Shown here: positions 1 to 64,000 of the stretch, piece by piece
Numbering within the stretch: the first letter of the stretch is position 1
Layout of the letters: every line of letters begins with the position of its first letter
Assembly (NCBI GenBank): GCA_022813865.1
Contig: JALDZX010000012.1
Span: 186,001-250,000, forward strand
Direction of reading: 5' to 3'
Source of the DNA: Xylographa opegraphella
Taxonomy: Eukaryota
Length of the DNA: 64,000 nucleotides
Program-made: the position numbers and the translations under genes
Notes under the pieces: model-generated
Told to the model about the DNA's origin: nothing
Databases searched by the model: none
The model's input: the letters and a program-made list of their open reading frames with translations, nothing else

Positions 1-629
1 GGGTGAGATCCCAAATTTTTTCTGGGGTGTCTATAGCATCAGCATCATCGGCATGCATAATGCCAGCGTTATTGAAGATGATGTCAACCCCGCCCCATGA
101 ATCCACGTGAGCTACCATAGCAGCGATGTCCCCCTCTTTAGAAACATCACACTTGATAGTTTCAAGACGAGCATGATATGGAATGATTTCATGGATTCTG
201 GCGGTTGCTTTGCTCAAGGCAGTTTCTGAAATATCCGCCATCAGGACCGAAGCTCCCTCACGTAGGAAGAGAATGGTGGTCTCGAGACCAATGCCACTAT
301 GAAAGCAAGGATATTCAGACTTTGGCAAGAAAGGGTAACTCGGTGAAGGACTACTTTAGATAACGCGCAAACCAGAGTTGAAAGCACAAACGCAGAAAGC
401 TCGACAAGTGAATGATAAGAGTTTCGCAGTTGAACTATTAGAGCCGAGAAGCATGCGGCCAGCAACAACGTATGGCATGAAAATTTGCATAGATTTTCGT
501 AACAGACATGGGCATCCAGATGAGTGATCAACGAGCACGAGAACGATAATCAGGACTCACTTACCCAGCTGCTCCAGTAATGATTGCATTCTTGCCTTCT
601 AGTCGACCTTCACGACCAATGCTACCCAT
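1..629 (-). CDS. Short-chain dehydrogenase/reductase (classical SDR), 3' end outside the window
   Basis: ATG at 629: MGSIGREGRLEGKNAIITGAA, GT donor at about 564, next exon from about 296 reads GIGLETTILFLREGASVLMADIS...CDVSKE...DIIFNNAGIMHADDADAIDTPEKIWDLT (TGxxxGIG and NNAG motifs). Confidence 0.9.
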
Positions 630-1371
630 GGTGAATATCTTCTTGAAACAAAGAAGAGCCTCGGGTAGGAAATGGATGCTGGCGCTCGAGACGGGAGACG
701 GGGAAAGACGAAGACGAGAGGTAAAAAGATGAAGCGGAAGGGAGATGTAATCCCTTGCTTGAAGACAAAAGTAGGACTGAAAGCTCACTTTTACTTGAGT
801 ATCTGCTTGTTGAAAGCCGAGGAGGTTACAAGAAAATTCAGCGAGGACAGCTTTGTTGTTTGGTCGTGCGTGTCATCGTGCTATTGCGGGAGCATTCCCC
901 TGGTAGTCGCTCCGTTATCGTCACCCGGTTAGTCACCGCCATGCTCCGAAAGCGTTGCTTGGCGCTTCTGGAGCTTAGTAGGTATGATCGGCACATGGAG
1001 CTCCTGAAGGTACGGAGTACTGAGCGGTGACAACTACATCAATAATTCAGCGCAGTATCTTCATTGTAAAGCATTCCAAAGCATAGTCAGCTCGAATAGT
1101 ATTGCACAAGAAAGAAAGACGATCACCTTGGAAGGACTTGGCTCGGCGTTTGGAGTTTCCCCGCCCGTAAACTAACTAGGACCTAATCAGATTCAGTAAC
1201 TGCTATCACTAACTGTCGAATCGCCTACGCGTGAAGTCTTAATTGAGTTCGGCGGAACGCAGACCCTCTTGTTTGTAAGGTCGTACATTGAAGTCATTTA
1301 GCTCTGAAAGGTCGCCTAGCGACTCAGGCTTCTCTTTCGTAGTTTCTTCTGATAGGACATCGCCTCCTGTT

Positions 1372-3094
1372 ATGGCACTTTCTAAAGGTCCAACTTCGAG
1401 CGAAATCACTACGGAATCTCTACCAGATCTTCTCGAGGATGACAGCAAAGTAAAACTTGGAGGCTTCGACATTGATGGCATCATCCGCGGCAAACTCATC
1501 TCCAAGAAAAAGTTTCTGTCAGTCGCCAAGGATGGCTTCGGCTTCTGTTCGGTCATCTTTGGCTGGGACATGCATGACCAGACATATTTCAAAGAGCTGA
1601 AAATTAGCAATAAGGAGAACGGCTATCATGATATCATCGCAATCCCAGATCTGAGCAGCTTCAGGAGGATTCCCTGGGAGGACGATGTACCCTTCTTTCT
1701 TGTCAGCTTCTTCGATCCTGACACTCATGAGCCTGTCAGCGCTTGTCCAAGGGGACTACTGAAAACGGCAATGGAAAAGTTGGAAAAACAGGGTCTAAGC
1801 GCAATGGCTGGCGGTGCGTGTCATAGGCCAGCCTAAATATTTATGGAGACTTGAGCTAACAAGCAATCTATCATAGCTGAGTACGAATTCTTCCAATTCC
1901 GCGTACCGACAGACACGCATATTCCCATCTCCGAACGTAATTCGTCTGCTACGGCGAAATTTCTCAAGGAGCATCCCGTGGACAGTCTTCCAGCTTTGAC
2001 AGAAGGCATGTTTGGCTACAGTTTGACAAGGCCGGTCCACAATCAGGAATACTACTATGGGATCTTTGATGCTTGCGAAAAATTCAAATGCAATATCGAA
2101 GGCTGGCACACAGAAAGTGGACCTGGAGTTTTTGAAGCGGTAATAGCCCCTTTGCATAAAGTCATTGGTAATCTTGCTCTCACTGAGGACTGAAACTACT
2201 CTTTCTAGGCCCTTGCGTTCGGTGAGATAAAGCAGATGGCAGATCGGGCCGGGCTCTTCAAGTTAGTCTCTCCTCGTGTTACCTTAGTAACAGCATTTGC
2301 AAACACAGACTCATTGATCTTTAAGATACGTTGTGAAATCTCTGGGGAGTAAATTTGGCATTACGCCATGTTTCATGGCGAAACCTCGACAAGGCCTCCC
2401 AGGCAACTCCGGCCACATGCATATCTCAATCGTGGACAGCTCCGGCAAGAACCTTTTTTACCGTGGCACCAAGGACGACAATGCAGAGTACCCTGATTTA
2501 GAATATCTTTCAGATATGGGGCGCCACTTCTTAGCAGGCCTCCTCGATGGTTTGCCTGACGTAATGCCCATTGTAGCACCAACTGTCAATTCTTACAAGC
2601 GACTTGTGGAGAACTTCTGGGCTCCGGTAACGGTCTCGTGGGGCTTAGAACATAGGGCTGCATCGATAAGGCTGATCGCACCTCCAACTGCAAGTCCCAA
2701 AGCCACCAGATTCGAAGTTCGAGTCGCAGGTGCAGATGCCAACCCCTTCCTTGTTTTATCAGCAATACTAGCACTCGGCTGGAGAGGGATTGAAAAGAAA
2801 ATGAAGATCGAAGTACCTCCCTTGGGGAAAGGCGAGGACGTTGGAGGAGCGTCGGACAAAGGCGTAAGACTGGCGAAGTCTCTGAAAGAGGCTACTACGG
2901 CGTTCATGCGGGAAGGCAGTGTCGCAAGAGAAGTGTTTGGAGATGAGTTTGTGGAGCACTTCGGAGGCACAAGGGAGCATGAGATTAGATTATGGGATGA
3001 GGCGGTTACCGACTGGTAAGGATATTCTGGTAAATTTGCTACACATGCTAATAAGGCTTTCAGGGAGGTTCGAAGGTATATCGAAACCGTTTAA
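1372..3094 (+). CDS. Glutamine synthetase-like protein (type I GS fold; probable gamma-glutamyl-amine ligase)
   Basis: Five exons (about 1372-1813, 1877-2139, 2209-2261, 2326-3015, 3064-3094) giving DIDGIIRGK, AEYEF, EGWHTESGPGVFEA, FMAKP...GNSGHMHIS, PTVNSYKRL, WGLEHRAASIR, RFEVRVAGADANP, AVTDWEVRRY. Confidence 0.93.
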
Positions 3095-4430
3095 TTATTT
3101 GCGTGGCCTGGCTATCACACTATACACAACATTTGTGGAGAAACACGATTACAACACTTGCAAGACCTGAAGGACGACCAACCCCCAAATCCTTCCAAAG
3201 CCGATGCGTTTGTTCGTCTCCTATTTTTAAGCGCAAGCGTCAACGACTGATTGGATAAATTGCGCGTCAAACGAAGGAAGTCGATCCCATATATGATATT
3301 GCTGCCATCACATCCTTTATCAAGTTATCCTCCGTTTATCACTCAGCAGTGATGCAGGATGACTCAAGGTCTATCATGCTGTCGACTGGTTCTTTGGGTA
3401 TCGACCACGATAAACACTCACGTATATCCCAACAAGTCGTGTTCATAATTGGAGATCTCCACGCGAATTGATCTTTATGGAACGCTGTGCCTTCCGAACA
3501 TGAAAGCGATATATGATATTCTGCTCTCTTCGACATGTCGACACCCGGTAGTAGCGTGATCTTCCCGCGCGGAAGTCAAGTCCATTGCTGCGCGTTGAAA
3601 ATTGGGCGAGAATTATCAACCGGCTAGTTGAACAAGCATATAGGAATGCTTACGAGTGAAGGAAGGGTCAGGATAGAGCATGTGCTCTAAAGAAAAGTGG
3701 TAGCTGATGTTCAACCAAGGATGGAATGAAAGCGGAACGGATCTCCACGATTTGTGTCGTCTTCATTTGCCCTGGAACCAACGACCGATTCCAGAAGCAT
3801 TAGAAGCAGGCAGTTGGATGTAATTAAAGAATAGGGGTTTGAATCAAGCTATTGAGGCAGCCACATGAGCAACATCGCTCGCACAGCTTTTCATTTTTGG
3901 AGTTGTGGAGTGTCGGTCTGGAAGAAGGTATCTGAAGATAGGCTGCAATACACCACCATTTCATTGCACGAAAATGGCACGATTTTCTTGTACTCCACAC
4001 ATTCATAGCTTATATCTGTAATCACATTACAGTGCAATTCCAGCATGATGGGCACAAGCGTATTATTTATTACACGTGCAGAACGTTCGTACATAAGGAG
4101 ACTCGACCCAAAGCGGCAACTCTAATAAAACACCACTAGGAATACGCGAAGTGGCTGTTAGCGATTTCACCACCTCAACGGCAGAGATCCATGACGTTAT
4201 GCTTCCAGGCCGCGAATTGCCGAATCCCGTTGGGAGCCCCACGGAGGAGCCTCCTGCCCCGCAATGGGTGACCGGTAGATATGAGTACCGCGATTGACAT
4301 TCTTCAATTCAATTCACGGTCACTACCTTTTATGATACACTGTGAGAAACTAGCTTCTCGCTCCACGAGAGCATTCAGATTACTGTACAGACCTCAAACC
4401 TTCGCGACTACAATTAGATATCGAGCAACG

Positions 4431-5529
4431 ATGGCGCAACACGGACATAGCGAGGTGGGCCATACACAGCTACAACCAACTATTGAAAACATGAGCTTCG
4501 CCTAATGCTAACAGGCTTGCTGCTCCGTGCCCCCTTCCAAGCACGACTACAAAGAGAAGGGCAGCTACTTTGAGATCGATGGCATGAAGACCTGTACGTT
4601 TCCCTCGTCAGCATTCACCACTAGCTCGCTGACCCGAGCCATAGACAAAACTGGCCCCTCGACCGCTACTTCCGCCGTCTTGATCATCTATGACATCTTC
4701 GGTTTCAGCCCGCAAACGCTGCAAGGTGCCGACATCCTAGCCCATGCGGACGACGAGCACCACCAGTATCAGGTCTTTGTGCCAGATCTCTTCTACGGCA
4801 AGCCTGCCGATCATTCATGGTACCCGCCAGATACAAAGGAGAAGGGCGAGAAGCTGGGAGCTTTCTTCCAGGGCCCTGCAGCTCCGCCGAAGACGGCAGA
4901 GAAGATCCCGAAGATCGTGAAGGAGATTGAGGAGAAGACGGGGGGAACGATCAAGAAGTGGGGCGGCTTGGGGATGTGCTGGGGAGGAAAGGTCAGAGAT
5001 TGTGTGTCTGTGCGTGGGCGCCTTGTGCTGATAAGCAGTTCGAAAGATCATTTCCCTGACCTCCACAAAAGGCACTGTATTCAGCGCTGTGGCAGAAGTT
5101 CACCCGGCGATGGTCGACCCTAAGGATGCAGAGGGCATCACCGTGCCGATCTGCATGCTTGCGTCTGGTGACGAAGATAACGAGGCAGTCGCCGGCTTCG
5201 AGAAGAACCTTAAAGTCAAGCACCATGTCGAGACATACCATGACCAAGTCCATGTAAGTTGTTCCCTTTGGTCGGGAAAGTCCTTCAACATTCGGATAAC
5301 ATTTACTGATGGCGATTTGCTCAGGGATGGATGGCCGCTCGGTAAGATATCTCTCTATTACAATGGCACGAAGCACAATCGGCTGACCATAAGCCAGCGG
5401 AGACCTCAAGGATGAAAAGGTTCGGAAAGAGTATGAGCGTGGCTACCAAAAGCTGCTAGACTTCTAGTGAGTCCCGATTTTACACAGCGTTGCTACTCTG
5501 CTAACGGTCGTAGCCACGAGCACTTGTGA
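4431..5529 (+). CDS. Dienelactone hydrolase family protein (AIM2-like alpha/beta hydrolase)
   Basis: Multi-exon: MAQHGHSE|ACCSVP, YDIFGFSPQTLQGAD, nucleophile elbow GMCWGGK, VHPAMVDP, LASGDED, QVH|GWMAAR; ends FYHEHL-stop at 5529. In-frame upstream ATGs at 4281 and 4332. Confidence 0.88.
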
Positions 5530-6478
5530 GTCGTTTTCGGAGGTTTGTACGATCCGCGGTAGTCTGTTGCATACCGCCGATACGTGAGGCTGATCGATGC
5601 AGACCTGATTCCGGAAAGCCGAAACTGTAAAGCTGAGGGAATAGTCTTAGGCGGCAGCATGATGTAGAATACCAGATAATGATGTAGTATGTTATGAATT
5701 CATGACCATTTATCTCAAGTGTACATAGAACAGACGAGTTGCCACTTTGCATACCATGATGCCAAATAATGATGGACCCTCGAATCCGGTCTCGAGTCAG
5801 CTCCTTCAAAAAATTGGCTTCAATCATGCACCTGGACTGGAACTTTCGCCGTAAATGCCACCTTATAACCCTCCAGCTCCAATGATCGGGACGCCTGCGG
5901 CCGAATACAGGCAAGCTTATTCGAGCTGGTACACTTGCGCCACAATGCCGCAGCCTAGCTTTTCAATCAAGCTACCTACCTGGTGATATCAAAGCAGAGT
6001 CGTTTCCAGCGGCAAGGATCACAGACAAGGGCCGATTCATCCCCATTGGAGGCTTGGAACTCGATGTTTGCGCCGTGCTGAACCGAAACCCCGCGGATCT
6101 GGACTTAGTTTGTCCACATCGATACTGCTGGACCTCGCTCAGCCAAAGCCGTTTCAGGCTCCACGCCAATGAATGCCACGAACGGCGGTTGTTGGCGGAC
6201 CGATAAGGGCTGAAGTGGAAAATTGGAGAAGTGGAGACCCGTTCGGATGGAAAGCCAGGCGTCGGTTGTTGCATATTGCTAAATAGTAGCCGTTGTGGGA
6301 TAGTTTCGTCCTCTTGGGGTTATGTCGATCTCTTCTAGCCTTATCGTGTCTGTCCAGCCTTGTCGTTACCCCAGTGTCGCCAACCGAGCGCATTCTATTG
6401 TGTTGTCTATATGTTGATATGCCGTTACACATATATAGCGCACAGGATCATCGACCTACTTCACTCGTTCCAGGGGCT

Positions 6479-9400
6479 TCAAACCAACCAGATGTTGAAT
6501 TGCTTCTTGCCCGAGGGGTCGATGGACGGATATTTGATCTTCAGTGCCTCGAGGTCATTCCACCGCTCTTGTTTTGTATATATCAGCGAAAGCTGCTCCA
6601 CGATCGCTAATCTCCGTGCACTATTCGTAGACAAGATCTTCTCCTTGGCAATGATGTCCAATACTCTCAAGCACTCCCTCTCAGCCTCCTCCATCCGTCC
6701 GGTTGCGGTGCGTATGTATATATACCCCAACATAGCAACGATCGAGTCTGGATGATCCTTTGGGATCGTGCTTAGCAAATCATCAAGAAGGGTCTCCGCC
6801 TCGGTCCAACGCTCCGCACGTATGTACGCTTGCGTCAGATTCGCCTTTGCCATTGACATGCCAAGGTGCGTTTCGCCAAGAGTGCGGCGAAGGATTGGCA
6901 ATACTTTCTCGAGCATCGTGATAGCCTCACGAGGGCGCAGGCGTAGGGTGAGCACTCTGGCCAAGTCGATCATTGACCAAAGAGTGTATGCGTGCTCCTC
7001 GCCCAGAAGCTTCTTTCGTACCCTTGCTACATTCGTCACCATCCGCTCGGCAACAGGAAGGCTCTCGGTAGCAGCGCAGAAGCTCATGCCGAGCTCGTTG
7101 CGGGTCATAAGAGTATCCAGATGGTTGAGCCCGAAGAGCCGCTTACGTTTCTTGAGCACATCAACGAGTAAGACTCGGCTGGCACGCTGCTCGCCGAGGT
7201 GGTGGTACGTACGAGCCAGATTAAACATAGCGGTTAAAGTCAAAGGATCGTCGGGGCCTAAGCGTTTCGTTAGTCCCGTAACAGCACGCTCGCCGGCTCG
7301 CTTGGACAGATCCAGTTTCCCTGCAAACCAGAGGGAAAGCGTTAGGTCCGACAGGGTGATACAATATGGAATATGTTCTGGTTTCCAAGGTGGCCATATC
7401 ATCCAGTCTGTGAGTGATGGGCGCGCGTACCAGTGAGTCTCGAGGACACTGCGTTGAGCCAGAATGCACGGTGCGATGTCGAAAAGATTGAAATTAGACT
7501 GTGCTAGACTGCACTGTGCTTGGATCGTGAGTGGGTTAAATCTGCCAAGTTTCTTTGTTCTAAATTCAAGAACGACGAGCTGGTAAATGCGAGCCCGCTT
7601 CCAAAGTCCATTTTCTGCAAATACCCAAGCAAAACGCTCAATCTCTACCGCTCTCTCAGCGGTATTCGGATCGACCGTACCATAGAGTTCTTTTAATGCT
7701 CGCAGGCAAGCCTCAATGTGAGGTAACAACGATCTCCGAAATCTTTGTCCTGACGCCTCCATGAATGGAGGTATGCATTGCGCAAGTAAAGCAGTGGCAG
7801 CACTTAGCCACTGTTTCTGGTCTGCTTCAGAGAGTCTATCCTTTGCCCATCGCTGAACAACTGGGTGCAGCGATAGAAGGCCCTTCTTCGAGTCGTGATC
7901 GATGATAGAGTAGTTGTAAAGGATACTCAGTGCTGTTCGTAGTCGAAATCTCGATGCCTCATCCCATTCCGGTCCGTTTTGGGTCGCGCCTGAGGATCCA
8001 CGGAGTCTCATCCTGTTCGTGATGCCGTCCCATGGTCTGAGAAACACAACCTCAGGTATGGAGTCGAAATGCATGAAGGCGGATATATGGATCAAATCCA
8101 CGGCATCTCTGTACTCTATGGATTCGCGACTCGCGATTCTCCGAAATGGAATCTCCCAGGTCGTGATTATATTAGCTTCATAAGCCGTGCTAATACTCTT
8201 GGACGTTATCATATCTCTCCTATGCCCTAGGTAGTGCCTCAAGTACATCTCCAACGTATAAATATTGCGGCGGATACTCGTGCCTGCGTTGGCTAATGCA
8301 AGTGCTAAATATCCCAGTTCTGATGCTATTTTTTGTGCAGTCTGCCGGTTACCTGACGTTGGAGAAGGTGGTTCATCTTGAGGAAACGCAGTTTTGAGTA
8401 GCAGACTGACAGCATCCACAGGGTCCATGCCACCAAAGCGGATATGGCCAACGGTGGCGTGAATCTCAACCGCAGGATTTCGAGTTGTGATCAGGATGTG
8501 GCCACTACGTCCAACAGGAAAGTATTTTGAGACATCCATTTCAGGGTCGTCAGCATTGTCTATCACAAGTAACCATGGCTTCGTGCATTGGGAGAGCCAA
8601 TGCATCCCACCTGTAAAGGTTGCTCCTTTCCCCATTTGCTGGCCAAGTGAGGCGAAGTTGGTTTCTGCATTCTCCTCGCTACTACCATCGATCCAAAACA
8701 CGCCCCAGTACCTTGATTTGTTGTCTTCTGCATATCTCAAGCAGAACTGGGTCTTGCCAGAACCGCCGAGCCCGTATATGACACAAACTTTGTGTCGATT
8801 CGCCTCGTCCAGGTGGTCGACTGGGCCTAACTTCTGTCGTACAATCTCCGCATGAAGGCGTCTACCAGTAAAATACGTACTGGAACACCGTGGCACAATA
8901 AACCATTCGTTCCTATAGGGCTTCTTTCCATTGTCGGAAATAAGATATCGCAGTGGTGGCTTCATCAAATTTTCAGCTTCAAGTTGTCGTTCGTATTCCA
9001 GTGCTTCCACATCCTTGTCCCATCGACACTGTATCAAAGCAGGCGCAGTCAAGATGTAGCGTGTCAATGTCTCAAGGACGACTCGATAACCATGATCATG
9101 GACACCCGAGAATTTGATCATACCATCGTGGGTTGCATACATACCACATTTCTCAGCATCGTCCCATGCCGGCGCCGCGGACTCCTCCTCTACAATGTAT
9201 GTACTCAACTCACCCAACGTTGTCTTTCTTTGCTCCCACAGATTATAAATAGCGAATCGTTTCATTAACGGTGCAAATTGGTCGGTGATCTCTTGTAGCA
9301 TCTCTGATCCTTTCAGAAGATTCAACACGGACTGGCTAGGGCCCAGCTTGTCGATTAGCGAGTGCTGCTGTAGTAATAGCAGGCTCTCCTTCCGGACACC

Positions 9401-9940
9401 ATTGTGAGGAGTTCCTAAAAACACGATTCCATAAGTGGAGATGAAGACTGAGCGAAGGTGCTCTACAGCTTGCGCACGTCTGGTAGAGGAGAACGCAAGT
9501 GCTCGCTTTACCAATAGACCCCCGAAGCCATGGCACACGAAGATGATAGGTCGCTTGAATGCATCTACCAACTGGCGGTCTGCGCAAAGCTCGGCCACGA
9601 GACTGTTTGCGAATGGCAGTATTCGATCCGCTGAGCCGTCGCCAGGAGACGAGAAGGCTTCAGCATTGTAATGGTAGACAAGTATTCGGACCTTGTAACG
9701 CTGGTGCGGAAACAAGTCTCGAAGCCAAAGGACGCCAGACGCAGTATCCGTCCATGCCTCGAGCCCACTCTCTCGAATGCCATGTACAGCAACAACGCTA
9801 TAGATAGTGAGTCTAGGCGCAGTGAAAGAGACAAAATTAAAGCAGAGGTAGGTGAGGACTTACTCGACCACAGGAGCGATTGTTGTAGCGTCTGAGGCAG
9901 ACTCGGAAGTGGTCGCCGCGCTCAGGTCTAAAATGGCCAT
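6479..9940 (-). CDS. Fungal NLR-like STAND protein: SesB-like alpha/beta-hydrolase domain + NB-ARC + TPR repeats
   Basis: Exon 1 9940-9864; exon 2 from 9797 (DVVAVHG...WLRDLFP...RPIIFVCHGFGG...FLGTPH); P-loop GLGGSGKT, Walker B LLVIDNAD, ITTRN, LALALA, LHPVV; about 42-aa TPR units (LGPDDPLTLTAMFNLA, FGLNHLDTL, LGEEHAYTL, LGETHLGM). Confidence 0.92.
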
Positions 9941-10483
9941 GATCTAAATTGCTGAAGCTACGGGAGGGTGGCAGCGCATATCTTTACGCTTATGGAGAGG
10001 TAGTACCATGACCATGCTCTATCAAGGAAGACATCAGAGTTTAAGTTACTGAATGAAATCCAACACTATATTCAATATGGAACTGGTGCGAGCCATGTCA
10101 TCGATTTCGTAGCTCCCACCCAGCCCCAGGCCCATCTTTCGTGTGACCTTGTGAGAATGGCCTCCACTAGATACTCGGCGGCCCTAGAGCCCGGAATAGC
10201 CTATGTCGGCACGTACTGCACTTGCGCGGCACGGATCACCAGCGGCTCGAAGTGCAGCAAATCACACTTAGCTTCGTCACACCTCCCAAGCTCCTTGAAA
10301 CGGGTGGCCGGACAAGAAATATGTACTATAGTGGGCGCCGCGTGCCGTCCCGTCACGTCTCTATATAGTACAATAATACCACACATGAGATCTGACCGTG
10401 CTGTTATTATTCTGCGTTCATTGTATAGTCTCTGGAAGTGTGCTTGATTCAATATAAACCATCTGTTATATTTCCATCCAAGC

Positions 10484-12186
10484 ATGGCGCAATCGTACTA
10501 TTATTTGATCGTGCTCTTCATTCTCGTCGCTTCTTATTGTCGACGACTAATTCGGAACTTCCAAACCCGCCACGCAAGTCTCGATCTTCAATTGAACCAA
10601 GGGGATGCTTACATTATCAACACAGGCAAACAAGAGATTCGCGGAGCAACATGGATGCCTCCCACCGCCTCGAATTGAGAATCAGAGACCTTGGGGCGTG
10701 GACCGACTCGAGCAGATCTTTCGGGCTGACAGAGAATGTCGCTTGAATGAGATCTTTCTGTTCCACTTTAGGCAAACAGGAAATACTGTCGAGCAAGTCT
10801 TTATTGGTTCAACCGCGTTTGATACAATTGAACCTGCCAACCTGGAGGCCATACTATCGACTAAATTCAAAGGTAAGTCAACGATGAATCCCCATTTGCT
10901 GTCTTTTCTCTCGAGCGATCTGATATCTAGCAGACTTTGATATGGGTCCACGTCGAGACATCACGTTCCCCATGTTCGGAGATGGGATCTTTACTCAGGA
11001 AGGCCCAGCATGGAAGCATTCTCGAGAGTTGTTGCGATCACCACTTCAGTACAAGCACTACGAGAATTTGGACGTTTTCAAGCAAAGCGTCGAAGACTTG
11101 ATCGACATTGTGCGCGGCCACCCCGGTGATATTGATCTGCAACCCCTCTTTTTCCGCTTATCACTCGATGTTACCACAGAATTTCTTTTTGGCGAGTCGG
11201 TGAAAAGCCTCAAAGCACCCAAGTCCGCTGATGAGCAGAGCTTTGGCGAAGCATTCAACACAGCACAGGATTTCGTGACCAAGCGTTTCAGACTCCCGGA
11301 TTTCTACTGGGCGATAGGCGGGGCCAAATTCAGAAAGGCTTGCAACGATGTACACTCTTTTGCGGACCAAATCATCGATCGTAATTTGTCACGCAGCTCC
11401 GAGAAAGGCCGGGTCTTCTTGGACGTTGTTGCTGAGAGTACAGCGGATCGTAGCGCCTTAAGGGGTCAGATTATCAACCTCCTTGCAGCGGGTCGAGATA
11501 GCACCGCCTGCTTGCTTGTGTGGACTTTCTTCCTGTTAGTTCGTCATCCAAAAGCTATGGAGAAGCTGCAAGCAGAAATCAACCGTAGCTGCTCTGATAT
11601 GGCGAATCTTACCAGGACAGATCTTCGAAATATGGGCTACCTTCAGAACGTCCTTAAAGAGACCTTGCGGTTATACCCATCAGTCCCTATAAATACTCGT
11701 ACACCCAACAAGGCCACGGTGCTTCCAACTGGCGGAGGCCCAGACCGTACAGCCCCAGTCTTCATTCCTAAGGGATCAACAGTGGCTTATTCAGTATATG
11801 CCATGCATAGACGGCCTGACTTATATGGCATGGACGCTGAGCTCTTTCGGCCAGAGAGATGGGACGAGGACATGCCATTGTACCACAATAAAACAAATGC
11901 AGCGTGGGGATACCTTCCTTTCAATGGGGGACCTAGGACGTGCCTCGGAAGTAAGTACCAGCTCAAACCAAAGAATCATGGCAAACATACTGATCCAAGT
12001 CTTTCAGTGGATTTTGCGCTTACTGAAGCCGCGTATACAACGGTTCGCCTCCTTCGGCAGTTTCCTGCAATGAGATTACCGGCAGGCGAAAAGGTCGAGC
12101 TCACGGGCGTAGAGAAGCAGACAATGACCCTTGTACTTCAATCTACAGAAGGCTGCATAGTTGACACTTCCGAGAGAGAACAGTAG
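10484..12186 (+). CDS. Cytochrome P450, CYP52 clan (alkane/fatty-acid hydroxylase-like)
   Basis: N-terminal TM helix; introns at about 10574-10625 (GC-AG), 10873-10933 and 11951-12007; motifs GDGIFTQEG..WKHSR, DLQPLFFRLSLD, AGRDST (I-helix), ETLR, PERW, FNGGPRTCLG (heme Cys). Confidence 0.93.
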
Positions 12187-12243
12187 AAGAATGATATATA
12201 ACAATACATAACATAGAGCAGACATATCAAAGGATTCCAAAAC

Positions 12244-13369
12244 CTATCGCAAGAGCTCGTACGCCTCCTGGGTACGTTTCGAGTTCAACATCTCAATAGC
12301 ATGCTTCCAACGTTGCGAGATGACTTCAGGTGCTTCCTTTGAGTAACGAATCAAAGCGGCCACCACGAGTCTATACCCAGGAGAGGTACGGCTCTCGAAC
12401 TTACATATATTTACGTGGTCATTAGGAAGCCCAGCTCGCTCCGTATTATCTATTATCGGTGCTGCGGAGGATTCTTCGACAACCTAATAGCTGTCAGCAT
12501 TGGAAAATCAGTTCGGAACGGAGGGTTGCCATACGTAGTCCTGAGTAATTCCCATGTTGGTTTTCACCTGTTCCCAGAAGAAGAAAATGTGAAAGTTCTT
12601 CATTAGCGGTACAAACATGTCGGTGATATTTTGCAGCACTTCTGAGCCTTCTTCCAGGGCATTGATAAGCTGTCCATCGGTGTCTAGGACCTTAGAGGGT
12701 ACCAAGGCTCCGATCATGCGGCTAGTGACTGAGGCGAGTTTAGCTTTATTACTCCCGTCATGAGGTGTGCCCAGAAACAGAATCGCGAATGTCGAGACGT
12801 AGATCGAATGGACGTGTTGAACAAATTTGCTCGTCCGGCTCGCGGAATACGCCAGTGCCTGGAATAGTCAACCTTAGCTTCCACAAGACGCCGTTCAACA
12901 AACTCGTTTCACGATAATGCCACCAAGTGAGTGGCAAATAAAGATGATGGGACGCTGCGTGGCATCTTCCAACTATTTCTCTACCTCAGTGACGGTTGCC
13001 GACATCACTTAGGGGAACGCGCTCACCTCGCGGTCTGCCACCAGCTCGGCAACCAGCGTCTGAGCATGCTGTAGGATTCGATCCGAGGAGGTCTTTCCCA
13101 ACACGGCGGTTACCATCGCATCATAACCATAAGTCAGGATTCGAGAGTTCTTCATGTTCGACGGTAAAAGAGTCGGGTCCTTGAGCCACATCTTCTCTAA
13201 TCCTTCCGTTGTCCATGTCCATGTCCTGAACGGGTCGCCGTTTAGCCCGTGCACGGCAACAACGCTGTGTACATTAGAAGGCTTCGCATAGTCGTGGAGG
13301 GCGCTTAACATACTCTACCACAGGATCACTGCCTCTGTAGAGCTCAGTCAAGCCAGCATTGGGCGTCAT
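12244..13369 (-). CDS. Stand-alone SesB-like lipase/serine hydrolase (DUF676/PGAP1-like), paralogous to the NLR N-terminal domain
   Basis: Spliced reading MTPNAGLTELYRGSDPVV|VVAVHGLNGDP...ILTYGYDA...LVADRE|LEDATQRPIIFICHSLGGIIVKR|ALAYS...FLGTPHDG...FFWEQVKT...DY|VVEESSAAP...NDHVNICKF...YELLR, stop at 12244-12246. Ser codon TCA at 12928-12930. Confidence 0.9.
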
Positions 13370-14115
13370 GTATATAGAGATTGCTTAATCAAGTTTGAAG
13401 TTGGGAGTACTATAGACATCAGGTATAATGTAAATCACAATTTCTGGAGAAGGCCACAGGAATTTTGTGGAAGAACATAAGAAGAGACTGCTAAGCGCCT
13501 CGTAGACTCGTGGTTTCGTGTGACGACTAAGCAAAGCTGCGCCGCCCACTCTGCTTCCTCGAACATCACGCCTTGAATCCTCGATAAAGAAACGAACCAA
13601 TTACATCAGCCAGATACTCGGTTTGACGCTTAAGATAAATTCCGATACAAACAACCCGTATCCTATGGTGGTTCTGATACCAAATGTGCTGTCCGAACAA
13701 TTCTAAAAGCCTTCCTGGACAACATGAAACATTGCTATAATTATAACATTATCGAATTTGTCCTGCCCTTAGAAGGAGGCCAAGGAAGTATTGATCTTGC
13801 AAACAGAATTTGACAACCGGAAGCAAAATTAAATCTTTTCAATAGTAGATGATAGGTACGGGACTCGATGCTGCTGTCTTCCCTCTTCGTCAGACTCTAC
13901 GATTGTAGGGTCTAGCATGGGTCTTGGCTTGCCGGTGGGCGTTGGAGATACATATATGTGCAGCTCGACGCACCCAGCCACGATTACGATGGTGCTTTGG
14001 CAGCCCCTTCCGGATGATCTGGACAGGTCTCCGAGAGCTCAAAGACTCACCTTCTCCTATGCGCTGGGTACCTATCATATCGCATTAGCCAGATACATGT
14101 ATCAGGAAAACAGCA

Positions 14116-14980
14116 ATGGCTGAAATCCTCGCCATAGTCGCTTTTCCCATTGCAGCCTACGATACAGTACAAGCGTTCTACAAGGCCGGCAAAACTATAC
14201 ACGAGCGGATACTGAACTACCAAGATGCAGCTGAGATCGTGGGGAAAGTCTCAGAATTTGTAAACAGCATACATGATGGGGACCTTCAGGTACAGATAGA
14301 AGTGCCGCAATGGCTCTTCCAGCAGTCAGAAGTTCGTGGCACTCTGAAGGACAATGTGTCATCTCTTCTGAAGAAGCTCAAAGCCGAGCTTGTCGATATC
14401 TGTAAGCCATTGTTGAACCTCTCCGACTCCCAAGGAGAATGGAGAAGGATTGGCTCTACAATTCAGAAAGACAAGAAAGGACTGATTAAAGGTATGAGCA
14501 GCCTTAGGGCGTGGAAGGATGACTTCTAGCGGGAGGTGTCGATTATCGATATGATGAAATGAAAAGTTCCAGATCCGCTGCTGCTGACGTCGCCCGAGGT
14601 GTTTATGCCATAATTCGGAGAGGATGAGATTGTGATCGAGGGCAGACCAATCATGCGCGGTAATTCTAACATCAAAGAGCCAGAAGATCCCAAGGTTGCG
14701 CTGCGACCAGTCACTGTTCTAATCGAGAAGCTTCATGACGAGGGGGACACCGGACTCCCGGAAGTCCAAGGTATAGCTGCCCGTACTAGCTTAGATACTG
14801 TACAAGCCCAACAGAAGAATACTGAAATGCCTTGAACACCGCCGTCGTGAGTCTGCCGTCGAGCTTGGTGTTCGAGTTTCCACCATGGTTCGACGATCCA
14901 ATGACACTACGATCTCTCCTCATGTACAGTGCCAAAGTTGACCTTGGATACCAGTGGCCGCTCGAGTTTCGCTTCATACT
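14116..14980 (+). pseudogene. Degenerate N-terminal helical (HeLo-like) + kinase-like protein gene, truncated
   Basis: Amphipathic helical ORF MAEILAIVAFPIAAYDTVQAF... interrupted by in-frame stops at 14527 (TAG), 14560 (TGA) and 14611 (TAA), then frameshifted fragments RILKCLEHR..EL / VFEFPPWFDDPMTLRSLL...WPLEFRF resembling the kinase-like region of fungal HeLo-kinase proteins; similarity ends at about 14980. Confidence 0.6.
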
Positions 14981-15204
14981 TTATTGTGAGTAATAGTTGT
15001 AATGCGTGATAAGTGCGTTCTCTTCTATTCGTTATCCTTCAATTGTTATTATTGAAGTATTTAAGCCTTCACAGTGGGAAGAAATGTTACCAGTAGTAAC
15101 TGTGTGAATGGTAGCTGGTCAATGAAGAAGCTCCAAATTGTTACTACCATGGTTGACTTTCCCCGTATATCGCTGTCAATAAAATGTATGAACTTCTACA
15201 ACAG

Positions 15205-16107
15205 TCAACTAAAGGCATTCTGTATACCTTTATACCATCTTCCCCACAACCCTTCGCTCTCCTTCCCACTTTTCACCGCCTTCTCTGGCACCCTCCCTTG
15301 CACACACCTCGCCATCGCCTTCGCGCACACCATCCCCTCATCCGCCGTCTCCAGTGTCGCCTTCACAGCCAACTCACCCACCCCATTCCGCTCCTCCTCC
15401 GCCTCGTCCAGCTCCGCCCTAAGCACATACCACCTCCTCGCCAGCGTCGGCTTCAGATACCTCACCTGCATCATCTCCGCCTTCCCCTCCCCTACCATCT
15501 CCAGCCCCTCCTGCAGCACCGTCGCGATCGCCCCCCCGTGCGTCACCCCCGGCCAGCCCGCTAGTGCACCGCCGAAGTACACTACTGTTATCCCACGTCG
15601 CTCCTTCGCGTTCCAGAACACTCGGTAGACGCCGAGGCCGCGCGAGCCGGCCATTGAGTTTGTGGTTAAGGCACTGGGGGCGGGGGCGCGCTCGACCCAT
15701 CCTTCAGGGTGGGAGCGTAGCTCGCGGACTATAGGGAGAGAGGAGAAGGTGCTGTTGAGGGTGCTGAGGGCGGCGAGATCGGCAGGCGTGGAAGGGAGAG
15801 GGAGAGGGGGCGGGACGAGGAGGACTCGGACATAGGAGCCGGTTGTCAGGCCAAGGAGGATGAAGAGCGCGGAGTAAATGAGTGTGCGGTAGCGGGTAGT
15901 GGTAGGGCGTGGTTGCGGCGACGCTGGTTGAATGTGAGCAGTGGCGGCAGGGAAGGGAGTTTGCTGTGCTGCTGAAGGGTCGGAGGGCGGAGGAGCGGAG
16001 AGGGTAGAATTGAGCTTTCGAATGTTAGGCAGAAAGCGTGTCGGCGTTCGGGAGAGTGTGAGGTGAGCACTGGGCCTCCATGAATGGAAGCTTTGTCTGA
16101 GTATCAT
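15205..16107 (-). CDS. Mitochondrial hotdog-fold thioesterase (PaaI/4HBT, Fmp10-like)
   Basis: Arg/Ser-rich presequence, one TM segment, LTTNSMAGSRG, YFGGALAGWPGVTHGGAIATVLQE, YLKPT. ATG at 16107; no intron evident. Confidence 0.85.
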   Translation of the reverse strand: MILRQSFHSWRPSAHLTLSRTPTRFLPNIRKLNSTLSAPPPSDPSAAQQTPFPAATAHIQPASPQPRPTTTRYRTLIYSALFILLGLTTGSYVRVLLVPPPLPLPSTPADLAALSTLNSTFSSLPIVRELRSHPEGWVERAPAPSALTTNSMAGSRGLGVYRVFWNAKERRGITVVYFGGALAGWPGVTHGGAIATVLQEGLEMVGEGKAEMMQVRYLKPTLARRWYVLRAELDEAEEERNGVGELAVKATLETADEGMVCAKAMARCVQGRVPEKAVKSGKESEGLWGRWYKGIQNAFS

Positions 16108-16698
16108 GATCGGAAGAGGAGAACTCAACGTGTATGCTGCTTGTGGTGGAGTTCTGCGGACTCGGTGTCGGAGCACGGTGAGTTAGTGCTTAATATGGTT
16201 AGACGTCTCGCTTCTTTGTAACCCTGGCGAGGACGGTGCTTGTGGGAAGGAGCTAGGGAGCTTAGCGTCGAGGATAAAGGTATATCCTAACCTCGGGCGG
16301 AAGCTATCCTAAAGTAATCAAAGGTAGGCTTATTTTTCACCGCTGACGACCGTACCTTATGTGCCTCACCATACCTAAGCAGTCATGTCGCAACTATTAT
16401 CTCGCATTCTCAGCAAAGCTCTAAATATAATAAAACTCTGGGAGTGCCTCGTATTGGGCGCATGGCTTGATCCATCCGTTCCTGATTGCTCAGCAAAGTG
16501 ACGTTCTAAGGCATTCTGACGCTGACCTCGCATCTGTTGCTGAGCAACAATTGCAGTACTTTTGCACCTATAGATTTACTATATAGCTGTATGCATTGTC
16601 GTAGTCCAAGCTGCGTAATCGGTCACCAATCCCCATATTCATCGTTGCCGAAGATTCGCAATTTTTCCGATTAAAAACTTCTCATAGTCATTTCTGCA

Positions 16699-17656
16699 AT
16701 GGAGGTACCCAGTCTTACTCAGAAATTTCATCATGATGCATATCCGGCCATCGATCCTACTCGTCCGGAAGTCTCCGCAGAAGGTAAGAATGTCCTCATC
16801 ACAGGAGGTGGCACCGGCATTGGGGCAGCCATCACTCGCGCTTTTGCCAAAGCAGGCGCAGCGAATATCATCATCCTTGCTCGTAGGAAGGAGCCCCTCG
16901 AATCGGTAAAAGCCCGCATCGAGTCCACGGCAGACAACAAGTCAAAGGTCCACATTTTCTCCGTGGATATTTCAAACGAAAAGAATATGAAAGAAGTCTT
17001 CGAGGAAGTGGTGAAGAGCATTGGGAGAATCGACGTCTTGGTTGCAAATGCAGCATACCTCAGCACACCTACTTTAGTAAAAGATGTGTCTGTGGATGAA
17101 TTCTGGCGCGGCTTCGAGATCAATGTGAAGGGCCTTCTAATCACCTGCCAGGCCTTCCTGAAATCAGCGGCTGAAACCCCGACCTTCATAATGATCAGTA
17201 GCAACGCTGGACTTGTCCGGTATTTTGGGCCGGCGTCAGGCTACGCCACAACCAAAGTGGCCGGCATGCGTTTGGTGGACTATCTTGCTGGGGATAACCC
17301 CAATGTACATGTCTACACTGTTCATCCAGGACTTGTCGCGAGCGATATGGCTATCAAATCGGGACTTGGAAGCGAGATTGACTTTGACAAAGGTACGCCA
17401 CCTAGCCTGATCTTAGGCACCCGCGCATTCTGTGATCGCTGACAATGAGTCCATAGCCGAGCTTCCGGGAGAGTTCTGCGTATGGCTTGCAAGTCCAGAA
17501 GCGGTGTTCCTCCGGAATAAGATTGTCTGGACGAACTGGGACGTCGAGGAGATGATGGCGAGGAAGGACGAGATCTCAAAGGATCCAGAATTCCTGACTT
17601 TGGGCTATAGTGGATATGATAGTCTGCCTTACAAGACAACACTCCAGATAGGGTAA
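16699..17656 (+). CDS. Short-chain dehydrogenase/reductase
   Basis: HHDAYPAIDP, TGGGTGIG, VANAA, YATTK, HPGLVASDM; intron at about 17392-17456, then ELPGEFCVWLASPEAVFLRNKIVWTNWDVEE. Confidence 0.9.
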
Positions 17657-18713
17657 GTTGGAAATTGGAGAAGGATGGACCAGGCAAATATATTGCAGTC
17701 GATGGATCTGTTCTATAGAGCCAAGCGAGGGCAAGGACAGGTAAGGAGTATGACCGCCAACAGAATTAACGATGTGCTGTTGCCTATAATCTGCTCTTCT
17801 GATATAAACTTATAAAACAAATTTATCGCGAATTTCTTACTGCTTGGGTCATTGTTGAGACGCTTGGCAAATGGTTGCCTCAGTAACCCAGACGTGTCGC
17901 ACTAAGTCCCTGCGGGTTAGTGTCTTCCGCCTACTAACTAGCTTCAGGGTTAAACCTCAGACCTAACGAATACAATGTGTGTGGCCCCAACAGTCATGTC
18001 TTCGTGTGTATGCCGATATTAGAAGAAGCTGAGGGTGCAAACATCCGCGAAATATATGCCAGATTTACTCCATGTGGATACTAGTAGAGGTCCAACATCT
18101 ACACAGCTTTGTGAACGCTTGCGGTACGACAACAAGCCAGACCATGTTTGCCAAAGCACAATGGAAGTTGTTAGCTTTGAAAAAATGCCGCAAGGCTGAA
18201 GTAGAAAAACTTTCTCCAGAACTAAGATGCCTGTTGAGGATGACCAGCAGATACTTTGGACTGGCTGAATGTAGTACGATACTGCACAAACACGACGGCC
18301 AGAACGGAAGGGTAATACTTAAAGCTTGATGCGTGGCTTTGGCGTTCAGAATATGAGTCGAAGAGCGTATTTGATTGAATCAATCTGCTTCATTCATATC
18401 TATGTATGCAGTGGCTTCTGTGATGTTGTGCACTCAGCGACGAGTCTGCAGGATATTTCAAGAAGTTCAGTGATTGTTGTGACCGATAATGATCATCGAG
18501 TCTATCATCTAGCTGTCTCTCCACTCAGCTAATATAGCTCATCCATCTCAAATACATATTGTGGCTCTGCACACTGCCCGCAAAGGCCAAAAGAAAGTTT
18601 CGGATTGACCTTTACTCACTGAGGATGCAAAGAGAGTTGGGTGACTACACATGAAAGCAAAATGCCAACCTTTGATTCAACACCTAGAATTAGGATGAAG
18701 TTGAGGGTGCTAG

Positions 18714-20123
18714 TTATAGTTTGACTAGACTTTGTTGACGTCGGCGATACAGTTCTTCCTCTTTGAGCATATTTTTCCGCATGAGCTCTTTGATTTCATC
18801 GAATTCAATCTCAAGTATGTCGTTGAATTGCAGCTGAGTTTCTTCCGCAGCACTGTATCCGATCGCGGTCCTGCGGCTTTTCAAAAGCTTCGGTTCATCC
18901 ACACACATGCGACAGAATTCTCCCCATGCATTTAGGCAATGCGTTGCTTGCGGCAATCGACCTAGACCTGGTAGAAGGAGGAAAATATGTGGCATACCGC
19001 TGTACTCTGCAGTCTGGACTACCGTGCCCTGCTTTACTGCTTGACTTGCTATTGCTTTGCATCCAACCTGTTGGAGTTCTTCTCCCCATGCAAACCACAT
19101 CGGTGGCGAGTCCTTCCAATCCTCTGCAACAGCCGGACTGACTAACGGATGGCAAAGTGCTGTACTATCGCAGTAGGGAAAGCAACGAGGAGGGTGTGCT
19201 GGCCAGATAGAGCACGGCGGGTACCATGATTCCAAAAAGGGTGATCGATCCTTTGTGAAATCAAGATTCTTGGTGTCCGCGAGAGAAGCCAGACCACCGT
19301 GTTTGTCACACCAAGCACTCAATGTAGCAATGCCTGCAGGAAGGCTGGGAGAGACAAGTCTGCCGCAGAAAGGAAGACTGGTGACTTCATGTCTTTTCAG
19401 GTAAAGAAGAACTTGAAGTAAAGCGAGACTTAGCGCACCGCCTGAGCTGTCGCCGGCTAGCACGATCGACGATGCAGCTATTGGGGTGTGAAACGAGCCT
19501 GGAGGTGGGGCAAGAAGAGATAAGTAGGCAAGAAAGATGTCGTAAAGAGCTGCGGGAAAAGGGTTCTGAGGACTAAGACTGTAATCAACGGAGCAGAAGC
19601 TGCCGCCAGTGATTTTGGTAACCGACTGAGCTATGTACCGACTGTGTGAAGGGTTACCGACACTAGAGAACTTAACATACTTTCTTCGAGGACGGAAAGA
19701 TCGAAGCACCGACCAGTAACCTCCACCATGAGCATAGAGAACAGTTGTCTCGCTTGAACAATCTTGTCGTAATGCATCATACTGTTCTTGCCCTGATAGC
19801 TTCCGTGCTTGCTCTGTCTTTGATATTCTGTATCCATTCCATTCCGCTCCGACAGAGTAAGCTTTCTCTTCCAGTGTGAAACCCTCGGTTCCACCAACTC
19901 CATTTCCCAGGTCAAGCACTGCCTGCAGGAAGATCTCATGAAGGCTACTGTCACCGGGTATGGCAAACACAGTCGGAACTGCCCATAGACTGCCTTTGAA
20001 GGGAACTTCCCGTCTACTCAGAGCTTGTCTCTCTGACATTGTGGGTTGAATGGAGGGGAACCAGTTCATCCGCATAGATTTGCAGGCTCGCTGGACGCGA
20101 GAGTCGATATCAGTGCGATCCAT
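18714..20123 (-). CDS. Alpha/beta hydrolase fold-3 (HSL-family) esterase/lipase; start uncertain
   Basis: HGGGY oxyanion motif, DYSLSPQNPFPAALYD, GDSSGG nucleophile elbow, HPLVSP, GEE, GMPHIF; probable 51-nt in-frame intron after HGGGY. Confidence 0.82.
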   Translation of the reverse strand: MDRTDIDSRVQRACKSMRMNWFPSIQPTMSERQALSRREVPFKGSLWAVPTVFAIPGDSSLHEIFLQAVLDLGNGVGGTEGFTLEEKAYSVGAEWNGYRISKTEQARKLSGQEQYDALRQDCSSETTVLYAHGGGYWSVLRSFRPRRKYVKFSSVGNPSHSRYIAQSVTKITGGSFCSVDYSLSPQNPFPAALYDIFLAYLSLLAPPPGSFHTPIAASSIVLAGDSSGGALSLALLQVLLYLKRHEVTSLPFCGRLVSPSLPAGIATLSAWCDKHGGLASLADTKNLDFTKDRSPFLESWYPPCSIWPAHPPRCFPYCDSTALCHPLVSPAVAEDWKDSPPMWFAWGEELQQVGCKAIASQAVKQGTVVQTAEYSGMPHIFLLLPGLGRLPQATHCLNAWGEFCRMCVDEPKLLKSRRTAIGYSAAEETQLQFNDILEIEFDEIKELMRKNMLKEEELYRRRQQSLVKL

Positions 20124-20547
20124 TGATAATGTATCTAATGGGGGGTGACAAGGCAGGATGCTGGATCTCAAAGTAATAACATAAGTCTGGCGGACAGCGA
20201 AGTGATATGAGGGAAAGTAATATTCAAGGTAGACCCGTACTGTGGTAGGTTTCACATCGTTATGATTCAAGTTCAGTGATTCACATTGTTGACCAACTAT
20301 CAAGCTGGATTGGCAGCTCCGACGTGATATTCATGGGTATCTTAAACCTCTGGAATATTTCCGCCAATCCGTAAGACTAAAATATGATTACAGTTCTTAG
20401 GGATACTTCTTCAATCTATCACGAGGTTCACTTTGTTTCTTGTTGACCTTTATTGACACCAACCTCATAAACCGAAGGTTCAGTGCCAGTACTTTTCTCT
20501 TTCATCCAACATCTTGTTGGTTGGTCTAATAACTAAACAATCAATAG

Positions 20548-21736
20548 CTAGTCTCTGAGCGTCTGAAAACTGTTACCCATTCTCTCCTCCATCAGTATCT
20601 CGTTGGTTACTCTGATACCTGAGCACTCTTCATCTACTTCATGAGTGTGTGAAGTGTGCCACCTATCCCGATTGCTGGAGGCCACAGTCACCGTTCCTTG
20701 GCTGGAGGCCAATGTTATTGTTCCTTTGCTGGTCGGGTTGGTTGTCGAAGTTGCGTGAGACTGAAGAGGATACCAGAATCTTTGGGCTTTGTAGCGATTA
20801 AAGTATGGTACGCAAGCAGGAATGCATGCAGCAATGACTCCCGAGTTCAACTCAATTATGGCAAGACATGATATGGGGGTTATTGCGTCTGCGTTGTTAT
20901 AAGTATAGTGTGTATGATATACCCTGGGTGAGGCTTACATGTGAAGTCCGGGTCTGTAAGCTCTGGTTGAAAGAGATTTCGCAATGCATTGGAGAACGTG
21001 GCTACTAAACCAAGACTCATCAAAGAACAGATACGAATCTTTTTCCCCCTCTTGATCCTGACTCTCCAAAGGATGGCGATCGGAGACACGGTCAACAAGA
21101 GGTCCGTGGCGACTGCAAAGGCGGACTGTATCCTGGCAACGATGTATACCGTAGTAAGTGGAAGACACTTGCCGTGGACACTTGGATCCCACAAAGCGTC
21201 CAAAGGAATGCAAGATAGGCACAGAACGATTATAGTCGCCAGTGTTGCTAAGCCGTTCAGCACATTTCCCACGACAAGGACAATACGAGTGGGTCGGTTG
21301 TTCTTGATGCGCAGGATGTATAAGCTAATTGATACTTTGGTCATAAACGTGCACAAAACATTGTCGACCTGAAAGAAAGTATTGTATTTCAATACTTGTA
21401 AGGAGTCGAGCTCCGGGTTTCCGAGATAGACAACATGTCTTCCTAAGCCGATTTGTGTTTCGATCGTAACCAACACCGCGCCGATTAAGAGAAAGATCTA
21501 GGGATCGCCTCAACTATTCTGTACACAATACGGAGTTGAGAAAGCCATACTAAAGCAAAATTGATGGTAGTATCATCCCAGCCCCAGTCTTTGGTGACGC
21601 GTAAGCGGCCATGACACCGAGCGATAATTAAGGCAATGGTCAAGCTGAGTAGAATATATTGTAGAGCAAGAATGATGGGAGCAGTGGAATAGTTCGCGGG
21701 TAGCGAGGCCGACGTGTCTCTGATCCACGTGACCAT
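20548..21736 (-). CDS. PTH11-like (fungal rhodopsin-domain) integral membrane protein
   Basis: Three exons: ARCHGRLRVTKDWGWDD, GLGRH, TKVSISLYILRI, CIPLDALWD..GKC, TDLLL..PI..LWRVRI, ELNSGVIAACIP. Confidence 0.88.
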
Positions 21737-22446
21737 TGTTGGGGATTTGACGTCGCGGAAGCATGAGCGGGATGAGTGCACGAGTTTAAGAGGTTCGCTG
21801 GAGCAACGTTGATCTTACTCCTGGATACCATCTTGCTCACCGTCCCGTGTCATGTATGGAGTCGTTAATTGCTCCACGCGATCCTTTGCATCGAAGCTCG
21901 TACCGCGGTTCCGCTTTCCAAGCGTGAGCCAATTGGCGAATTTCTTTGACCGATAGGCACATCGACCATATTTGTGTGGTGCGGAGCAAAAGCTTGAACT
22001 AGTAAGCGTTGATGTTGTGTGTGGGTTGGAGGAACCCAATCATTCACCAGGTGTGTATCATGCGGGTGGGAGACAACCTGTGCGGCATAGCATTTGTGTG
22101 ACCCCAAGAAGTCGTGCGTAATGCAACTCCCCTGGCTCTTATCACCTTCGGCTGCTGATCTACTTCTCGCTCGCGGTGTGCACCTTCGATTTCATACGGG
22201 AGAAGTACACGGTCATCAAGCACACGAGATTGTGATCCCTGTCCACCACCATGGAACCTGCCTCTTAACTCGCTGCCACAAGGTTGGATTTAGCGAACGT
22301 GGTATTACCGCGGCTGAAGACTTGCTGGTAAATACTGGAGACAATTACAAAGACCGAAATTAACCGTATCATAACAGCGAGTTAGGGTATTATGCTTGCT
22401 ATATTATCTTCTGTTAAATCGTTGACAAACATTCACCATATCAAAT

Positions 22447-23565
22447 ATGCCTACCGTCGAGATATTCGATAGCTATCCTCCTTTCCCCAAAGATGTGCCC
22501 TCAGCTGTTCTTCCCTGCTTGTCGTACAACGAACTTCTGCAGGGCAGTAATAAAGAATCCCTGGCCCTCTTCCAGGCATGCAGAACAGATGGATTTTTCT
22601 TATTAGACCTCCAGGGCTCCAGCGAAGGCGAGGCCTTGTTGAAGTGCGCACAACGTGTCTTTGACTTGAGTAAGGTGATCCTCGAGCTCGATCAAGAGAC
22701 GTTGATGAAATATCACTTTAAACCGCCTACAAACCTTTGCGGGTATGTGCGACTATGTTGGCTCTCATTGAGAGTCCAAGGCTAATAATTTCTTGATCCA
22801 TGCAGATACAAACCCGTGGGACAGATGAAACTTCAAGACGGCAGCCCCGATGCCATCGATTTCTATGCCCTCGGACAAGATGATCTATTCGCCAAACCGA
22901 CTCTCAAAACGTGCCCCCAGCCCATCGTAAGCAACTACGAGCTTTTCTATGACTTTTTCAACCAAAGCCATCAAACAGTTTGCCACATTCTCTCTCATCT
23001 CGATCAGCATTTGGACCTTTCCCTAGGAACTCTCGCCTCGTTCATCTCTCAAGATAAACCCTCCGGTACCATCATCCGTATGCTGCGCTGCCTACCTCAA
23101 AGACTTGGTACCCACCGCACCAACCTCACCGGTCACACCGACATGGGCTGCGTGACTCTGCTCTTCAACATCGTTGGTGGACTTCAAATACTGCCCTCCG
23201 GCTCCGACAACGCCGAGGAGAATTGGCGCTATGTCCAGCCCAGACCAGGCTGCGTGCTCGTAAACCTAGGAGACGCGATGGTCCAGTGGAGTGGAGGAAT
23301 CTTACGGAGCAACTTGCACCGTGTGGCAACACCGCCTGGGCGCCAAGCGGAATGCGAACGCTTCAGTCTGGCCTACCTGACGCGGCCGGAATCGAGCGCG
23401 AGTATGCAGCGATTGGAGAGCGGCAGTGTGATACCTCGGCTGGCTAATGGAGAAGAAAAAGAGACACTCAACGTCAAGGATTGGGAGTCTTCGAGGGCAG
23501 CACTTTACATGGTTGGAAAGATGGTGCCACAAAGTACTGGGGGGATTCTGAATGGAGTCCATTAG
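22447..23565 (+). CDS. 2-oxoglutarate/Fe(II)-dependent dioxygenase (IPNS-like, DIOX_N + 2OG-FeII_Oxy)
   Basis: PPFP..V, LFQACRTDGFFLLD; intron at about 22743-22806; HTDMG (HxD), GGLQIL, NLGD, SNLHRV (distal His), RFS (2OG-binding RxS). Confidence 0.92.
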
Positions 23566-23691
23566 CTATTGTGACAAGAAAGTATTCTTTCTTTTCGGAC
23601 TACCAAGTTATTTGCCCTACCTATCTCTTGCCCACAATTTTTGGGCGCGTCTACCCGCTTCCGTAGCAAGACACTCTATCAAAGCCGCTAG

Positions 23692-24486
23692 TTACTGAAT
23701 CATCAAAGCCTGGTCAATGCCCCTCCTAATCGCACGCACACTACCCTGCACCGCCTCCTTTGCGCCCGCTCCCGGAATCCCATGGCCTTCTCCGTGGACA
23801 TACACGCTCCTACACGACTCCTCACAGATATCAGTCAGCACCTTCCCCTGGCCTGGCCACAAGGTATCGTTGCTGGCCCATATGTTTACCGTCGGGATCT
23901 TGATCAGTGGCGACGCCTTCGTAGGATCGATGAGCTGAAGCTTGCCCATCGCTAACGCTTGCGGGTCCAAGACCGGGCCGCAGGAGAAGAATATGGCGCA
24001 CTTGAACGGCGTAGCGACGTGCTGTTGCTCGCATTGGACGAGATACGTCGCAGCCAGGCAAGCACCCTGCGAGAAGCCGAGCACGCCATCGAACGGCCCT
24101 TCTTCGGAGACGTACGTATGCAGCTGCGAGAGGGCCAGAGCCGCGCTAGGCGCGGACGTGTCGTCATAATATTGATAGTAAGCATCCGTTGCGGGATAGA
24201 AGGATTTGATCTCTAGATTGAGCAGAACGTCAGTGACGGCGGAACACGCGGGACGGGTGCTGTCAAGAGCGAGGAGCCGAGGTGTTTCGTGCCTGACGCT
24301 ATGGCGCATCCCACGGTCCCCTCCACGAACTCAAACGTGTGGTGACGATCCATTTCGAAGCGGATTGCGGCTGCAGATATTGTGTCAGTTCTTTTGCGGC
24401 GGGACAGATAGTGGGGTCGCCGTACAGGTTTGTATCTCGAGCACTTGGCTATTCGTGCCGAGGCCATGGAGACAAAGGAACCGCAT
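23692..24486 (-). CDS. FSH1-family serine hydrolase (LovG/CitA-like trans-acting esterase)
   Basis: ATG at 24486: MRFLCLHGLGTNSQVLEIQT, FEFVEG, EGPFDGVLGFSQGA (GxSxG), IPTVNIWASND, HGEGHGIP; two introns. Confidence 0.92.
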
Positions 24487-25805
24487 CGTAAGGGGGGATG
24501 GAGGTTTGGGACACCGGAACGTGAAGTTTCGCGGGAGTGAGACTCCGTTCTCGAACTGGGCTCCTGGGGGGGAAAGTACGAGAGCAGCGAGCCATGTTCT
24601 TCAATCCCGCAAGTTCATCATTCCATGCGTACCGTGCAACCTCCTCGGGTCACTGCACCAATCGGTTCATCTGCGGGGGAGTTGTCTTAATGCTCACAGG
24701 ATTGGAGTTCGGCTGCGCCATGCCACCATAACGTGCAAACGTATCCTACTTGGTATTTCAGGGTATTAAATCTTAGCGCCTTCAGAGTACCGAGTACGTA
24801 AGTTAGGTTCACAACCACTCCGCGATTCCGTGATACGATGAGAGTTATTATAATCCTTAGGGATCATAAGACTTATGCTCTATTCGTGTAGTTGTGCTGT
24901 GAGTATCAGGACTTATTTTTTGGGCCAGTGAGGAAAGATAGAAATTAGAGCCCTATCCGAGGCGCTAACGTATGTCGGACATTTGATAAGCTATCTTGGA
25001 ACGCCAAGCCCTCGCTCACGGGTACGACGGCCCGAGCCATACGATCTACCTTGTTTCGGATAACATCGGAATATTTCAGCTCCAATGATGCCGATGGGGA
25101 GGGAAAGGTGCCAACCAACCGTCAGCTACCTTAGCCATTGAGGTACGATACCAACCACTTCCATTTGAGAGAAAGAGTTACTGATCGGCAGTAGCGTCGG
25201 TCGGGAATGCAGCATGCTGCAGCACCGTTACCTGCTCTGTGCATGCTGCGGCTGACAGATGCTATTGTCATACCTTCTCGTTGAGGTCAATTCTCCGTCG
25301 CTTCGGTGAAACTGTGGGTGCCTCTCCTGCAAGATTGCGACACACTTTCTGTGATAGGACTTACCGCTGTTTACTTCGGCTGGGATGGTAGATCGCGTAT
25401 CTCAGGCTAGTCGTTCTGTCTTACCCATGATTCCAACGAGCTGTGGACTCATGGTGCAGCTGATATCAGCTTGGCCGAAAGCAGCAAGCCAGCTAGACTT
25501 TTGAGCCGTCTTTCAAGACCAACCAGATGGCGACAATTCCAGACGGTAGCTGTGGAACGGTGAAAGCCTGGCTTCGGTGTGACCAAGAGGCAGCACACAA
25601 CCAGTGGAGAGTAACTTGAAGGAATTTCGATGCTACGAACATTGTGCGGCTGCATTCCTCCGAGTACATTTCTTCTGCTTGATCACCATCCTCTTAGTAT
25701 TTGTGTGTTAGAACATCACGGTTTGGCATAATTTATAGGTAGGGGTTGTGGATCTTGATGCTTCATTACCATACTTACCGTATTGTCTTGGATAGCTGCT
25801 AGGAA

Positions 25806-28800
25806 ATGGCGCGCCTTACCAATAGTGTTGCATCATCAAAGCCTGGCCAGGCTTCTTCTGCAAGCTCGTGCAGTCCAGGTATTTGCCAAGACGAAGACAA
25901 AATTGGTCCCGTAGCAGTTGTGGGGTTTTCCTTCGGATTTCCCCAGGATGCTACTTCATCAGATGCTTTTTGGGAGATATTGATGAAACAACGAAATACT
26001 TTGACCCCGATTCCTACGGACCGCTGTAATATTGATGGACTTTACCACCCAGGTCCGAACCGGCGTGGTCAAGTAGGTTGGTCTCTCAAGTCAGCTTTAT
26101 ATGTTGACGGAGGCCTCAGATCCGAGTCCAGGGTGGTCACTTTCTTCGGGAAAGCCTCGCTGCATTTGACGCTCCGTTCTTCTCAATCTCGAACACAGAC
26201 GCGGCAGCCATGGACCCACAACAGCGTGGACTACTAGAATACACATATAAGGCTTTGGAGAATGGTAAGTCCAGCATCAGAAAGTTACATCTCAGATTAT
26301 GACATTTACAATACAATAGCTGGCATGCCTCTCAGCCGTGTTAGCGGCACGAAGACTTCAGTGTATACGGGATCATTCTCTACTGACTGGCAGCACCTTG
26401 TGTTCAAAGATCCAGAGCAATGCCCGCCTACAGCCGGACTTGGTTGTCAGCCATGTCTTAATGCGAACCGCATAAGCTGGTTCTTCAACCTTACTGGAAA
26501 TAGTGCTAACATTGATACGGCTTGCTCCAGCAGCTTAGTAGCTCTGGATCTTGGCTGTAAGGAACTGCTCAGGGGAGAGACGGAGATGGTACGTCTCGTG
26601 TACTCACTTTCAAAACACGAAGTTGATACATAATGGCTTATAGAGCATTGTGGCTGGTGCTAACATACTACTTTCACCAGCTAACTTGATTTCCCTTGAA
26701 AACTTGGGAATGTTATCTCCAGATGGTCAGTGTTACAGCTTTGACCATCGAGGTAACGGGTATAGCAGAGGAGAGGGATTTGGTGTCTTGATTTTGAAAC
26801 GCTTATCGGATGCTATCAAAGATCACGACACTATACGAGCCATCATTCGGAACTCGGGCTGTAATCAAGACGGCTACACTCCCGGCCTTACTCAGCCAAA
26901 TCCTCTTGCCCAGGAAGCCCTGATCCGCGATACATACTCTACTGCAGGTCTGACAATGGATCCCGTCAGATTCTTGGAGGCTCATGGGACTGGAACTCCT
27001 GTTGGCGACCCCATTGAATCAAACGCTTTCGGCACAGCATTCAGGCAAAGCCGAACACTGCAAGATCCACTTTGGGTTGGCGCTGTCAAAGCGAACATTG
27101 GCCACCTTGAAGGATGCAGTGGTATTGCAGGAGTAATCAAAACCATTCTGATTCTTGAGAAAGCAATTATCCCCCCAAATACGAACTTTGAACAGACCAA
27201 CCCGAAAATTGATACTGAATTCTTGCATATACAGGTACCAAAACCTTCAGAATTCCCTCTGTTTTGCTACTTACTAACATGTTATGTAGTTCCCTCTAAA
27301 GGCAATACCATGGCCTACGAACGGAATCCGTCGAGCATCCGTCAATTCTTTCGGTAACTCTGGCACTAATGCTGTAAGACTATAGTGATTGAAATTTATA
27401 CTTAAGAAAGGGGCTTTGCTTACTTTGGTTTCAGCATGTTATACTCGACGATGCTTTCCATTACCTCCACAATCATGGCCTTCTTGGAAGTCACGTTACT
27501 GTTGAACGCCCACCAACTCAAGCCCATCTTACTACACCATTACTGCAAGTCCCATCTTTCGATTCACATACTCATATCAATGGTTGGAACTTCGAGCCTG
27601 CGAGACCAAAGCTGTTGATGTTTTCGACACACGACGAGAATGGAATCAAACGCCAGGCGAATGAATTAGCGTCATATTATCAGAGGGTTACTATTTCCCC
27701 AGAACGTTTCCCAGCCTATCTGAATAATCTGGCGCACACGCTGAGCAACAGGAGAAGCTCTTTTCCATGGACATCTTTCACTATCGCAAGATCGTTGGAG
27801 GATCTACAAAAGCTTAGCACCCTTGTGTCATCTGCACAAAAGTCGATCCTACACCCATCAATCGCCTTTATATTTACTGGTCAAGGTGCTCAGTGGGCAG
27901 AGATGGGCTATGAGTTAATGACTTACCAAGTCTTCGCGCAGAGTCTCCATGAGGCAGAGGAACACCTTCATGATCTTGGTAGTCTGTGGCGTTTACGCGA
28001 GGAGATTGCCAAGAAAGAAGGATGTTCCAATATCAATGAGCCAGACTTGAGCCAGCCTGTGACTACAGCTGTCCAGATTGCGCTTGTTGACCTTCTCAAT
28101 AGCCTCAATGTTCATGCCACAGCCGTTGTTGGACATTCTTCTGGCGAAATTGCAGCTGCTTATAGCATCGGCGCTATCTCGGCCAAAGCTGCTTTAAGAA
28201 TCGCATATTGCCGTGGTAAAGTAGCCGCTACGCTTGCAAAGTCCAGCTGCAAGCAGGGAACCATGATGTCTGTCGGCCTTTCCGAGACTCAACTTCAGCC
28301 TTTCCTTGAGGAGATGGCTTCACAGTCAAAAGGATGCGATTTGACTGTGGCGTGCATCAACAGTCCAAAGAATTTGACTATTTCCGGAAGTACAATTCAT
28401 ATCAGTACTTTGCAATCGATCTTGGAAAGGGAGAAGATATTTTGCCGCAGGTTGCTGGTCGATGTCGCATATCATTCTCCGCATATGATGAGTGTTGTGG
28501 ATGACTATCGTATAATGATTCAAAACATAGAGAGAGGCAACAATTTCCAACAGGCAAGCACTATGATATCTTCTGTAACTGGAAGGAAAGTGATGGCGGT
28601 TGAGCTTACGTCACCTGAATACTGGGTCTCAAACATGGTGTCTTGTGTACAGTTCTCTGAGGCAGTTACTCACCTGTTATCTCGATCTGTACGCAGAATT
28701 CGGAAGAAACTTGATCTGAGCCATCGGAACGAGTTTTGTATTAACATGCTGATTGAGATTGGTCCACATTGCGCGCTCCAAGGTCCAATCCGAGATATTC

Positions 28801-31800
28801 TAACCAATTCGCAAGACGCTGCTAACATCAGCTACACTTCGCTTCTAGTACGGAAAACCTCGGCCTTAGATTCATTGCTGACTGCATCTGGCCGAATTAA
28901 AGGTCTCGGGTATCCAATAAATCTCGATAAGGTAAACTGTTCAAGCGTGGGGAATCATCCGCCTTTGGCACCATTACCAGACTTGCCAGGATATCCCTTT
29001 GATCATTCAAAATCGTACTGGCATGAAAGCAGAATCAGCAAAACTTTCCGAGGGCAATCTCAAGGCAAATTGGATCTTTTAGGCAAGCCCGTATCCGACT
29101 GGAATCCACTAGAGGCTAAATGGCGTAACAATCTTCGCATCTCCGAGATGCCGTGGATGGAAGATCATATCATTAACGGCTCACTGGTGTACCCTGGGGC
29201 TGGAATGCTTGTCATGGCAATTGAGGCGGCGAATCAAATGGCAGACGCAACTCAGTCCATTGCTGGATTTGAATTGAAGGATGTTCTTTTTTCTCGATGG
29301 CTCAAAATCCCGCAAGATTCCGAGGGCATTGAGACTCAACTTTCTCTACATTTGTCACAGGATTCACCGAGCGCTGTCAGTGCATGGTCTGAATTTCGGC
29401 TTTCTGCCTATGAAAATGAAAAGTGGCACGAATGTTGTTCAGGATCCGTCCGTGTAAAATATGAAGCCACTACGGACGAAGTCGACATGGGAAAGGAGGA
29501 CTTAGAAGCACTCAAAGCAAGCTGTGAAATTGAGGCTACAATGACTGAATCGTGTCAGCAAACTCTGGATGCCAAGATGATGTATCAGCATCTGGCAAAA
29601 GATGGTTCGAAATATGGTTCCGCGTTTCAGCGAATTGTGGAAGTCCAGTTCGGAGAGCAAAATCAGGCCAAAGCAAGGATCGAGCTTTTCAAGTGGCCGG
29701 GAGCTGAACATCCTCAAACCCACGTTATCCATCCAACGACACTTGATTCTATTTTCCATTTGTCACTCGTCGGCTTTGCCAAAGGTGGTCAGAAAGATAT
29801 CCCAACACTGATCCCAACCTCTCTGAGAAAGTTGTGGATAAAAAAGACCGGTCTGAGTTATCCTCAAAATGATACTGTGAAGGCCTGTACTTGGATCACC
29901 AGACAAGACAATCGAGGCGCTGAATTCGATCACTCCGCTATTGATTCCTCAGAGAATTCCCTCCTGGTGCAAGTACAGGGTCTCGGGCTTACGAGTATAG
30001 CCCGCAAAGAAGCTTTGGATTCATTCATCTCATCTGAGGATCGCCATATGTGCTATCATATTGAGCACCGACCAGACCCAGAGCTTCTCGGTTCTAGTCA
30101 CGGTTTGACCATTTGCGAGCAATTCAATCACCACCACCTCGAATCCATTGACGATTATCTGAGCATCTTGGCTCACAAAAGTCCTGGTCTTGCAATCCTC
30201 GACGTCAATGCAGATGAGGGAAGGATCACACCCGAATCAGATGGATCCTCTTCATCGTATGACGAGTTCAAAGACCTGGACCCTGCGAGCTATTCTAACC
30301 CCAATGGTATTGGCATGTCGCGGACTTTCATCGAGCGTGTTGCTGATAGTTCCATGAAATATACACAGCTAAGCCTCGAGCACGTGAATATTCGATCTGA
30401 TCCTGTTGAACGAGGCTATAAAGCTGGATCCTACGATGTAATTGTGGCCACCGATATACTCTATGCCTCCAGACATATCAACTCAGCCTTGCCACAACTT
30501 TACAAGCTTTTACGCCCTGGCGGAAGGCTTCTCGTACGCGAGCGACTCCATGGCAGTCAACAGGGGATGTCGCTCTTCTCTGACCAGGTTCGGAGCCAAC
30601 TAGGAAGTACCGACTTTGCTAGCCAGATCATAAATTTAGGAAACTCTGGGAATAGGAGCAGTCTGGAACACATTCAGGTCATCAAGAAGCCTGATTATAA
30701 TGGCTTCAATAAGGCCAAGGCGAAGAGAATAGTGGTGGTCGTAGAATCCAGATCCGCTATGCAAGCCCATTTATCGAAGAGACTAACAGTGCTTTTGAGC
30801 TCTGTTGGTATGAATACGGTCGAGGTCGTCGATCTCTCCCAGGTATCAGGTCTACCACAAAAGGAACAAACGATATTTATCTGCCTACAAGAAATCGATC
30901 GACCTTATCTATACAACTTATCTGCGGATGATTACTCGATTCTGCAAGATTTTCTGGTCTTAGCACCAGATATCCTATGGGTCACTCCTAATGGAGGCTC
31001 CGTCCCTGGACGTCCAGAGTACAACATCATAACTGGCCTGGCGCGAGTCCTTCGCAATGAGTATGAAGATCATCGAATTACTACATTGGCATTCGACGTT
31101 CAAAGCAAATTCTCGGACAACCAATTGCAAAGCCTGCTTCAGGTTCTAGAAGCCAATCACATTGATTCCAATGCCAGTACATGCGATCCAGAATACGTCG
31201 AGATGGACGGTGTACTCTGTATCCCTCGACTTATTCCAGCCCCAATATTGAGCAAGGAGCTATATCAAAGATCACTTCCCAAGCAGTCGGGTACAAGTCT
31301 AATACACAGCGCACCGCCTCTCACTCTATCCATAGAATATCCTGGTCTCCTTGATACTCTGCATTTTGCGAACGATACAATTTTCCCACAACCACTTGTG
31401 GGTGACGAGGTCGAGATACAGACCCAAGCCATTGGTATGAACTTCAAAGACTGTCTCACCGCGCTTGGCCAGGTATCAAACTCGAACTTCGGTCTCGAAT
31501 GCGCCGGGATTGTCACAAGAGTTGGTCCCGAGTGCGATATAAAGCCAGGCACCCGGATCATGATGACTGGCGGTAACTGTTTCAAGACGTTTGCCAGAGG
31601 GAAGGCTGCTTGTACGTGGAAAATACCAGCGAAAATGTCTTTCCTCGAGGCAGCCGCCATCCCGGCGCAGTTTGGCACTGCGTGGATTGCCCTTAAAAAC
31701 ATGGCTCGACTTCAGGCAGGTGAAACGATACTGATCCATGCGGGTGCTGGAGGCACCGGGCAGGCTGCCATTCAAATTGCACAGTTTCTTGGTGCTACCG

Positions 31801-33592
31801 TGTTCGCAACTGTTGGCTCTTATGCCAAAAAACGACTTCTCGTGGATGAATATGGTATTTCAGAGGATCATATTTTCTACAGTCGTGGCACAAATTTCCA
31901 AGGAGGTGTTATGCGATCTACTAAAGGACGTGGTGTAGACGTCGTACTTAATTCTCTAGCCGGTGATAAGCTAATTGCTTCATGGGACTGCATAGGACCC
32001 TTCGGTCGATTCATCGAAATCGGCAAGAAAGACATTATGTCCAATTCAGATCTTCCTATGCTTGCCTTCCAGAAGAATGCTTCGTTCATTGGCTTTGACA
32101 CGGCGCTATGGGCCGAAGAGCGACCAGCGCAGATGCAACGTGAATTTCATGATTTACTTGCTCTTTTCGAGAATGACAGCCTTCACACCCAACGGCCATT
32201 GCATGTCTATAACATCGCTGAAGTAGAAAAGGTATTCCGATTGATGCAAGATGGCAAAGTCTTCGGCAAAATTGTCTTAGAGGTTACTCCCGATGCCCAA
32301 GTTCCGGTATGGGTAGATTTCTTTCAGTTGACAAGAATGCTGACTCCTGAGCAACAGACTACGCTTGAGACAACACCATCCTTCACCTTTGATTCAAATG
32401 CAACCTATGTGATTGCAGGAGGACTCGGAGGATTAGGCCGCAGCACGGCTCGTTGGATGATCAGTCGTAATGCTAAGAATTTGATCCTACTCTCAAGGTC
32501 AGGAGCTCGTACGGAAGTGGCCCGCAGCTTTTTAGAGGAAGTGGAACGCTGTGGTGTTTCAGTGCGAGCACCAGCTTGTGATGTAACAAACTCTGAGGTT
32601 ATGCAAGAAGTTTTTGGACGTCTGACCAACGAGCTTCCGCCTATCAAAGGTTGTATCCAGGCAAGTGTTGTAGCACGGGTACGTCAGATAACCTTAAACC
32701 CTTGCTGGTATCAAACTTGTTACTAATCTTGTTCCAGGATGGGCTGTTCGAGAAAATGAGCTTTGAAGACTGGAAAAGTGCCGCCGATTGTAAGACTACG
32801 GGCACTTGGAACTTACACGCCAATCTCCCCAGGGGCATGGACTTCTTCATCCTACTGTCTTCAACGTCTGGCATTGCCGGTCTGCGCGGCCAATCCAACT
32901 ACAATGCCGGAAATACGTACGAGGACGCCTTCGCCCAATATCGTGTAGCACTCGGCGAGAAAGCCGTTGCTCTCGACCTTGGAGCGATGACGGAAGATGG
33001 AATCCTGGCCGAGAATCCTAGCCTTCTCAAACGCGTTCTCGCATATGGTGCATTAGACGGTGTCAACCGGCAACGATATTACGGCCTCCTTGACTATTAC
33101 TGCAATCCAGAATTGCCGATGTTGTCGCGAAGCGACAGCCAAACAATCGTCGGCATGGGCACCGGAGGAGGACCGGGACTCGACAGCATCGACCTCAGCC
33201 GCCAGCCGATGCTTCGCCCGATCTTGCAAGGGAAAGGCAAATCGGCGTCAGGGTCCGACGGGTCCGGCAAAGACAAAATCGACTTCCGCCAACGACTGCT
33301 GGACTCCGCATCCCTCGTGGAAGCTGGCCAGATCGTCATGCAGGCTCTGATTCACAAGCTGTCCAAATCGCTTCCGCAGATGCAGAGCGATGTCGACGTA
33401 CACCAGCCGCTGCAAGCGCACGGCGTCGACTCCCTCCTCGCGGTCGAGCTGCGGAACTGGATCATGAAGGAGTTTCGGGCCAACGTGGCCGTCTTTGAAA
33501 CGCAAGGCGGGTCGACACTTTCCACGTTGGGGATGGTGGTGGCGGAGAGGAGCGAGTTGGAGCACGGGGCGTGGAGTCTGCAGGCGGAGTGA
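25806..33592 (+). CDS. Highly reducing iterative type I polyketide synthase KS-AT-DH-(inactive MT)-ER-KR-ACP
   Basis: [50 protein letters not shown] and [27 protein letters not shown] and [17 protein letters not shown]. About seven introns; no C-terminal TE or R domain. Confidence 0.95.
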
Positions 33593-34561
33593 AGATTGTT
33601 GTTTTTACTTCATCGCCTTTCAAGCTTTCACCGCAACATCGTAGATGTGTCGAGAGACTCTTTTCGATCAAGATCCCAGTTCACGTGTGGATGGTATTCT
33701 GACAGCTCGTGAGCCGGTGCCTTGACAGCATCCCGCTCCGCGATTCATTGTGCGTTGGACGCTGTCGTTGTTACGATTATCTGGATGGTCTCGTCACGGT
33801 GTGCTGTAGCAGTGCTCGAGGCGCTTGCATTCAACAGAAGGGTACGTCGTCCTACGGGTCCGTGGTGGCTCGAACGCGGGCCCAACTGTAGTGCGTAGAT
33901 GTATATAGCCACAAGATGAAGCATGCACTCTGCTTCATAGCGTCATTCTTTCTGGACCCGACTGCGAGGTAGATAGACGGTCAAGGCCTCCCAGGCAGCA
34001 GCTTAGTCGAATCCGGGTTCTCAAACTGCTGCTGCATGGAAATTGAGTATCTCGTGGGCTGAGCCAGGTGTGATGCAAGGTACACACCACACGCCCCAAT
34101 AATGCGTATTGGGGTCGCGGAGGCAGCTTTGCCCGAAGGCCTAGTCTGCTGGCGGCCAACATGGCCAGTCGAGACGGCGCCAGCCGCTGCTTCATTGGAA
34201 CTTCTGACGCCGTGCCTGCGATATTCGGTGCAGGTGGTGCGAGTGGCGGTACCTGCAGTGGTGGTATCAGAGTTGGACGCGGGATCGATGGTTATAATTC
34301 CTATTTCCCATTCTTTCACACGAGGGTGAAAAGTAGTGTTTACTTACCGCAGACGGGGAACGGGATTTGGAGGGAAAGGATTATCTTACTCAAACGAAGG
34401 ATTCGACCAAAACCAATCGATTTCGCTCCGTGGTTCGTTAAAATTCATGAAATCCCCTATCCAAGACCCATCAGGAAAAGCAAAAAATACAAAACGAAGA
34501 CCAAAAGCATCCTGCCTACCCCTCCCCCTCCCGCAACTACAAACCACCAACCCCCCCCCCC

Positions 34562-34693
34562 NNNNNNNNNNNNNNNNNNNNNNNNNNNNNNNNNNNNNNN
34601 NNNNNNNNNNNNNNNNNNNNNNNNNNNNNNNNNNNNNNNNNNNNNNNNNNNNNNNNNNNNNNNNNNNNNNNNNNNNNNNNNNNNNNNNNNNNN
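34562..34693. other. Assembly gap (run of N) flanked by poly-C and poly-G tracts
   Basis: Ns from 34562 to 34693. Confidence 0.99.
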
Positions 34694-35223
34694 GGGGGTT
34701 AGTGGTTGGTTGTTTGGTGGGGGGGGGGGGAATGGGGGAGGGAGTGGATGAGGAGGATGTATTTGTGAGATGTTGGGAAAGGGGGAAGGGGAGGAGGTTG
34801 TGAGCAAAGTGAGAGAACCAGCCAGGACGTGCTGGCGGGGGACACAGGAGGGAAGGAAACTCTCCCACGCCGCTTCCAGCAAAGCCAGCCGCACCGCATC
34901 CCCCCCCCCCCACCAACGAGAGTGGCGAACGAAGAAACACAAAGGGACGAAAGGAAGAGAGGGAGAGAAAGAGAAAACCCAATCCACGAACCCTTAACCG
35001 TATACGACGTCTTATTCTCCCCGAACCACTGCAAGTACTTGTCCTCGATCCAAGGCATATCTGTTTTCCACACAACAACATCATCAATCAGCCTCTCGTT
35101 TGCCCCAATCTCCCCATCCCCACCCCCCCAAATACACAACACAAACACCCGCCAAGGAACTAGACAGGGCAACAACTCACAGTACGTATAGTTCTCATTA
35201 TACTTCTTCCTCGTCCACTCCAT
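34694..35223 (-). CDS. Small conserved fungal hypothetical protein, 3' part probably in the gap
   Basis: MEWTRKKYNENY|..MPWIEDKYLQWFGENKTSYTVK resembles a widespread small ascomycete protein; a branch-point-like CTAAC lies just before the gap on the minus strand. Confidence 0.6.
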
Positions 35224-35943
35224 CGTGAAAAGGTGCGTCGAGATCGTAGACCGGACCCTTCCCCCGAATTCCCCAAGAATTTTCCCCAAGAAGTGAGTGG
35301 GGTTTTTCGAAGAATGTAAGAAGAATGCGCCCCCCCTCTTCCCTAAATAAGATCTCAAACACTCCGGCAACTTTCGCTCGCAGACACGCACGGTATAGGA
35401 TTCGGTGACAATGGTAGTTTCGTGCAGCTCTTCAGAAAGCCCTAGCTCAAACACACAGACACGAAAATAAGGTAGATATTCACAATCTTTCAAAAAACCG
35501 TGAAGCGCCCACGAAAAGCAGCGAAGGCGGACAACTTAACTTAACATCCACATCCACATGCCCTACCAGTCTACATATAATAATCCTGTAAAATCACCCG
35601 CCTACCGTATCGGGCATGACGTAGCCCCTTCCCCTCCTAGCGCCCATCTGCGCCCGGTTTTCCCCCCGACTCGCGCAGGGGGCTCTGGTCCGTTCCTTGT
35701 TTTTGGAGGCGCGGCTGACCGGGGTGCGCCACACGCATGGGGGATTTGGTGCGGCTGGTGGGCTGCTGTCATGGGAGAGGCGGGTTATGGTACAGGAGGG
35801 AGTGTGATCTTTTCTACACGAGGGGAGGAGCTAAAGGAGTGAGAAGTTTGGGGGGGGGGAGGGGATGGTTTGTGTGTTCTACGTAGGCGGGTGGGAGAGG
35901 GGGATGGGAGGTTTTGTTGGGGGCGATGATACCGGTATGGGGA

Positions 35944-36016
35944 GGTGATGGTGGTGGTGGTGGTGGTGATGGTGGTGGTGGTGGTGGTGGTGGTGGTGGT
36001 GGTGGTGGTGGTGGTG
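35944..36016 (+). repeat. (GGT)n microsatellite with GAT interruptions
   Basis: Directly visible tandem GGT run of about 70 bp. Confidence 0.95.
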
Positions 36017-36331
36017 TGAAACATACAGCAATGGTCAGAGTTCAACGGAAAGCGTGACCAGCACCTGGGATCACCCCCGTCCTGGAGAAATGCTGCCCAA
36101 CGCTCATTCGATTCATCCGCTCTCCGAGCTCTCCGCTACAATGCGTCCATGCCCCCTCTCTGCAAGTGACTACCTTCGTCACCCGTCCTTTGTGACGATA
36201 GCAGAGCACGCACAGTGCGATCATGAGTCTACGCTCTTCGCTCCCGGGAACCAAGATAATCGAGCAACATACGCGAGACCCAAAACTCGAACGCCCAGGC
36301 CATCAATGCCCCGATCCACCTGGGGGAGAAA

Positions 36332-37455
36332 TCAATAATGATGTCCGGCCTTGCGCGGACACATGAAGAACTCCTGGATCGGCCCGCCGAAGAGGGCGGT
36401 GTCGTTGAAGTAGGCGCTGTTGTAGTCGATGGTGCTGCAGAAGCCGCCGCCCGTGGGGCCGACGTGTGGGCAATGGACCTAGACGGCGATTTGTTTAGTA
36501 GGGGAGGACTTCGGTACATTGGTCGGGCCGTGCCTGAGAAGAGCAACGGTACTCACGTCGGGATCGATCAGGGTCAAAATCACGTGGATGCTCCGGCACA
36601 CGACGTCGTCGCCCCAGGCCTCATCATAGGATCCAAAGGGCTTCGCTGTGAGCACGGAGATACAGTCCGCCACGCTGCTGTACTGGGTGTTGGCGCCGAC
36701 GCAGCGCTGCTGCACATTGTTGCAGATGTTCTCGATGAAAACAGGCTGCACAGCAGGGGCGGTCACGTCCGCGCCCTGGCCGATGATGGTCCAGTTCGCG
36801 AGGTTGGGAATCCAGGCGTCGTATTTCAGAACAAGGCCGTTGTCGTCGAAATTCCAGTTGGCGACCTGATGGAGGATAAGTGTTAGTGTAACGCGAAATC
36901 AAGGTCACCGAAGGATAACAGTGAGACGAAAAGAGTTGCAACAGCAGTGTTAAATCAGATTTAAAAACCTCGATGGTGTCAATGGAACGTTGATTTGACG
37001 TGAAAGTGATGGCGCACCTGCTTGAGTGTAGCAATGAATTTTCCGTCATCCGGTTGACCAGGACTATAGGTACTGCAGACCAGATACACGACCGACGAGG
37101 CAACATGGGGGCATCCAGAGTTATACTCTACAATCTCCGCCTTGCTGATGGTAACATTGGTGGGAGGACCTGGCAGAGGTGCCAGGCCGAAGAAGTATTC
37201 AATCGATTCGTTGAAACCGGTAAAAACACCGACCGGATCAATGCGGCCCGTTGCGGCTTCGTTGAACAGGCCGGCGGGCACAGCACTCGCGCCATGTAGA
37301 ATTATGGGGACGTTGTTGGGATACACGGTCAAGTTGTAGATGCTCTGGATCGTTCGCAGATTGCGGTCGACATAATTCTCTCGTGAAGAAGCTACAGCCT
37401 GTGACGAAGCAAAAAGAAGCGAGCACAGAGCGAACGGCCAATTGAGTGAATACAT
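36332..37455 (-). CDS. Secreted cysteine-containing protein of a conserved fungal family (possibly NTF2/SnoaL-like fold)
   Basis: Signal peptide MYSLNWPFALCSLLFASSQA; RNLRTIQSIYNLTVYPNN, ATGRIDPVG.F.GF.ESIEYFFGLAP, KQ|VANWNFDDNG..KYDAWIPNL, KPFGSYDEAWGDDVVCRSIH, VHCPHVGPTGGG; two introns; stop at 36332-36334. Confidence 0.8.
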
Positions 37456-38799
37456 CGCCACAGTGGATGGGCAGGTGCCGAGGTGAGATCTGCGAAAGAA
37501 AGAAAAGGGTTTCTCGCAGTCAGAATCTGCTGCGGAGGAGCAGCTATTGCAGTAGATTCTTATGTGTAAGAAGAAAGGAAGAGCGTGGGACGAGAGAACC
37601 GAAAGACCAAGTGAGTGGTGTCAGCACTCATCCTCTTCAGGTGTTGTTCAAGATGGACCAGAGAGTCTCGACATCGAGCCTAACAGCTGTGTTATACATC
37701 TCACAAGGAGCGGACTGGAACCTCGTGATAGCACTGCCATCGACACCTTCCCATTCGGCGTGCATCTCACCCGTACCTGACAAAGGAACAGTGTTACATG
37801 CCGATGTAAAAGCACCTGTCAAAGGGAGGGTGAGGACCGAAGTGTAAATGGAGGGAAAGGGGCCGATCTGCTGCACGGAACAATCGACTATTTCCATTGT
37901 GGTGAATTTGCTTCGCTTGCGGCTGTATCAGCTCCAGTTAGACAGCACCTGCCCCTCACGCTCCTCCCTGTGGCATGCTCGTATTCTCGTCGACCTTTTA
38001 CCCTCCCTCAACGCTTGCAAAGGTCCCTTGATCCTGCTGGTGTCACAAGACCCACTGTCCAATAACGTCACATCACCTTCCAGAGATGCGGTTGGCTGCC
38101 GCGAGGATGACCGGCGTCATGAGGTGTAGGCATGGCCTTACTCACATATGACCTGGGGGAATTAGCTAAGGAAAGAGTACAACCCATCGCGACAGGTGCA
38201 AGGTCGGTATGCCCGTTAATCATCGCACAACGTTCATCTGCTCCGATGATCTAGCCGGGCACTTCGGCCATGGCGCTGAGCGGCTGGGTGACAAGAAGTA
38301 CCTCGAGAACTCTGCATCGGCATGTAGTTTTCGGAACGCGGGGCGCAAAGGTGTAGGTCGTGATACTCAACCTCCCCCCTTCAGTCTCGGGCTTTCAACT
38401 TCGACCAGCTGGTCGTGGTGATGGACACGGCATAGAAAGCTGAAGCGGGAGCTAGATCTGACTTTCGTGCGCTAACTGTACAAGGCTTCTGACATGAAAT
38501 CAGGGGGATGGGGTTTAATGATCAACGAGTACGGTATACGAGTTAAAGGCATGTGCCTACATGCTTCAGCGGCTGGTTGTCACGATCACGTTTGTTCGAG
38601 TCATATGTAGATATGTGTTTGCAGTCATATATTACTAATGCAATCCCTCCACCAAAAGTCGTGCAACATTAAGAGCAGTAGATACAATCTTTGAAATTAT
38701 GAAAGACGTCAATAGTTGATATGGTACCCGTAACTGCCCACCAATCATGTCCTGGCAAGCGACGATGCCATCAAGGCGGGCATCCACATCCAGCATTAC

Positions 38800-41363
38800 C
38801 TAGTATCTCTTGGCGGCAGGAGAGCTTGACGGACTCGGCGTGCTGGAAAGGGGGGACGAAGACGGCGAGGGCGACAGAGTTGGCTTCTTCTTCTTCGTCT
38901 TCGTCATAGAGGGACTAGGGGTCTTCCTGACGGGGGCTGCAGACGAGGTTGATGGAACGGGTGTCTTCTTCGGCTGCTTGACTGGCGAGGTCGACGGACT
39001 CGGCGTCTTCTTTGCATGTACAGCTGAAGACGTCGAAGGTTTGGGTGTCTTCTTTGGCTTCTTCACAGGGGATGTGGACGGACCCGGTGTCTTCGTTGCT
39101 TGTACGACTGGAGACGTCGAGGATTTGGGTGTCTTCTTCGGCTTCTTGACAGGGGACGTTGACGGACTCGGCGTCTTCTTTGCCTTCACAGGAGATGACG
39201 TAGGAGTGGGGTAAGGTGTCTTGCCAGGCTGCTTGATCGGCGAAGTAGACGCGCTCGGGGTCTTCTTCGGTTTCTTGAGCGGCGAGCTGGACGGCGAGGG
39301 CGTCTTCTTAGCATGAGCACGTGACGGAGTGGATGGCGTTGGGGTCTTGGTGCCCTTGACCGGCGAGGTCGTGAAGCTTGGGGTCTGGTGAACTTTTGCG
39401 GCGCTTGTGGGCTTGGTAGTTGCAGTGCTCTTCAGCGTGGATTTGACAGGTGCTGAAGAAGTTGAAGAAACCACTGTTGGTGCAGGTGGCGCGGCGCAAG
39501 TCGCCTTCGACGCTGCCCCATAGTTCGTTCCCACCGGGCATGATATTGCGTTGCATGACGGGGCAAGTGCGGCATCAGGCACGAAAACACTAACGATCGG
39601 AGTTTGCCCAAGCATATTCCCAAGGTCATCGTAAGCAATGGCGTACGCAAACAGGTTGAAAGGAGCCATTGTGAAGGTCTCAAATGTGCCGTTATTGACC
39701 GCAGTGGCTGCCAGGGCAAAGGTCCCGTTCTCTGAGCTGCTAGTGAAGTATTTCCACGAGACAACCTCTGTGGCGCCGTTCCAACTTGCGTAGAAAGCAG
39801 CCGGAGCAGTGCAGTTTTGTGCGTAACCGAACAGGGCTATTTCAGTGATTGGGGGTTTTCCGACCCACTCATACTTGAAAGCACGATATGATTGTAAAGG
39901 CAAGACGCCCCAGTTCGCATAGAAGACTGTTGTACCATCCGAAGTCTGTTCGTAAACATAGGGATAACTGCCGAGTCCCATGAAATGATTGCCATTTGGT
40001 AGAAACTGATGACTTCCCTGACTGCTGTCAAGTTGGCGGTCTGGCGAAATGTACTGCTCAATTAGGGTAGCCTTGTTTGTGCCATTTGAGGTTGATATGG
40101 TAACCGACTTTCCAGAAGAGGCGGAAGAGGAGGAGGGAATATCGTTGTCGTTAGCATTGTCCCACAAGGAAATCCCGTTGATAGACGGTCTGAATCGTGC
40201 ATGGTGTTGGAAGGAGAAGTTTCTGTTCACGACTAAGTCAGCAGGAGGTCTCCGAATAAGGCATGGAATATACTAACAAGTTGGGCGTACCCGGGACCGT
40301 CGAATCCATTACAGGAAAGCTGCTGCGCTTGCCACCCAATCGCCAGATAATTGTACCTGGAGCCATACCCTCAGTGTTTTTGTTTCCGGCAATTTTGAAT
40401 ATGGTGGAAGTGTGTCGAGACGAGACTAGATAGTCACCATTCTCGTCCTTATCTATTGCATTAATATGGCTGAATGTACAGAATCAGTGCCTCATTCCCA
40501 CGGAGTCAAGAGACAGGTGACTTACAAAAAATCAAATCCATCACCGATGTTCTTACCTGTGCCAACATTATTATCACCAGGGCATACATATGTGTCCGTT
40601 GGATCAACATGGTCGATCGCATTCCACTGGAACAAAGTAGTATTCAAGCCATCGGTAGATACTTCCGTGAACAGTCCAGTCTTGGTGAAGGGCGTCGTTG
40701 GTGATCCTGGGCACGCCGGGTAGGTGACGTTATGGGCGAAGTTCACGTAGCTGGTCAGGAGTGCGCTGGCACCTGCCGTACCTAAGACATTGAACTCGTG
40801 GAGATCTTGGGTAAGGTTCTGGCCAGCAAATGCTCCACTCGGCGCAACGGCCACAACTTGTGTATAGGTATGATCCATGATCACAGAGTATGATCCCAAG
40901 CCTCCTGGACCACCTCCCACTGGGCCAGTAAATTGTGTGAAACAGAGATGAGGAGTCCCTTTATAGTAGCAGACTTTCTCGTCAAAGGGGCCTAGTCCTG
41001 GGGCCAGATAGTGCTGGCCACTCCATACAAGGTGCTAGCAATAGTCAGTAAACATTCGAATACCAAAATATCAGAGTGCCCACGCCGAGATTGTTGTAGA
41101 TATATGGTGCAGTTTGAAAGTTGGTGGTTCCAGGACTGCTTGGAGTTATCATAATGTAACCAGGAGCCAGGAGGGCCGGTTCTGATTTGGTGACATAAAG
41201 GGTCGGTGCTTGTAGATCCGGCCTCTGTATGCTGTTTGAGTATCCCCTCGTCGGTCTCCAGCTTCGATTAACTTACTGATAACAGGTTCAGAAGTGTAAC
41301 ATTCTGGGCATTGGACAAGGCGAAGCTTATTAACAGCAACGCGACAGCACGTATTCCAGGCAT
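38800..41363 (-). CDS. Secreted arylsulfotransferase (ASST, Arylsulfotran_2 family) with a C-terminal Lys/Pro/Ser/Thr repeat tail
   Basis: Signal peptide MPGIRAVALLLISFALSNA; RPDLQAP, PYIYNN.G|LVWSG, DLHEF, DF|HINAIDKDENGDYLVSSRHTSTIFKI, IIWRLGG, FSFQHHARF, WDN, SSQGSHQ.LPNGN, SYRAFKYEWVGKP, YASWNGATEV..W; four introns. Confidence 0.9.
38885..39395 (-). repeat. Coding minisatellite: about 12 degenerate 42-bp (14-aa) units, consensus KKTPSPSTSPVKKP
   Basis: Recurring GGTGTCTTCTT / GGCGTCTTCTT on the + strand at about 42-bp spacing, within the last ASST exon. Confidence 0.9.
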
Positions 41364-43538
41364 AGCGATCGAGCTGGGTGGGCACTTGGCAAGTCTGCCA
41401 ACAAGAGTTCTCTCAAGAAATTAAGATATAAAAGAATGGAGCCTCAACGTCCTGAACGACGTTGGCAAGCGACTGAATAGAAAAGAATGTGTATGTTCAC
41501 AGACATGGAGGGAGGGCGTGGCCTTTGAGTACAGAAGGCTGAAGTAATGCTGCCTCTTGTTCAGTGTTGGAGCTGCCTCTTTCAAGCCATACCCGTCCAC
41601 CAACGAATCCGAGCGTAGTGACGAGGATTGGGGAGCTCGGAAGACAGATAGCGCAAGAGCCGAAGGAACGGAGCTCGATGAGACACAAACTGGAGGGTGA
41701 CATGCTTGCTCTGTATGGTATGCAGGATTACCAGAAGGGAGATTGTGATGATGGTCGTGGCTCCGGTGGGGAGGAGCCACAAAGGGTAGGAGAAACATTT
41801 CGACCCAGTAGCTGCACCGCACGCGTGAAAGAGAGGTAAAAGCAGCATGGAGATTCTCAAATAATCAGCGCCGGCCGCGCTAATGCTAGTTTGCCGTGCT
41901 AGTCGCCCCGGAAGCGAGTGGGCTAGCTCCGCGTATTCTGACCTCAACTCCCCGAACGTTACATTTCTGTAGAGGAATAGGAGAGCAGGCGCCTATCAGT
42001 ACCAGACAAGGGCGGAATTACCAATCCTATGCCAGAGCGCTCTTGATCTAATGAGAGCCCCAGACGAGCGAGACATTTAGATATCCATCCTTCATTACAA
42101 AGCCACACCGTACTCTGTTTCTTAAGTTTGTTTCAGGATGAGTCGCCAAGAAATCGGTATCGTGTTTGTGATAGCTGCAAACATCGATGACCGAGAAATG
42201 GCATACCTTGACACACTGAATAGAACCGAATGGGTAGACTTTTTGAGCTACCACAATATTCGGGAAGTGGTCGCATCCAACTTATCCCCCGGTCACGAGT
42301 TGGGGGGTCAATCGATGTATGATCGAAGAACGTGAAATATAACTTACAGATACCTTACTCTTTCCAGCTATCGCGTTGAACTCACCTCACATGCAGTCAT
42401 CGTCATTCCGTCCAATAATCGAGCCGGACCATCACAGATCTGCAGGAACGCAGCCGCACCATTCGCTTTCACTTCTGATTCGATCGTAGGCTTACAGGGG
42501 GTTACAATGGCCCTAGCGCGGAGTAACCACGATCTGGCAGCCCACACAACCCCTGCCAAGGCTAAGAGATTAACGGTTGTCTCTGCTTTAGTCCTGTGTG
42601 CTATCCGGCAACTTTTCAGTACGCCATCCCGGGCCCGGCTGATCAGCGGAACTAACCTTATAGTATTCTCCTTTCAACGGGGCCCGGCCCATACCTTATT
42701 CTGAGCCACCCGCCGAGCCTAAAGCCACTTTGTTTTCCGCTCACCAGAATCTTGCACACTCCCTTGTGATTCGCGATAGCGATCGTCCTGATCCTTTTTT
42801 GTTTGTAAGCTCGCCGGAAATGATCACTCGCGGTGATGCTAGCCGGATGTGACAGCTCGCCCCGTCTCCTGGCTCGACGGGTCTTGTCCTTATCTTCAGG
42901 TACAAGAGTATGTGTGTAGAGCTAGAATGTTCGGAGGGGCGGGGGGGGAGGGCCAACACACGGAGGGCGGCCGGTGTGCTACCTACCTATGGTTCGCGGG
43001 CTGTGATCTACCTTGGCTACCTACGCTATCAGGCGCCCAGCGCGCTTTATCAGGATCTAGGCAAAGCTTGAACTTGAGAGCCGGATCGAGGCGTACGGTA
43101 GCGCGAACTGGGAATGGTGTCCGGGCCGCTGGATTGCAAAGCCGTGCCGTGAGGCCTGTGCTAGGCCTCAGCCTGATAAGAAGTCCGGTGACGTGAAGGC
43201 CCCCGGTCGTTCATAGTTCGTGCCGAAGGGGTTCGAGGGAGGAGGAGGACGACGAATGGAGGAAAAAGCAAATGGAAATAGGCGAGAAGAGGCGAAGGCG
43301 CTCCACGGAAAGGTTCGGTGTGTTTGGTAGTGGGAGGAAGGTCATACGAGTGGTTAGTAGGATGAAGTGGAGGGAGTGTGTGTGATCATAGACCGTACAA
43401 CATCTTGGCAGGGCCGTAGTACCGGCATCACTATAGTATACGAACGAGTGGTTATTGGAATAGACAAGCAGATTATAGACTATCGTTATGTGAGGCTGTA
43501 TATGCAATCGGTCTCGCGCTTCACCCAACGAGGATCAA

Positions 43539-45242
43539 TTAGTCTCCTTCGTCCACCTCAACATCGGGTGGGTTGTTTTCTTCGTTGGGCTCCCCATCAT
43601 TATCACCGGGTAGGCTCTCTGGTGGCTCATCATCACTCGGCGGCCGATATGCGTCTGCTCTCCTTTGATCACTCTCGCGTTCCTCGATCCCCAACACTTG
43701 GAAGAGTCGTTCCGCCCCAAACTTGTTCACATACGCAATCTCCTCGTCGTCCGTCATCATCTCAATCTGCGTCAAAGGTTCATTGTGCCACACGTAATGG
43801 CAATCCTGAACTTGATGTCGACCGCACAGTGGCTCGAGGTCTCGAATATTCCCGATGATTTGGTCCAAGAATTCGGATTCGCCGGCGAAGTCGTTATGCT
43901 TCCAGAACATAGGACCGGCGACGGCAGTGCCAAGAAGCGAGCTGTTGAAAGAAAAGCCTCCGAAATCAAATGCGTACTTGCGCCACTGCCAGAGCGATTC
44001 TGATTCCACAATTTCCCCCAGCTCGTCCACCACGGGTGCTTCCCACGCGTCCGCGCCGAGGTTACCCACAGGCACGATTCCAATCCGATCGACTTTGATG
44101 AGAAGACTCATCAGGTCAGGCAGCATCTTGTTATCGTCGTCAAGTCCGTAGACAGGGCCAGGGCCCAGTAGTCCACCGCGCTCTTCAGGCCGACTTAAAG
44201 CGTACACAACTTGCATGACCGCATTTTTCTGGGCGTTACCCCACGAACGTGTGAGCCCATACGCAAAGTAAATATACGGCACTCCTGTTCTCCTTAGAGT
44301 CCGGACCACCAGCGGGTCGATGTCGACTTCGTCCTCGGCGACGATCCATACTACCTGCCAGCCGGGATGTTTGTTCCGCACCAAAGCTTCCTCTTGTGCC
44401 ATCCAGGTTCTGATGGCACGGCCGCTGCGGCGAAAGTATTGCGGACGGATCGTACCAGCTTTACCGTTAGGCGAGGTGGCGGTGGTCAGATATATGGTCG
44501 GCTTGCCAAATTCTAAACCACCAAGAGACCACGACATCATCTCCCCTAGATTGCTGCCCGAACGACGCACTAGCTTCAGTGCCTGATAAGGATCAAGGTG
44601 CTGGCGGGCACAATAGATGTCGAGAATGGTCTGACGCATGAATTCATTCATGTCAACACTGTCTGGACCTGGATAGATGTCTTTTATATGTGGCCGTGGC
44701 GGCAACTCTGAGGCGTAATTGACCGAGGGCGCGTAAAAGGCAGGTGAGGCATGACAATCGCAAATGGAACAGAGATTACTAGGAAGGGCACTTTGAAGAC
44801 TCAAAGGAAATGCGCCGGGGCCGGCTTCGTTGTTTTTGTATAAGTCGGAGAAGTAGGGTTCGTGATGATCTCGATGAGCAGCCGCGATGTTTCCGATGCG
44901 GCGGTGAGTTGTATGAATATGTGCTGCACTGAAGTAATTGTACGATACGAGGAGTATCCCCAGTACTGCAGTTGCAATGAGGTAACGGCGAGTTCGGTGT
45001 CGGTTATATGTTACCGGCATCGGCAAAGGGAATTTCTCTCTGTTCTGCATGCCTGAGTAACTGGAGTAATCCGAAAAGGAGTAATCATCGTCGTCGTCGA
45101 AGTCTCTCTTTGACCTCCGTGGGGTGTCGACGGACATGGGACGTGATACATCACTCGCGGTATCAGAGGTGTCGCTGCGCGCCAGTCTGTCTTTCATCAG
45201 GCTTTGACGTTCGCTGTTACGCTGTGGGAAAGCTCCCTGCAT
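43539..45242 (-). CDS. Glycosyltransferase family 43 (GlcAT-I/IRX9-IRX14-like), type II membrane protein
   Basis: Single uninterrupted ORF; TM helix YLIATAVLGILLVSYNYF; PTIYLTTAT, WIVAED, LRRTGVPY, AQKNA, GPVYGLDDDN (GT43 DDDN), VPVG..G...EAP, RKYAFDFGGFSFN, ESEFL, LEPL, YVWH. Confidence 0.85.
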   Translation of the reverse strand: MQGAFPQRNSERQSLMKDRLARSDTSDTASDVSRPMSVDTPRRSKRDFDDDDDYSFSDYSSYSGMQNREKFPLPMPVTYNRHRTRRYLIATAVLGILLVSYNYFSAAHIHTTHRRIGNIAAAHRDHHEPYFSDLYKNNEAGPGAFPLSLQSALPSNLCSICDCHASPAFYAPSVNYASELPPRPHIKDIYPGPDSVDMNEFMRQTILDIYCARQHLDPYQALKLVRRSGSNLGEMMSWSLGGLEFGKPTIYLTTATSPNGKAGTIRPQYFRRSGRAIRTWMAQEEALVRNKHPGWQVVWIVAEDEVDIDPLVVRTLRRTGVPYIYFAYGLTRSWGNAQKNAVMQVVYALSRPEERGGLLGPGPVYGLDDDNKMLPDLMSLLIKVDRIGIVPVGNLGADAWEAPVVDELGEIVESESLWQWRKYAFDFGGFSFNSSLLGTAVAGPMFWKHNDFAGESEFLDQIIGNIRDLEPLCGRHQVQDCHYVWHNEPLTQIEMMTDDEEIAYVNKFGAERLFQVLGIEERESDQRRADAYRPPSDDEPPESLPGDNDGEPNEENNPPDVEVDEGD

Positions 45243-46871
45243 AATGCTCTTTTCTTCCAGACTCTGTGATCTTGCGGGATGGGCAAAGAAGAGTGCAAAG
45301 AGAGTATGAACCGGTGAACCTAAGATGCCACAAATCTGCGAAGGGTTGAAGATGGAGTTGAAGATGTCATGGAGCACTACCTAGTTTCTCCAAATGCGGC
45401 CCCCCACCCGCAGTGACTCAACTTTACTTCAATGGGGCAGGTCGTCCTGGTATTTTATTACAGGGTTCGTGATGCACTCTCCTACATAGTCCATCAGCAC
45501 ATGCAGGAGCGCCACAACTCAGTCCTTGCGATAGCAGCCAGGGCTGACTCGGGCACTTTGGACGACGATCTCTTGTCCGGGGTGGTAGGACACAGCGTGT
45601 GTCGAGTGAGACAGCAGACAGCGTAGATTGTGGATTCCATGTTCAGAGGAACAATCGAGCCGAGCACCGTGGAGCAGAAGGTTGCACTCGGGCACCTTGT
45701 ATCTGCACGACGTTTCGTCTACGGAGTCCTAATGGAGCCCTAGTGACGCCGGGCCTAGCGTGGCCCCTTTAAGGTGGGTAAGGTAAGGTAGGATGTGATT
45801 TGAGGTTCATGAAAGGGGCTTTCCGGACGAGATGCTGCTTGTGGCGCCCGACCGCCCCGGGGAGCAGCACTGGCAATCTCCTGGAGATAAGCCGTTCCAG
45901 CTCCTGTACGGGGCCAGAGCTTTTTGTTCTAGAATCAGCGCTAACAGCGTCAAAGCTTGCGGTGACCTGCATTAGTCTCGTTCTAGCAATGGCCCGAAGT
46001 CGCGGCGTCCAAAAGAGGCTTAGATCGGACAATCCTGGTCTAGCTCCGGAAGCTTTCCTCCAAGTCTCAACCCATCTCAGCTTTCACCTCCATCGCTGTC
46101 AACCACCCACCATCCTCCGGCCTCTCCTCCCACTACCTTACCTTATGAACAATCTCCGCCTGTTCCTTGCACAGCCGATATCTTTGCTTCTTATCGTCCT
46201 TTTGGAGAGCCTGTGCAATGTTACCCTCCCTAGTGCTTGTTCCTTCTCGGTGGAAATGGTTCGTGCGGTGGTTAAAGCAGCGAGATGCAGCGCTCTACCG
46301 TGCTGTTTCAGCTCAAGCAGCCACGCTGCTTGGCTTCTTTGCTGCCAATCGTCATTTCCTATCTCCTGGTCATTCCCGTTGCTGCGGGGTGTCGTGTGGA
46401 GTTGCGGCGAATCTCCTCGTACAGAGAATCATGGGTCATTGAGGCAGGTCCTGACGAATGTCCCCTCGCTTTCCGTCGCTCACCGTCTGCCTGTCTTTCT
46501 TATCTTCCTGTCTCTGTTCTTGAACTTCCACTTAGTCTCTAGTCTTTGCCGCTTCTATGTCTCTGAGCTGGTCTTTGCGATTCTTAATACCCCCTCCCGG
46601 ACTGATCACACCTCAAGTCGAACCCATCTTGACAGTCGAGGTCCTCCTCTTTCATTTACCTTTCTCCATCTCATCAACAAACTTGGTGAAGAGCGGGTTT
46701 CTGTAACTAGGATATCAACCACTTCGGCTCAGCTACATCCGCTAGGACCGCGTCTTGTCCCAAAGAATCATACCTCTACGCCAAATTCTATTTCCAGTAA
46801 GTCTCTGTTCGCATCGTATACAAACAAGAACCAAAAACTGACCAAAACGAAGCCATTTCTTACTGCTCACT

Positions 46872-49136
46872 ATGCACGCATTGATTCATCGTCGTATCGT
46901 AGTGCCTGCTGTCCTGGTCGTAATCCTCACCATCATCTTCATCTCGTCTCTTCCGAGCTTAAACGACTTCCACTTCGGTAGACTACAGGCTACTAATGGC
47001 GTCAGTGCCAAGGCGGCCGCGGCCGCAGCGGAGAGTGTGGAACAGAGCGCCGACATGGTATACCCTCTTTTCGACTACACCTACGACAAAATCTTCAAAT
47101 TATCTGCGGAAAAGCAGGTATCAAAGGACCCTTGCATCGATGTCGCGCTTCCCAATGGCGGTAATGTCGCCAAACCCGGTGATGGCATACGAGTGCTTAT
47201 AACTGGTGGTGCCGGCTTCATTGGGTCCAATTTGGTAGACCGCCTTCTGCAGCTAGGCTACAAGGTCCGGATATTCGATAATCTGTATACCGGGTTTCTT
47301 CGTAATGTGCCTATCGACCATGAAAATGTCGAATTCTTTCTGGGCGATATTCTCGACAAGGACGCCATAAGTGCCGCCCTCGAGGGTATCGACTTTGTCT
47401 ACCATTTGGCTGCTATGAGCAAGGTAGTGCCATCTCTTAAATCTCCAGCAATGGCTCGCTTCTGCACTGAGTCAAATGCTCTTGGCTCATGGAACGTACT
47501 AGACGCAGTACGTGAGCAAGGTGGTGTACAGAAGGTCATATACGCTGCTTCCTCCACTTACTATGGGAACAAGCCTGCACCACACAGAGAAGACATGGCC
47601 CCAGACTTCTTGACACCTTATGCGGCCAGTAAATACGAGGGCGAGCTCCAGATGCAGATGTTCGACAGATTGTTCGGAGTACCCACAATTTCAACGCGGT
47701 TCTTTATGGTTTACGGGCCTCGTCAACCAAGCACAGGAGCCTATGCGATCGTCACTGGCGTCTTTGCTAAGCAGGCATCTGAGGGCAAACCGCTTACCAT
47801 CGAAGGAGACGGCTCTCACTACAGAGACTTCATCCACGTTCACGATATTGTAGAAGGCCTCATTCTCTCTCAGCAAAATCCTGACCTCAGGGGAGATGTT
47901 GTCAATCTTGGTTCAGGTTCCGCCTTTTCCGTACAGGATGTGGCAAACCTGGTTTCCTCAAGCCAAGTTCATGTTGAACCACGAGCGAATGACCTAGAAG
48001 GCACATTAGCTAATACTTGCAAAATGAAGCGGTCGCTTGGCTACAAAGCTAAGAAGGACTTTAAGGTCGAAATGGCGTTCATGGCGAGAGAAACAATGGA
48101 AGGCAATGTATTCATGCAACCTTGGCTCACTCCGATCCATGCATTATCAGCGCCACACCTTCTGGCACCTGGAAGCCCAATGTTTAGATGGCCAGGCCAG
48201 ACCTCCGATCTTGATGCATTACTTCTGGCTTTAAAACATGTCGAAGAGAAAGCTCTGAGAGAAGGTGAATCAGTGAGCCGCCGTGTCAGCCTCATCATGT
48301 TTGTTCTTACCAGCAACGAAACAGAGCAAGCAAGCGATCTTCTTCTGAATACTGTATTCTCTCTCGTTCGCTTCGGTGGTGTCAGATCATACATCGTCGC
48401 AGCTAAGGACGAGGAAGCCTTATCAATATGTGTGGCTCTAAATCTGCCGTGCTACGATGCCCGGAATCAGTCGCAGCCGGCCCTCGTCTCGAGTTTGATC
48501 TCCAGCAGTTACGATGTACACGTCGTGAAGCTTGGGAATGCCTATATCAGCAACGTCGAATCTACTCTTGCGGCATTCATTTCGGAGAATGCCAACGCAG
48601 ATGTTGTTGGGGCAAAACCTTATGGTGACGCGTTCATACGGTCCAACGATCGAACTAAGGCTGCTTTTACGTTATGGGCCAGGTCTGCTGCTTCTCCCGC
48701 CCAGTACGAGGATGGGGGCGAAATCCTCTTCGATATTGACAACTGGCCGGCGCTAGACCTCACGAAAGCCAGCTTTACCGTCGACCGTCACTGTGGCTCA
48801 TCATGGCTTGATACAGCCACTATAACACAAACCGTAACAAGCCAAACGGCCAGTCCTACGTTGCTGGTACGCGGTCCAGATAGTTCATCGCTCGCGTCTT
48901 CTTCTCCGCCGTCGCCAAGCAGCTTTACTTGTGGTAAAAATTTCTACAGAGCTGTCGGTTGCGCCAAGGGGGCCAAACCTGAAAGTCCGAACGAGACGAT
49001 AACACAGCTTCAGTCGATTGGAGCGTGGCATCTGACTCAATGTCAAGATAGCGAACACTGTGATCGGCAGCAGGTCGTACCGTTGAGATGGGTTAGCCAC
49101 CCTCCAGACCTAGCGCCTTATGGCGGTATCTGCTAG
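46872..49136 (+). CDS. Membrane-anchored NAD-dependent UDP-sugar 4-epimerase (extended SDR, WbpP-like) fused to a degenerate nucleotide-diphospho-sugar transferase (GT77-like) domain
   Basis: Single 754-aa ORF; N-terminal signal anchor; TGGAGFIG, DNLYTG, HLAA, YAASSTYYG, PYAASK (YxxxK), RFFMVYGPRQ..GAYA, GDGSHYRDFIHV; C-terminal LLLNTVFSLVRFGGVRSYIVAAKDEEALSICVALNLPCYD. Confidence 0.85.
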   Translation: MHALIHRRIVVPAVLVVILTIIFISSLPSLNDFHFGRLQATNGVSAKAAAAAAESVEQSADMVYPLFDYTYDKIFKLSAEKQVSKDPCIDVALPNGGNVAKPGDGIRVLITGGAGFIGSNLVDRLLQLGYKVRIFDNLYTGFLRNVPIDHENVEFFLGDILDKDAISAALEGIDFVYHLAAMSKVVPSLKSPAMARFCTESNALGSWNVLDAVREQGGVQKVIYAASSTYYGNKPAPHREDMAPDFLTPYAASKYEGELQMQMFDRLFGVPTISTRFFMVYGPRQPSTGAYAIVTGVFAKQASEGKPLTIEGDGSHYRDFIHVHDIVEGLILSQQNPDLRGDVVNLGSGSAFSVQDVANLVSSSQVHVEPRANDLEGTLANTCKMKRSLGYKAKKDFKVEMAFMARETMEGNVFMQPWLTPIHALSAPHLLAPGSPMFRWPGQTSDLDALLLALKHVEEKALREGESVSRRVSLIMFVLTSNETEQASDLLLNTVFSLVRFGGVRSYIVAAKDEEALSICVALNLPCYDARNQSQPALVSSLISSSYDVHVVKLGNAYISNVESTLAAFISENANADVVGAKPYGDAFIRSNDRTKAAFTLWARSAASPAQYEDGGEILFDIDNWPALDLTKASFTVDRHCGSSWLDTATITQTVTSQTASPTLLVRGPDSSSLASSSPPSPSSFTCGKNFYRAVGCAKGAKPESPNETITQLQSIGAWHLTQCQDSEHCDRQQVVPLRWVSHPPDLAPYGGIC

Positions 49137-49751
49137 ATTTGCGGTAAACTTGAGCATGCATTGGGGGAAAGTGGCGTTATGGAGGAATCTTGTCGGCATA
49201 GGGGCCTGTTCTGCGAAACACTACTCTCGCAAATTCTGAACCTCTTCCAGTTCGATAATGATCCTACGGCCTAGTTAAATTTGAGGAGCTTGAGGCCTTA
49301 GAATAACTGTAGTATGAAGAAAGTAAATAGAAGAATAGTCTACATTTTCTCGACAATTGCAGTCGTTGAATTATAAAGACTAAAGAGCTAAGCTCCCAAA
49401 TCCCGACTATTTTACCCTTCCGCAACATACGGCTATCTCTTGAATCTGTTCTCGAAATCGTACAGGATCTCCTAATCGATGGAGAGCTCTCGCTTATTCC
49501 TACCACTTTCCCGCCCGTGTAGGTGTGCAATTGACTGGCTCAGATGAATCCGGCGATTTGGGCCTGAAATGGCAGCTGCTGGCCGCGTCGCAAGTATGTG
49601 CCTCCATTCATCCATCGCTCATCATTTTACGACCTCGCAAGGCAAATACAAAAGAACATCATCGTAACATGGCAAGTCGGGGTGGCTGGTTCTCGTTGTC
49701 GTGAGCTTGAGTGGTGGCCACTGGAGACCTCACCCTCGTCGTCGTCCCGCA

Positions 49752-52026
49752 ATGTCAGGGTACGCAATGGAAAGACTCGATAGCCATGGAAATCATTCAG
49801 CGGGTATAAGCAAGGTAATATAGTCATGTTTCATTTCTCTTTCGTACACTGCTCGAACGACTGTGGCTTGTATCGGCTATCTCATTGATGTCTTTTATGT
49901 CTGTTTTGTACTTCCCTTCCTTGTCAATTCTGCGAGAGTTGCGTGCACCTCAGCGGACGTCGGCTCCGGTTATGTTGTGAGGCTGAAATATGACTCTGGT
50001 CTATCATTGCATCCCCAAAATCCTGAAAAATCAAGATATACTGCTTTGCATACTGACCTTCTATCAGGAGCCTCGACCTGCTGGCAGGCGGCTCAGACGA
50101 CGTCCATTCAAAGTAGTACTAGCAGTTATCGTCACAACCATTGTCATTGTCGCACTTATCCTTGGCCTCTACTTTGGTCTTCATAATCGGAGTTCGAGCA
50201 TTCCCTCATCTCCAGAGTCTCCCGCTTCTCCTTCCTCCGCTCCTTCAGCTGCCCCTTCGAGTTCTCCAATCCCAAGTGGCTCCAGCAACCCGCCTGCTAC
50301 TCTCCTGGCTTCCGCCCCGGCAAGTAGTTTCCCTCCGATCCAAGAATCTTTCGTGAGCTTTGCCGTCGAGTTCTACTTCTTCCCTGATTTCTCAGGTCAG
50401 TCTCTGTGGCTGAGGAAGCACTCGTTGCCTTTACTGATGAATCCTCTTAGGAAACCTCGCCTCACCAAATACGTTCTCGGATAACCTCCTTAACAATATT
50501 GGCAACATCAGTGGCACGAAGCCATATATCCGCGTGGGTGGTAATACTCAAGACCTTGCAATATACGATGCAGCTCTGCCCGTTGCCACCCAAGCGACGT
50601 ATATTAACGGGCATCCTGGAGATATTTCAATCGGACCCTCTTTCTTTGAAGGATACAGCTCTTTCCCAGGCTCGAAATTCATACATGGACTCAATCTGAA
50701 GAATGCTACCAACTCAGCCATAGGCTGGAAGTCGTTGGCCGATGAGACATCGGTAGCTTGCAAGGCGTTGGACGGGAAACTTGTATGGTGGGAGTATGGC
50801 AATGAGCCAGACGTGTATCCGAGATCACCTTCCACATGGAACGCTGCAACATATGTGGACGATTGGCACAATGGAACTGCTGCCATCCAGCAACAACTGA
50901 GCAGCTCATGCCCTGATATGTCATCTGGGAGCCACTATGGCTTTGTTGGGCCTTCACTTCTCGGAACGAGCGGGCTTCCTCCGGTGCAGCTGTTCAAGAG
51001 TGGGCTGAACGATAACGGCGAGGTCAAGCAGTATACCATGCATCAGTAAGTAGTCTGAATCTCAGTCCCGGCCTGCTTTCTCTTCAGTACCACTGAGACA
51101 CAATTCGAACTAACATTATTGAAAAACATAGTTACATGGGGAGCGCTACAGACAGTGCCACTCTACAATCCAGTCTTATGAACCACACAGCCGTCACGAC
51201 CAAACTAGCCTCCATCGTCACAGAGATATCCAATCTCAACAACCCTTCCCTCATCAACCCTACCAGTACGTCCCACTCACCCATCACACCCCGCTCTGTC
51301 CGATCCGTCTCACTAATTCCCTCAGACGCGGCACAAAACTCCATCCCATTCACTCTCGACGAAGCCAACAGCCTCCTCAACGGCGCCCCCGCCGGGCTCG
51401 ACATCCTCTCAGTCTTCGGCTCCGCGCTCTGGACGGTCGACTACATGCTCTACTGCGCCTCCATCGGCCTGTCGCGCGTGCACATGCAGCAAGGGACCGG
51501 CTTCCTCTACAACAGCTGGCAGCCCGTCGCCGTGCCGGCCAAGAACATGGACATCGCCACCTCCCCGCCCTACTACGGCAACGTCGCCGTCGCCGCCATG
51601 CTGGGCGACCTCACCAAAGCCATCCCACAGATCTTCAACGTCCCCCTGCCCGGAATGGGCGACTACGCGAGCGCGTATGCGGCGTATGTCGACGGCACCA
51701 GCCTGGTGCGAATCGCCGTCGTGGATCTTCGCGCGTACAACGCCTCCTCGGGAGTGCCGCGGCCGAGCAGTACCTACACCTTCGTCCTGCCCAGCGCGTT
51801 GGCCATCCCCGACGGCCGCGAGGTGCGCGTACAGCGCCTCTTGGCCGCGGGGAGCGATGTCCGCACCGGCATCACGTGGGACGGCTGGAGTTATGCGTAC
51901 GAGCTGGATGGCGGCCGGCCGGTGTGTATGGCGAATGTGACGGTGGGGGAGACGGTCGTGGTCGGTGGTGGGCGGGTCGCTGTCGATCTGGTGCGGAGCA
52001 GTGTGGCTGTTTTGAGCTTTTCGTGA
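49752..52026 (+). CDS. Glycoside hydrolase family 79 (beta-glucuronidase/heparanase-like), type II membrane-anchored
   Basis: Probable exon 1 at 49752-49814; exon from 50068 with RRLRRR + TM helix + Ser/Pro stalk; SFAVEF, IRVGGNTQD, WEYGNEPD (acid/base), LDEANS (nucleophile), FGSALWTVDY, MQQG, PYYG; several introns. Confidence 0.9.
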
Positions 52027-52044
52027 TGGGGTTTGGAGTTTTCT

Positions 52045-52130
52045 TGGGGGGGGGGAAGGGATGGTGGGTGAATGGTTGGATGGGTAGGGGTTGGATGGGC
52101 AGGGGCTGGATTGGATTGGATTGGATTGGA
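52045..52130 (+). repeat. G-run-rich low-complexity tract ending in (GGATT)n
   Basis: Poly-G plus many GGG runs, followed by GGATTGGATTGGATTGGATTGGA. Confidence 0.8.
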
Positions 52131-52930
52131 CGTCAATGGTTTGAGGGGCGTGGGATAGGGCGGCGGGTATATATACATCCTGAGAAACGACTTTTGCTTG
52201 CTTTCGGGATATCTGGTAGCGCAACACATTTGTTCTCGCTGTGTTCACAACTTTCAAGGATACCTTATTAGTAGACATCGATCATGACCCATCAAAGATA
52301 GCAAATCCCCACCGTATGGTCGCCCAACGCGCACGTCTGCCTTCAAACCCACACACAGTCCACCCATCTATCCATTCCATCCACACCTCACGAGAAACCC
52401 GCCCCCACTGCAGAAAAGCGGCTCCCGGCTCTCGAGATAACCCCGCGGGCGGCACTCATATAGCTTGAACCGGGCAAGGAACGCAGCGGTGGGCACTACA
52501 GGGAGCAGGAGGGGGTGAAGGGATAGAAAGGAGAGGGGAGATGGATTGGGGCTCGGGTGTGAGAGGTGAAAAGATGGCTGGTCATGGTCCCAGGGGGGGA
52601 TGAGGCCTGGGGAGATGGGTATCTCCATGGGCGGTGGTGTAGAGGGTAGGGATGGTGGAGGTGCGAGATGGGAAGGGTGTAGGGTGTAAAGTGGTAGCGA
52701 GGAAGTACGTGGACGCGGGAGGGTATTGATGCGCTGCGAAAGGTTAATAGAAGTTGCGGAGTGGGCTAGCAGGAGCCCAAGGCGGCCGGTTGGTTATTGT
52801 TTGTGGATAGTGCAAGAAGGGGTATGACAAGTTGAGCGGACGGGGTGATCTATCTAGCCATGAACGCCCACCGTCGGTCCTTCCACCGAACCCCCAAATG
52901 TTAGAGCGAGGCTGCGAGTGGCTCAAACAT

Positions 52931-54838
52931 TCACCTCACGACATCCTGCTCCCGCACCACGTCCTGGCCCCGTAGGAACGTCACATGCTCGTGCCTGGCG
53001 GCCTGCCCGCGGTAATGCTTCCTTCCCCTCGCGAACCAGTCGACCGCGATGATGGACGCTACCACGCCGTAGACGGCGGAGACGTAGTTCATATCTGGAT
53101 CATCAGCAAGCCTACGGGAGGGAGGGTGCGGGGGATTGGCTCACTGTTTGGTAGTACGGGTTGCACAGAGGGGAAACTGTACATGATGAAGGTGAACACC
53201 GTCCAGGTAAGAAGGACGCAGTTCGAGACGAGGCCGGCGGGGCCCATCCAGAAAGGGCCGTGCACGATGTTGTCACGGCCGCGAATGAGGAGGCAGGTTA
53301 CTGGGATTGCGTACGAGATATATAGCAGCACGATGCAGCCGGTGACCATACTAGAGGAATTTGAGTGTCAGCATTTGATCTAAAGTTCTCCATATTATCC
53401 GAGGAATGGTTTCGTCCGGCTGGGAAACAATAGGCAAGAACAGAGTTCATATAATCAAGTCAAGAATATCGGCTAGATGAATGAGGAGCATAAAGCGGCA
53501 TTTTGCTGGAATTTTGAACGCTTGAGGATAGATTACTTCAAGAGCGAAATCATGATTCAGCTCACCTGTTGAAAGCCGTATACGATCCCAGGTACAGGCA
53601 GCCTAAAGCCCCTACAATTACACAGCTCACAAAATGAGCCTGGACTGGGACGTCCAATTTTGGATGCACATGGCTCAGAAATCCTGCGAATGGCACACCC
53701 CTATCTCGGGCAAAGCTCCAGCATAGTCTAGATTGCCAAGTATGGCTGGCAATCAGACATCCGACTCCTGTTGCAATAATCATAGTCTCCAGAAAGATGG
53801 CACCTGCAGTGTTACTAAGAGCTTGGTAATACAGTTGAAGAATTGGTACACCTGTCAAAGTATTGAACAAGTCCTCCAGACTTTGCATGCTGAAGAACAT
53901 GGAGACCGAATAGAACCAAGCCGTGACGAATCCAATGGCTACTGTCCCCATGATTGCAATTGGTATCATCTTCTCAGGTTTGTGTACTTCTTCTGCCATA
54001 TGTGTCGCGCAGTCTAGACAAGCGAAGGCGTAGTTTGTGTTTATGAGGCCAACGATGAAGGCAATACCATTTGAGGCCCAGCCGGTATTGTTGACAAAGT
54101 TAGCAAACACAAATACCGCATCTTGATGCGTCGGAGCTCGTGCTGGAACGACGATGAGAGTTACAAAAAAGGATATCAATGAAGTGTACAGAGCCACGGT
54201 TGCCACGGTCGGAAGAATTCTTCCATAGCAATTAAACACAAAAGCAAAAGCATTGATGACTTGGTAGGCAACTACCAAATGCCAAGGCTGAATGACGCTG
54301 GAGAATATCAGTATACTGAACTCGCACGGTTCCAGAAGGCATACAAATCTGGATGCGCCAGCTGATAACAACCCACAGCAGCACTCGCGGTCCCCAAAGC
54401 CACACTTGCTGACGTGAACATACTCCCGGCCCAGGCAACCCATCCAGTCAAATAAGACGCGAAATTGGCGTACTTCCGAGGTGCCAGCTCGTTGGCCCAA
54501 AAGTATTGTCCTCCAGCATTGGGAAAAGCACTCGCGAGTTCGGATAACGAGATTCCCACGCATATCGAGATCAAGCACATGAGGATAAGGCCATAGATAA
54601 TAAGAACAGGACCTCCAGAGTTGATGCCCGTAACGAGCGCAGCCGAAATTCCCCACCATGAATTAGTGAGGGAGAAGCCAATCCCGAGGACTGACCAGAC
54701 GGAGAAATTCCTCTTTAGGTCTTGCTGATAGCCCATTTCAGCTAACTTCAAAGCATCGGCATCTATTGACTTGAGCTCTGCCATATTGTCGTCGGAGACG
54801 CTCCGCTCGATAGTCATATCGTTCTTCTCGTCTGCCAT
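52931..54838 (-). CDS. Amino acid/choline permease (APC superfamily, Hnm1-like)
   Basis: LAEMGYQQDLKRNFS, NSGGP, ELASAFPNAGGQYFW, CLDCATHMAEE, SRLCWSFARDRG, SYTAFN|SMVTG, MNYVS; three introns; stop at 52931-52933. Confidence 0.92.
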
Positions 54839-54904
54839 CTTCGCGACTACGTCGAAGCAAGACCCCTATGGCCGTTCGAGACAGAGGCTCTTGAATAAAA
54901 AGAT

Positions 54905-55675
54905 CACTTTGATAACCTCGACAGCCAGCAAACTCGGGAGGTGAAGGATGTAGTGTGTGAACCAAGCTGACGGAACACTCGCAGCTCTCTTGTCAATCAG
55001 AGATTAGCTCAATCTGCCGCTTATTCCCTTAGCCACTGCATCAAAAGCATCGTTATCACGCTTATCCATCAGCTAGCTAATCAATATATTGCCGGTAGTC
55101 ACAGCAGGACAGAACCTCGGCAGTCAATGACCTAAAGCTTCTGTCCTCGCAATGAAACGGCGCAGGCATATGACGGACCGACCATCGATTGAGGTGTGGG
55201 AAAAGCCTTATCCTCGGCCGGGGGCTAACCCTCGTCGAGGCGGTAGCAGTCGTGGAGATTGCACCAATTGCTGGCAGTCGCCAGCGCTTCCCTTCATGGA
55301 TGACCATGGATGGCACGGTCATCGTGCAGATAACATTTCCTTGTCATGCTGCCTGGGTCGAAAGCTCGTGAGGGGAGCGGAGAAAGTCATGGGATTGATT
55401 GGACGATGAAGCCGAGAGGTCAACTAAGCAACAATTTAAATGCAAGCCACAGCTCACCCGTACCACTTACTTATCCTAACGAAAGGACCTGGAAAGAATC
55501 AGGATATATTGACCGTAAACAGAAGCGCGGCAGCCTCAACTATCGTGCCCACCACTAACGACTCAATCAGACGCGCACCAGCGAAAGTGGATGTAATTTG
55601 TAGGTTTTCTTGGGTGAAAAGTCTTCTTCGGCAGCCTCGTCGCTCACCCTTTTCCCCCTTTAACCTTATCGTTGC
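54905..55675. promoter_or_regulatory. Cluster of GATAA/TTATC motifs upstream of the permease (possible AreA/NIT2 nitrogen regulation)
   Basis: GATAA or TTATC at about 54911, 55053, 55062, 55208, 55329, 55471 and 55666. Short motif; function is inferred only. Confidence 0.35.
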
Positions 55676-55855
55676 GGCTTGTCCCGATCTCCCGGCCGGC
55701 GCCGGCGCCGGCCACGCTAATCCCTATCCGAGTATCAAACTCTCAATGCCAATGCCGTCACACGAAACACAAGTGTACACCAAGCTTGCCACACAACCAC
55801 GTAGAACCAGTCAAGCAACTTACGCTGTGCTCGCGGATTAAATCTCTCTCATTAA

Positions 55856-57172
<1,317 letters not shown>

Positions 57173-57605
57173 CTTCGAGGCGGGAAGGAAGCGGTCTCGG
57201 AAGATGCCATATTTATCATAGTCCTTGTTTTAACGGCTTCCACGATCTTCATGCTGGTGTTCAGACCTGAATTCATGTCTATATGCTTGGGAAAGATCCG
57301 GGGATGGCGGAGAGGTGCTACCGAATAAACCCTATAGAGGATTTGTGAATAACAATACGAACAGAACACTTTCGATCGAGTGCGCTGTTATGAAATTTCT
57401 TGTTCGAGATAGTAGTGCCCGAATGATACCTAACCCTCAGTCAACCCACCAAATCCAGTTCCGAACCAGCGGCAATATCCCATCTCAACAGGAAATAGCA
57501 AATACGATCCACAATCAAATGGGCGCGCAAATTACAAGATTTGATCCGAACTACAACAAAAGACCCGGACGAGTATCATAACCCAGCCGAGACCACGTTT
57601 CGTGC

Positions 57606-59445
57606 TCACAGCGTCGGTACACAGTATAGCGGCTCTTTCCGCTGCACTGGACTACTTCGCCTGGCCCTCGGTGTATACCTAGGCGGCATTTCGAGTTCCT
57701 CTCCGTAATCGTTCTGTAGCGGGTAGTTATAGTCAACGTGATTGTAGCTCTGCGCCTGGATGATACCGTGTCTCGTCCGTTGCGACTCATCCGCATTCCA
57801 GTTCAAAGGATGGTCCTGTGGCTGTGAGTAATAATCTTGTTGAGGTATCTGCAAGCCATAATTTGGTCTTACAACCGATGTAGCTTGATCGCTGGCACTG
57901 CCGCTTTCTCTTTCGGTGGGCTTGTTGACGATCATGAGATAAAGAACGTCGTTTTCCATGCCCGCGCTCTTGAGGCTCTTCAACAGGGTTTGTCGGGGCG
58001 CTCCGTTCTCAGCACTGGATCCAGGAACCATTCCTTTCAAGCCGCCAATGAGACTCGGTCTTCCATTCTTCTTGTCTGCCTTCCTCTGGTCTTTGAGGGC
58101 TCTTCTGTCGCTTTTACTTTGAGACTTGCTAGAGACGTAGTTAGGATCCCCGAAACGGCTGGCGAAAGTCGGGGCAGGACCGACGGAGAGGACAGAGTCT
58201 GGATTAGCTTGCACCTGTGAAACAATATCAGTAACCAAAGCGTGAGCTGCGAACAGAGCTCATTACATATCGAGCCTGCGCTCTACGATCACTGTAGTCT
58301 GCCACAAATTCACTCATCTTAACAAAAGTGTTCCTCGGTTGGTCTGATGAGCCCGGCCGAGAATAGGGGAAAATAAGAGGAGCAGACGGCGGAAGTTGGA
58401 ATTCTCCATAGGTTGTATTCTGAGCAACTTGAACACTTCGTCTATCTCGTAGTGGAGAAAACGAATCGCATTGCATAGCTTGTGACGAGGGGGACGACGT
58501 ATCAACATTTACAATCTGGGATTTTTGGTCTGGCTTGAATGTCATGACCAGGGCAAAAAGACCACGAGGCGCGAAGAGTTGTGTATTGGCCTTATCGAGG
58601 TAGCTATTTGATCTGTGGTGTACCTATATAAGCTCGTCTCCTAAGCCTGGCGTTCAGGTACTCACTGTTGTTTTGTCTGAGCCTGTTTTGCAAATCTTAC
58701 GGCGACAGGAACAGCTATGGACACGACGATAGGGGTGATGCCAGGCGCGAAACCTACACCAAGGGCCGCAATGTTGACAACGTCAAGGTATGGTGACGAC
58801 TAAATAGGCTATATCAGTCTCCAGGTTCATCTGATATACTTCTTGCTATGAATTTCTGAAAATGGGATACGGACCTTACTTGCTTCGTTGAAGGAGTCTA
58901 TAAAAGAAATGAATTCCGCTTGATCAATACCACAATCCATAAGAGCAGGAGCATAGGCACGAACCCAACCACGACTCTTGTCTTCTGGTCTTCTTTGGGG
59001 TATTATGACTGGACACGCCAGATGTCCCGAAGTCATTGCGGATAAGTTACTTGGAAACTGTCGATTAAAATATTCACCATTGTCAACATTCCTGTCGTCC
59101 CATGTACGGTCTTTCGAATCCGGACCAAGTGCTTTACCATAGTCGTCATCTATAGATCCTTGCGGATCGATGTCGTTAAGAGAATAGTCTTGATTGTTTG
59201 CCGATCTACAGGAACTCTGCCATCTCTCTTCATGAACCGGACTTCGGCGATTATTTTGAGGTCTTCGCAGAGCAGTCGACCCTCCTCGAGTCAGTCTCTA
59301 TACAGCACACTATTTTGAGAATGCACATACTTTCATATGTGGAAGAGTCATAAACTCTGGCTGTAGTTTTGCCATTGCCATTACTGGAAGCAACTTCAAT
59401 AGCAAGGCCAATGCCATTTGATAGCAGGCTTCTAATTCTGCCCAT
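57606..59445 (-). CDS. Conserved fungal protein of unknown function (PQRRP..K.RGW/FVRAYAP family)
   Basis: MGRIRSLLSNGIGLAIE; PVIIPQRRPEDKSRGWVRAYAPALMDCGIDQAEF, SSPYLDVVNIAA, YLDKANTQLFAPRGLFALVMTFKP, LPPSAPLIFP, DYSDRRAQARY, SRFGDPN, DVLYLMIVN; multiple introns. Confidence 0.8.
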
Positions 59446-60739
59446 TACGTAAAATAGAAAAGATGCCCTTCAGATAGAAATGGACCGAGGAGTGTGATCT
59501 TACAGAAAAATTGACAACGTGAAAAGGAATCAAGGTCCTTATACAGTCATTTGCGAAATCCTGTCCCAAGAAACAGGCCGATGACTTCATTGGCAAATGA
59601 CCCATAGTGCCCCAAATGAGGATACAGCTGCGTGAGCGAAGGTGCATATGAACAATGAACATGATTTGGCGCATAGAGAAGCTAGTACCTCGTAGTGCAG
59701 TAAGATAATCGGTTGTAGGCTGTGCTGTACTCTGGACTCCATGCAGCTCGCCACAACCTTCAGTACGACAACAAAGCAGAAACCATGTAAGACAGGTCAG
59801 GAGTGACCGAGCAGCTTCTACATCATTGTTGTCACTTTTCCCGAGGGCTGGGTGGTCTAATGCTATACTCGCGTCTGGCATTGCGGCAAATACGCCTATG
59901 ATAGATCTACCACGATGCTTTGAGGACGTATAGAGTTAGCACCTCGCGCAGATAGGACCGGGAGCAGCCTCGTCGCGGCAGCTCTCGCTCCTCTTTTGTG
60001 ACTGAGGAACCACTCAGCCAGTCGGAGTTTTCGAATGCTCGGCGGACCAAGTTTTGGAAATCGAGCTCTGCGAGCTGCTAAATCGCTTTCGGCCTAGCGT
60101 AGTTTTCTTATCCCTAGTCAGGGCAAGAATACACGAAACTCGTCGTTGATTCCCCAGGAAGGCTGCGTTCTGCTTACTGAAGGGTGCGAATGGTCCTCCT
60201 ACCTTCTCAAGGATTAGGCAACCATGATGCTATGATTGAAAAATAATCGAGACCCATTGCCTTTCAGACATTGTTTATTGCCCTGCCGCCAAATTCACCT
60301 AATGTACTCCCGTGAGGTATGGACGGAGTACTACGCTAAGAATTTTACATAAATCAGCATGGAGGAAGTATTATCTGCGGAACGCTTGATAAAGGCTCCC
60401 TACCGCATATTGTTTCTTTGAAGACTTGCTATACCCACTCTTCTTCTATCCGGAACACTAATGGCATGAGGGCGGCCACATCTACGACCACCAATCCAAA
60501 GCTACATCTGTGGAGTATATTATTGGCACTTGACAATCTATTGGTCTCCGAAGACGTTGAAGAACTGCGGGCCACTTTGAGTATTCTAACAGACTTTGAA
60601 CGACGATGACCCCGACAGCAAGGTACTATAGTTGTATGTTTCTCCAGGTTCTATTTCCCCTGACGCCAGACAAATTCAATTATCGAACATACTGTACAAC
60701 CGCCGTGGAGTTCATCCACTACTGTGTCTCGTTCTCCAT

Positions 60740-62501
60740 TCACCACTCCTCCGACACTTCTTGTGTTAGATCAAGGTCTATGACATTCCTGCCAGGTGGG
60801 TCTTTTCCAATCCTCAGAAGATGAGCTAACGCCGTAGCCTGTCTTATGCCCATCACCTCTGCAATCTTCTTTAGCCTCCCTATCACCCATGAGCGCATCA
60901 TATCCGAGACAACATTTGTACAAGCTGCAGTATATAATGGCCAGAGAAGGAGGTTGCCCCCCGCAGCTGCCGGTGGCACCTGTGTAGACTCCAGACCAGC
61001 CTGGTGGTTGTGATATCCAAAATAGAAGGGGACGCTTGCACATACGTCCTGCGTAAGCTGCACGAGAAGTGACTTGCAGCACAGAATATGTGTCTCGTAA
61101 GGCAGCGACGAATACTCATTGTCCGGCTCTAGGTAGTCTGAAGGGTGTTGACTAAGATGGGCAAGCTGCTCGAGAAGTAACTCGTTTAGGAGAATACGAA
61201 TGCTACGGTAGGAGTTCCATGTCCATGCTGTCCATATATTGTCGTACGTATGATAGAGATCGGAGAATACGGATTCGGACCGCGATTGTATTGTCACAGT
61301 ATTATAGACATACTGTTCCGGGCATCTCATGGCCCAGTCTGCTAGCTCGGCGTCGATATGAAATGCGGCGGAGACCACCCGTCCAGAATCACGATAGTCA
61401 TGGAATGAGTCCATACTGGCGCGGAGATTGCAGAACTTGGTGACGATAATGGATAGTTTACTCGAAATGATTTCTCCTGGGTTTTCGTAGGCCATGGCGG
61501 ACTGCGTCCACTCGAGCATATCATCAGGGACACGAGCACGGCGCTGCATACAGTTGATGATCTAACTTTCACTTAGTAAAAGAGCTGCCTCGGAACTTCA
61601 CTGAGAGCTTACTACTTGGCCCCGAAGTTGGACAAACAGCTGATGCCCTATTCGAGTCTGGAGTTGTTCCTTCCCCCGAAGACGTAGTAGCTGTACGGCG
61701 CCACTGATATGCTGGGTCCATGATTGCATGGAACGAGGAGTAGTGCAGGTATTTGTCTAAATGCGTCGTGTTAGTAAGGCTGGAAGCACTTTTGAGCTGC
61801 GATGTTTACCTCGTATAATCCTAACAACATAACGGTAATAAGGATTTGATCCGCCTTCGCGTCCTCTACATCTCCTAGAGCACTGTTAGTGGCCTGTAGC
61901 GTTAGGCTGTACCTTTCTTTGGCGGGTATCATAATTTCTGAGGCGTGTTTGGTGTTTGACAAGCCCACCATACCGAGAGATACTACAGCATCAATCAAGG
62001 AGCTTCCCACCACATCATTACTGATAAAAATAGATGGGAGGTAGTCGAAGTAGCCCTTTGAGAACTGAGGGCACTCAGAGACATAGTTCTGGAAGAAATA
62101 GCACATTGCTTGAGTTTCTATCGGGACTGAGAGTGCGCATGGTGGTTTGACTGCGAACCAGTTAATGCCCAGTAAATCTGGTTTGGCAGTGGTCCGTGTT
62201 TGTGGAGGGACATCAATCATCATTGAATCAGGCTCTGAAGCCGCTCGCTGCAATTTAGGGTTGGAGAATAGATGTGATTGGTCCCGGAATGATAAAGACA
62301 GTGGGTCTCTGTACCCTGTGCAGACACGACCAGCCCGAATGCATTGAGTGCAAGATGGTCTCAATGTATCACACTTGAGAATATTAATTAGCATGAAGCT
62401 TGCGGTACATCTCTGAGCATAATCGCTGAGTTGGTCCTTACCCTGGTTCTCTTGAATCTACAATGAGCACATCCCTTACTGGGCTTTCCGCAATAAACCA
62501 T
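60740..62501 (-). CDS. Zn(II)2Cys6 transcription factor with a fungal-specific TF domain
   Basis: MVYCGKPSKGCAHCRFKRTR|CDTLRPSCTQCIRAGRVCTGYRD (six Cys); LLGLYE, HISGA..LL.LRG, DVCASVPF, LLWPL. Confidence 0.93.
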
Positions 62502-63453
62502 TGCACTGTAGGTATGTGATAATGCGTACAATCAAGTGTGTATTGGACTTCTTTAGCTGTTGATATAGGGGCGGAAATGTATATGAAGAAAACAGCGAGG
62601 ATTGTGAAAAGTGATAAGATCAACAGCAACTCTTCAACCACCTATGAGATGCAAAAAAAAACCACTACCGGAGCCTTAACAACAGAACGCGGCACAATCC
62701 ATTAATGATATCCGGTCCTCCAGTAACGATGATTAATCACGTAGGAACTAGGTGTGCCCCCTTGGAACTCTAACGAGTAGCAGATGGAGTCAAGACAAGT
62801 TCGTGATGGCAAGGAAACAAGGTCAACGTCGAGGTCAGTCATATTTACAGTTTAATGAAGTCCTTTAGTGGTGTGAGCGGTGAGGCCCATTCTACACGTG
62901 ATTGCGTGATTGTGTCGGGAAGCCTAGGGCCGTTGACCGACTTGTTGTTCTCCAACATGCGGAGTCATCTCTAAGGCGTAGAGGCTCTGCTCTGCTCCAA
63001 TGGAATACGCGTATTTCGCTTAGCACATAGGGAAAGTGTTAGCATCTCGTAGCGGCGCCTGATTTAGTATCCTAGTCTAGCGTCGCTTTTCCATTCGCCG
63101 ACCAAACAACCTCCATTCATACCTTGCTGATAGCTAGCACAAGCCTCCTTCCAAAATGAGCTTCATGAACCCTCTCAGGTACGCGTACAGTCAGTGAAGC
63201 ACGCCGCTACGAAATTGCTTCTGTATTGGGCTCCTCGTGCTTTACACTATGATGGACAGAGACTGCTTTCTCAGGTTTGCTATAAGACTCTCATGATGGA
63301 CGTTTTCCTGTTTCGTTTTTCGCTCTGTGAAATATTATCCCCTGCTTGCTGTCTACATCTCTTCAATTCTCTCATCTGCTACAACCTTGGTAGCATACAT
63401 CTTTCATATTACCCATCACTTCCTTCTTCTATTCAGAGTTCCTGTCAAACACG

Positions 63454-64000
63454 ATGGGTCTCACAGAAGAAGTCATCGCCATCTTGGAGCTTTGTATCTA
63501 TATCCCTATATTCCCACTCGCTTTGATAGTCATTATTCGCCACGGGTGGAAAAAGCAACTTGGATGGATCTATCTTGTAATATTTTGTCTTGTCCGGATT
63601 GTTGGGGCAGGGTTCAAGATTGCGAGTGTCAAATATCCGGATAATGGCACCGATCTGGAATGGTCTGCGATTTTGCAATCCGTGGGACTAAGCCCCCTTC
63701 TTATGGCAACAATGGGTCTCCTAAAAAGAATGTCAGCTTTTCCCGAACAACCAGCTAAAGATGACCATGTTCTAACATCTCCTTCACAGAACCGATGAGG
63801 TCTCCCAAACCACTGCCTCCAGCGACAAATCCTACAGCAACACAGCAATGGCAGGCTTTGTATCTCAGAGCCGGGCGGCGAATCTCATCACCAAGCGCGC
63901 AACCGCAATCTCCCGACGCAGCCGTATCATTCAAATTGCGCAACTACCAACCCTGATCGCTCTCATCCTTTGCATCGTCGGAGGCACGGACAGAGCATCC
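63454..64000 (+). CDS. Multi-pass integral membrane protein of a conserved fungal family, 3' end outside the window
   Basis: IAILELCIYIP...IRHGW...GWIYLVIFCLVRIVG...LQSVGLSPLL...GLLKR; intron at about 63732-63788; further TM segment QLPTLIALILCIVGG. Confidence 0.8.

What the first reader, a model, noticed from the sequence alone, without database searches (positions are those of the whole stretch)
6479..13369. NLR with a pseudo-lipase domain, a P450 and a catalytically intact paralogous lipase in a tight three-gene module
Seen: the NLR N-terminal domain and the stand-alone lipase align end to end (VVAVHG, RPIIF, FLGTPH, GSE.LQ.ITD.F.PLMK.F, WEQ.KT, VEE.SAAP, H..I.KF, RW). The NLR has CHGFGG (GGC at 9527-9529) where the partner has CHSLGG. 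A CYP52-clan P450 sits between them, about 540 bp divergent from the NLR and 57 bp convergent with the lipase. Established: fungal NLRs are often clustered with their effectors (for example SesB lipases activated through amyloid motifs). No such amyloid motif is evident here. Inference: the NLR recruits the active lipase through a homotypic pseudo-enzyme domain, and the P450 oxidises released fatty acids, giving an NLR-triggered lipid signal or defence module conceptually like plant EDS1/PAD4 lipase-like pairs.
Basis: partly seen in the sequence, partly recalled or inferred. Interest (0 to 1): 0.82.

Follow-up and report, generated by a model that had tools for sequence, protein, structure and literature searches.

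The report
Conserved fungal NLR–P450–hydrolase gene module
In many moulds and lichen fungi an immune-receptor-like gene that carries a disabled lipase-like domain sits next to a working copy of that enzyme and a fatty-acid-type cytochrome P450, and related receptors keep the P450 even when they use a different output domain, which points to an undescribed P450-linked signalling system.

Summary
Three intact genes: an NB-ARC-TPR NLR whose N-terminal hydrolase has Gly at the nucleophile, a CYP52K-like P450, and a stand-alone paralogous hydrolase (46% identical; Ser, Glu and His present). The Ser loss is ancient: 0 of 105 NLR homologues with a residue there have Ser, Glu/His are kept, dN/dS is about 0.1. 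The triad recurs: consecutive accessions in three Dothideomycetes, and an intact hydrolase in 14 of 15 metagenome loci with this NLR and enough flank. NLR-P450 adjacency also holds in Eurotiomycetes and Sordariomycetes, while flanking genes are not shared. New here: the constant core is P450 + NB-ARC-TPR. Eight loci keep the P450 beside a related NLR with a HeLo-like or very short N-terminus and show no hydrolase; 0 of 17 other CYP52-like loci have such an NLR. Best reading: the pseudo-hydrolase recruits and activates the hydrolase, and the P450 acts on the input side (makes the ligand or is guarded), not downstream as first proposed. Binding, substrates and cell death are inferred; no complex model could be run. 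Ten literature searches found no description.

The parts
6479..9940 (-). NLR gene, 1131 aa (exons 9940-9864, 9797-6479): Ser-less alpha/beta hydrolase + NB-ARC + non-identical TPRs
8960..9797 (-). Pseudo-hydrolase domain (about residues 27-305): Gly116 at the nucleophile, Glu214 and His249 kept
9527..9529 (-). GGC (Gly116) in CHGFGG, in place of the catalytic Ser
   Evidence: 0 of 105 homologues with a residue here have Ser
7775..8914 (-). NB-ARC module; Walker A GLGGSGKT at 8773-8750, Walker B LLVIDNAD, LHP motif
6482..7774 (-). TPR sensor region; 42-residue windows only 9% identical on average (max 26%), so not a highly internally conserved array
9941..10483 (.). 543-bp divergent intergenic region shared by NLR and P450 (candidate bidirectional promoter; inferred)
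10484..12186 (+). Cytochrome P450, CYP52K-like, 510 aa (exons 10484-10573, 10626-10872, 10934-11950, 12008-12186; first intron GC-AG); N-terminal hydrophobic anchor, AAGRDST, ETLR, heme Cys449 at 11941-11943
12244..13369 (-). Stand-alone SesB/SERAC1-like hydrolase, 308 aa (exons 13369-13314, 13264-13027, 12972-12904, 12858-12535, 12483-12244); Ser113 (12930-12928), Glu217, His252

Best explanation
A modular NLR signalling unit: P450 (input side) -> NB-ARC-TPR receptor -> swappable effector. Shown: the three genes are intact, conserved and co-inherited; P450 and NB-ARC-TPR stay together whatever the N-terminal domain; the free hydrolase accompanies only the pseudo-hydrolase version. Inferred step 1: the membrane-anchored CYP52K-like enzyme oxidises a fatty acid, alkane or foreign lipophilic molecule, and the NLR senses the product, or the NLR guards the P450 itself. 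Inferred step 2: the NLR oligomerises as other STAND proteins do (established knowledge, recalled). Inferred step 3: the clustered Ser-less domains bind the paralogous hydrolase and switch it on, doing the adaptor job that amyloid motifs do in nwd2/het-S or het-eN/sesA/sesB. Inferred step 4: the hydrolase cleaves or remodels membrane lipids and causes regulated cell death or a defence state. In sister loci a HeLo-like domain on the NLR replaces steps 3 and 4.
For: Consecutive accessions NLR-P450-hydrolase in Clohesyomyces, Lojkania and Westerdykella (3 of 3 triples looked up). NLR-P450 consecutive in Aspergillus turcosus and A. melleus, P450-hydrolase in Parastagonospora. Locus tags adjacent or two apart in Icmadophila, Bathelium, Ikaeria, Squamulea, Xylographa soralifera, Lecanora helva, Fonsecaea and Xylaria arbuscula. 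Of 79 metagenome loci anchored on the P450, 18 carry the pseudo-hydrolase NLR; 14 of the 15 with enough flank have an intact CHSLGG hydrolase, in several gene orders (L006, L009, L013), and window neighbours do not recur beside the module except one Abhydrolase_3-type gene at 33% in L007. All NLR-linked P450s fall in one clade (63 of 90 rows, SH-aLRT 100); 26 of 32 informative loci of that clade have a related NLR against 0 of 17 outside it. HeLo-like and short-N-terminus NLRs fall in the same NB-ARC clade as the Ser-less NLRs (63 of 74 rows, 99); HeLo/SesA-like call from the ESM Atlas (0.96) and a weak PF17111 hit. Ser-less domains form one side of a branch (71 rows, 99), free hydrolases another (31 rows, 95), Ser-bearing SesB-like NLRs a third (64 rows, 98). 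dN/dS of the pseudo-domain is 0.08-0.11 in five distant pairs. Distance correlations over 12 triads: P450-NB 0.84, hydrolase-pseudo-domain 0.76, hydrolase-P450 0.49, and the last falls to about 0 given either NLR part.
Against: No physical, biochemical or expression evidence. The direction 'P450 upstream' rests on only two or three independent N-terminal swaps; many loci are near-duplicates, and two of the eight hydrolase-free loci (L040, L047) have under 1.5 kb of downstream flank. Six informative P450-clade loci lack the NLR: L024 is a broken P450, L027 looks broken at its 3' end, L036 has retrotransposon sequence upstream, L014 has the hydrolase and two ordinary SesB-NACHT-ANK NLRs, but L039 and L041 look like lone P450s. 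L001 keeps an intact pseudo-hydrolase NLR with only a frameshifted last-exon remnant of the hydrolase. Strong conservation and non-repetitive TPRs are unlike typical immune NLRs (PMC13449251). Mantel tests do not remove shared ancestry. NB-ARC outgroups were few (11 rows) and chosen by hydrolase likeness.
Confidence: 0.42

Rival explanations
1. One reading: the NLR activates the hydrolase, the hydrolase frees fatty acids, and the P450 oxidises them to a signal or defence compound.
For: The triad is conserved. CYP52 members oxidise alkanes and fatty acids (PMC10608907). L014 keeps P450 and hydrolase without this NLR, and one Talaromyces gene model fuses the two (probably a gene-calling fusion).
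Against: The P450 is kept in 8 loci without a hydrolase and in L001 after hydrolase decay; the hydrolase-P450 distance correlation vanishes once the NLR is accounted for.
Confidence: 0.17
2. The P450 is a co-regulated response or brake: it shares a divergent promoter with the NLR and detoxifies the trigger or damps the response, in parallel with whichever effector is present; the hydrolase is still recruited homotypically.
For: Head-to-head P450-NLR arrangement in most loci and independence from effector type.
Against: In L006, L028 and L031 the NLR lies in tandem downstream of the P450, so linkage survives loss of the shared promoter; P450 distances track NB-ARC and TPR distances (0.77, 0.78), though shared ancestry also predicts this.
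Confidence: 0.15
3. The Ser-less domain is a ligand-binding trap or decoy rather than an adaptor: it binds the lipid ester that the P450 and hydrolase make or break (as GID1 binds gibberellin; recalled), or baits inhibitors aimed at the hydrolase.
For: Only the nucleophile is lost; Glu (119 of 120) and His (118 of 120) are kept, like an engineered substrate trap.
Against: Glu or Asp fills the nucleophile position in 18 of 105 homologues, which should alter a pocket; the domain sits in the effector position and is interchangeable with a HeLo-like domain; the NLR would then have no output domain.
Confidence: 0.12
4. A non-immune STAND switch for lipid homeostasis or development: same wiring, but the output is lipid remodelling without cell death.
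For: 46-63% identity of each NLR part between fungal classes, dN/dS about 0.1, no repeat homogenisation; only about 11% of Podospora NLRs are conserved across seven close species (PMC13449251).
Against: Sister NLRs carry HeLo-like domains, three homologues carry a C-terminal HET domain, and the module is duplicated and lost in places.
Confidence: 0.11
5. Linkage without shared function: leftover of an old tandem duplication.
For: The two hydrolase domains are paralogues, and partial losses exist.
Against: The genes stay together across four fungal classes through inversions and reordering while neighbours change.
Confidence: 0.03

Closest known systems
het-eN / sesA / sesB of Nectria haematococca (PMC3321046, passages)
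   Same: An NLR gene clustered with a stand-alone SesB-type alpha/beta hydrolase; effector encoded in trans; a region of homology links NLR N-terminus and effector.
   Different: There the shared region is a short C-terminal motif and the NLR is NACHT-ankyrin; here it is the whole 290-aa hydrolase domain, inactivated on the NLR, the NLR is NB-ARC-TPR, and a P450 is part of the unit.
SesB-like NLRs, class 1 effector domains (PMC4986451, passages)
   Same: N-terminal alpha/beta hydrolase related to SERAC1 on a fungal NLR; N-terminal domain swaps on a shared NOD are described.
   Different: These are treated as direct enzymatic effectors; this clade lacks the Ser and would act as an adaptor (class 2 role). 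The word 'catalytic' does not occur in that paper's main text.
nwd2/het-S, PNT1/HELLP and protease-gasdermin clusters (PMC12881547, passages)
   Same: Two- or three-gene sensor-effector clusters; guard model invoked for fungal NLRs.
   Different: Signal passes by amyloid templating or proteolysis; 'P450' does not occur in the review's main text.
Plant EDS1-PAD4/SAG101 (recalled, no call)
   Same: Paralogous lipase-like domains that pair in NLR immunity without needing catalysis in every partner.
   Different: Not fused to an NLR, carry an EP domain, act downstream of TIR products; no EP domain or plant-lipase hit here.
CYP52K subfamily (CYP52K8, CYP52K11; PMC10608907 supplement)
   Same: The window P450 matches CYP52K11 at 65 of 76 residues in the N-terminal stretch compared by eye.
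   Different: No function or genomic context found: 0 papers hold 'CYP52K' in the searched text.

Membership tests
Fungal NLR (NB-ARC-TPR) | Central NB-ARC with Walker A and B | tested here: met
   PF00931 28.5 bits over cut-off 23.5; GLGGSGKT, LLVIDNAD; fold hits to a STAND-TPR protein, ZAR1 resistosome entries and Apaf-1 (Icmadophila orthologue)
Fungal NLR (NB-ARC-TPR) | C-terminal superstructure-forming repeats | tested here: met
   TPR_10 and TPR_12; helical repeats in the model
Fungal NLR (NB-ARC-TPR) | Role in non-self response or cell death | not testable with these tools
   needs genetics
SesB-like / SERAC1-like hydrolase | alpha/beta hydrolase fold, DUF676/PGAP1-like | tested here: met
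   DUF676 above cut-off for P0123, P0152, P0224; VIA-align Z 16.5 to a Bacillus lipase (rmsd 3.3, 220 aligned) and 14.8 to PGAP1 (rmsd 3.4, 215 aligned); sources name some homologues 'protein SERAC1'
SesB-like / SERAC1-like hydrolase | Match to the published in-house sesB profile | not testable with these tools
   profile not held
Active serine hydrolase (stand-alone gene) | Ser, acid and His at the canonical strand ends | tested here: met
   Ser 49, Glu 56, His 51 of 56 aligned rows; positions follow the expected strands. Geometry and activity not measured; the acid is assigned from topology
Active serine hydrolase (NLR domain) | Nucleophilic Ser | tested here: not met
   0 of 105 homologues with a residue in the column
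Amyloid-coupled NLR/effector cluster | Shared short amyloid motif at NLR N-terminus and effector C-terminus | tested here: not met
   the hydrolase ends at the terminal helix it shares with the NLR domain; no extra shared motif; by inspection only
Amyloid-coupled NLR/effector cluster | Effector gene clustered with the NLR gene | tested here: met
CYP52 family, subfamily K | More than 55% identity to named members | tested here: inconclusive
   65 of 76 residues identical to CYP52K11 in one stretch, by eye; full-length identity not computed
CYP52 family, subfamily K | Heme Cys, ExxR and I-helix motifs; fatty-acid or alkane oxidation | tested here: inconclusive
   motifs present; substrate not testable
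Highly internally conserved (HIC) allorecognition NLRs | Near-identical repeats | tested here: not met
   mean pairwise identity 9%, max 26%, fixed 42-residue windows
Plant EDS1 family | Lipase-like domain plus EP domain, separate from the NLR | tested here: not met
   Pfam shows no such domain in the NLR or in hydrolase homologues; family definition recalled

The most novel reading that the evidence does not exclude
An ancient Pezizomycotina family of P450-coupled NLRs: a dedicated CYP52K-type enzyme turns a lipophilic molecule (self-damage lipid or foreign compound) into the ligand of a cognate NB-ARC-TPR receptor, and the receptor fires through interchangeable outputs (pseudo-hydrolase/hydrolase pair, HeLo-like domain, short amyloid-like N-terminus, perhaps HET). 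It would be a fungal NLR with an enzyme-made small-molecule trigger and a pseudoenzyme adaptor.
Probability: 0.28. Interest if true: 0.93.

Novelty: new variant of a known kind. Interest (0 to 1): 0.8.

Why it matters
What activates fungal NLRs outside allorecognition is a stated open question (PMC12881547), and fungal NLRs are generally not conserved across species (PMC13449251). This module offers an NLR conserved across classes together with a named candidate input enzyme and a named candidate effector, so trigger and output can be tested with three deletions and a few point mutants. It also shows that a whole clade of NLRs counted as lipase effectors lacks the catalytic serine, which suggests a third way, beside amyloid motifs and proteolysis, to pass the signal to an effector in trans.

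Tried and rejected
No whole genome is held for the window, so copy number elsewhere in the genome is unknown; no second copy lies in the window. Literature: ten searches gave no paper describing this cluster; the library lacks most subscription journals, and supplements of genome-wide cluster surveys were not seen and could list it. PDB sequence search gave no close P450 structure (best CYP97, E 6e-38). Foldseek of the hydrolase gave only generic alpha/beta hydrolases, no substrate clue. PADLOC gave one weak hit (PDLC02918) and NCBIfam a below-cut-off FxSxx_TPR hit; neither was used. A HET gene beside the P450 was sought in the 79 loci with a profile from three HET-fused homologues: only one short fragment in L001. 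A fourth conserved gene was sought by all-against-all ORF comparison: none; the HeLo-like ORF at 14116 has no match in the loci. Rejected: sequencing error or private mutation; P450 frameshift at the 5' end (GC-AG intron); the source label 'ribonuclease P/MRP subunit' for the hydrolase (fold and Pfam say hydrolase). Rows left out: the hydrolase tree used 166 rows chosen for coverage; the P450 tree left out loci with under 280 residues recovered; A4 left out NLR fragments and partial models (56 of the 120 hits plus one cluster member considered); the 12-triad Mantel set left out L003 and L068 as near-duplicates.
Full report
Observation. The window is fungal; the closest named proteins are from the lichen-forming genus Xylographa. 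Three intact genes lie at 6479-13369. The NLR (minus strand, 1131 aa) has an alpha/beta hydrolase domain, an NB-ARC and TPRs. The P450 (plus strand, 510 aa) starts 543 bp from the NLR start codon and needs a GC-AG first intron; the spliced model aligns without a gap to homologue P0251 over its first 109 residues. The hydrolase (minus strand, 308 aa) ends 57 bp from the P450 stop. It is 46% identical to the NLR N-terminus over 294 residues (E 2e-78) and ends at the same long helix that precedes the NB-ARC linker. Codon 9527-9529 is GGC.

The pseudo-enzyme. In the best 120 of 700 NLR homologues listed, the nucleophile column holds Gly 87, Glu 15, Asp 3, gap 15 and never Ser, while the presumed acid (Glu, 119 of 120) and His (118 of 120) are kept. 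In 56 aligned free hydrolases Ser, Glu and His are present in 49, 56 and 51 rows. A FastTree of 166 domains, including representatives from a search of 1.84 billion proteins, splits into Ser-less domains (71 rows, support 99), free Ser hydrolases (31 rows, 95) and other, Ser-bearing SesB-like NLR domains (64 rows, 98). An IQ-TREE on 14 triads plus 13 other SesB-like domains gives the same split with 100 for the outer branch, 90 for the pseudo-domains and only 54 for the free hydrolases. If ordinary SesB-like NLRs are the outgroup, which is assumed and not shown, pseudo-domain and free hydrolase descend from one duplication followed by one loss of Ser. dN/dS of the pseudo-domain is 0.08-0.11 in five distant pairs, like the NB-ARC and the P450; three very close pairs give noisy values of 0.25-0.30.

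Synteny. Three of three triples looked up have consecutive accessions in the order NLR-P450-hydrolase (Clohesyomyces, Lojkania, Westerdykella). NLR and P450 are consecutive in Aspergillus turcosus and A. melleus, P450 and hydrolase in Parastagonospora nodorum. Locus tags are adjacent or two apart in eight more species of Lecanoromycetes, Dothideomycetes, Eurotiomycetes and Sordariomycetes. For Leotiomycetes I have only a shared contig length. A scan of metagenome contigs with a P450 alignment kept the best 80 of 488 confirmed stretches as 79 loci. Eighteen carry the pseudo-hydrolase NLR; three of these contigs end too soon, 14 have an intact CHSLGG hydrolase and one (L001) only a frameshifted last exon. 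Order and orientation vary (L006, L009, L013), no fourth gene is shared, and of the window's neighbours only two gave any hit, one in a triad locus at 33%. Many loci are near-duplicates, so these counts overstate independence.

The constant core is P450 plus NB-ARC-TPR. In the P450 tree (90 rows) every NLR-linked enzyme falls in one clade of 63 rows (support 100). Among loci with at least 3 kb upstream or a visible NLR, 26 of 32 in this clade have a related NLR, against 0 of 17 in the outer CYP52-like clade. The six exceptions are a broken P450 (L024), an apparently broken one near a kinase-NB-ARC-TPR gene (L027), one with retrotransposon sequence upstream (L036), two lone P450s (L039, L041), and L014, where P450 and hydrolase are flanked by two Ser-bearing SesB-NACHT-ankyrin NLRs. 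Five loci (L034, L035, L037, L040, L047) pair the P450 with an NLR whose N-terminus is HeLo/SesA-like, and three (L031, L042, L043) with an NLR whose N-terminus is under 100 residues and holds a stretch that resembles HET-s-related amyloid motifs (resemblance recalled, with the general pattern described in PMC9815663; not tested). None of the eight shows a free hydrolase, though L040 and L047 have little downstream flank. Their NB-ARC domains lie in the same clade as the Ser-less NLRs (63 of 74 rows, 99), the HeLo types as one group (99) nested at support 85; the outgroup was small. Three homologues carry a C-terminal HET domain after a short linker; real fusion or gene-calling is open.

Pairwise distances over 12 triads correlate most for P450 with NB-ARC (0.84) and least for P450 with hydrolase (0.49); hydrolase with pseudo-domain is 0.76. 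Partial values are 0.78, about 0 and 0.67. Shared ancestry inflates all of these, so this is only consistent with the NLR being the hub.

Identity of the enzymes. The P450 matches CYP52K8 and CYP52K11 in the supplement of PMC10608907 (65 of 76 residues to CYP52K11 in one stretch, by eye); that paper ascribes alkane and fatty-acid oxidation to CYP52. No searched paper holds 'CYP52K'. The hydrolase model (Icmadophila orthologue, mean pLDDT 75.6, lid region poorly predicted) matches lipases, thioesterases and PGAP1 at Z 14-16.5 with no standout. The NLR model (pLDDT 84.6, pTM 0.64) matches STAND-TPR, plant resistosome and Apaf-1 entries. Its TPRs are not internally conserved.

Mechanism. I commit to: P450 on the input side, NLR oligomerisation, homotypic recruitment and activation of the free hydrolase by the pseudo-domain, then lipid hydrolysis or remodelling leading to cell death or defence (0.42). 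That the three form one functional unit is about 0.9; homotypic recruitment alone about 0.6 to 0.7. Gene structure, Ser loss, selection, synteny and domain swaps are shown; binding, ligand, substrate and cell death are inferred.

Comparison and novelty. It works like the known fungal NLR-effector clusters, closest het-eN/sesA/sesB (PMC3321046), but fails their amyloid-motif test, and it differs from the SesB-like NLRs that PMC4986451 treats as direct lipase effectors. I read passages, not whole texts, of PMC4986451, PMC12258605, PMC12881547, PMC9815663, PMC3321046, PMC13449251 and PMC10608907 (plus searches in the last one's supplement); 'P450' occurs 0 times in the main text of the five NLR papers where I asked. 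Ten searches found no description of the cluster, within a library that lacks most subscription journals. I rate it a new variant of a known kind, interest 0.8, with a 0.28 chance that it is a P450-coupled, small-molecule-triggered NLR family.

Noticed in passing
window 14116-14529 (+): 137-aa ORF 746 bp divergent from the hydrolase; HeLo/HeLo-like by ESM Atlas (0.94, family unsure); the frame continues through several stops, so probably a decayed gene; no match in the 79 loci.
   Followed up: partly
window 10574-10625 (+): 52-nt GC-AG intron in the P450; gene callers that miss it give N-truncated models, as many hits are.
   Followed up: yes
L042 9242-9120 (-) and L031 about 6860-6990 (+): Short NLR N-termini with a shared stretch that looks like an amyloid signalling motif; no partner effector seen nearby.
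   Followed up: partly
P0064, P0071, P0074: Pseudo-hydrolase-NB-ARC-TPR proteins of 1727-1766 aa with a C-terminal HET domain (Verruconis, Tothia and one JGI protein).
   Followed up: partly
L001 11300-12700 and L025: Hydrolase reduced to a frameshifted last exon while NLR and P450 are intact; a short HET-like fragment lies at L001 1700-1890.
   Followed up: partly
L014 1950-5910 and 12430-16365: P450 and hydrolase flanked on both sides by Ser-bearing SesB-NACHT-ankyrin NLRs, without the NB-ARC-TPR gene.
   Followed up: partly
L027 1000-8166: Kinase-like-NB-ARC-TPR gene and a 520-aa ORF without Pfam hit next to an apparently broken clade P450.
   Followed up: partly
P0172 (Alectoria sarmentosa): Gene model joining a degenerate hydrolase to a degenerate pseudo-domain: a decaying module.
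   Followed up: no
NLR homologues, mostly Sordariomycetes: Nucleophile position is Glu (CHEFGG) in 15 and Asp in 3 homologues; worth testing for a different chemistry.
   Followed up: no
window 22789-33592: Reducing-type polyketide synthase with a 2-oxoglutarate-dioxygenase-like and a serine-hydrolase-like neighbour, read from ORF translations only.
   Followed up: no
window 43539-49136: Glycosyltransferase-like and NAD-dependent epimerase-like ORFs in a more GC-rich part of the window beyond the N run near 34600; the join was not examined.
   Followed up: no

Follow-up and report, generated by a model that had tools for sequence, protein, structure and literature searches.

Gene content and organization of the locus

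The window is a stretch of 64,000 nucleotides from the genome of Xylographa opegraphella (assembly GCA_022813865.1, contig JALDZX010000012.1, positions 186,001 to 250,000, forward strand). Pfam searches confirmed four neighbouring genes in it, encoding an arylsulfotransferase (ASST)-like protein, a GT43 glycosyltransferase, a fusion of an SDR 4-epimerase with a GT77-like domain, and a GH79 glycoside hydrolase. The features and the evidence used for each are as follows:

38800..41363, minus strand: ASST-like gene (PF14269); Pfam, matches to PDB 9kf6/9kf4, splice model, Atlas
38959..39195, minus strand: 42/84-bp tandem repeat inside the ASST-like gene; TRF, tail composition
43539..45245, minus strand: GT43 gene; Pfam, alignments to PDB 1v82 and 2d0j, 57 homologues, model
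45246..46871, no strand: divergent intergenic region between GT43 and the fusion, 1626 bp; coordinates, layout in L002
46872..48077, plus strand: fusion gene part 1, anchor and SDR 4-epimerase; Pfam, PDB, NCBIfam, hydropathy
48072..49136, plus strand: fusion gene part 2, GT77-like domain and Cys-rich motif; alignment A2, Pfam on relatives, hhalign, AF2, Foldseek, Atlas
49752..52026, plus strand: GH79 gene; Pfam, PDB 7dfq and 3vny/5g0m, gene model, orthologues

The domain families proposed in the first-pass annotation were all recovered by Pfam HMMs (PF14269, PF03360, PF01370 and PF16862), and its routing of the four products into the secretory pathway holds as well, each of them having either a signal peptide or a membrane anchor in its N-terminal part (scored as 19-residue hydropathy maxima). 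GT43 and the fusion are indeed divergent, with a common promoter region of 1626 bp between their start codons. Ten intergenic ORFs had no Pfam match at E ≤ 0.1 except one at chance level, and a tRNA was not detected. The divergent region showed no sequence conservation above chance compared to the metagenome locus L002.

A GT43 enzyme related to animal glucuronyltransferases

The GT43 gene consists of a single exon (568 aa; PF03360, 4.7e-20). Its product is predicted to have a cytosolic N-terminus, a helix at about aa 89-107 (hydropathy maximum 1.68; helix within aa 83-120 in the predicted model), a conserved Cys-rich stem, and a catalytic domain at aa 297-487 with a DDD motif. The residues D369, D370, D371 and E456 do not vary among the 25 sequences of alignment A1, and the PDB matches were solely human GlcAT-P and GlcAT-S (1v82, 2d0j), with the DDD and the 'ES' glutamate aligned. 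Type II topology, a GT43 Pfam match above threshold and these motifs are shared with animal GlcAT-I/P/S. However, the similarity is only ~1e-10, and the fungal protein, known here from its sequence, has ~250 extra N-terminal residues including the Cys-rich stem and is partnered with a lumenal epimerase fusion. Like its animal relatives, this type II enzyme would add a uronic acid, putatively beta-GlcA from UDP-GlcA, to a Gal/GalNAc-type acceptor.

A lumenal 4-epimerase joined to a DXD-less domain

The fusion gene is likewise a single exon (754 aa, stop codon 49134-49136), with an anchor at aa 9-27 (hydropathy maximum 2.93) and an epimerase domain (PF01370, 9.7e-50) matched by Pfam at aa 108-347 and by PDB entries up to ~aa 402. 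Its first description as WbpP-type agrees with the nearest PDB matches, i.e. 6wjb/6wj9 (5.8e-52), corresponding to PelX from the pathway for the biofilm polysaccharide Pel, and WbpP itself (1sb8, 3.6e-41). UDP-GlcA 4-epimerases matched more weakly than this group (6zl6, 3.4e-32; 6kv9, 3e-29), UDP-GlcA decarboxylases matched at ~1e-28, and no NCBIfam model scored above its cut-off. The glycine-rich NAD motif and Ser...Tyr-x-x-x-Lys are aligned with these bacterial UDP-GlcNAc/GalNAc 4-epimerases, and the fusion has a small residue, Thr ('EGTLAN'), at the position of the WbpP Ser that is presumably the gatekeeper admitting N-acetylated sugars. Unlike its bacterial counterparts, the fungal enzyme is eukaryotic and predicted to be membrane-anchored, lumen-facing and joined to a GT-A domain, where it could locally produce a UDP-sugar of galacto configuration (UDP-Gal or UDP-GalNAc).

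The GT77-like label of the second half survives as homology, less so as function. While the direct Pfam match is faint (E 0.064, score 13.7 versus a cut-off of 22), the profile comparison with 12 PF03407 proteins (hhalign 99.9%, E 6.8e-34, 241 columns) is what identifies the domain as a true PF03407 homologue. Foldseek recognised a GT-A fold in the AF2 model, 23 of 30 Atlas feature matches were PF03407 clusters, and the motifs 'N..[YF]SLV.FGGV..YIV' and 'LNLPC' are common to both families; a conserved Cys-rich C-terminal motif follows the domain. In contrast, the DXD (D196 and D198), invariant in all 12 PF03407 proteins, is absent at this position from all 27 rows of the GT77-like alignment A2. 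The domain is unlikely to function as a transferase of the PF03407 kind, which leaves the proposed double role of the fusion in donor supply and second transfer doubtful; more probably it serves as an adaptor without catalytic activity or helps to bind the acceptor. Loss of the DXD as such is no proof of inactivity.

Conserved linkage of GT43 and the fusion

The divergent arrangement of GT43 with the epimerase fusion is conserved. Locus L002 (57% identity) keeps them head to head with ~1.5 kb between, and adjacent locus tags (LQ340_005025 and LQ340_005026) encode the pair in Diploschistes. Moreover, 20 of 49 fusion homologues are found on a contig of the same size as that of one of the 57 GT43 homologues (≤43 kb for 13 of the 20), equal size being a proxy for the same contig and not a direct observation. 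The unit of epimerase and DXD-less domain also occurs in single chains with GT43 (P0072, a distant protein of 1028 aa), with an intact PF03407 domain (P0070) or with GT90 (P0073). P0072 and similar proteins may be products of gene-model merging, like P0108, and would then represent adjacency and not fusion.

An epimerase that channels its donor to the attached transferase would be expected to have such variable partners, and they fit this at least as well as the production of an acceptor sugar. GT43 might then transfer the epimerase product (e.g. UDP-GalA, UDP-Gal(NAc) or a pentose) instead of GlcA, and GH79 would be a lineage-specific add-on. Plant GT43 enzymes use UDP-xylose as donor, the family includes non-GlcA transferases, and a GH51-like gene, not GH79, lies beside GT43 in L002 and L004. 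We nevertheless consider this alternative unlikely, given that GT43 matched only GlcAT-P and GlcAT-S in the PDB, that the SDR is nearer to 6wjb/WbpP than to UDP-GlcA 4-epimerases, and that GH79, a family whose known activities are all beta-glucuronide-directed, is kept beside the fusion in three orders. Further, in a published GT43 survey, fungal GT43-like proteins cluster with animal GlcA transferases, although these fungal sequences are from basidiomycetes only (Pucciniomycotina; PMC4449007).

A membrane-anchored GH79 beside the fusion

The GH79 gene has five exons (CDS 49752-49814, 50068-50395, 50451-51045, 51132-51265 and 51326-52023, stop to 52026), and its 606-aa product is 84.5% identical over the full length to a 606-aa protein of Xylographa carneopallida (P0155). 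The predicted layout comprises a short cytosolic tail, an anchor (aa 37-55, hydropathy maximum 3.17), a Ser/Pro linker, and catalytic and C-terminal domains (the latter PF16862, 8.5e-20). The 'GNEP' motif is aligned in the Fusarium 4-O-alpha-L-rhamnosyl-beta-D-glucuronidase (FoBGlcA, 7dfq; 5e-18), and the glutamate of 'LDEANS' is aligned to that of 'LTETNS' in an Acidobacterium beta-glucuronidase (AcGlcA79A, 3vny). The C-terminal domain and both catalytic glutamate motifs are thus common to these enzymes and the fungal GH79, while the latter differs by its N-terminal anchor and Ser/Pro linker in place of a plain secretion signal and by a Leu at the position where 3vny has a Tyr after its nucleophile motif. 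With both catalytic glutamates kept, the anchored GH79 may trim or turn over a beta-glucuronide.

Five of the seven best GH79 matches (at least 50% identity) are adjacent to or merged with the fusion, i.e. by adjacent locus tags in Lambiella, Trapelia and Agyrium and in one merged gene model in two Xylographa species. These genera represent three orders of the Ostropomycetidae, outside of which no such linkage was found among the GH79 matches. None of the five matches on small contigs (2069, 7196, 9210, 17483 and 25989 bp) shared its contig size with a GT43 or fusion match.

The family memberships, the topology signals and the conserved linkage of GT43 with the fusion and of the fusion with GH79 are established, and both linkages can be told from chance, which does not hold for that of the ASST-like gene. 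We infer from them which donors and acceptors are used, the type of linkage formed, what the DXD-less domain does and where in the cell the enzymes work. On balance, it seems reasonably probable that GT43, the fusion and GH79 constitute a conserved secretory-pathway module of three genes that serves a glycan bearing glucuronic acid in this Xylographa-type lichen fungus.

The ASST-like gene as a neighbour

The ASST-like gene encodes 782 aa in five exons (CDS 41363-41277, 41224-41084, 41034-40526, 40469-40291 and 40232-38803, stop to 38800) separated by four GT-AG introns of 52, 49, 56 and 58 nt, with one stop only. PF14269 (Arylsulfotran_2) matched the last exon (3.3e-13) and a further one (2.5e-9). 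Three exons matched Streptomyces 9KF6 (5.6e-21, 6e-5 and 0.0046), with histidine aligned to histidine at three of three positions ('DLHEF', 'SHINA', 'FQHHA') and the Arg of 'SSR' to that of 'SGR'. In contrast to 9KF6, this is a secreted fungal protein that has an N-terminal signal-like segment (hydropathy 1.64), a catalytic domain and a ~250-aa basic Ser/Thr/Pro/Lys-rich tail (last 310 aa: K+R 44, D+E 5, S+T 100, P 54), part of which is encoded by the tandem repeat (period 84, 2.7 copies, 83% matches; TRF). It has the appearance of a functional sulfotransferase that does not depend on PAPS.

In its full form, the model of the first-pass annotation has all four genes acting on one GAG- or HNK-1-like GlcA-Gal(NAc) glycan. 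GT43 would build it together with the GT77-like domain as an active transferase, the ASST would sulfate it independently of PAPS, and GH79 would trim it. The four genes do lie side by side, with no recognisable feature in the sequence that separates them, and the secreted ASST-like protein could be held on an acidic polymer by its basic tail. Sugars are among the acceptors of bacterial ASST-type enzymes according to the abstract of a review (PMC13426309), and 9KF6 (clade-14) is described in a preprint as acting on caprazamycin-type liponucleosides with its three catalytic histidines kept (bioRxiv 10.64898/2026.10.08.757629). However, this scenario appears quite unlikely. The ASST-like gene was found beside the cluster only in this genome, and L001-L004 yielded no ASST match; L002 and L004, which form one lineage (79% nucleotide identity) and the only other one with readable flanks, carry the GH51-like (arabinofuranosidase-type) gene downstream of GT43 in its place. 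Moreover, the GT77-like domain is without DXD, neither a PAPS-type sulfotransferase nor any sign of a sulfated product was found, no aryl-sulfate donor pathway is evident, no donor-making genes lie nearby, and the literature listing contains no characterised fungal PF14269 protein. Reference 23 of PMC11625862 implies by its title that the sulfated polysaccharides reported from lichens belong to the algal partner. What stands of the four-gene unit and its synteny is the GT43/fusion pair in L002 and the fusion/GH79 neighbourhood in other genera, whereas the ASST-like gene was joined to it by adjacency in a single genome; we treat this gene as a neighbour and no more than a possible member of the module, and sulfation as putative.

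A PKS cluster at ~10-34 kb (P450, SDR, hydrolases, 2OG oxygenase and HR-PKS) ends 5 kb upstream of the ASST-like gene. It is conceivable, yet very unlikely, that the functional unit comprises GT43 and the fusion alone, with GH79 foraging for plant or algal glucuronides and the ASST tailoring or detoxifying, possibly for this HR-PKS cluster. Fungal GH79 enzymes such as 7dfq presumably degrade plant gum glycans, and the GH79 linkage was seen within the Ostropomycetidae only. The nearest solved ASST relative acts, according to the preprint, in a secondary-metabolite pathway. On the other hand, GH79 still neighbours the fusion in matches of as little as 50% identity and in three orders, and the orthologues share an N-terminal anchor where a foraging enzyme would usually have a cleavable secretion signal. 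As for the ASST-like protein, it is secreted and bears a mucin-like tail, and ~5 kb of ORFs without family match separate its gene from the PKS gene.

Implications for lichen glycobiology

The galactosaminogalactan cluster of Aspergillus comprises an epimerase, a transferase, a deacetylase and two hydrolases. The proposed three-gene module resembles it in combining a 4-epimerase, a glycosyltransferase and glycan hydrolysis, but the Aspergillus epimerase is cytosolic and uronic-acid enzymes are missing there, in contrast to the lumenal fused epimerase, GT43 and GH79 of Xylographa. No account of such a module was found in the literature searched. According to one study, lecanoromycetes have so far failed to yield a glucuronic-acid polysaccharide, although they possess genes for GlcA synthesis (PMC8355462). 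The adjoining sugar-converting, likely GlcA-adding and GlcA-cutting enzymes point to an undescribed acidic surface sugar, which would be of relevance for lichen and fungal glycobiology.

The locus and its gene models

The host is an ascomycete (Lecanoromycetes, Ostropomycetidae, Baeomycetales), and Pfam located in its window the four families named by the first-pass annotation (PF14269, PF03360, PF01370 and PF16862), in four consecutive genes.

Genes of the cluster
38800-41363 (-), arylsulfotransferase (ASST)-like gene; five exons, four GT-AG introns of 49-58 nt, product of 782 aa; splice model built here
43539-45245 (-), GT43 gene; single exon, 568 aa
46872-49136 (+), fusion gene, an SDR 4-epimerase half followed by a GT77-like half; single exon, 754 aa
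49752-52026 (+), GH79 gene; five exons, product of 606 aa; gene model built here

Hydropathy maxima could be placed in all four products (fusion aa 9-27, GH79 aa 37-55, GT43 aa 89-107, and the N-terminus of the ASST-like protein), so that the earlier assignment of one signal peptide and three membrane anchors holds. The spaces between the genes are as empty as had been described: ten ORFs lack any Pfam family, and no tRNA was found. The GH79 model aligns end to end with a 606-aa protein of X. carneopallida at 84.5% identity.

The fusion and GH79 genes are joined into one NCBI gene model both in X. opegraphella (P0108, 1250 aa) and in X. trunciseda (P0114, 1249 aa). P0108 is identical to the window fusion over residues 1-665 and matches the GH79 gene in three further pieces, two at 99-100% identity and the third at only 92.6%, as the P0108 model leaves out an intron-like segment. 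The region concerned is window 46872-52026; both models omit the conserved last ~90 fusion residues and the first exon of GH79 itself. A real fusion-GH79 chain was rejected, as the skipped C-terminal residues carry a motif kept in distant relatives, and as GH79 starts at a codon of its own and, like its stand-alone orthologues, bears a separate tail and anchor. Since those orthologues have a short tail and a membrane anchor of their own, the merged models are probably annotation artefacts.

The remainder of the window holds a secondary-metabolite cluster (~10900-33600) upstream of the ASST-like gene, ending 5 kb from it, and a large NLR-like protein with the NB-ARC/TPR architecture usual among STAND immune-like receptors in fungi.

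Other genes in the window
6482-9859 (-), large NB-ARC/TPR protein with an N-terminal alpha/beta-hydrolase domain
10924-12183, cytochrome P450 (secondary-metabolite cluster)
16675-17439, SDR (secondary-metabolite cluster)
18717-20330, alpha/beta hydrolase (secondary-metabolite cluster)
within the secondary-metabolite cluster, fungal rhodopsin-domain protein, 2OG-Fe(II) oxygenase and FSH1 serine hydrolase
KS at 26644, AT-DH-MT-ER-KR-ACP to ~33589, highly reducing PKS
34074-37620, four ORFs of 200-280 aa between PKS and ASST-like gene; no Pfam match at E<=1 except one at chance level
53565-54662 (-) and 61774-62457 (-), amino-acid permease and Zn2Cys6 transcription factor downstream of GH79; no tie to the module

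An ascomycete GT43

The GT43 product scores 72.7 bits against PF03360 (cut-off 27), a domain present in all 57 of its homologues, and a PDB search returned human GlcAT-P (1.9e-10) and GlcAT-S (1.3e-9) as its only solved relatives. Its 'DDDN' motif and the glutamate of 'ES', which we take to be the catalytic base, align with GlcAT-P, and the residues D369, D370, D371 and E456 are invariant across the 25 aligned homologues. Named homologues occur in Lecanoromycetes (Lambiella, Agyrium, Diploschistes), Dothideomycetes (Pseudovirgaria, Elsinoe), Exophiala and one Xylariales species. The one published survey found of non-plant, non-animal GT43 has fungal members in Pucciniomycotina only and in none of about 400 other fungal genomes (PMC4449007). 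The ascomycete GT43 appear here as a distinct clade with a fixed partner gene.

The fusion protein: a 4-epimerase joined to a DXD-less domain

The partner begins with an extended SDR (residues 108-347 and beyond) whose best PDB matches are the bacterial epimerase structures 6wjb/6wj9 (5.8e-52), presumably PelX, a UDP-GlcNAc 4-epimerase. WbpP (1sb8) follows at 3.6e-41, which bears out the WbpP-type family originally proposed; UDP-GlcA 4-epimerases (~1e-29 to 1e-32; 6zl6 at 3.4e-32) and UDP-xylose synthases (~1e-28) rank lower. The segments 'GGAGFIGS', 'AASSTYYG' and 'YAASK' align with 6wjb and 1sb8 and are conserved in the fusion-family alignment (A2), so that the NAD-binding glycine motif, the catalytic Ser and the Tyr-x-x-x-Lys of extended-SDR 4-epimerases are all present. 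The acid pair by which dehydratases differ from 4-epimerases is lacking. No NCBIfam model reached its cut-off, the best-named being a dehydratase model at 140 against 475; a 4,6-dehydratase or UDP-xylose synthase was ruled out by the ranking of PDB matches together with the aligned motifs. At the position of the WbpP Ser that we assume to be the gatekeeper for N-acetylated substrates, the alignment places a Thr.

The C-terminal half had been called GT77-like, a name that stands for its descent and fold and fails at the catalytic motif. Compared directly with PF03407 this half scores 13.7 bits (E 0.064), below the gathering score of 22. Its last 354 residues have 49 relatives among 1.84 billion representatives, 15 of them at 1e-10 or better, and a Pfam scan covering 23 of the 49 found PF03407 in 15 (14 stand-alone proteins and, as a further domain, the 933-aa protein P0070) and not in the other eight, which include close fusion-type relatives and the proteins P0082 and P0083. 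Profile comparison by hhalign with 12 PF03407 proteins gave 99.9% probability (E 6.8e-34, 241 columns), the AlphaFold model is a GT-A fold (mean pLDDT 80) that Foldseek matches weakly to known GT-A transferases, and Atlas features agree with the PF03407 kinship as a lead only. The DXD aspartates D196 and D198, invariant in all 12 PF03407 proteins, align to a non-acidic 'q-l-G' of the query profile, and none of the 27 rows of A2 has a D-x-D at the motif site after the fourth strand, P0071 carrying a single Asp there. Given the PF03407 homology and the missing DXD, the domain is GT77-like by descent and lacks a defining catalytic feature. It is probably a non-catalytic module, with the reservation that loss of the DXD is no proof of inactivity.

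Linkage of GT43 and the fusion gene

The pairing of GT43 with the fusion gene is more than chance. A metagenome scan returned four short loci (L001-L004), one of which, L002, encodes a GT43 57% identical to that of the window; a full-length fusion gene lies divergent to it at a distance of ~1.5 kb. L002 and L004 were counted as one lineage because their DNA is 79% identical. With an equal length of the longest contig as a proxy for the same contig, 20 of 49 fusion homologues agree exactly in this length with one of the 57 GT43 homologues, and 13 of these 20 shared-size contigs measure 6.8-43 kb. The locus tags of the two proteins follow one another in Diploschistes (LQ340_005025, LQ340_005026). 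The intergenic (promoter) regions of the window and L002 share a best common word of 13 bases (E 0.03), which is chance level. Contigs of two other organisms from the same study, at 80% likeness, gave only low-depth single-gene pieces of 150-300 bp; none bridges two genes, and they are therefore uninformative on synteny.

One database protein, P0072 (1028 aa), combines the epimerase, the DXD-less domain and GT43 in one chain; 511 residues align to the fusion at 51% identity, and 179 to the window GT43 at 34%. Two other proteins join the epimerase and DXD-less unit to a different transferase within one polypeptide, P0070 to an intact PF03407 domain and P0073 (999 aa) to GT90. With the merged model P0108 as a precedent, all three chains could be merged neighbours, and in that case they would still show linkage, though not fusion. 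The recurrence with three transferase families suggests that the unit is a reusable cassette of donor supply plus adaptor, and a putative Golgi-lumen epimerase coupled to a DXD-less GT-A domain is of wider glycobiological interest. The recurrence also fits the main rival explanation, that the epimerase feeds donor to whichever transferase has joined it and that the product would then not be GlcA-based.

A hydrolase partner that may differ between lineages

The C-terminal domain of the GH79 protein scores 72 bits against PF16862 (cut-off 27), and among solved structures the protein comes closest to the Fusarium 4-O-alpha-L-rhamnosyl-beta-D-glucuronidase 7dfq (5e-18). Its 'GNEP' aligns to 7dfq and the glutamate of 'LDEANS' to 'LTETNS' of the Acidobacterium beta-glucuronidase 3vny; these two glutamates are, we assume, the catalytic residues of the (beta/alpha)8 domain of GH79. 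A homologue search among proteins of more than 541 aa gave 32 matches, of which the seven best (at least 50% identity) are all from Ostropomycetidae. Five of these seven adjoin or merge with the fusion gene, through adjacent fusion/GH79 locus tags in Lambiella (MMC13_007994/007995), Trapelia (MMC30_005826/005825) and Agyrium (MMC25_001600/001601) and through joint gene models in the two species X. opegraphella and X. trunciseda. The genera with this arrangement span three orders. No linkage was found outside Ostropomycetidae, where five small-contig matches had no contig size in common with the GT43 or fusion matches. In L002 (5867-6955, -) and L004 (853-1872, -) a GH51-like gene (PF06964 Alpha-L-AF_C, 2.5e-38) lies convergent with GT43 and occupies the place of the ASST-like gene of the window. 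Different lineages may pair GT43 and the fusion with different hydrolases.

The ASST-like gene and the proposed sulfation

The ASST-like gene is, by Pfam (PF14269 at 50.1 and 37.4 bits, cut-off 27) and Atlas, a genuine member of its family. Three of its exons match the Streptomyces arylsulfate sulfotransferase structures 9kf6/9kf4 (5.6e-21, 6e-5 and 0.0046), and against 9kf6 histidine falls on histidine at three sites, with one Arg aligned too. A preprint assigns 9KF6 to clade 14, gives caprazamycin-type liponucleosides as its substrates and states that the three catalytic histidines are kept (bioRxiv 10.64898/2026.10.08.757629). We infer that the three aligned histidines are this catalytic set; with these matches the enzyme looks competent, and it may use sugar-type acceptors. 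Ser, Thr, Pro and Lys abound in its tail of ~250 aa, part of which is the product of a 42/84-bp tandem repeat; the last 310 residues contain 44 K+R and 5 D+E.

The first-pass annotation had seen in the four genes a pathway that could build, sulfate and trim a GAG- or HNK-1-like glycan. Such a product is possible, although past the adjacency of the genes it finds no support. A second active transferase was not identified, the sole other GT-like domain being the one without DXD. Nor did the sulfotransferase of such a pathway emerge: the ASST-like gene is unlinked in L002/L004, no ASST match was found in any of L001-L004, and the Pfam hits of the window include no PAPS-type sulfotransferase. Only adjacency in this genome speaks for the gene as a member of the module. 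Sulfated polysaccharides reported from lichens are, by the title of a work cited in PMC11625862, those of the microalgal partner.

A candidate acidic-glycan pathway

The enzyme families, and the logic of grouping epimerase, transferase and hydrolase, are already known. No description of the GT43/fusion pairing or of the cluster was found in the literature searched, in which subscription journals are thinly represented.

Families, motifs, topology signals and linkage are established by the data above; on this basis we propose a scheme in which a lumenal epimerase would make a UDP-galacto sugar locally, GT43 would add beta-GlcA like its animal relatives, the DXD-less domain would tether or present the substrate, and the anchored GH79 would trim the beta-glucuronide. 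In its full form, which we consider improbable, lichen-forming and some other ascomycetes would possess an acidic-glycan pathway not described before: the epimerase/pseudo-glycosyltransferase fusion would complex with the GT43 glucuronosyltransferase (as one chain in some organisms) and build GlcA-Gal(NAc) on wall or matrix glycoconjugates, the membrane GH79 would remodel the product, and in Xylographa a secreted PAPS-independent sulfotransferase would sulfate it extracellularly, its basic tail holding it on the polyanion.

The bearing on lichen biology comes from PMC8355462, where lichen researchers speak of a black box with regard to acidic polysaccharides in the thallus matrix and remark that lecanoromycetes are able to make glucuronic acid, although a GlcA polysaccharide has never been isolated from them. 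For lecanoromycete UDP-GlcA the module offers a specific candidate consumer that can be put to the test. If the full form of the scheme is true, the pathway would be the missing source of acidic polysaccharide in the lichen extracellular matrix.
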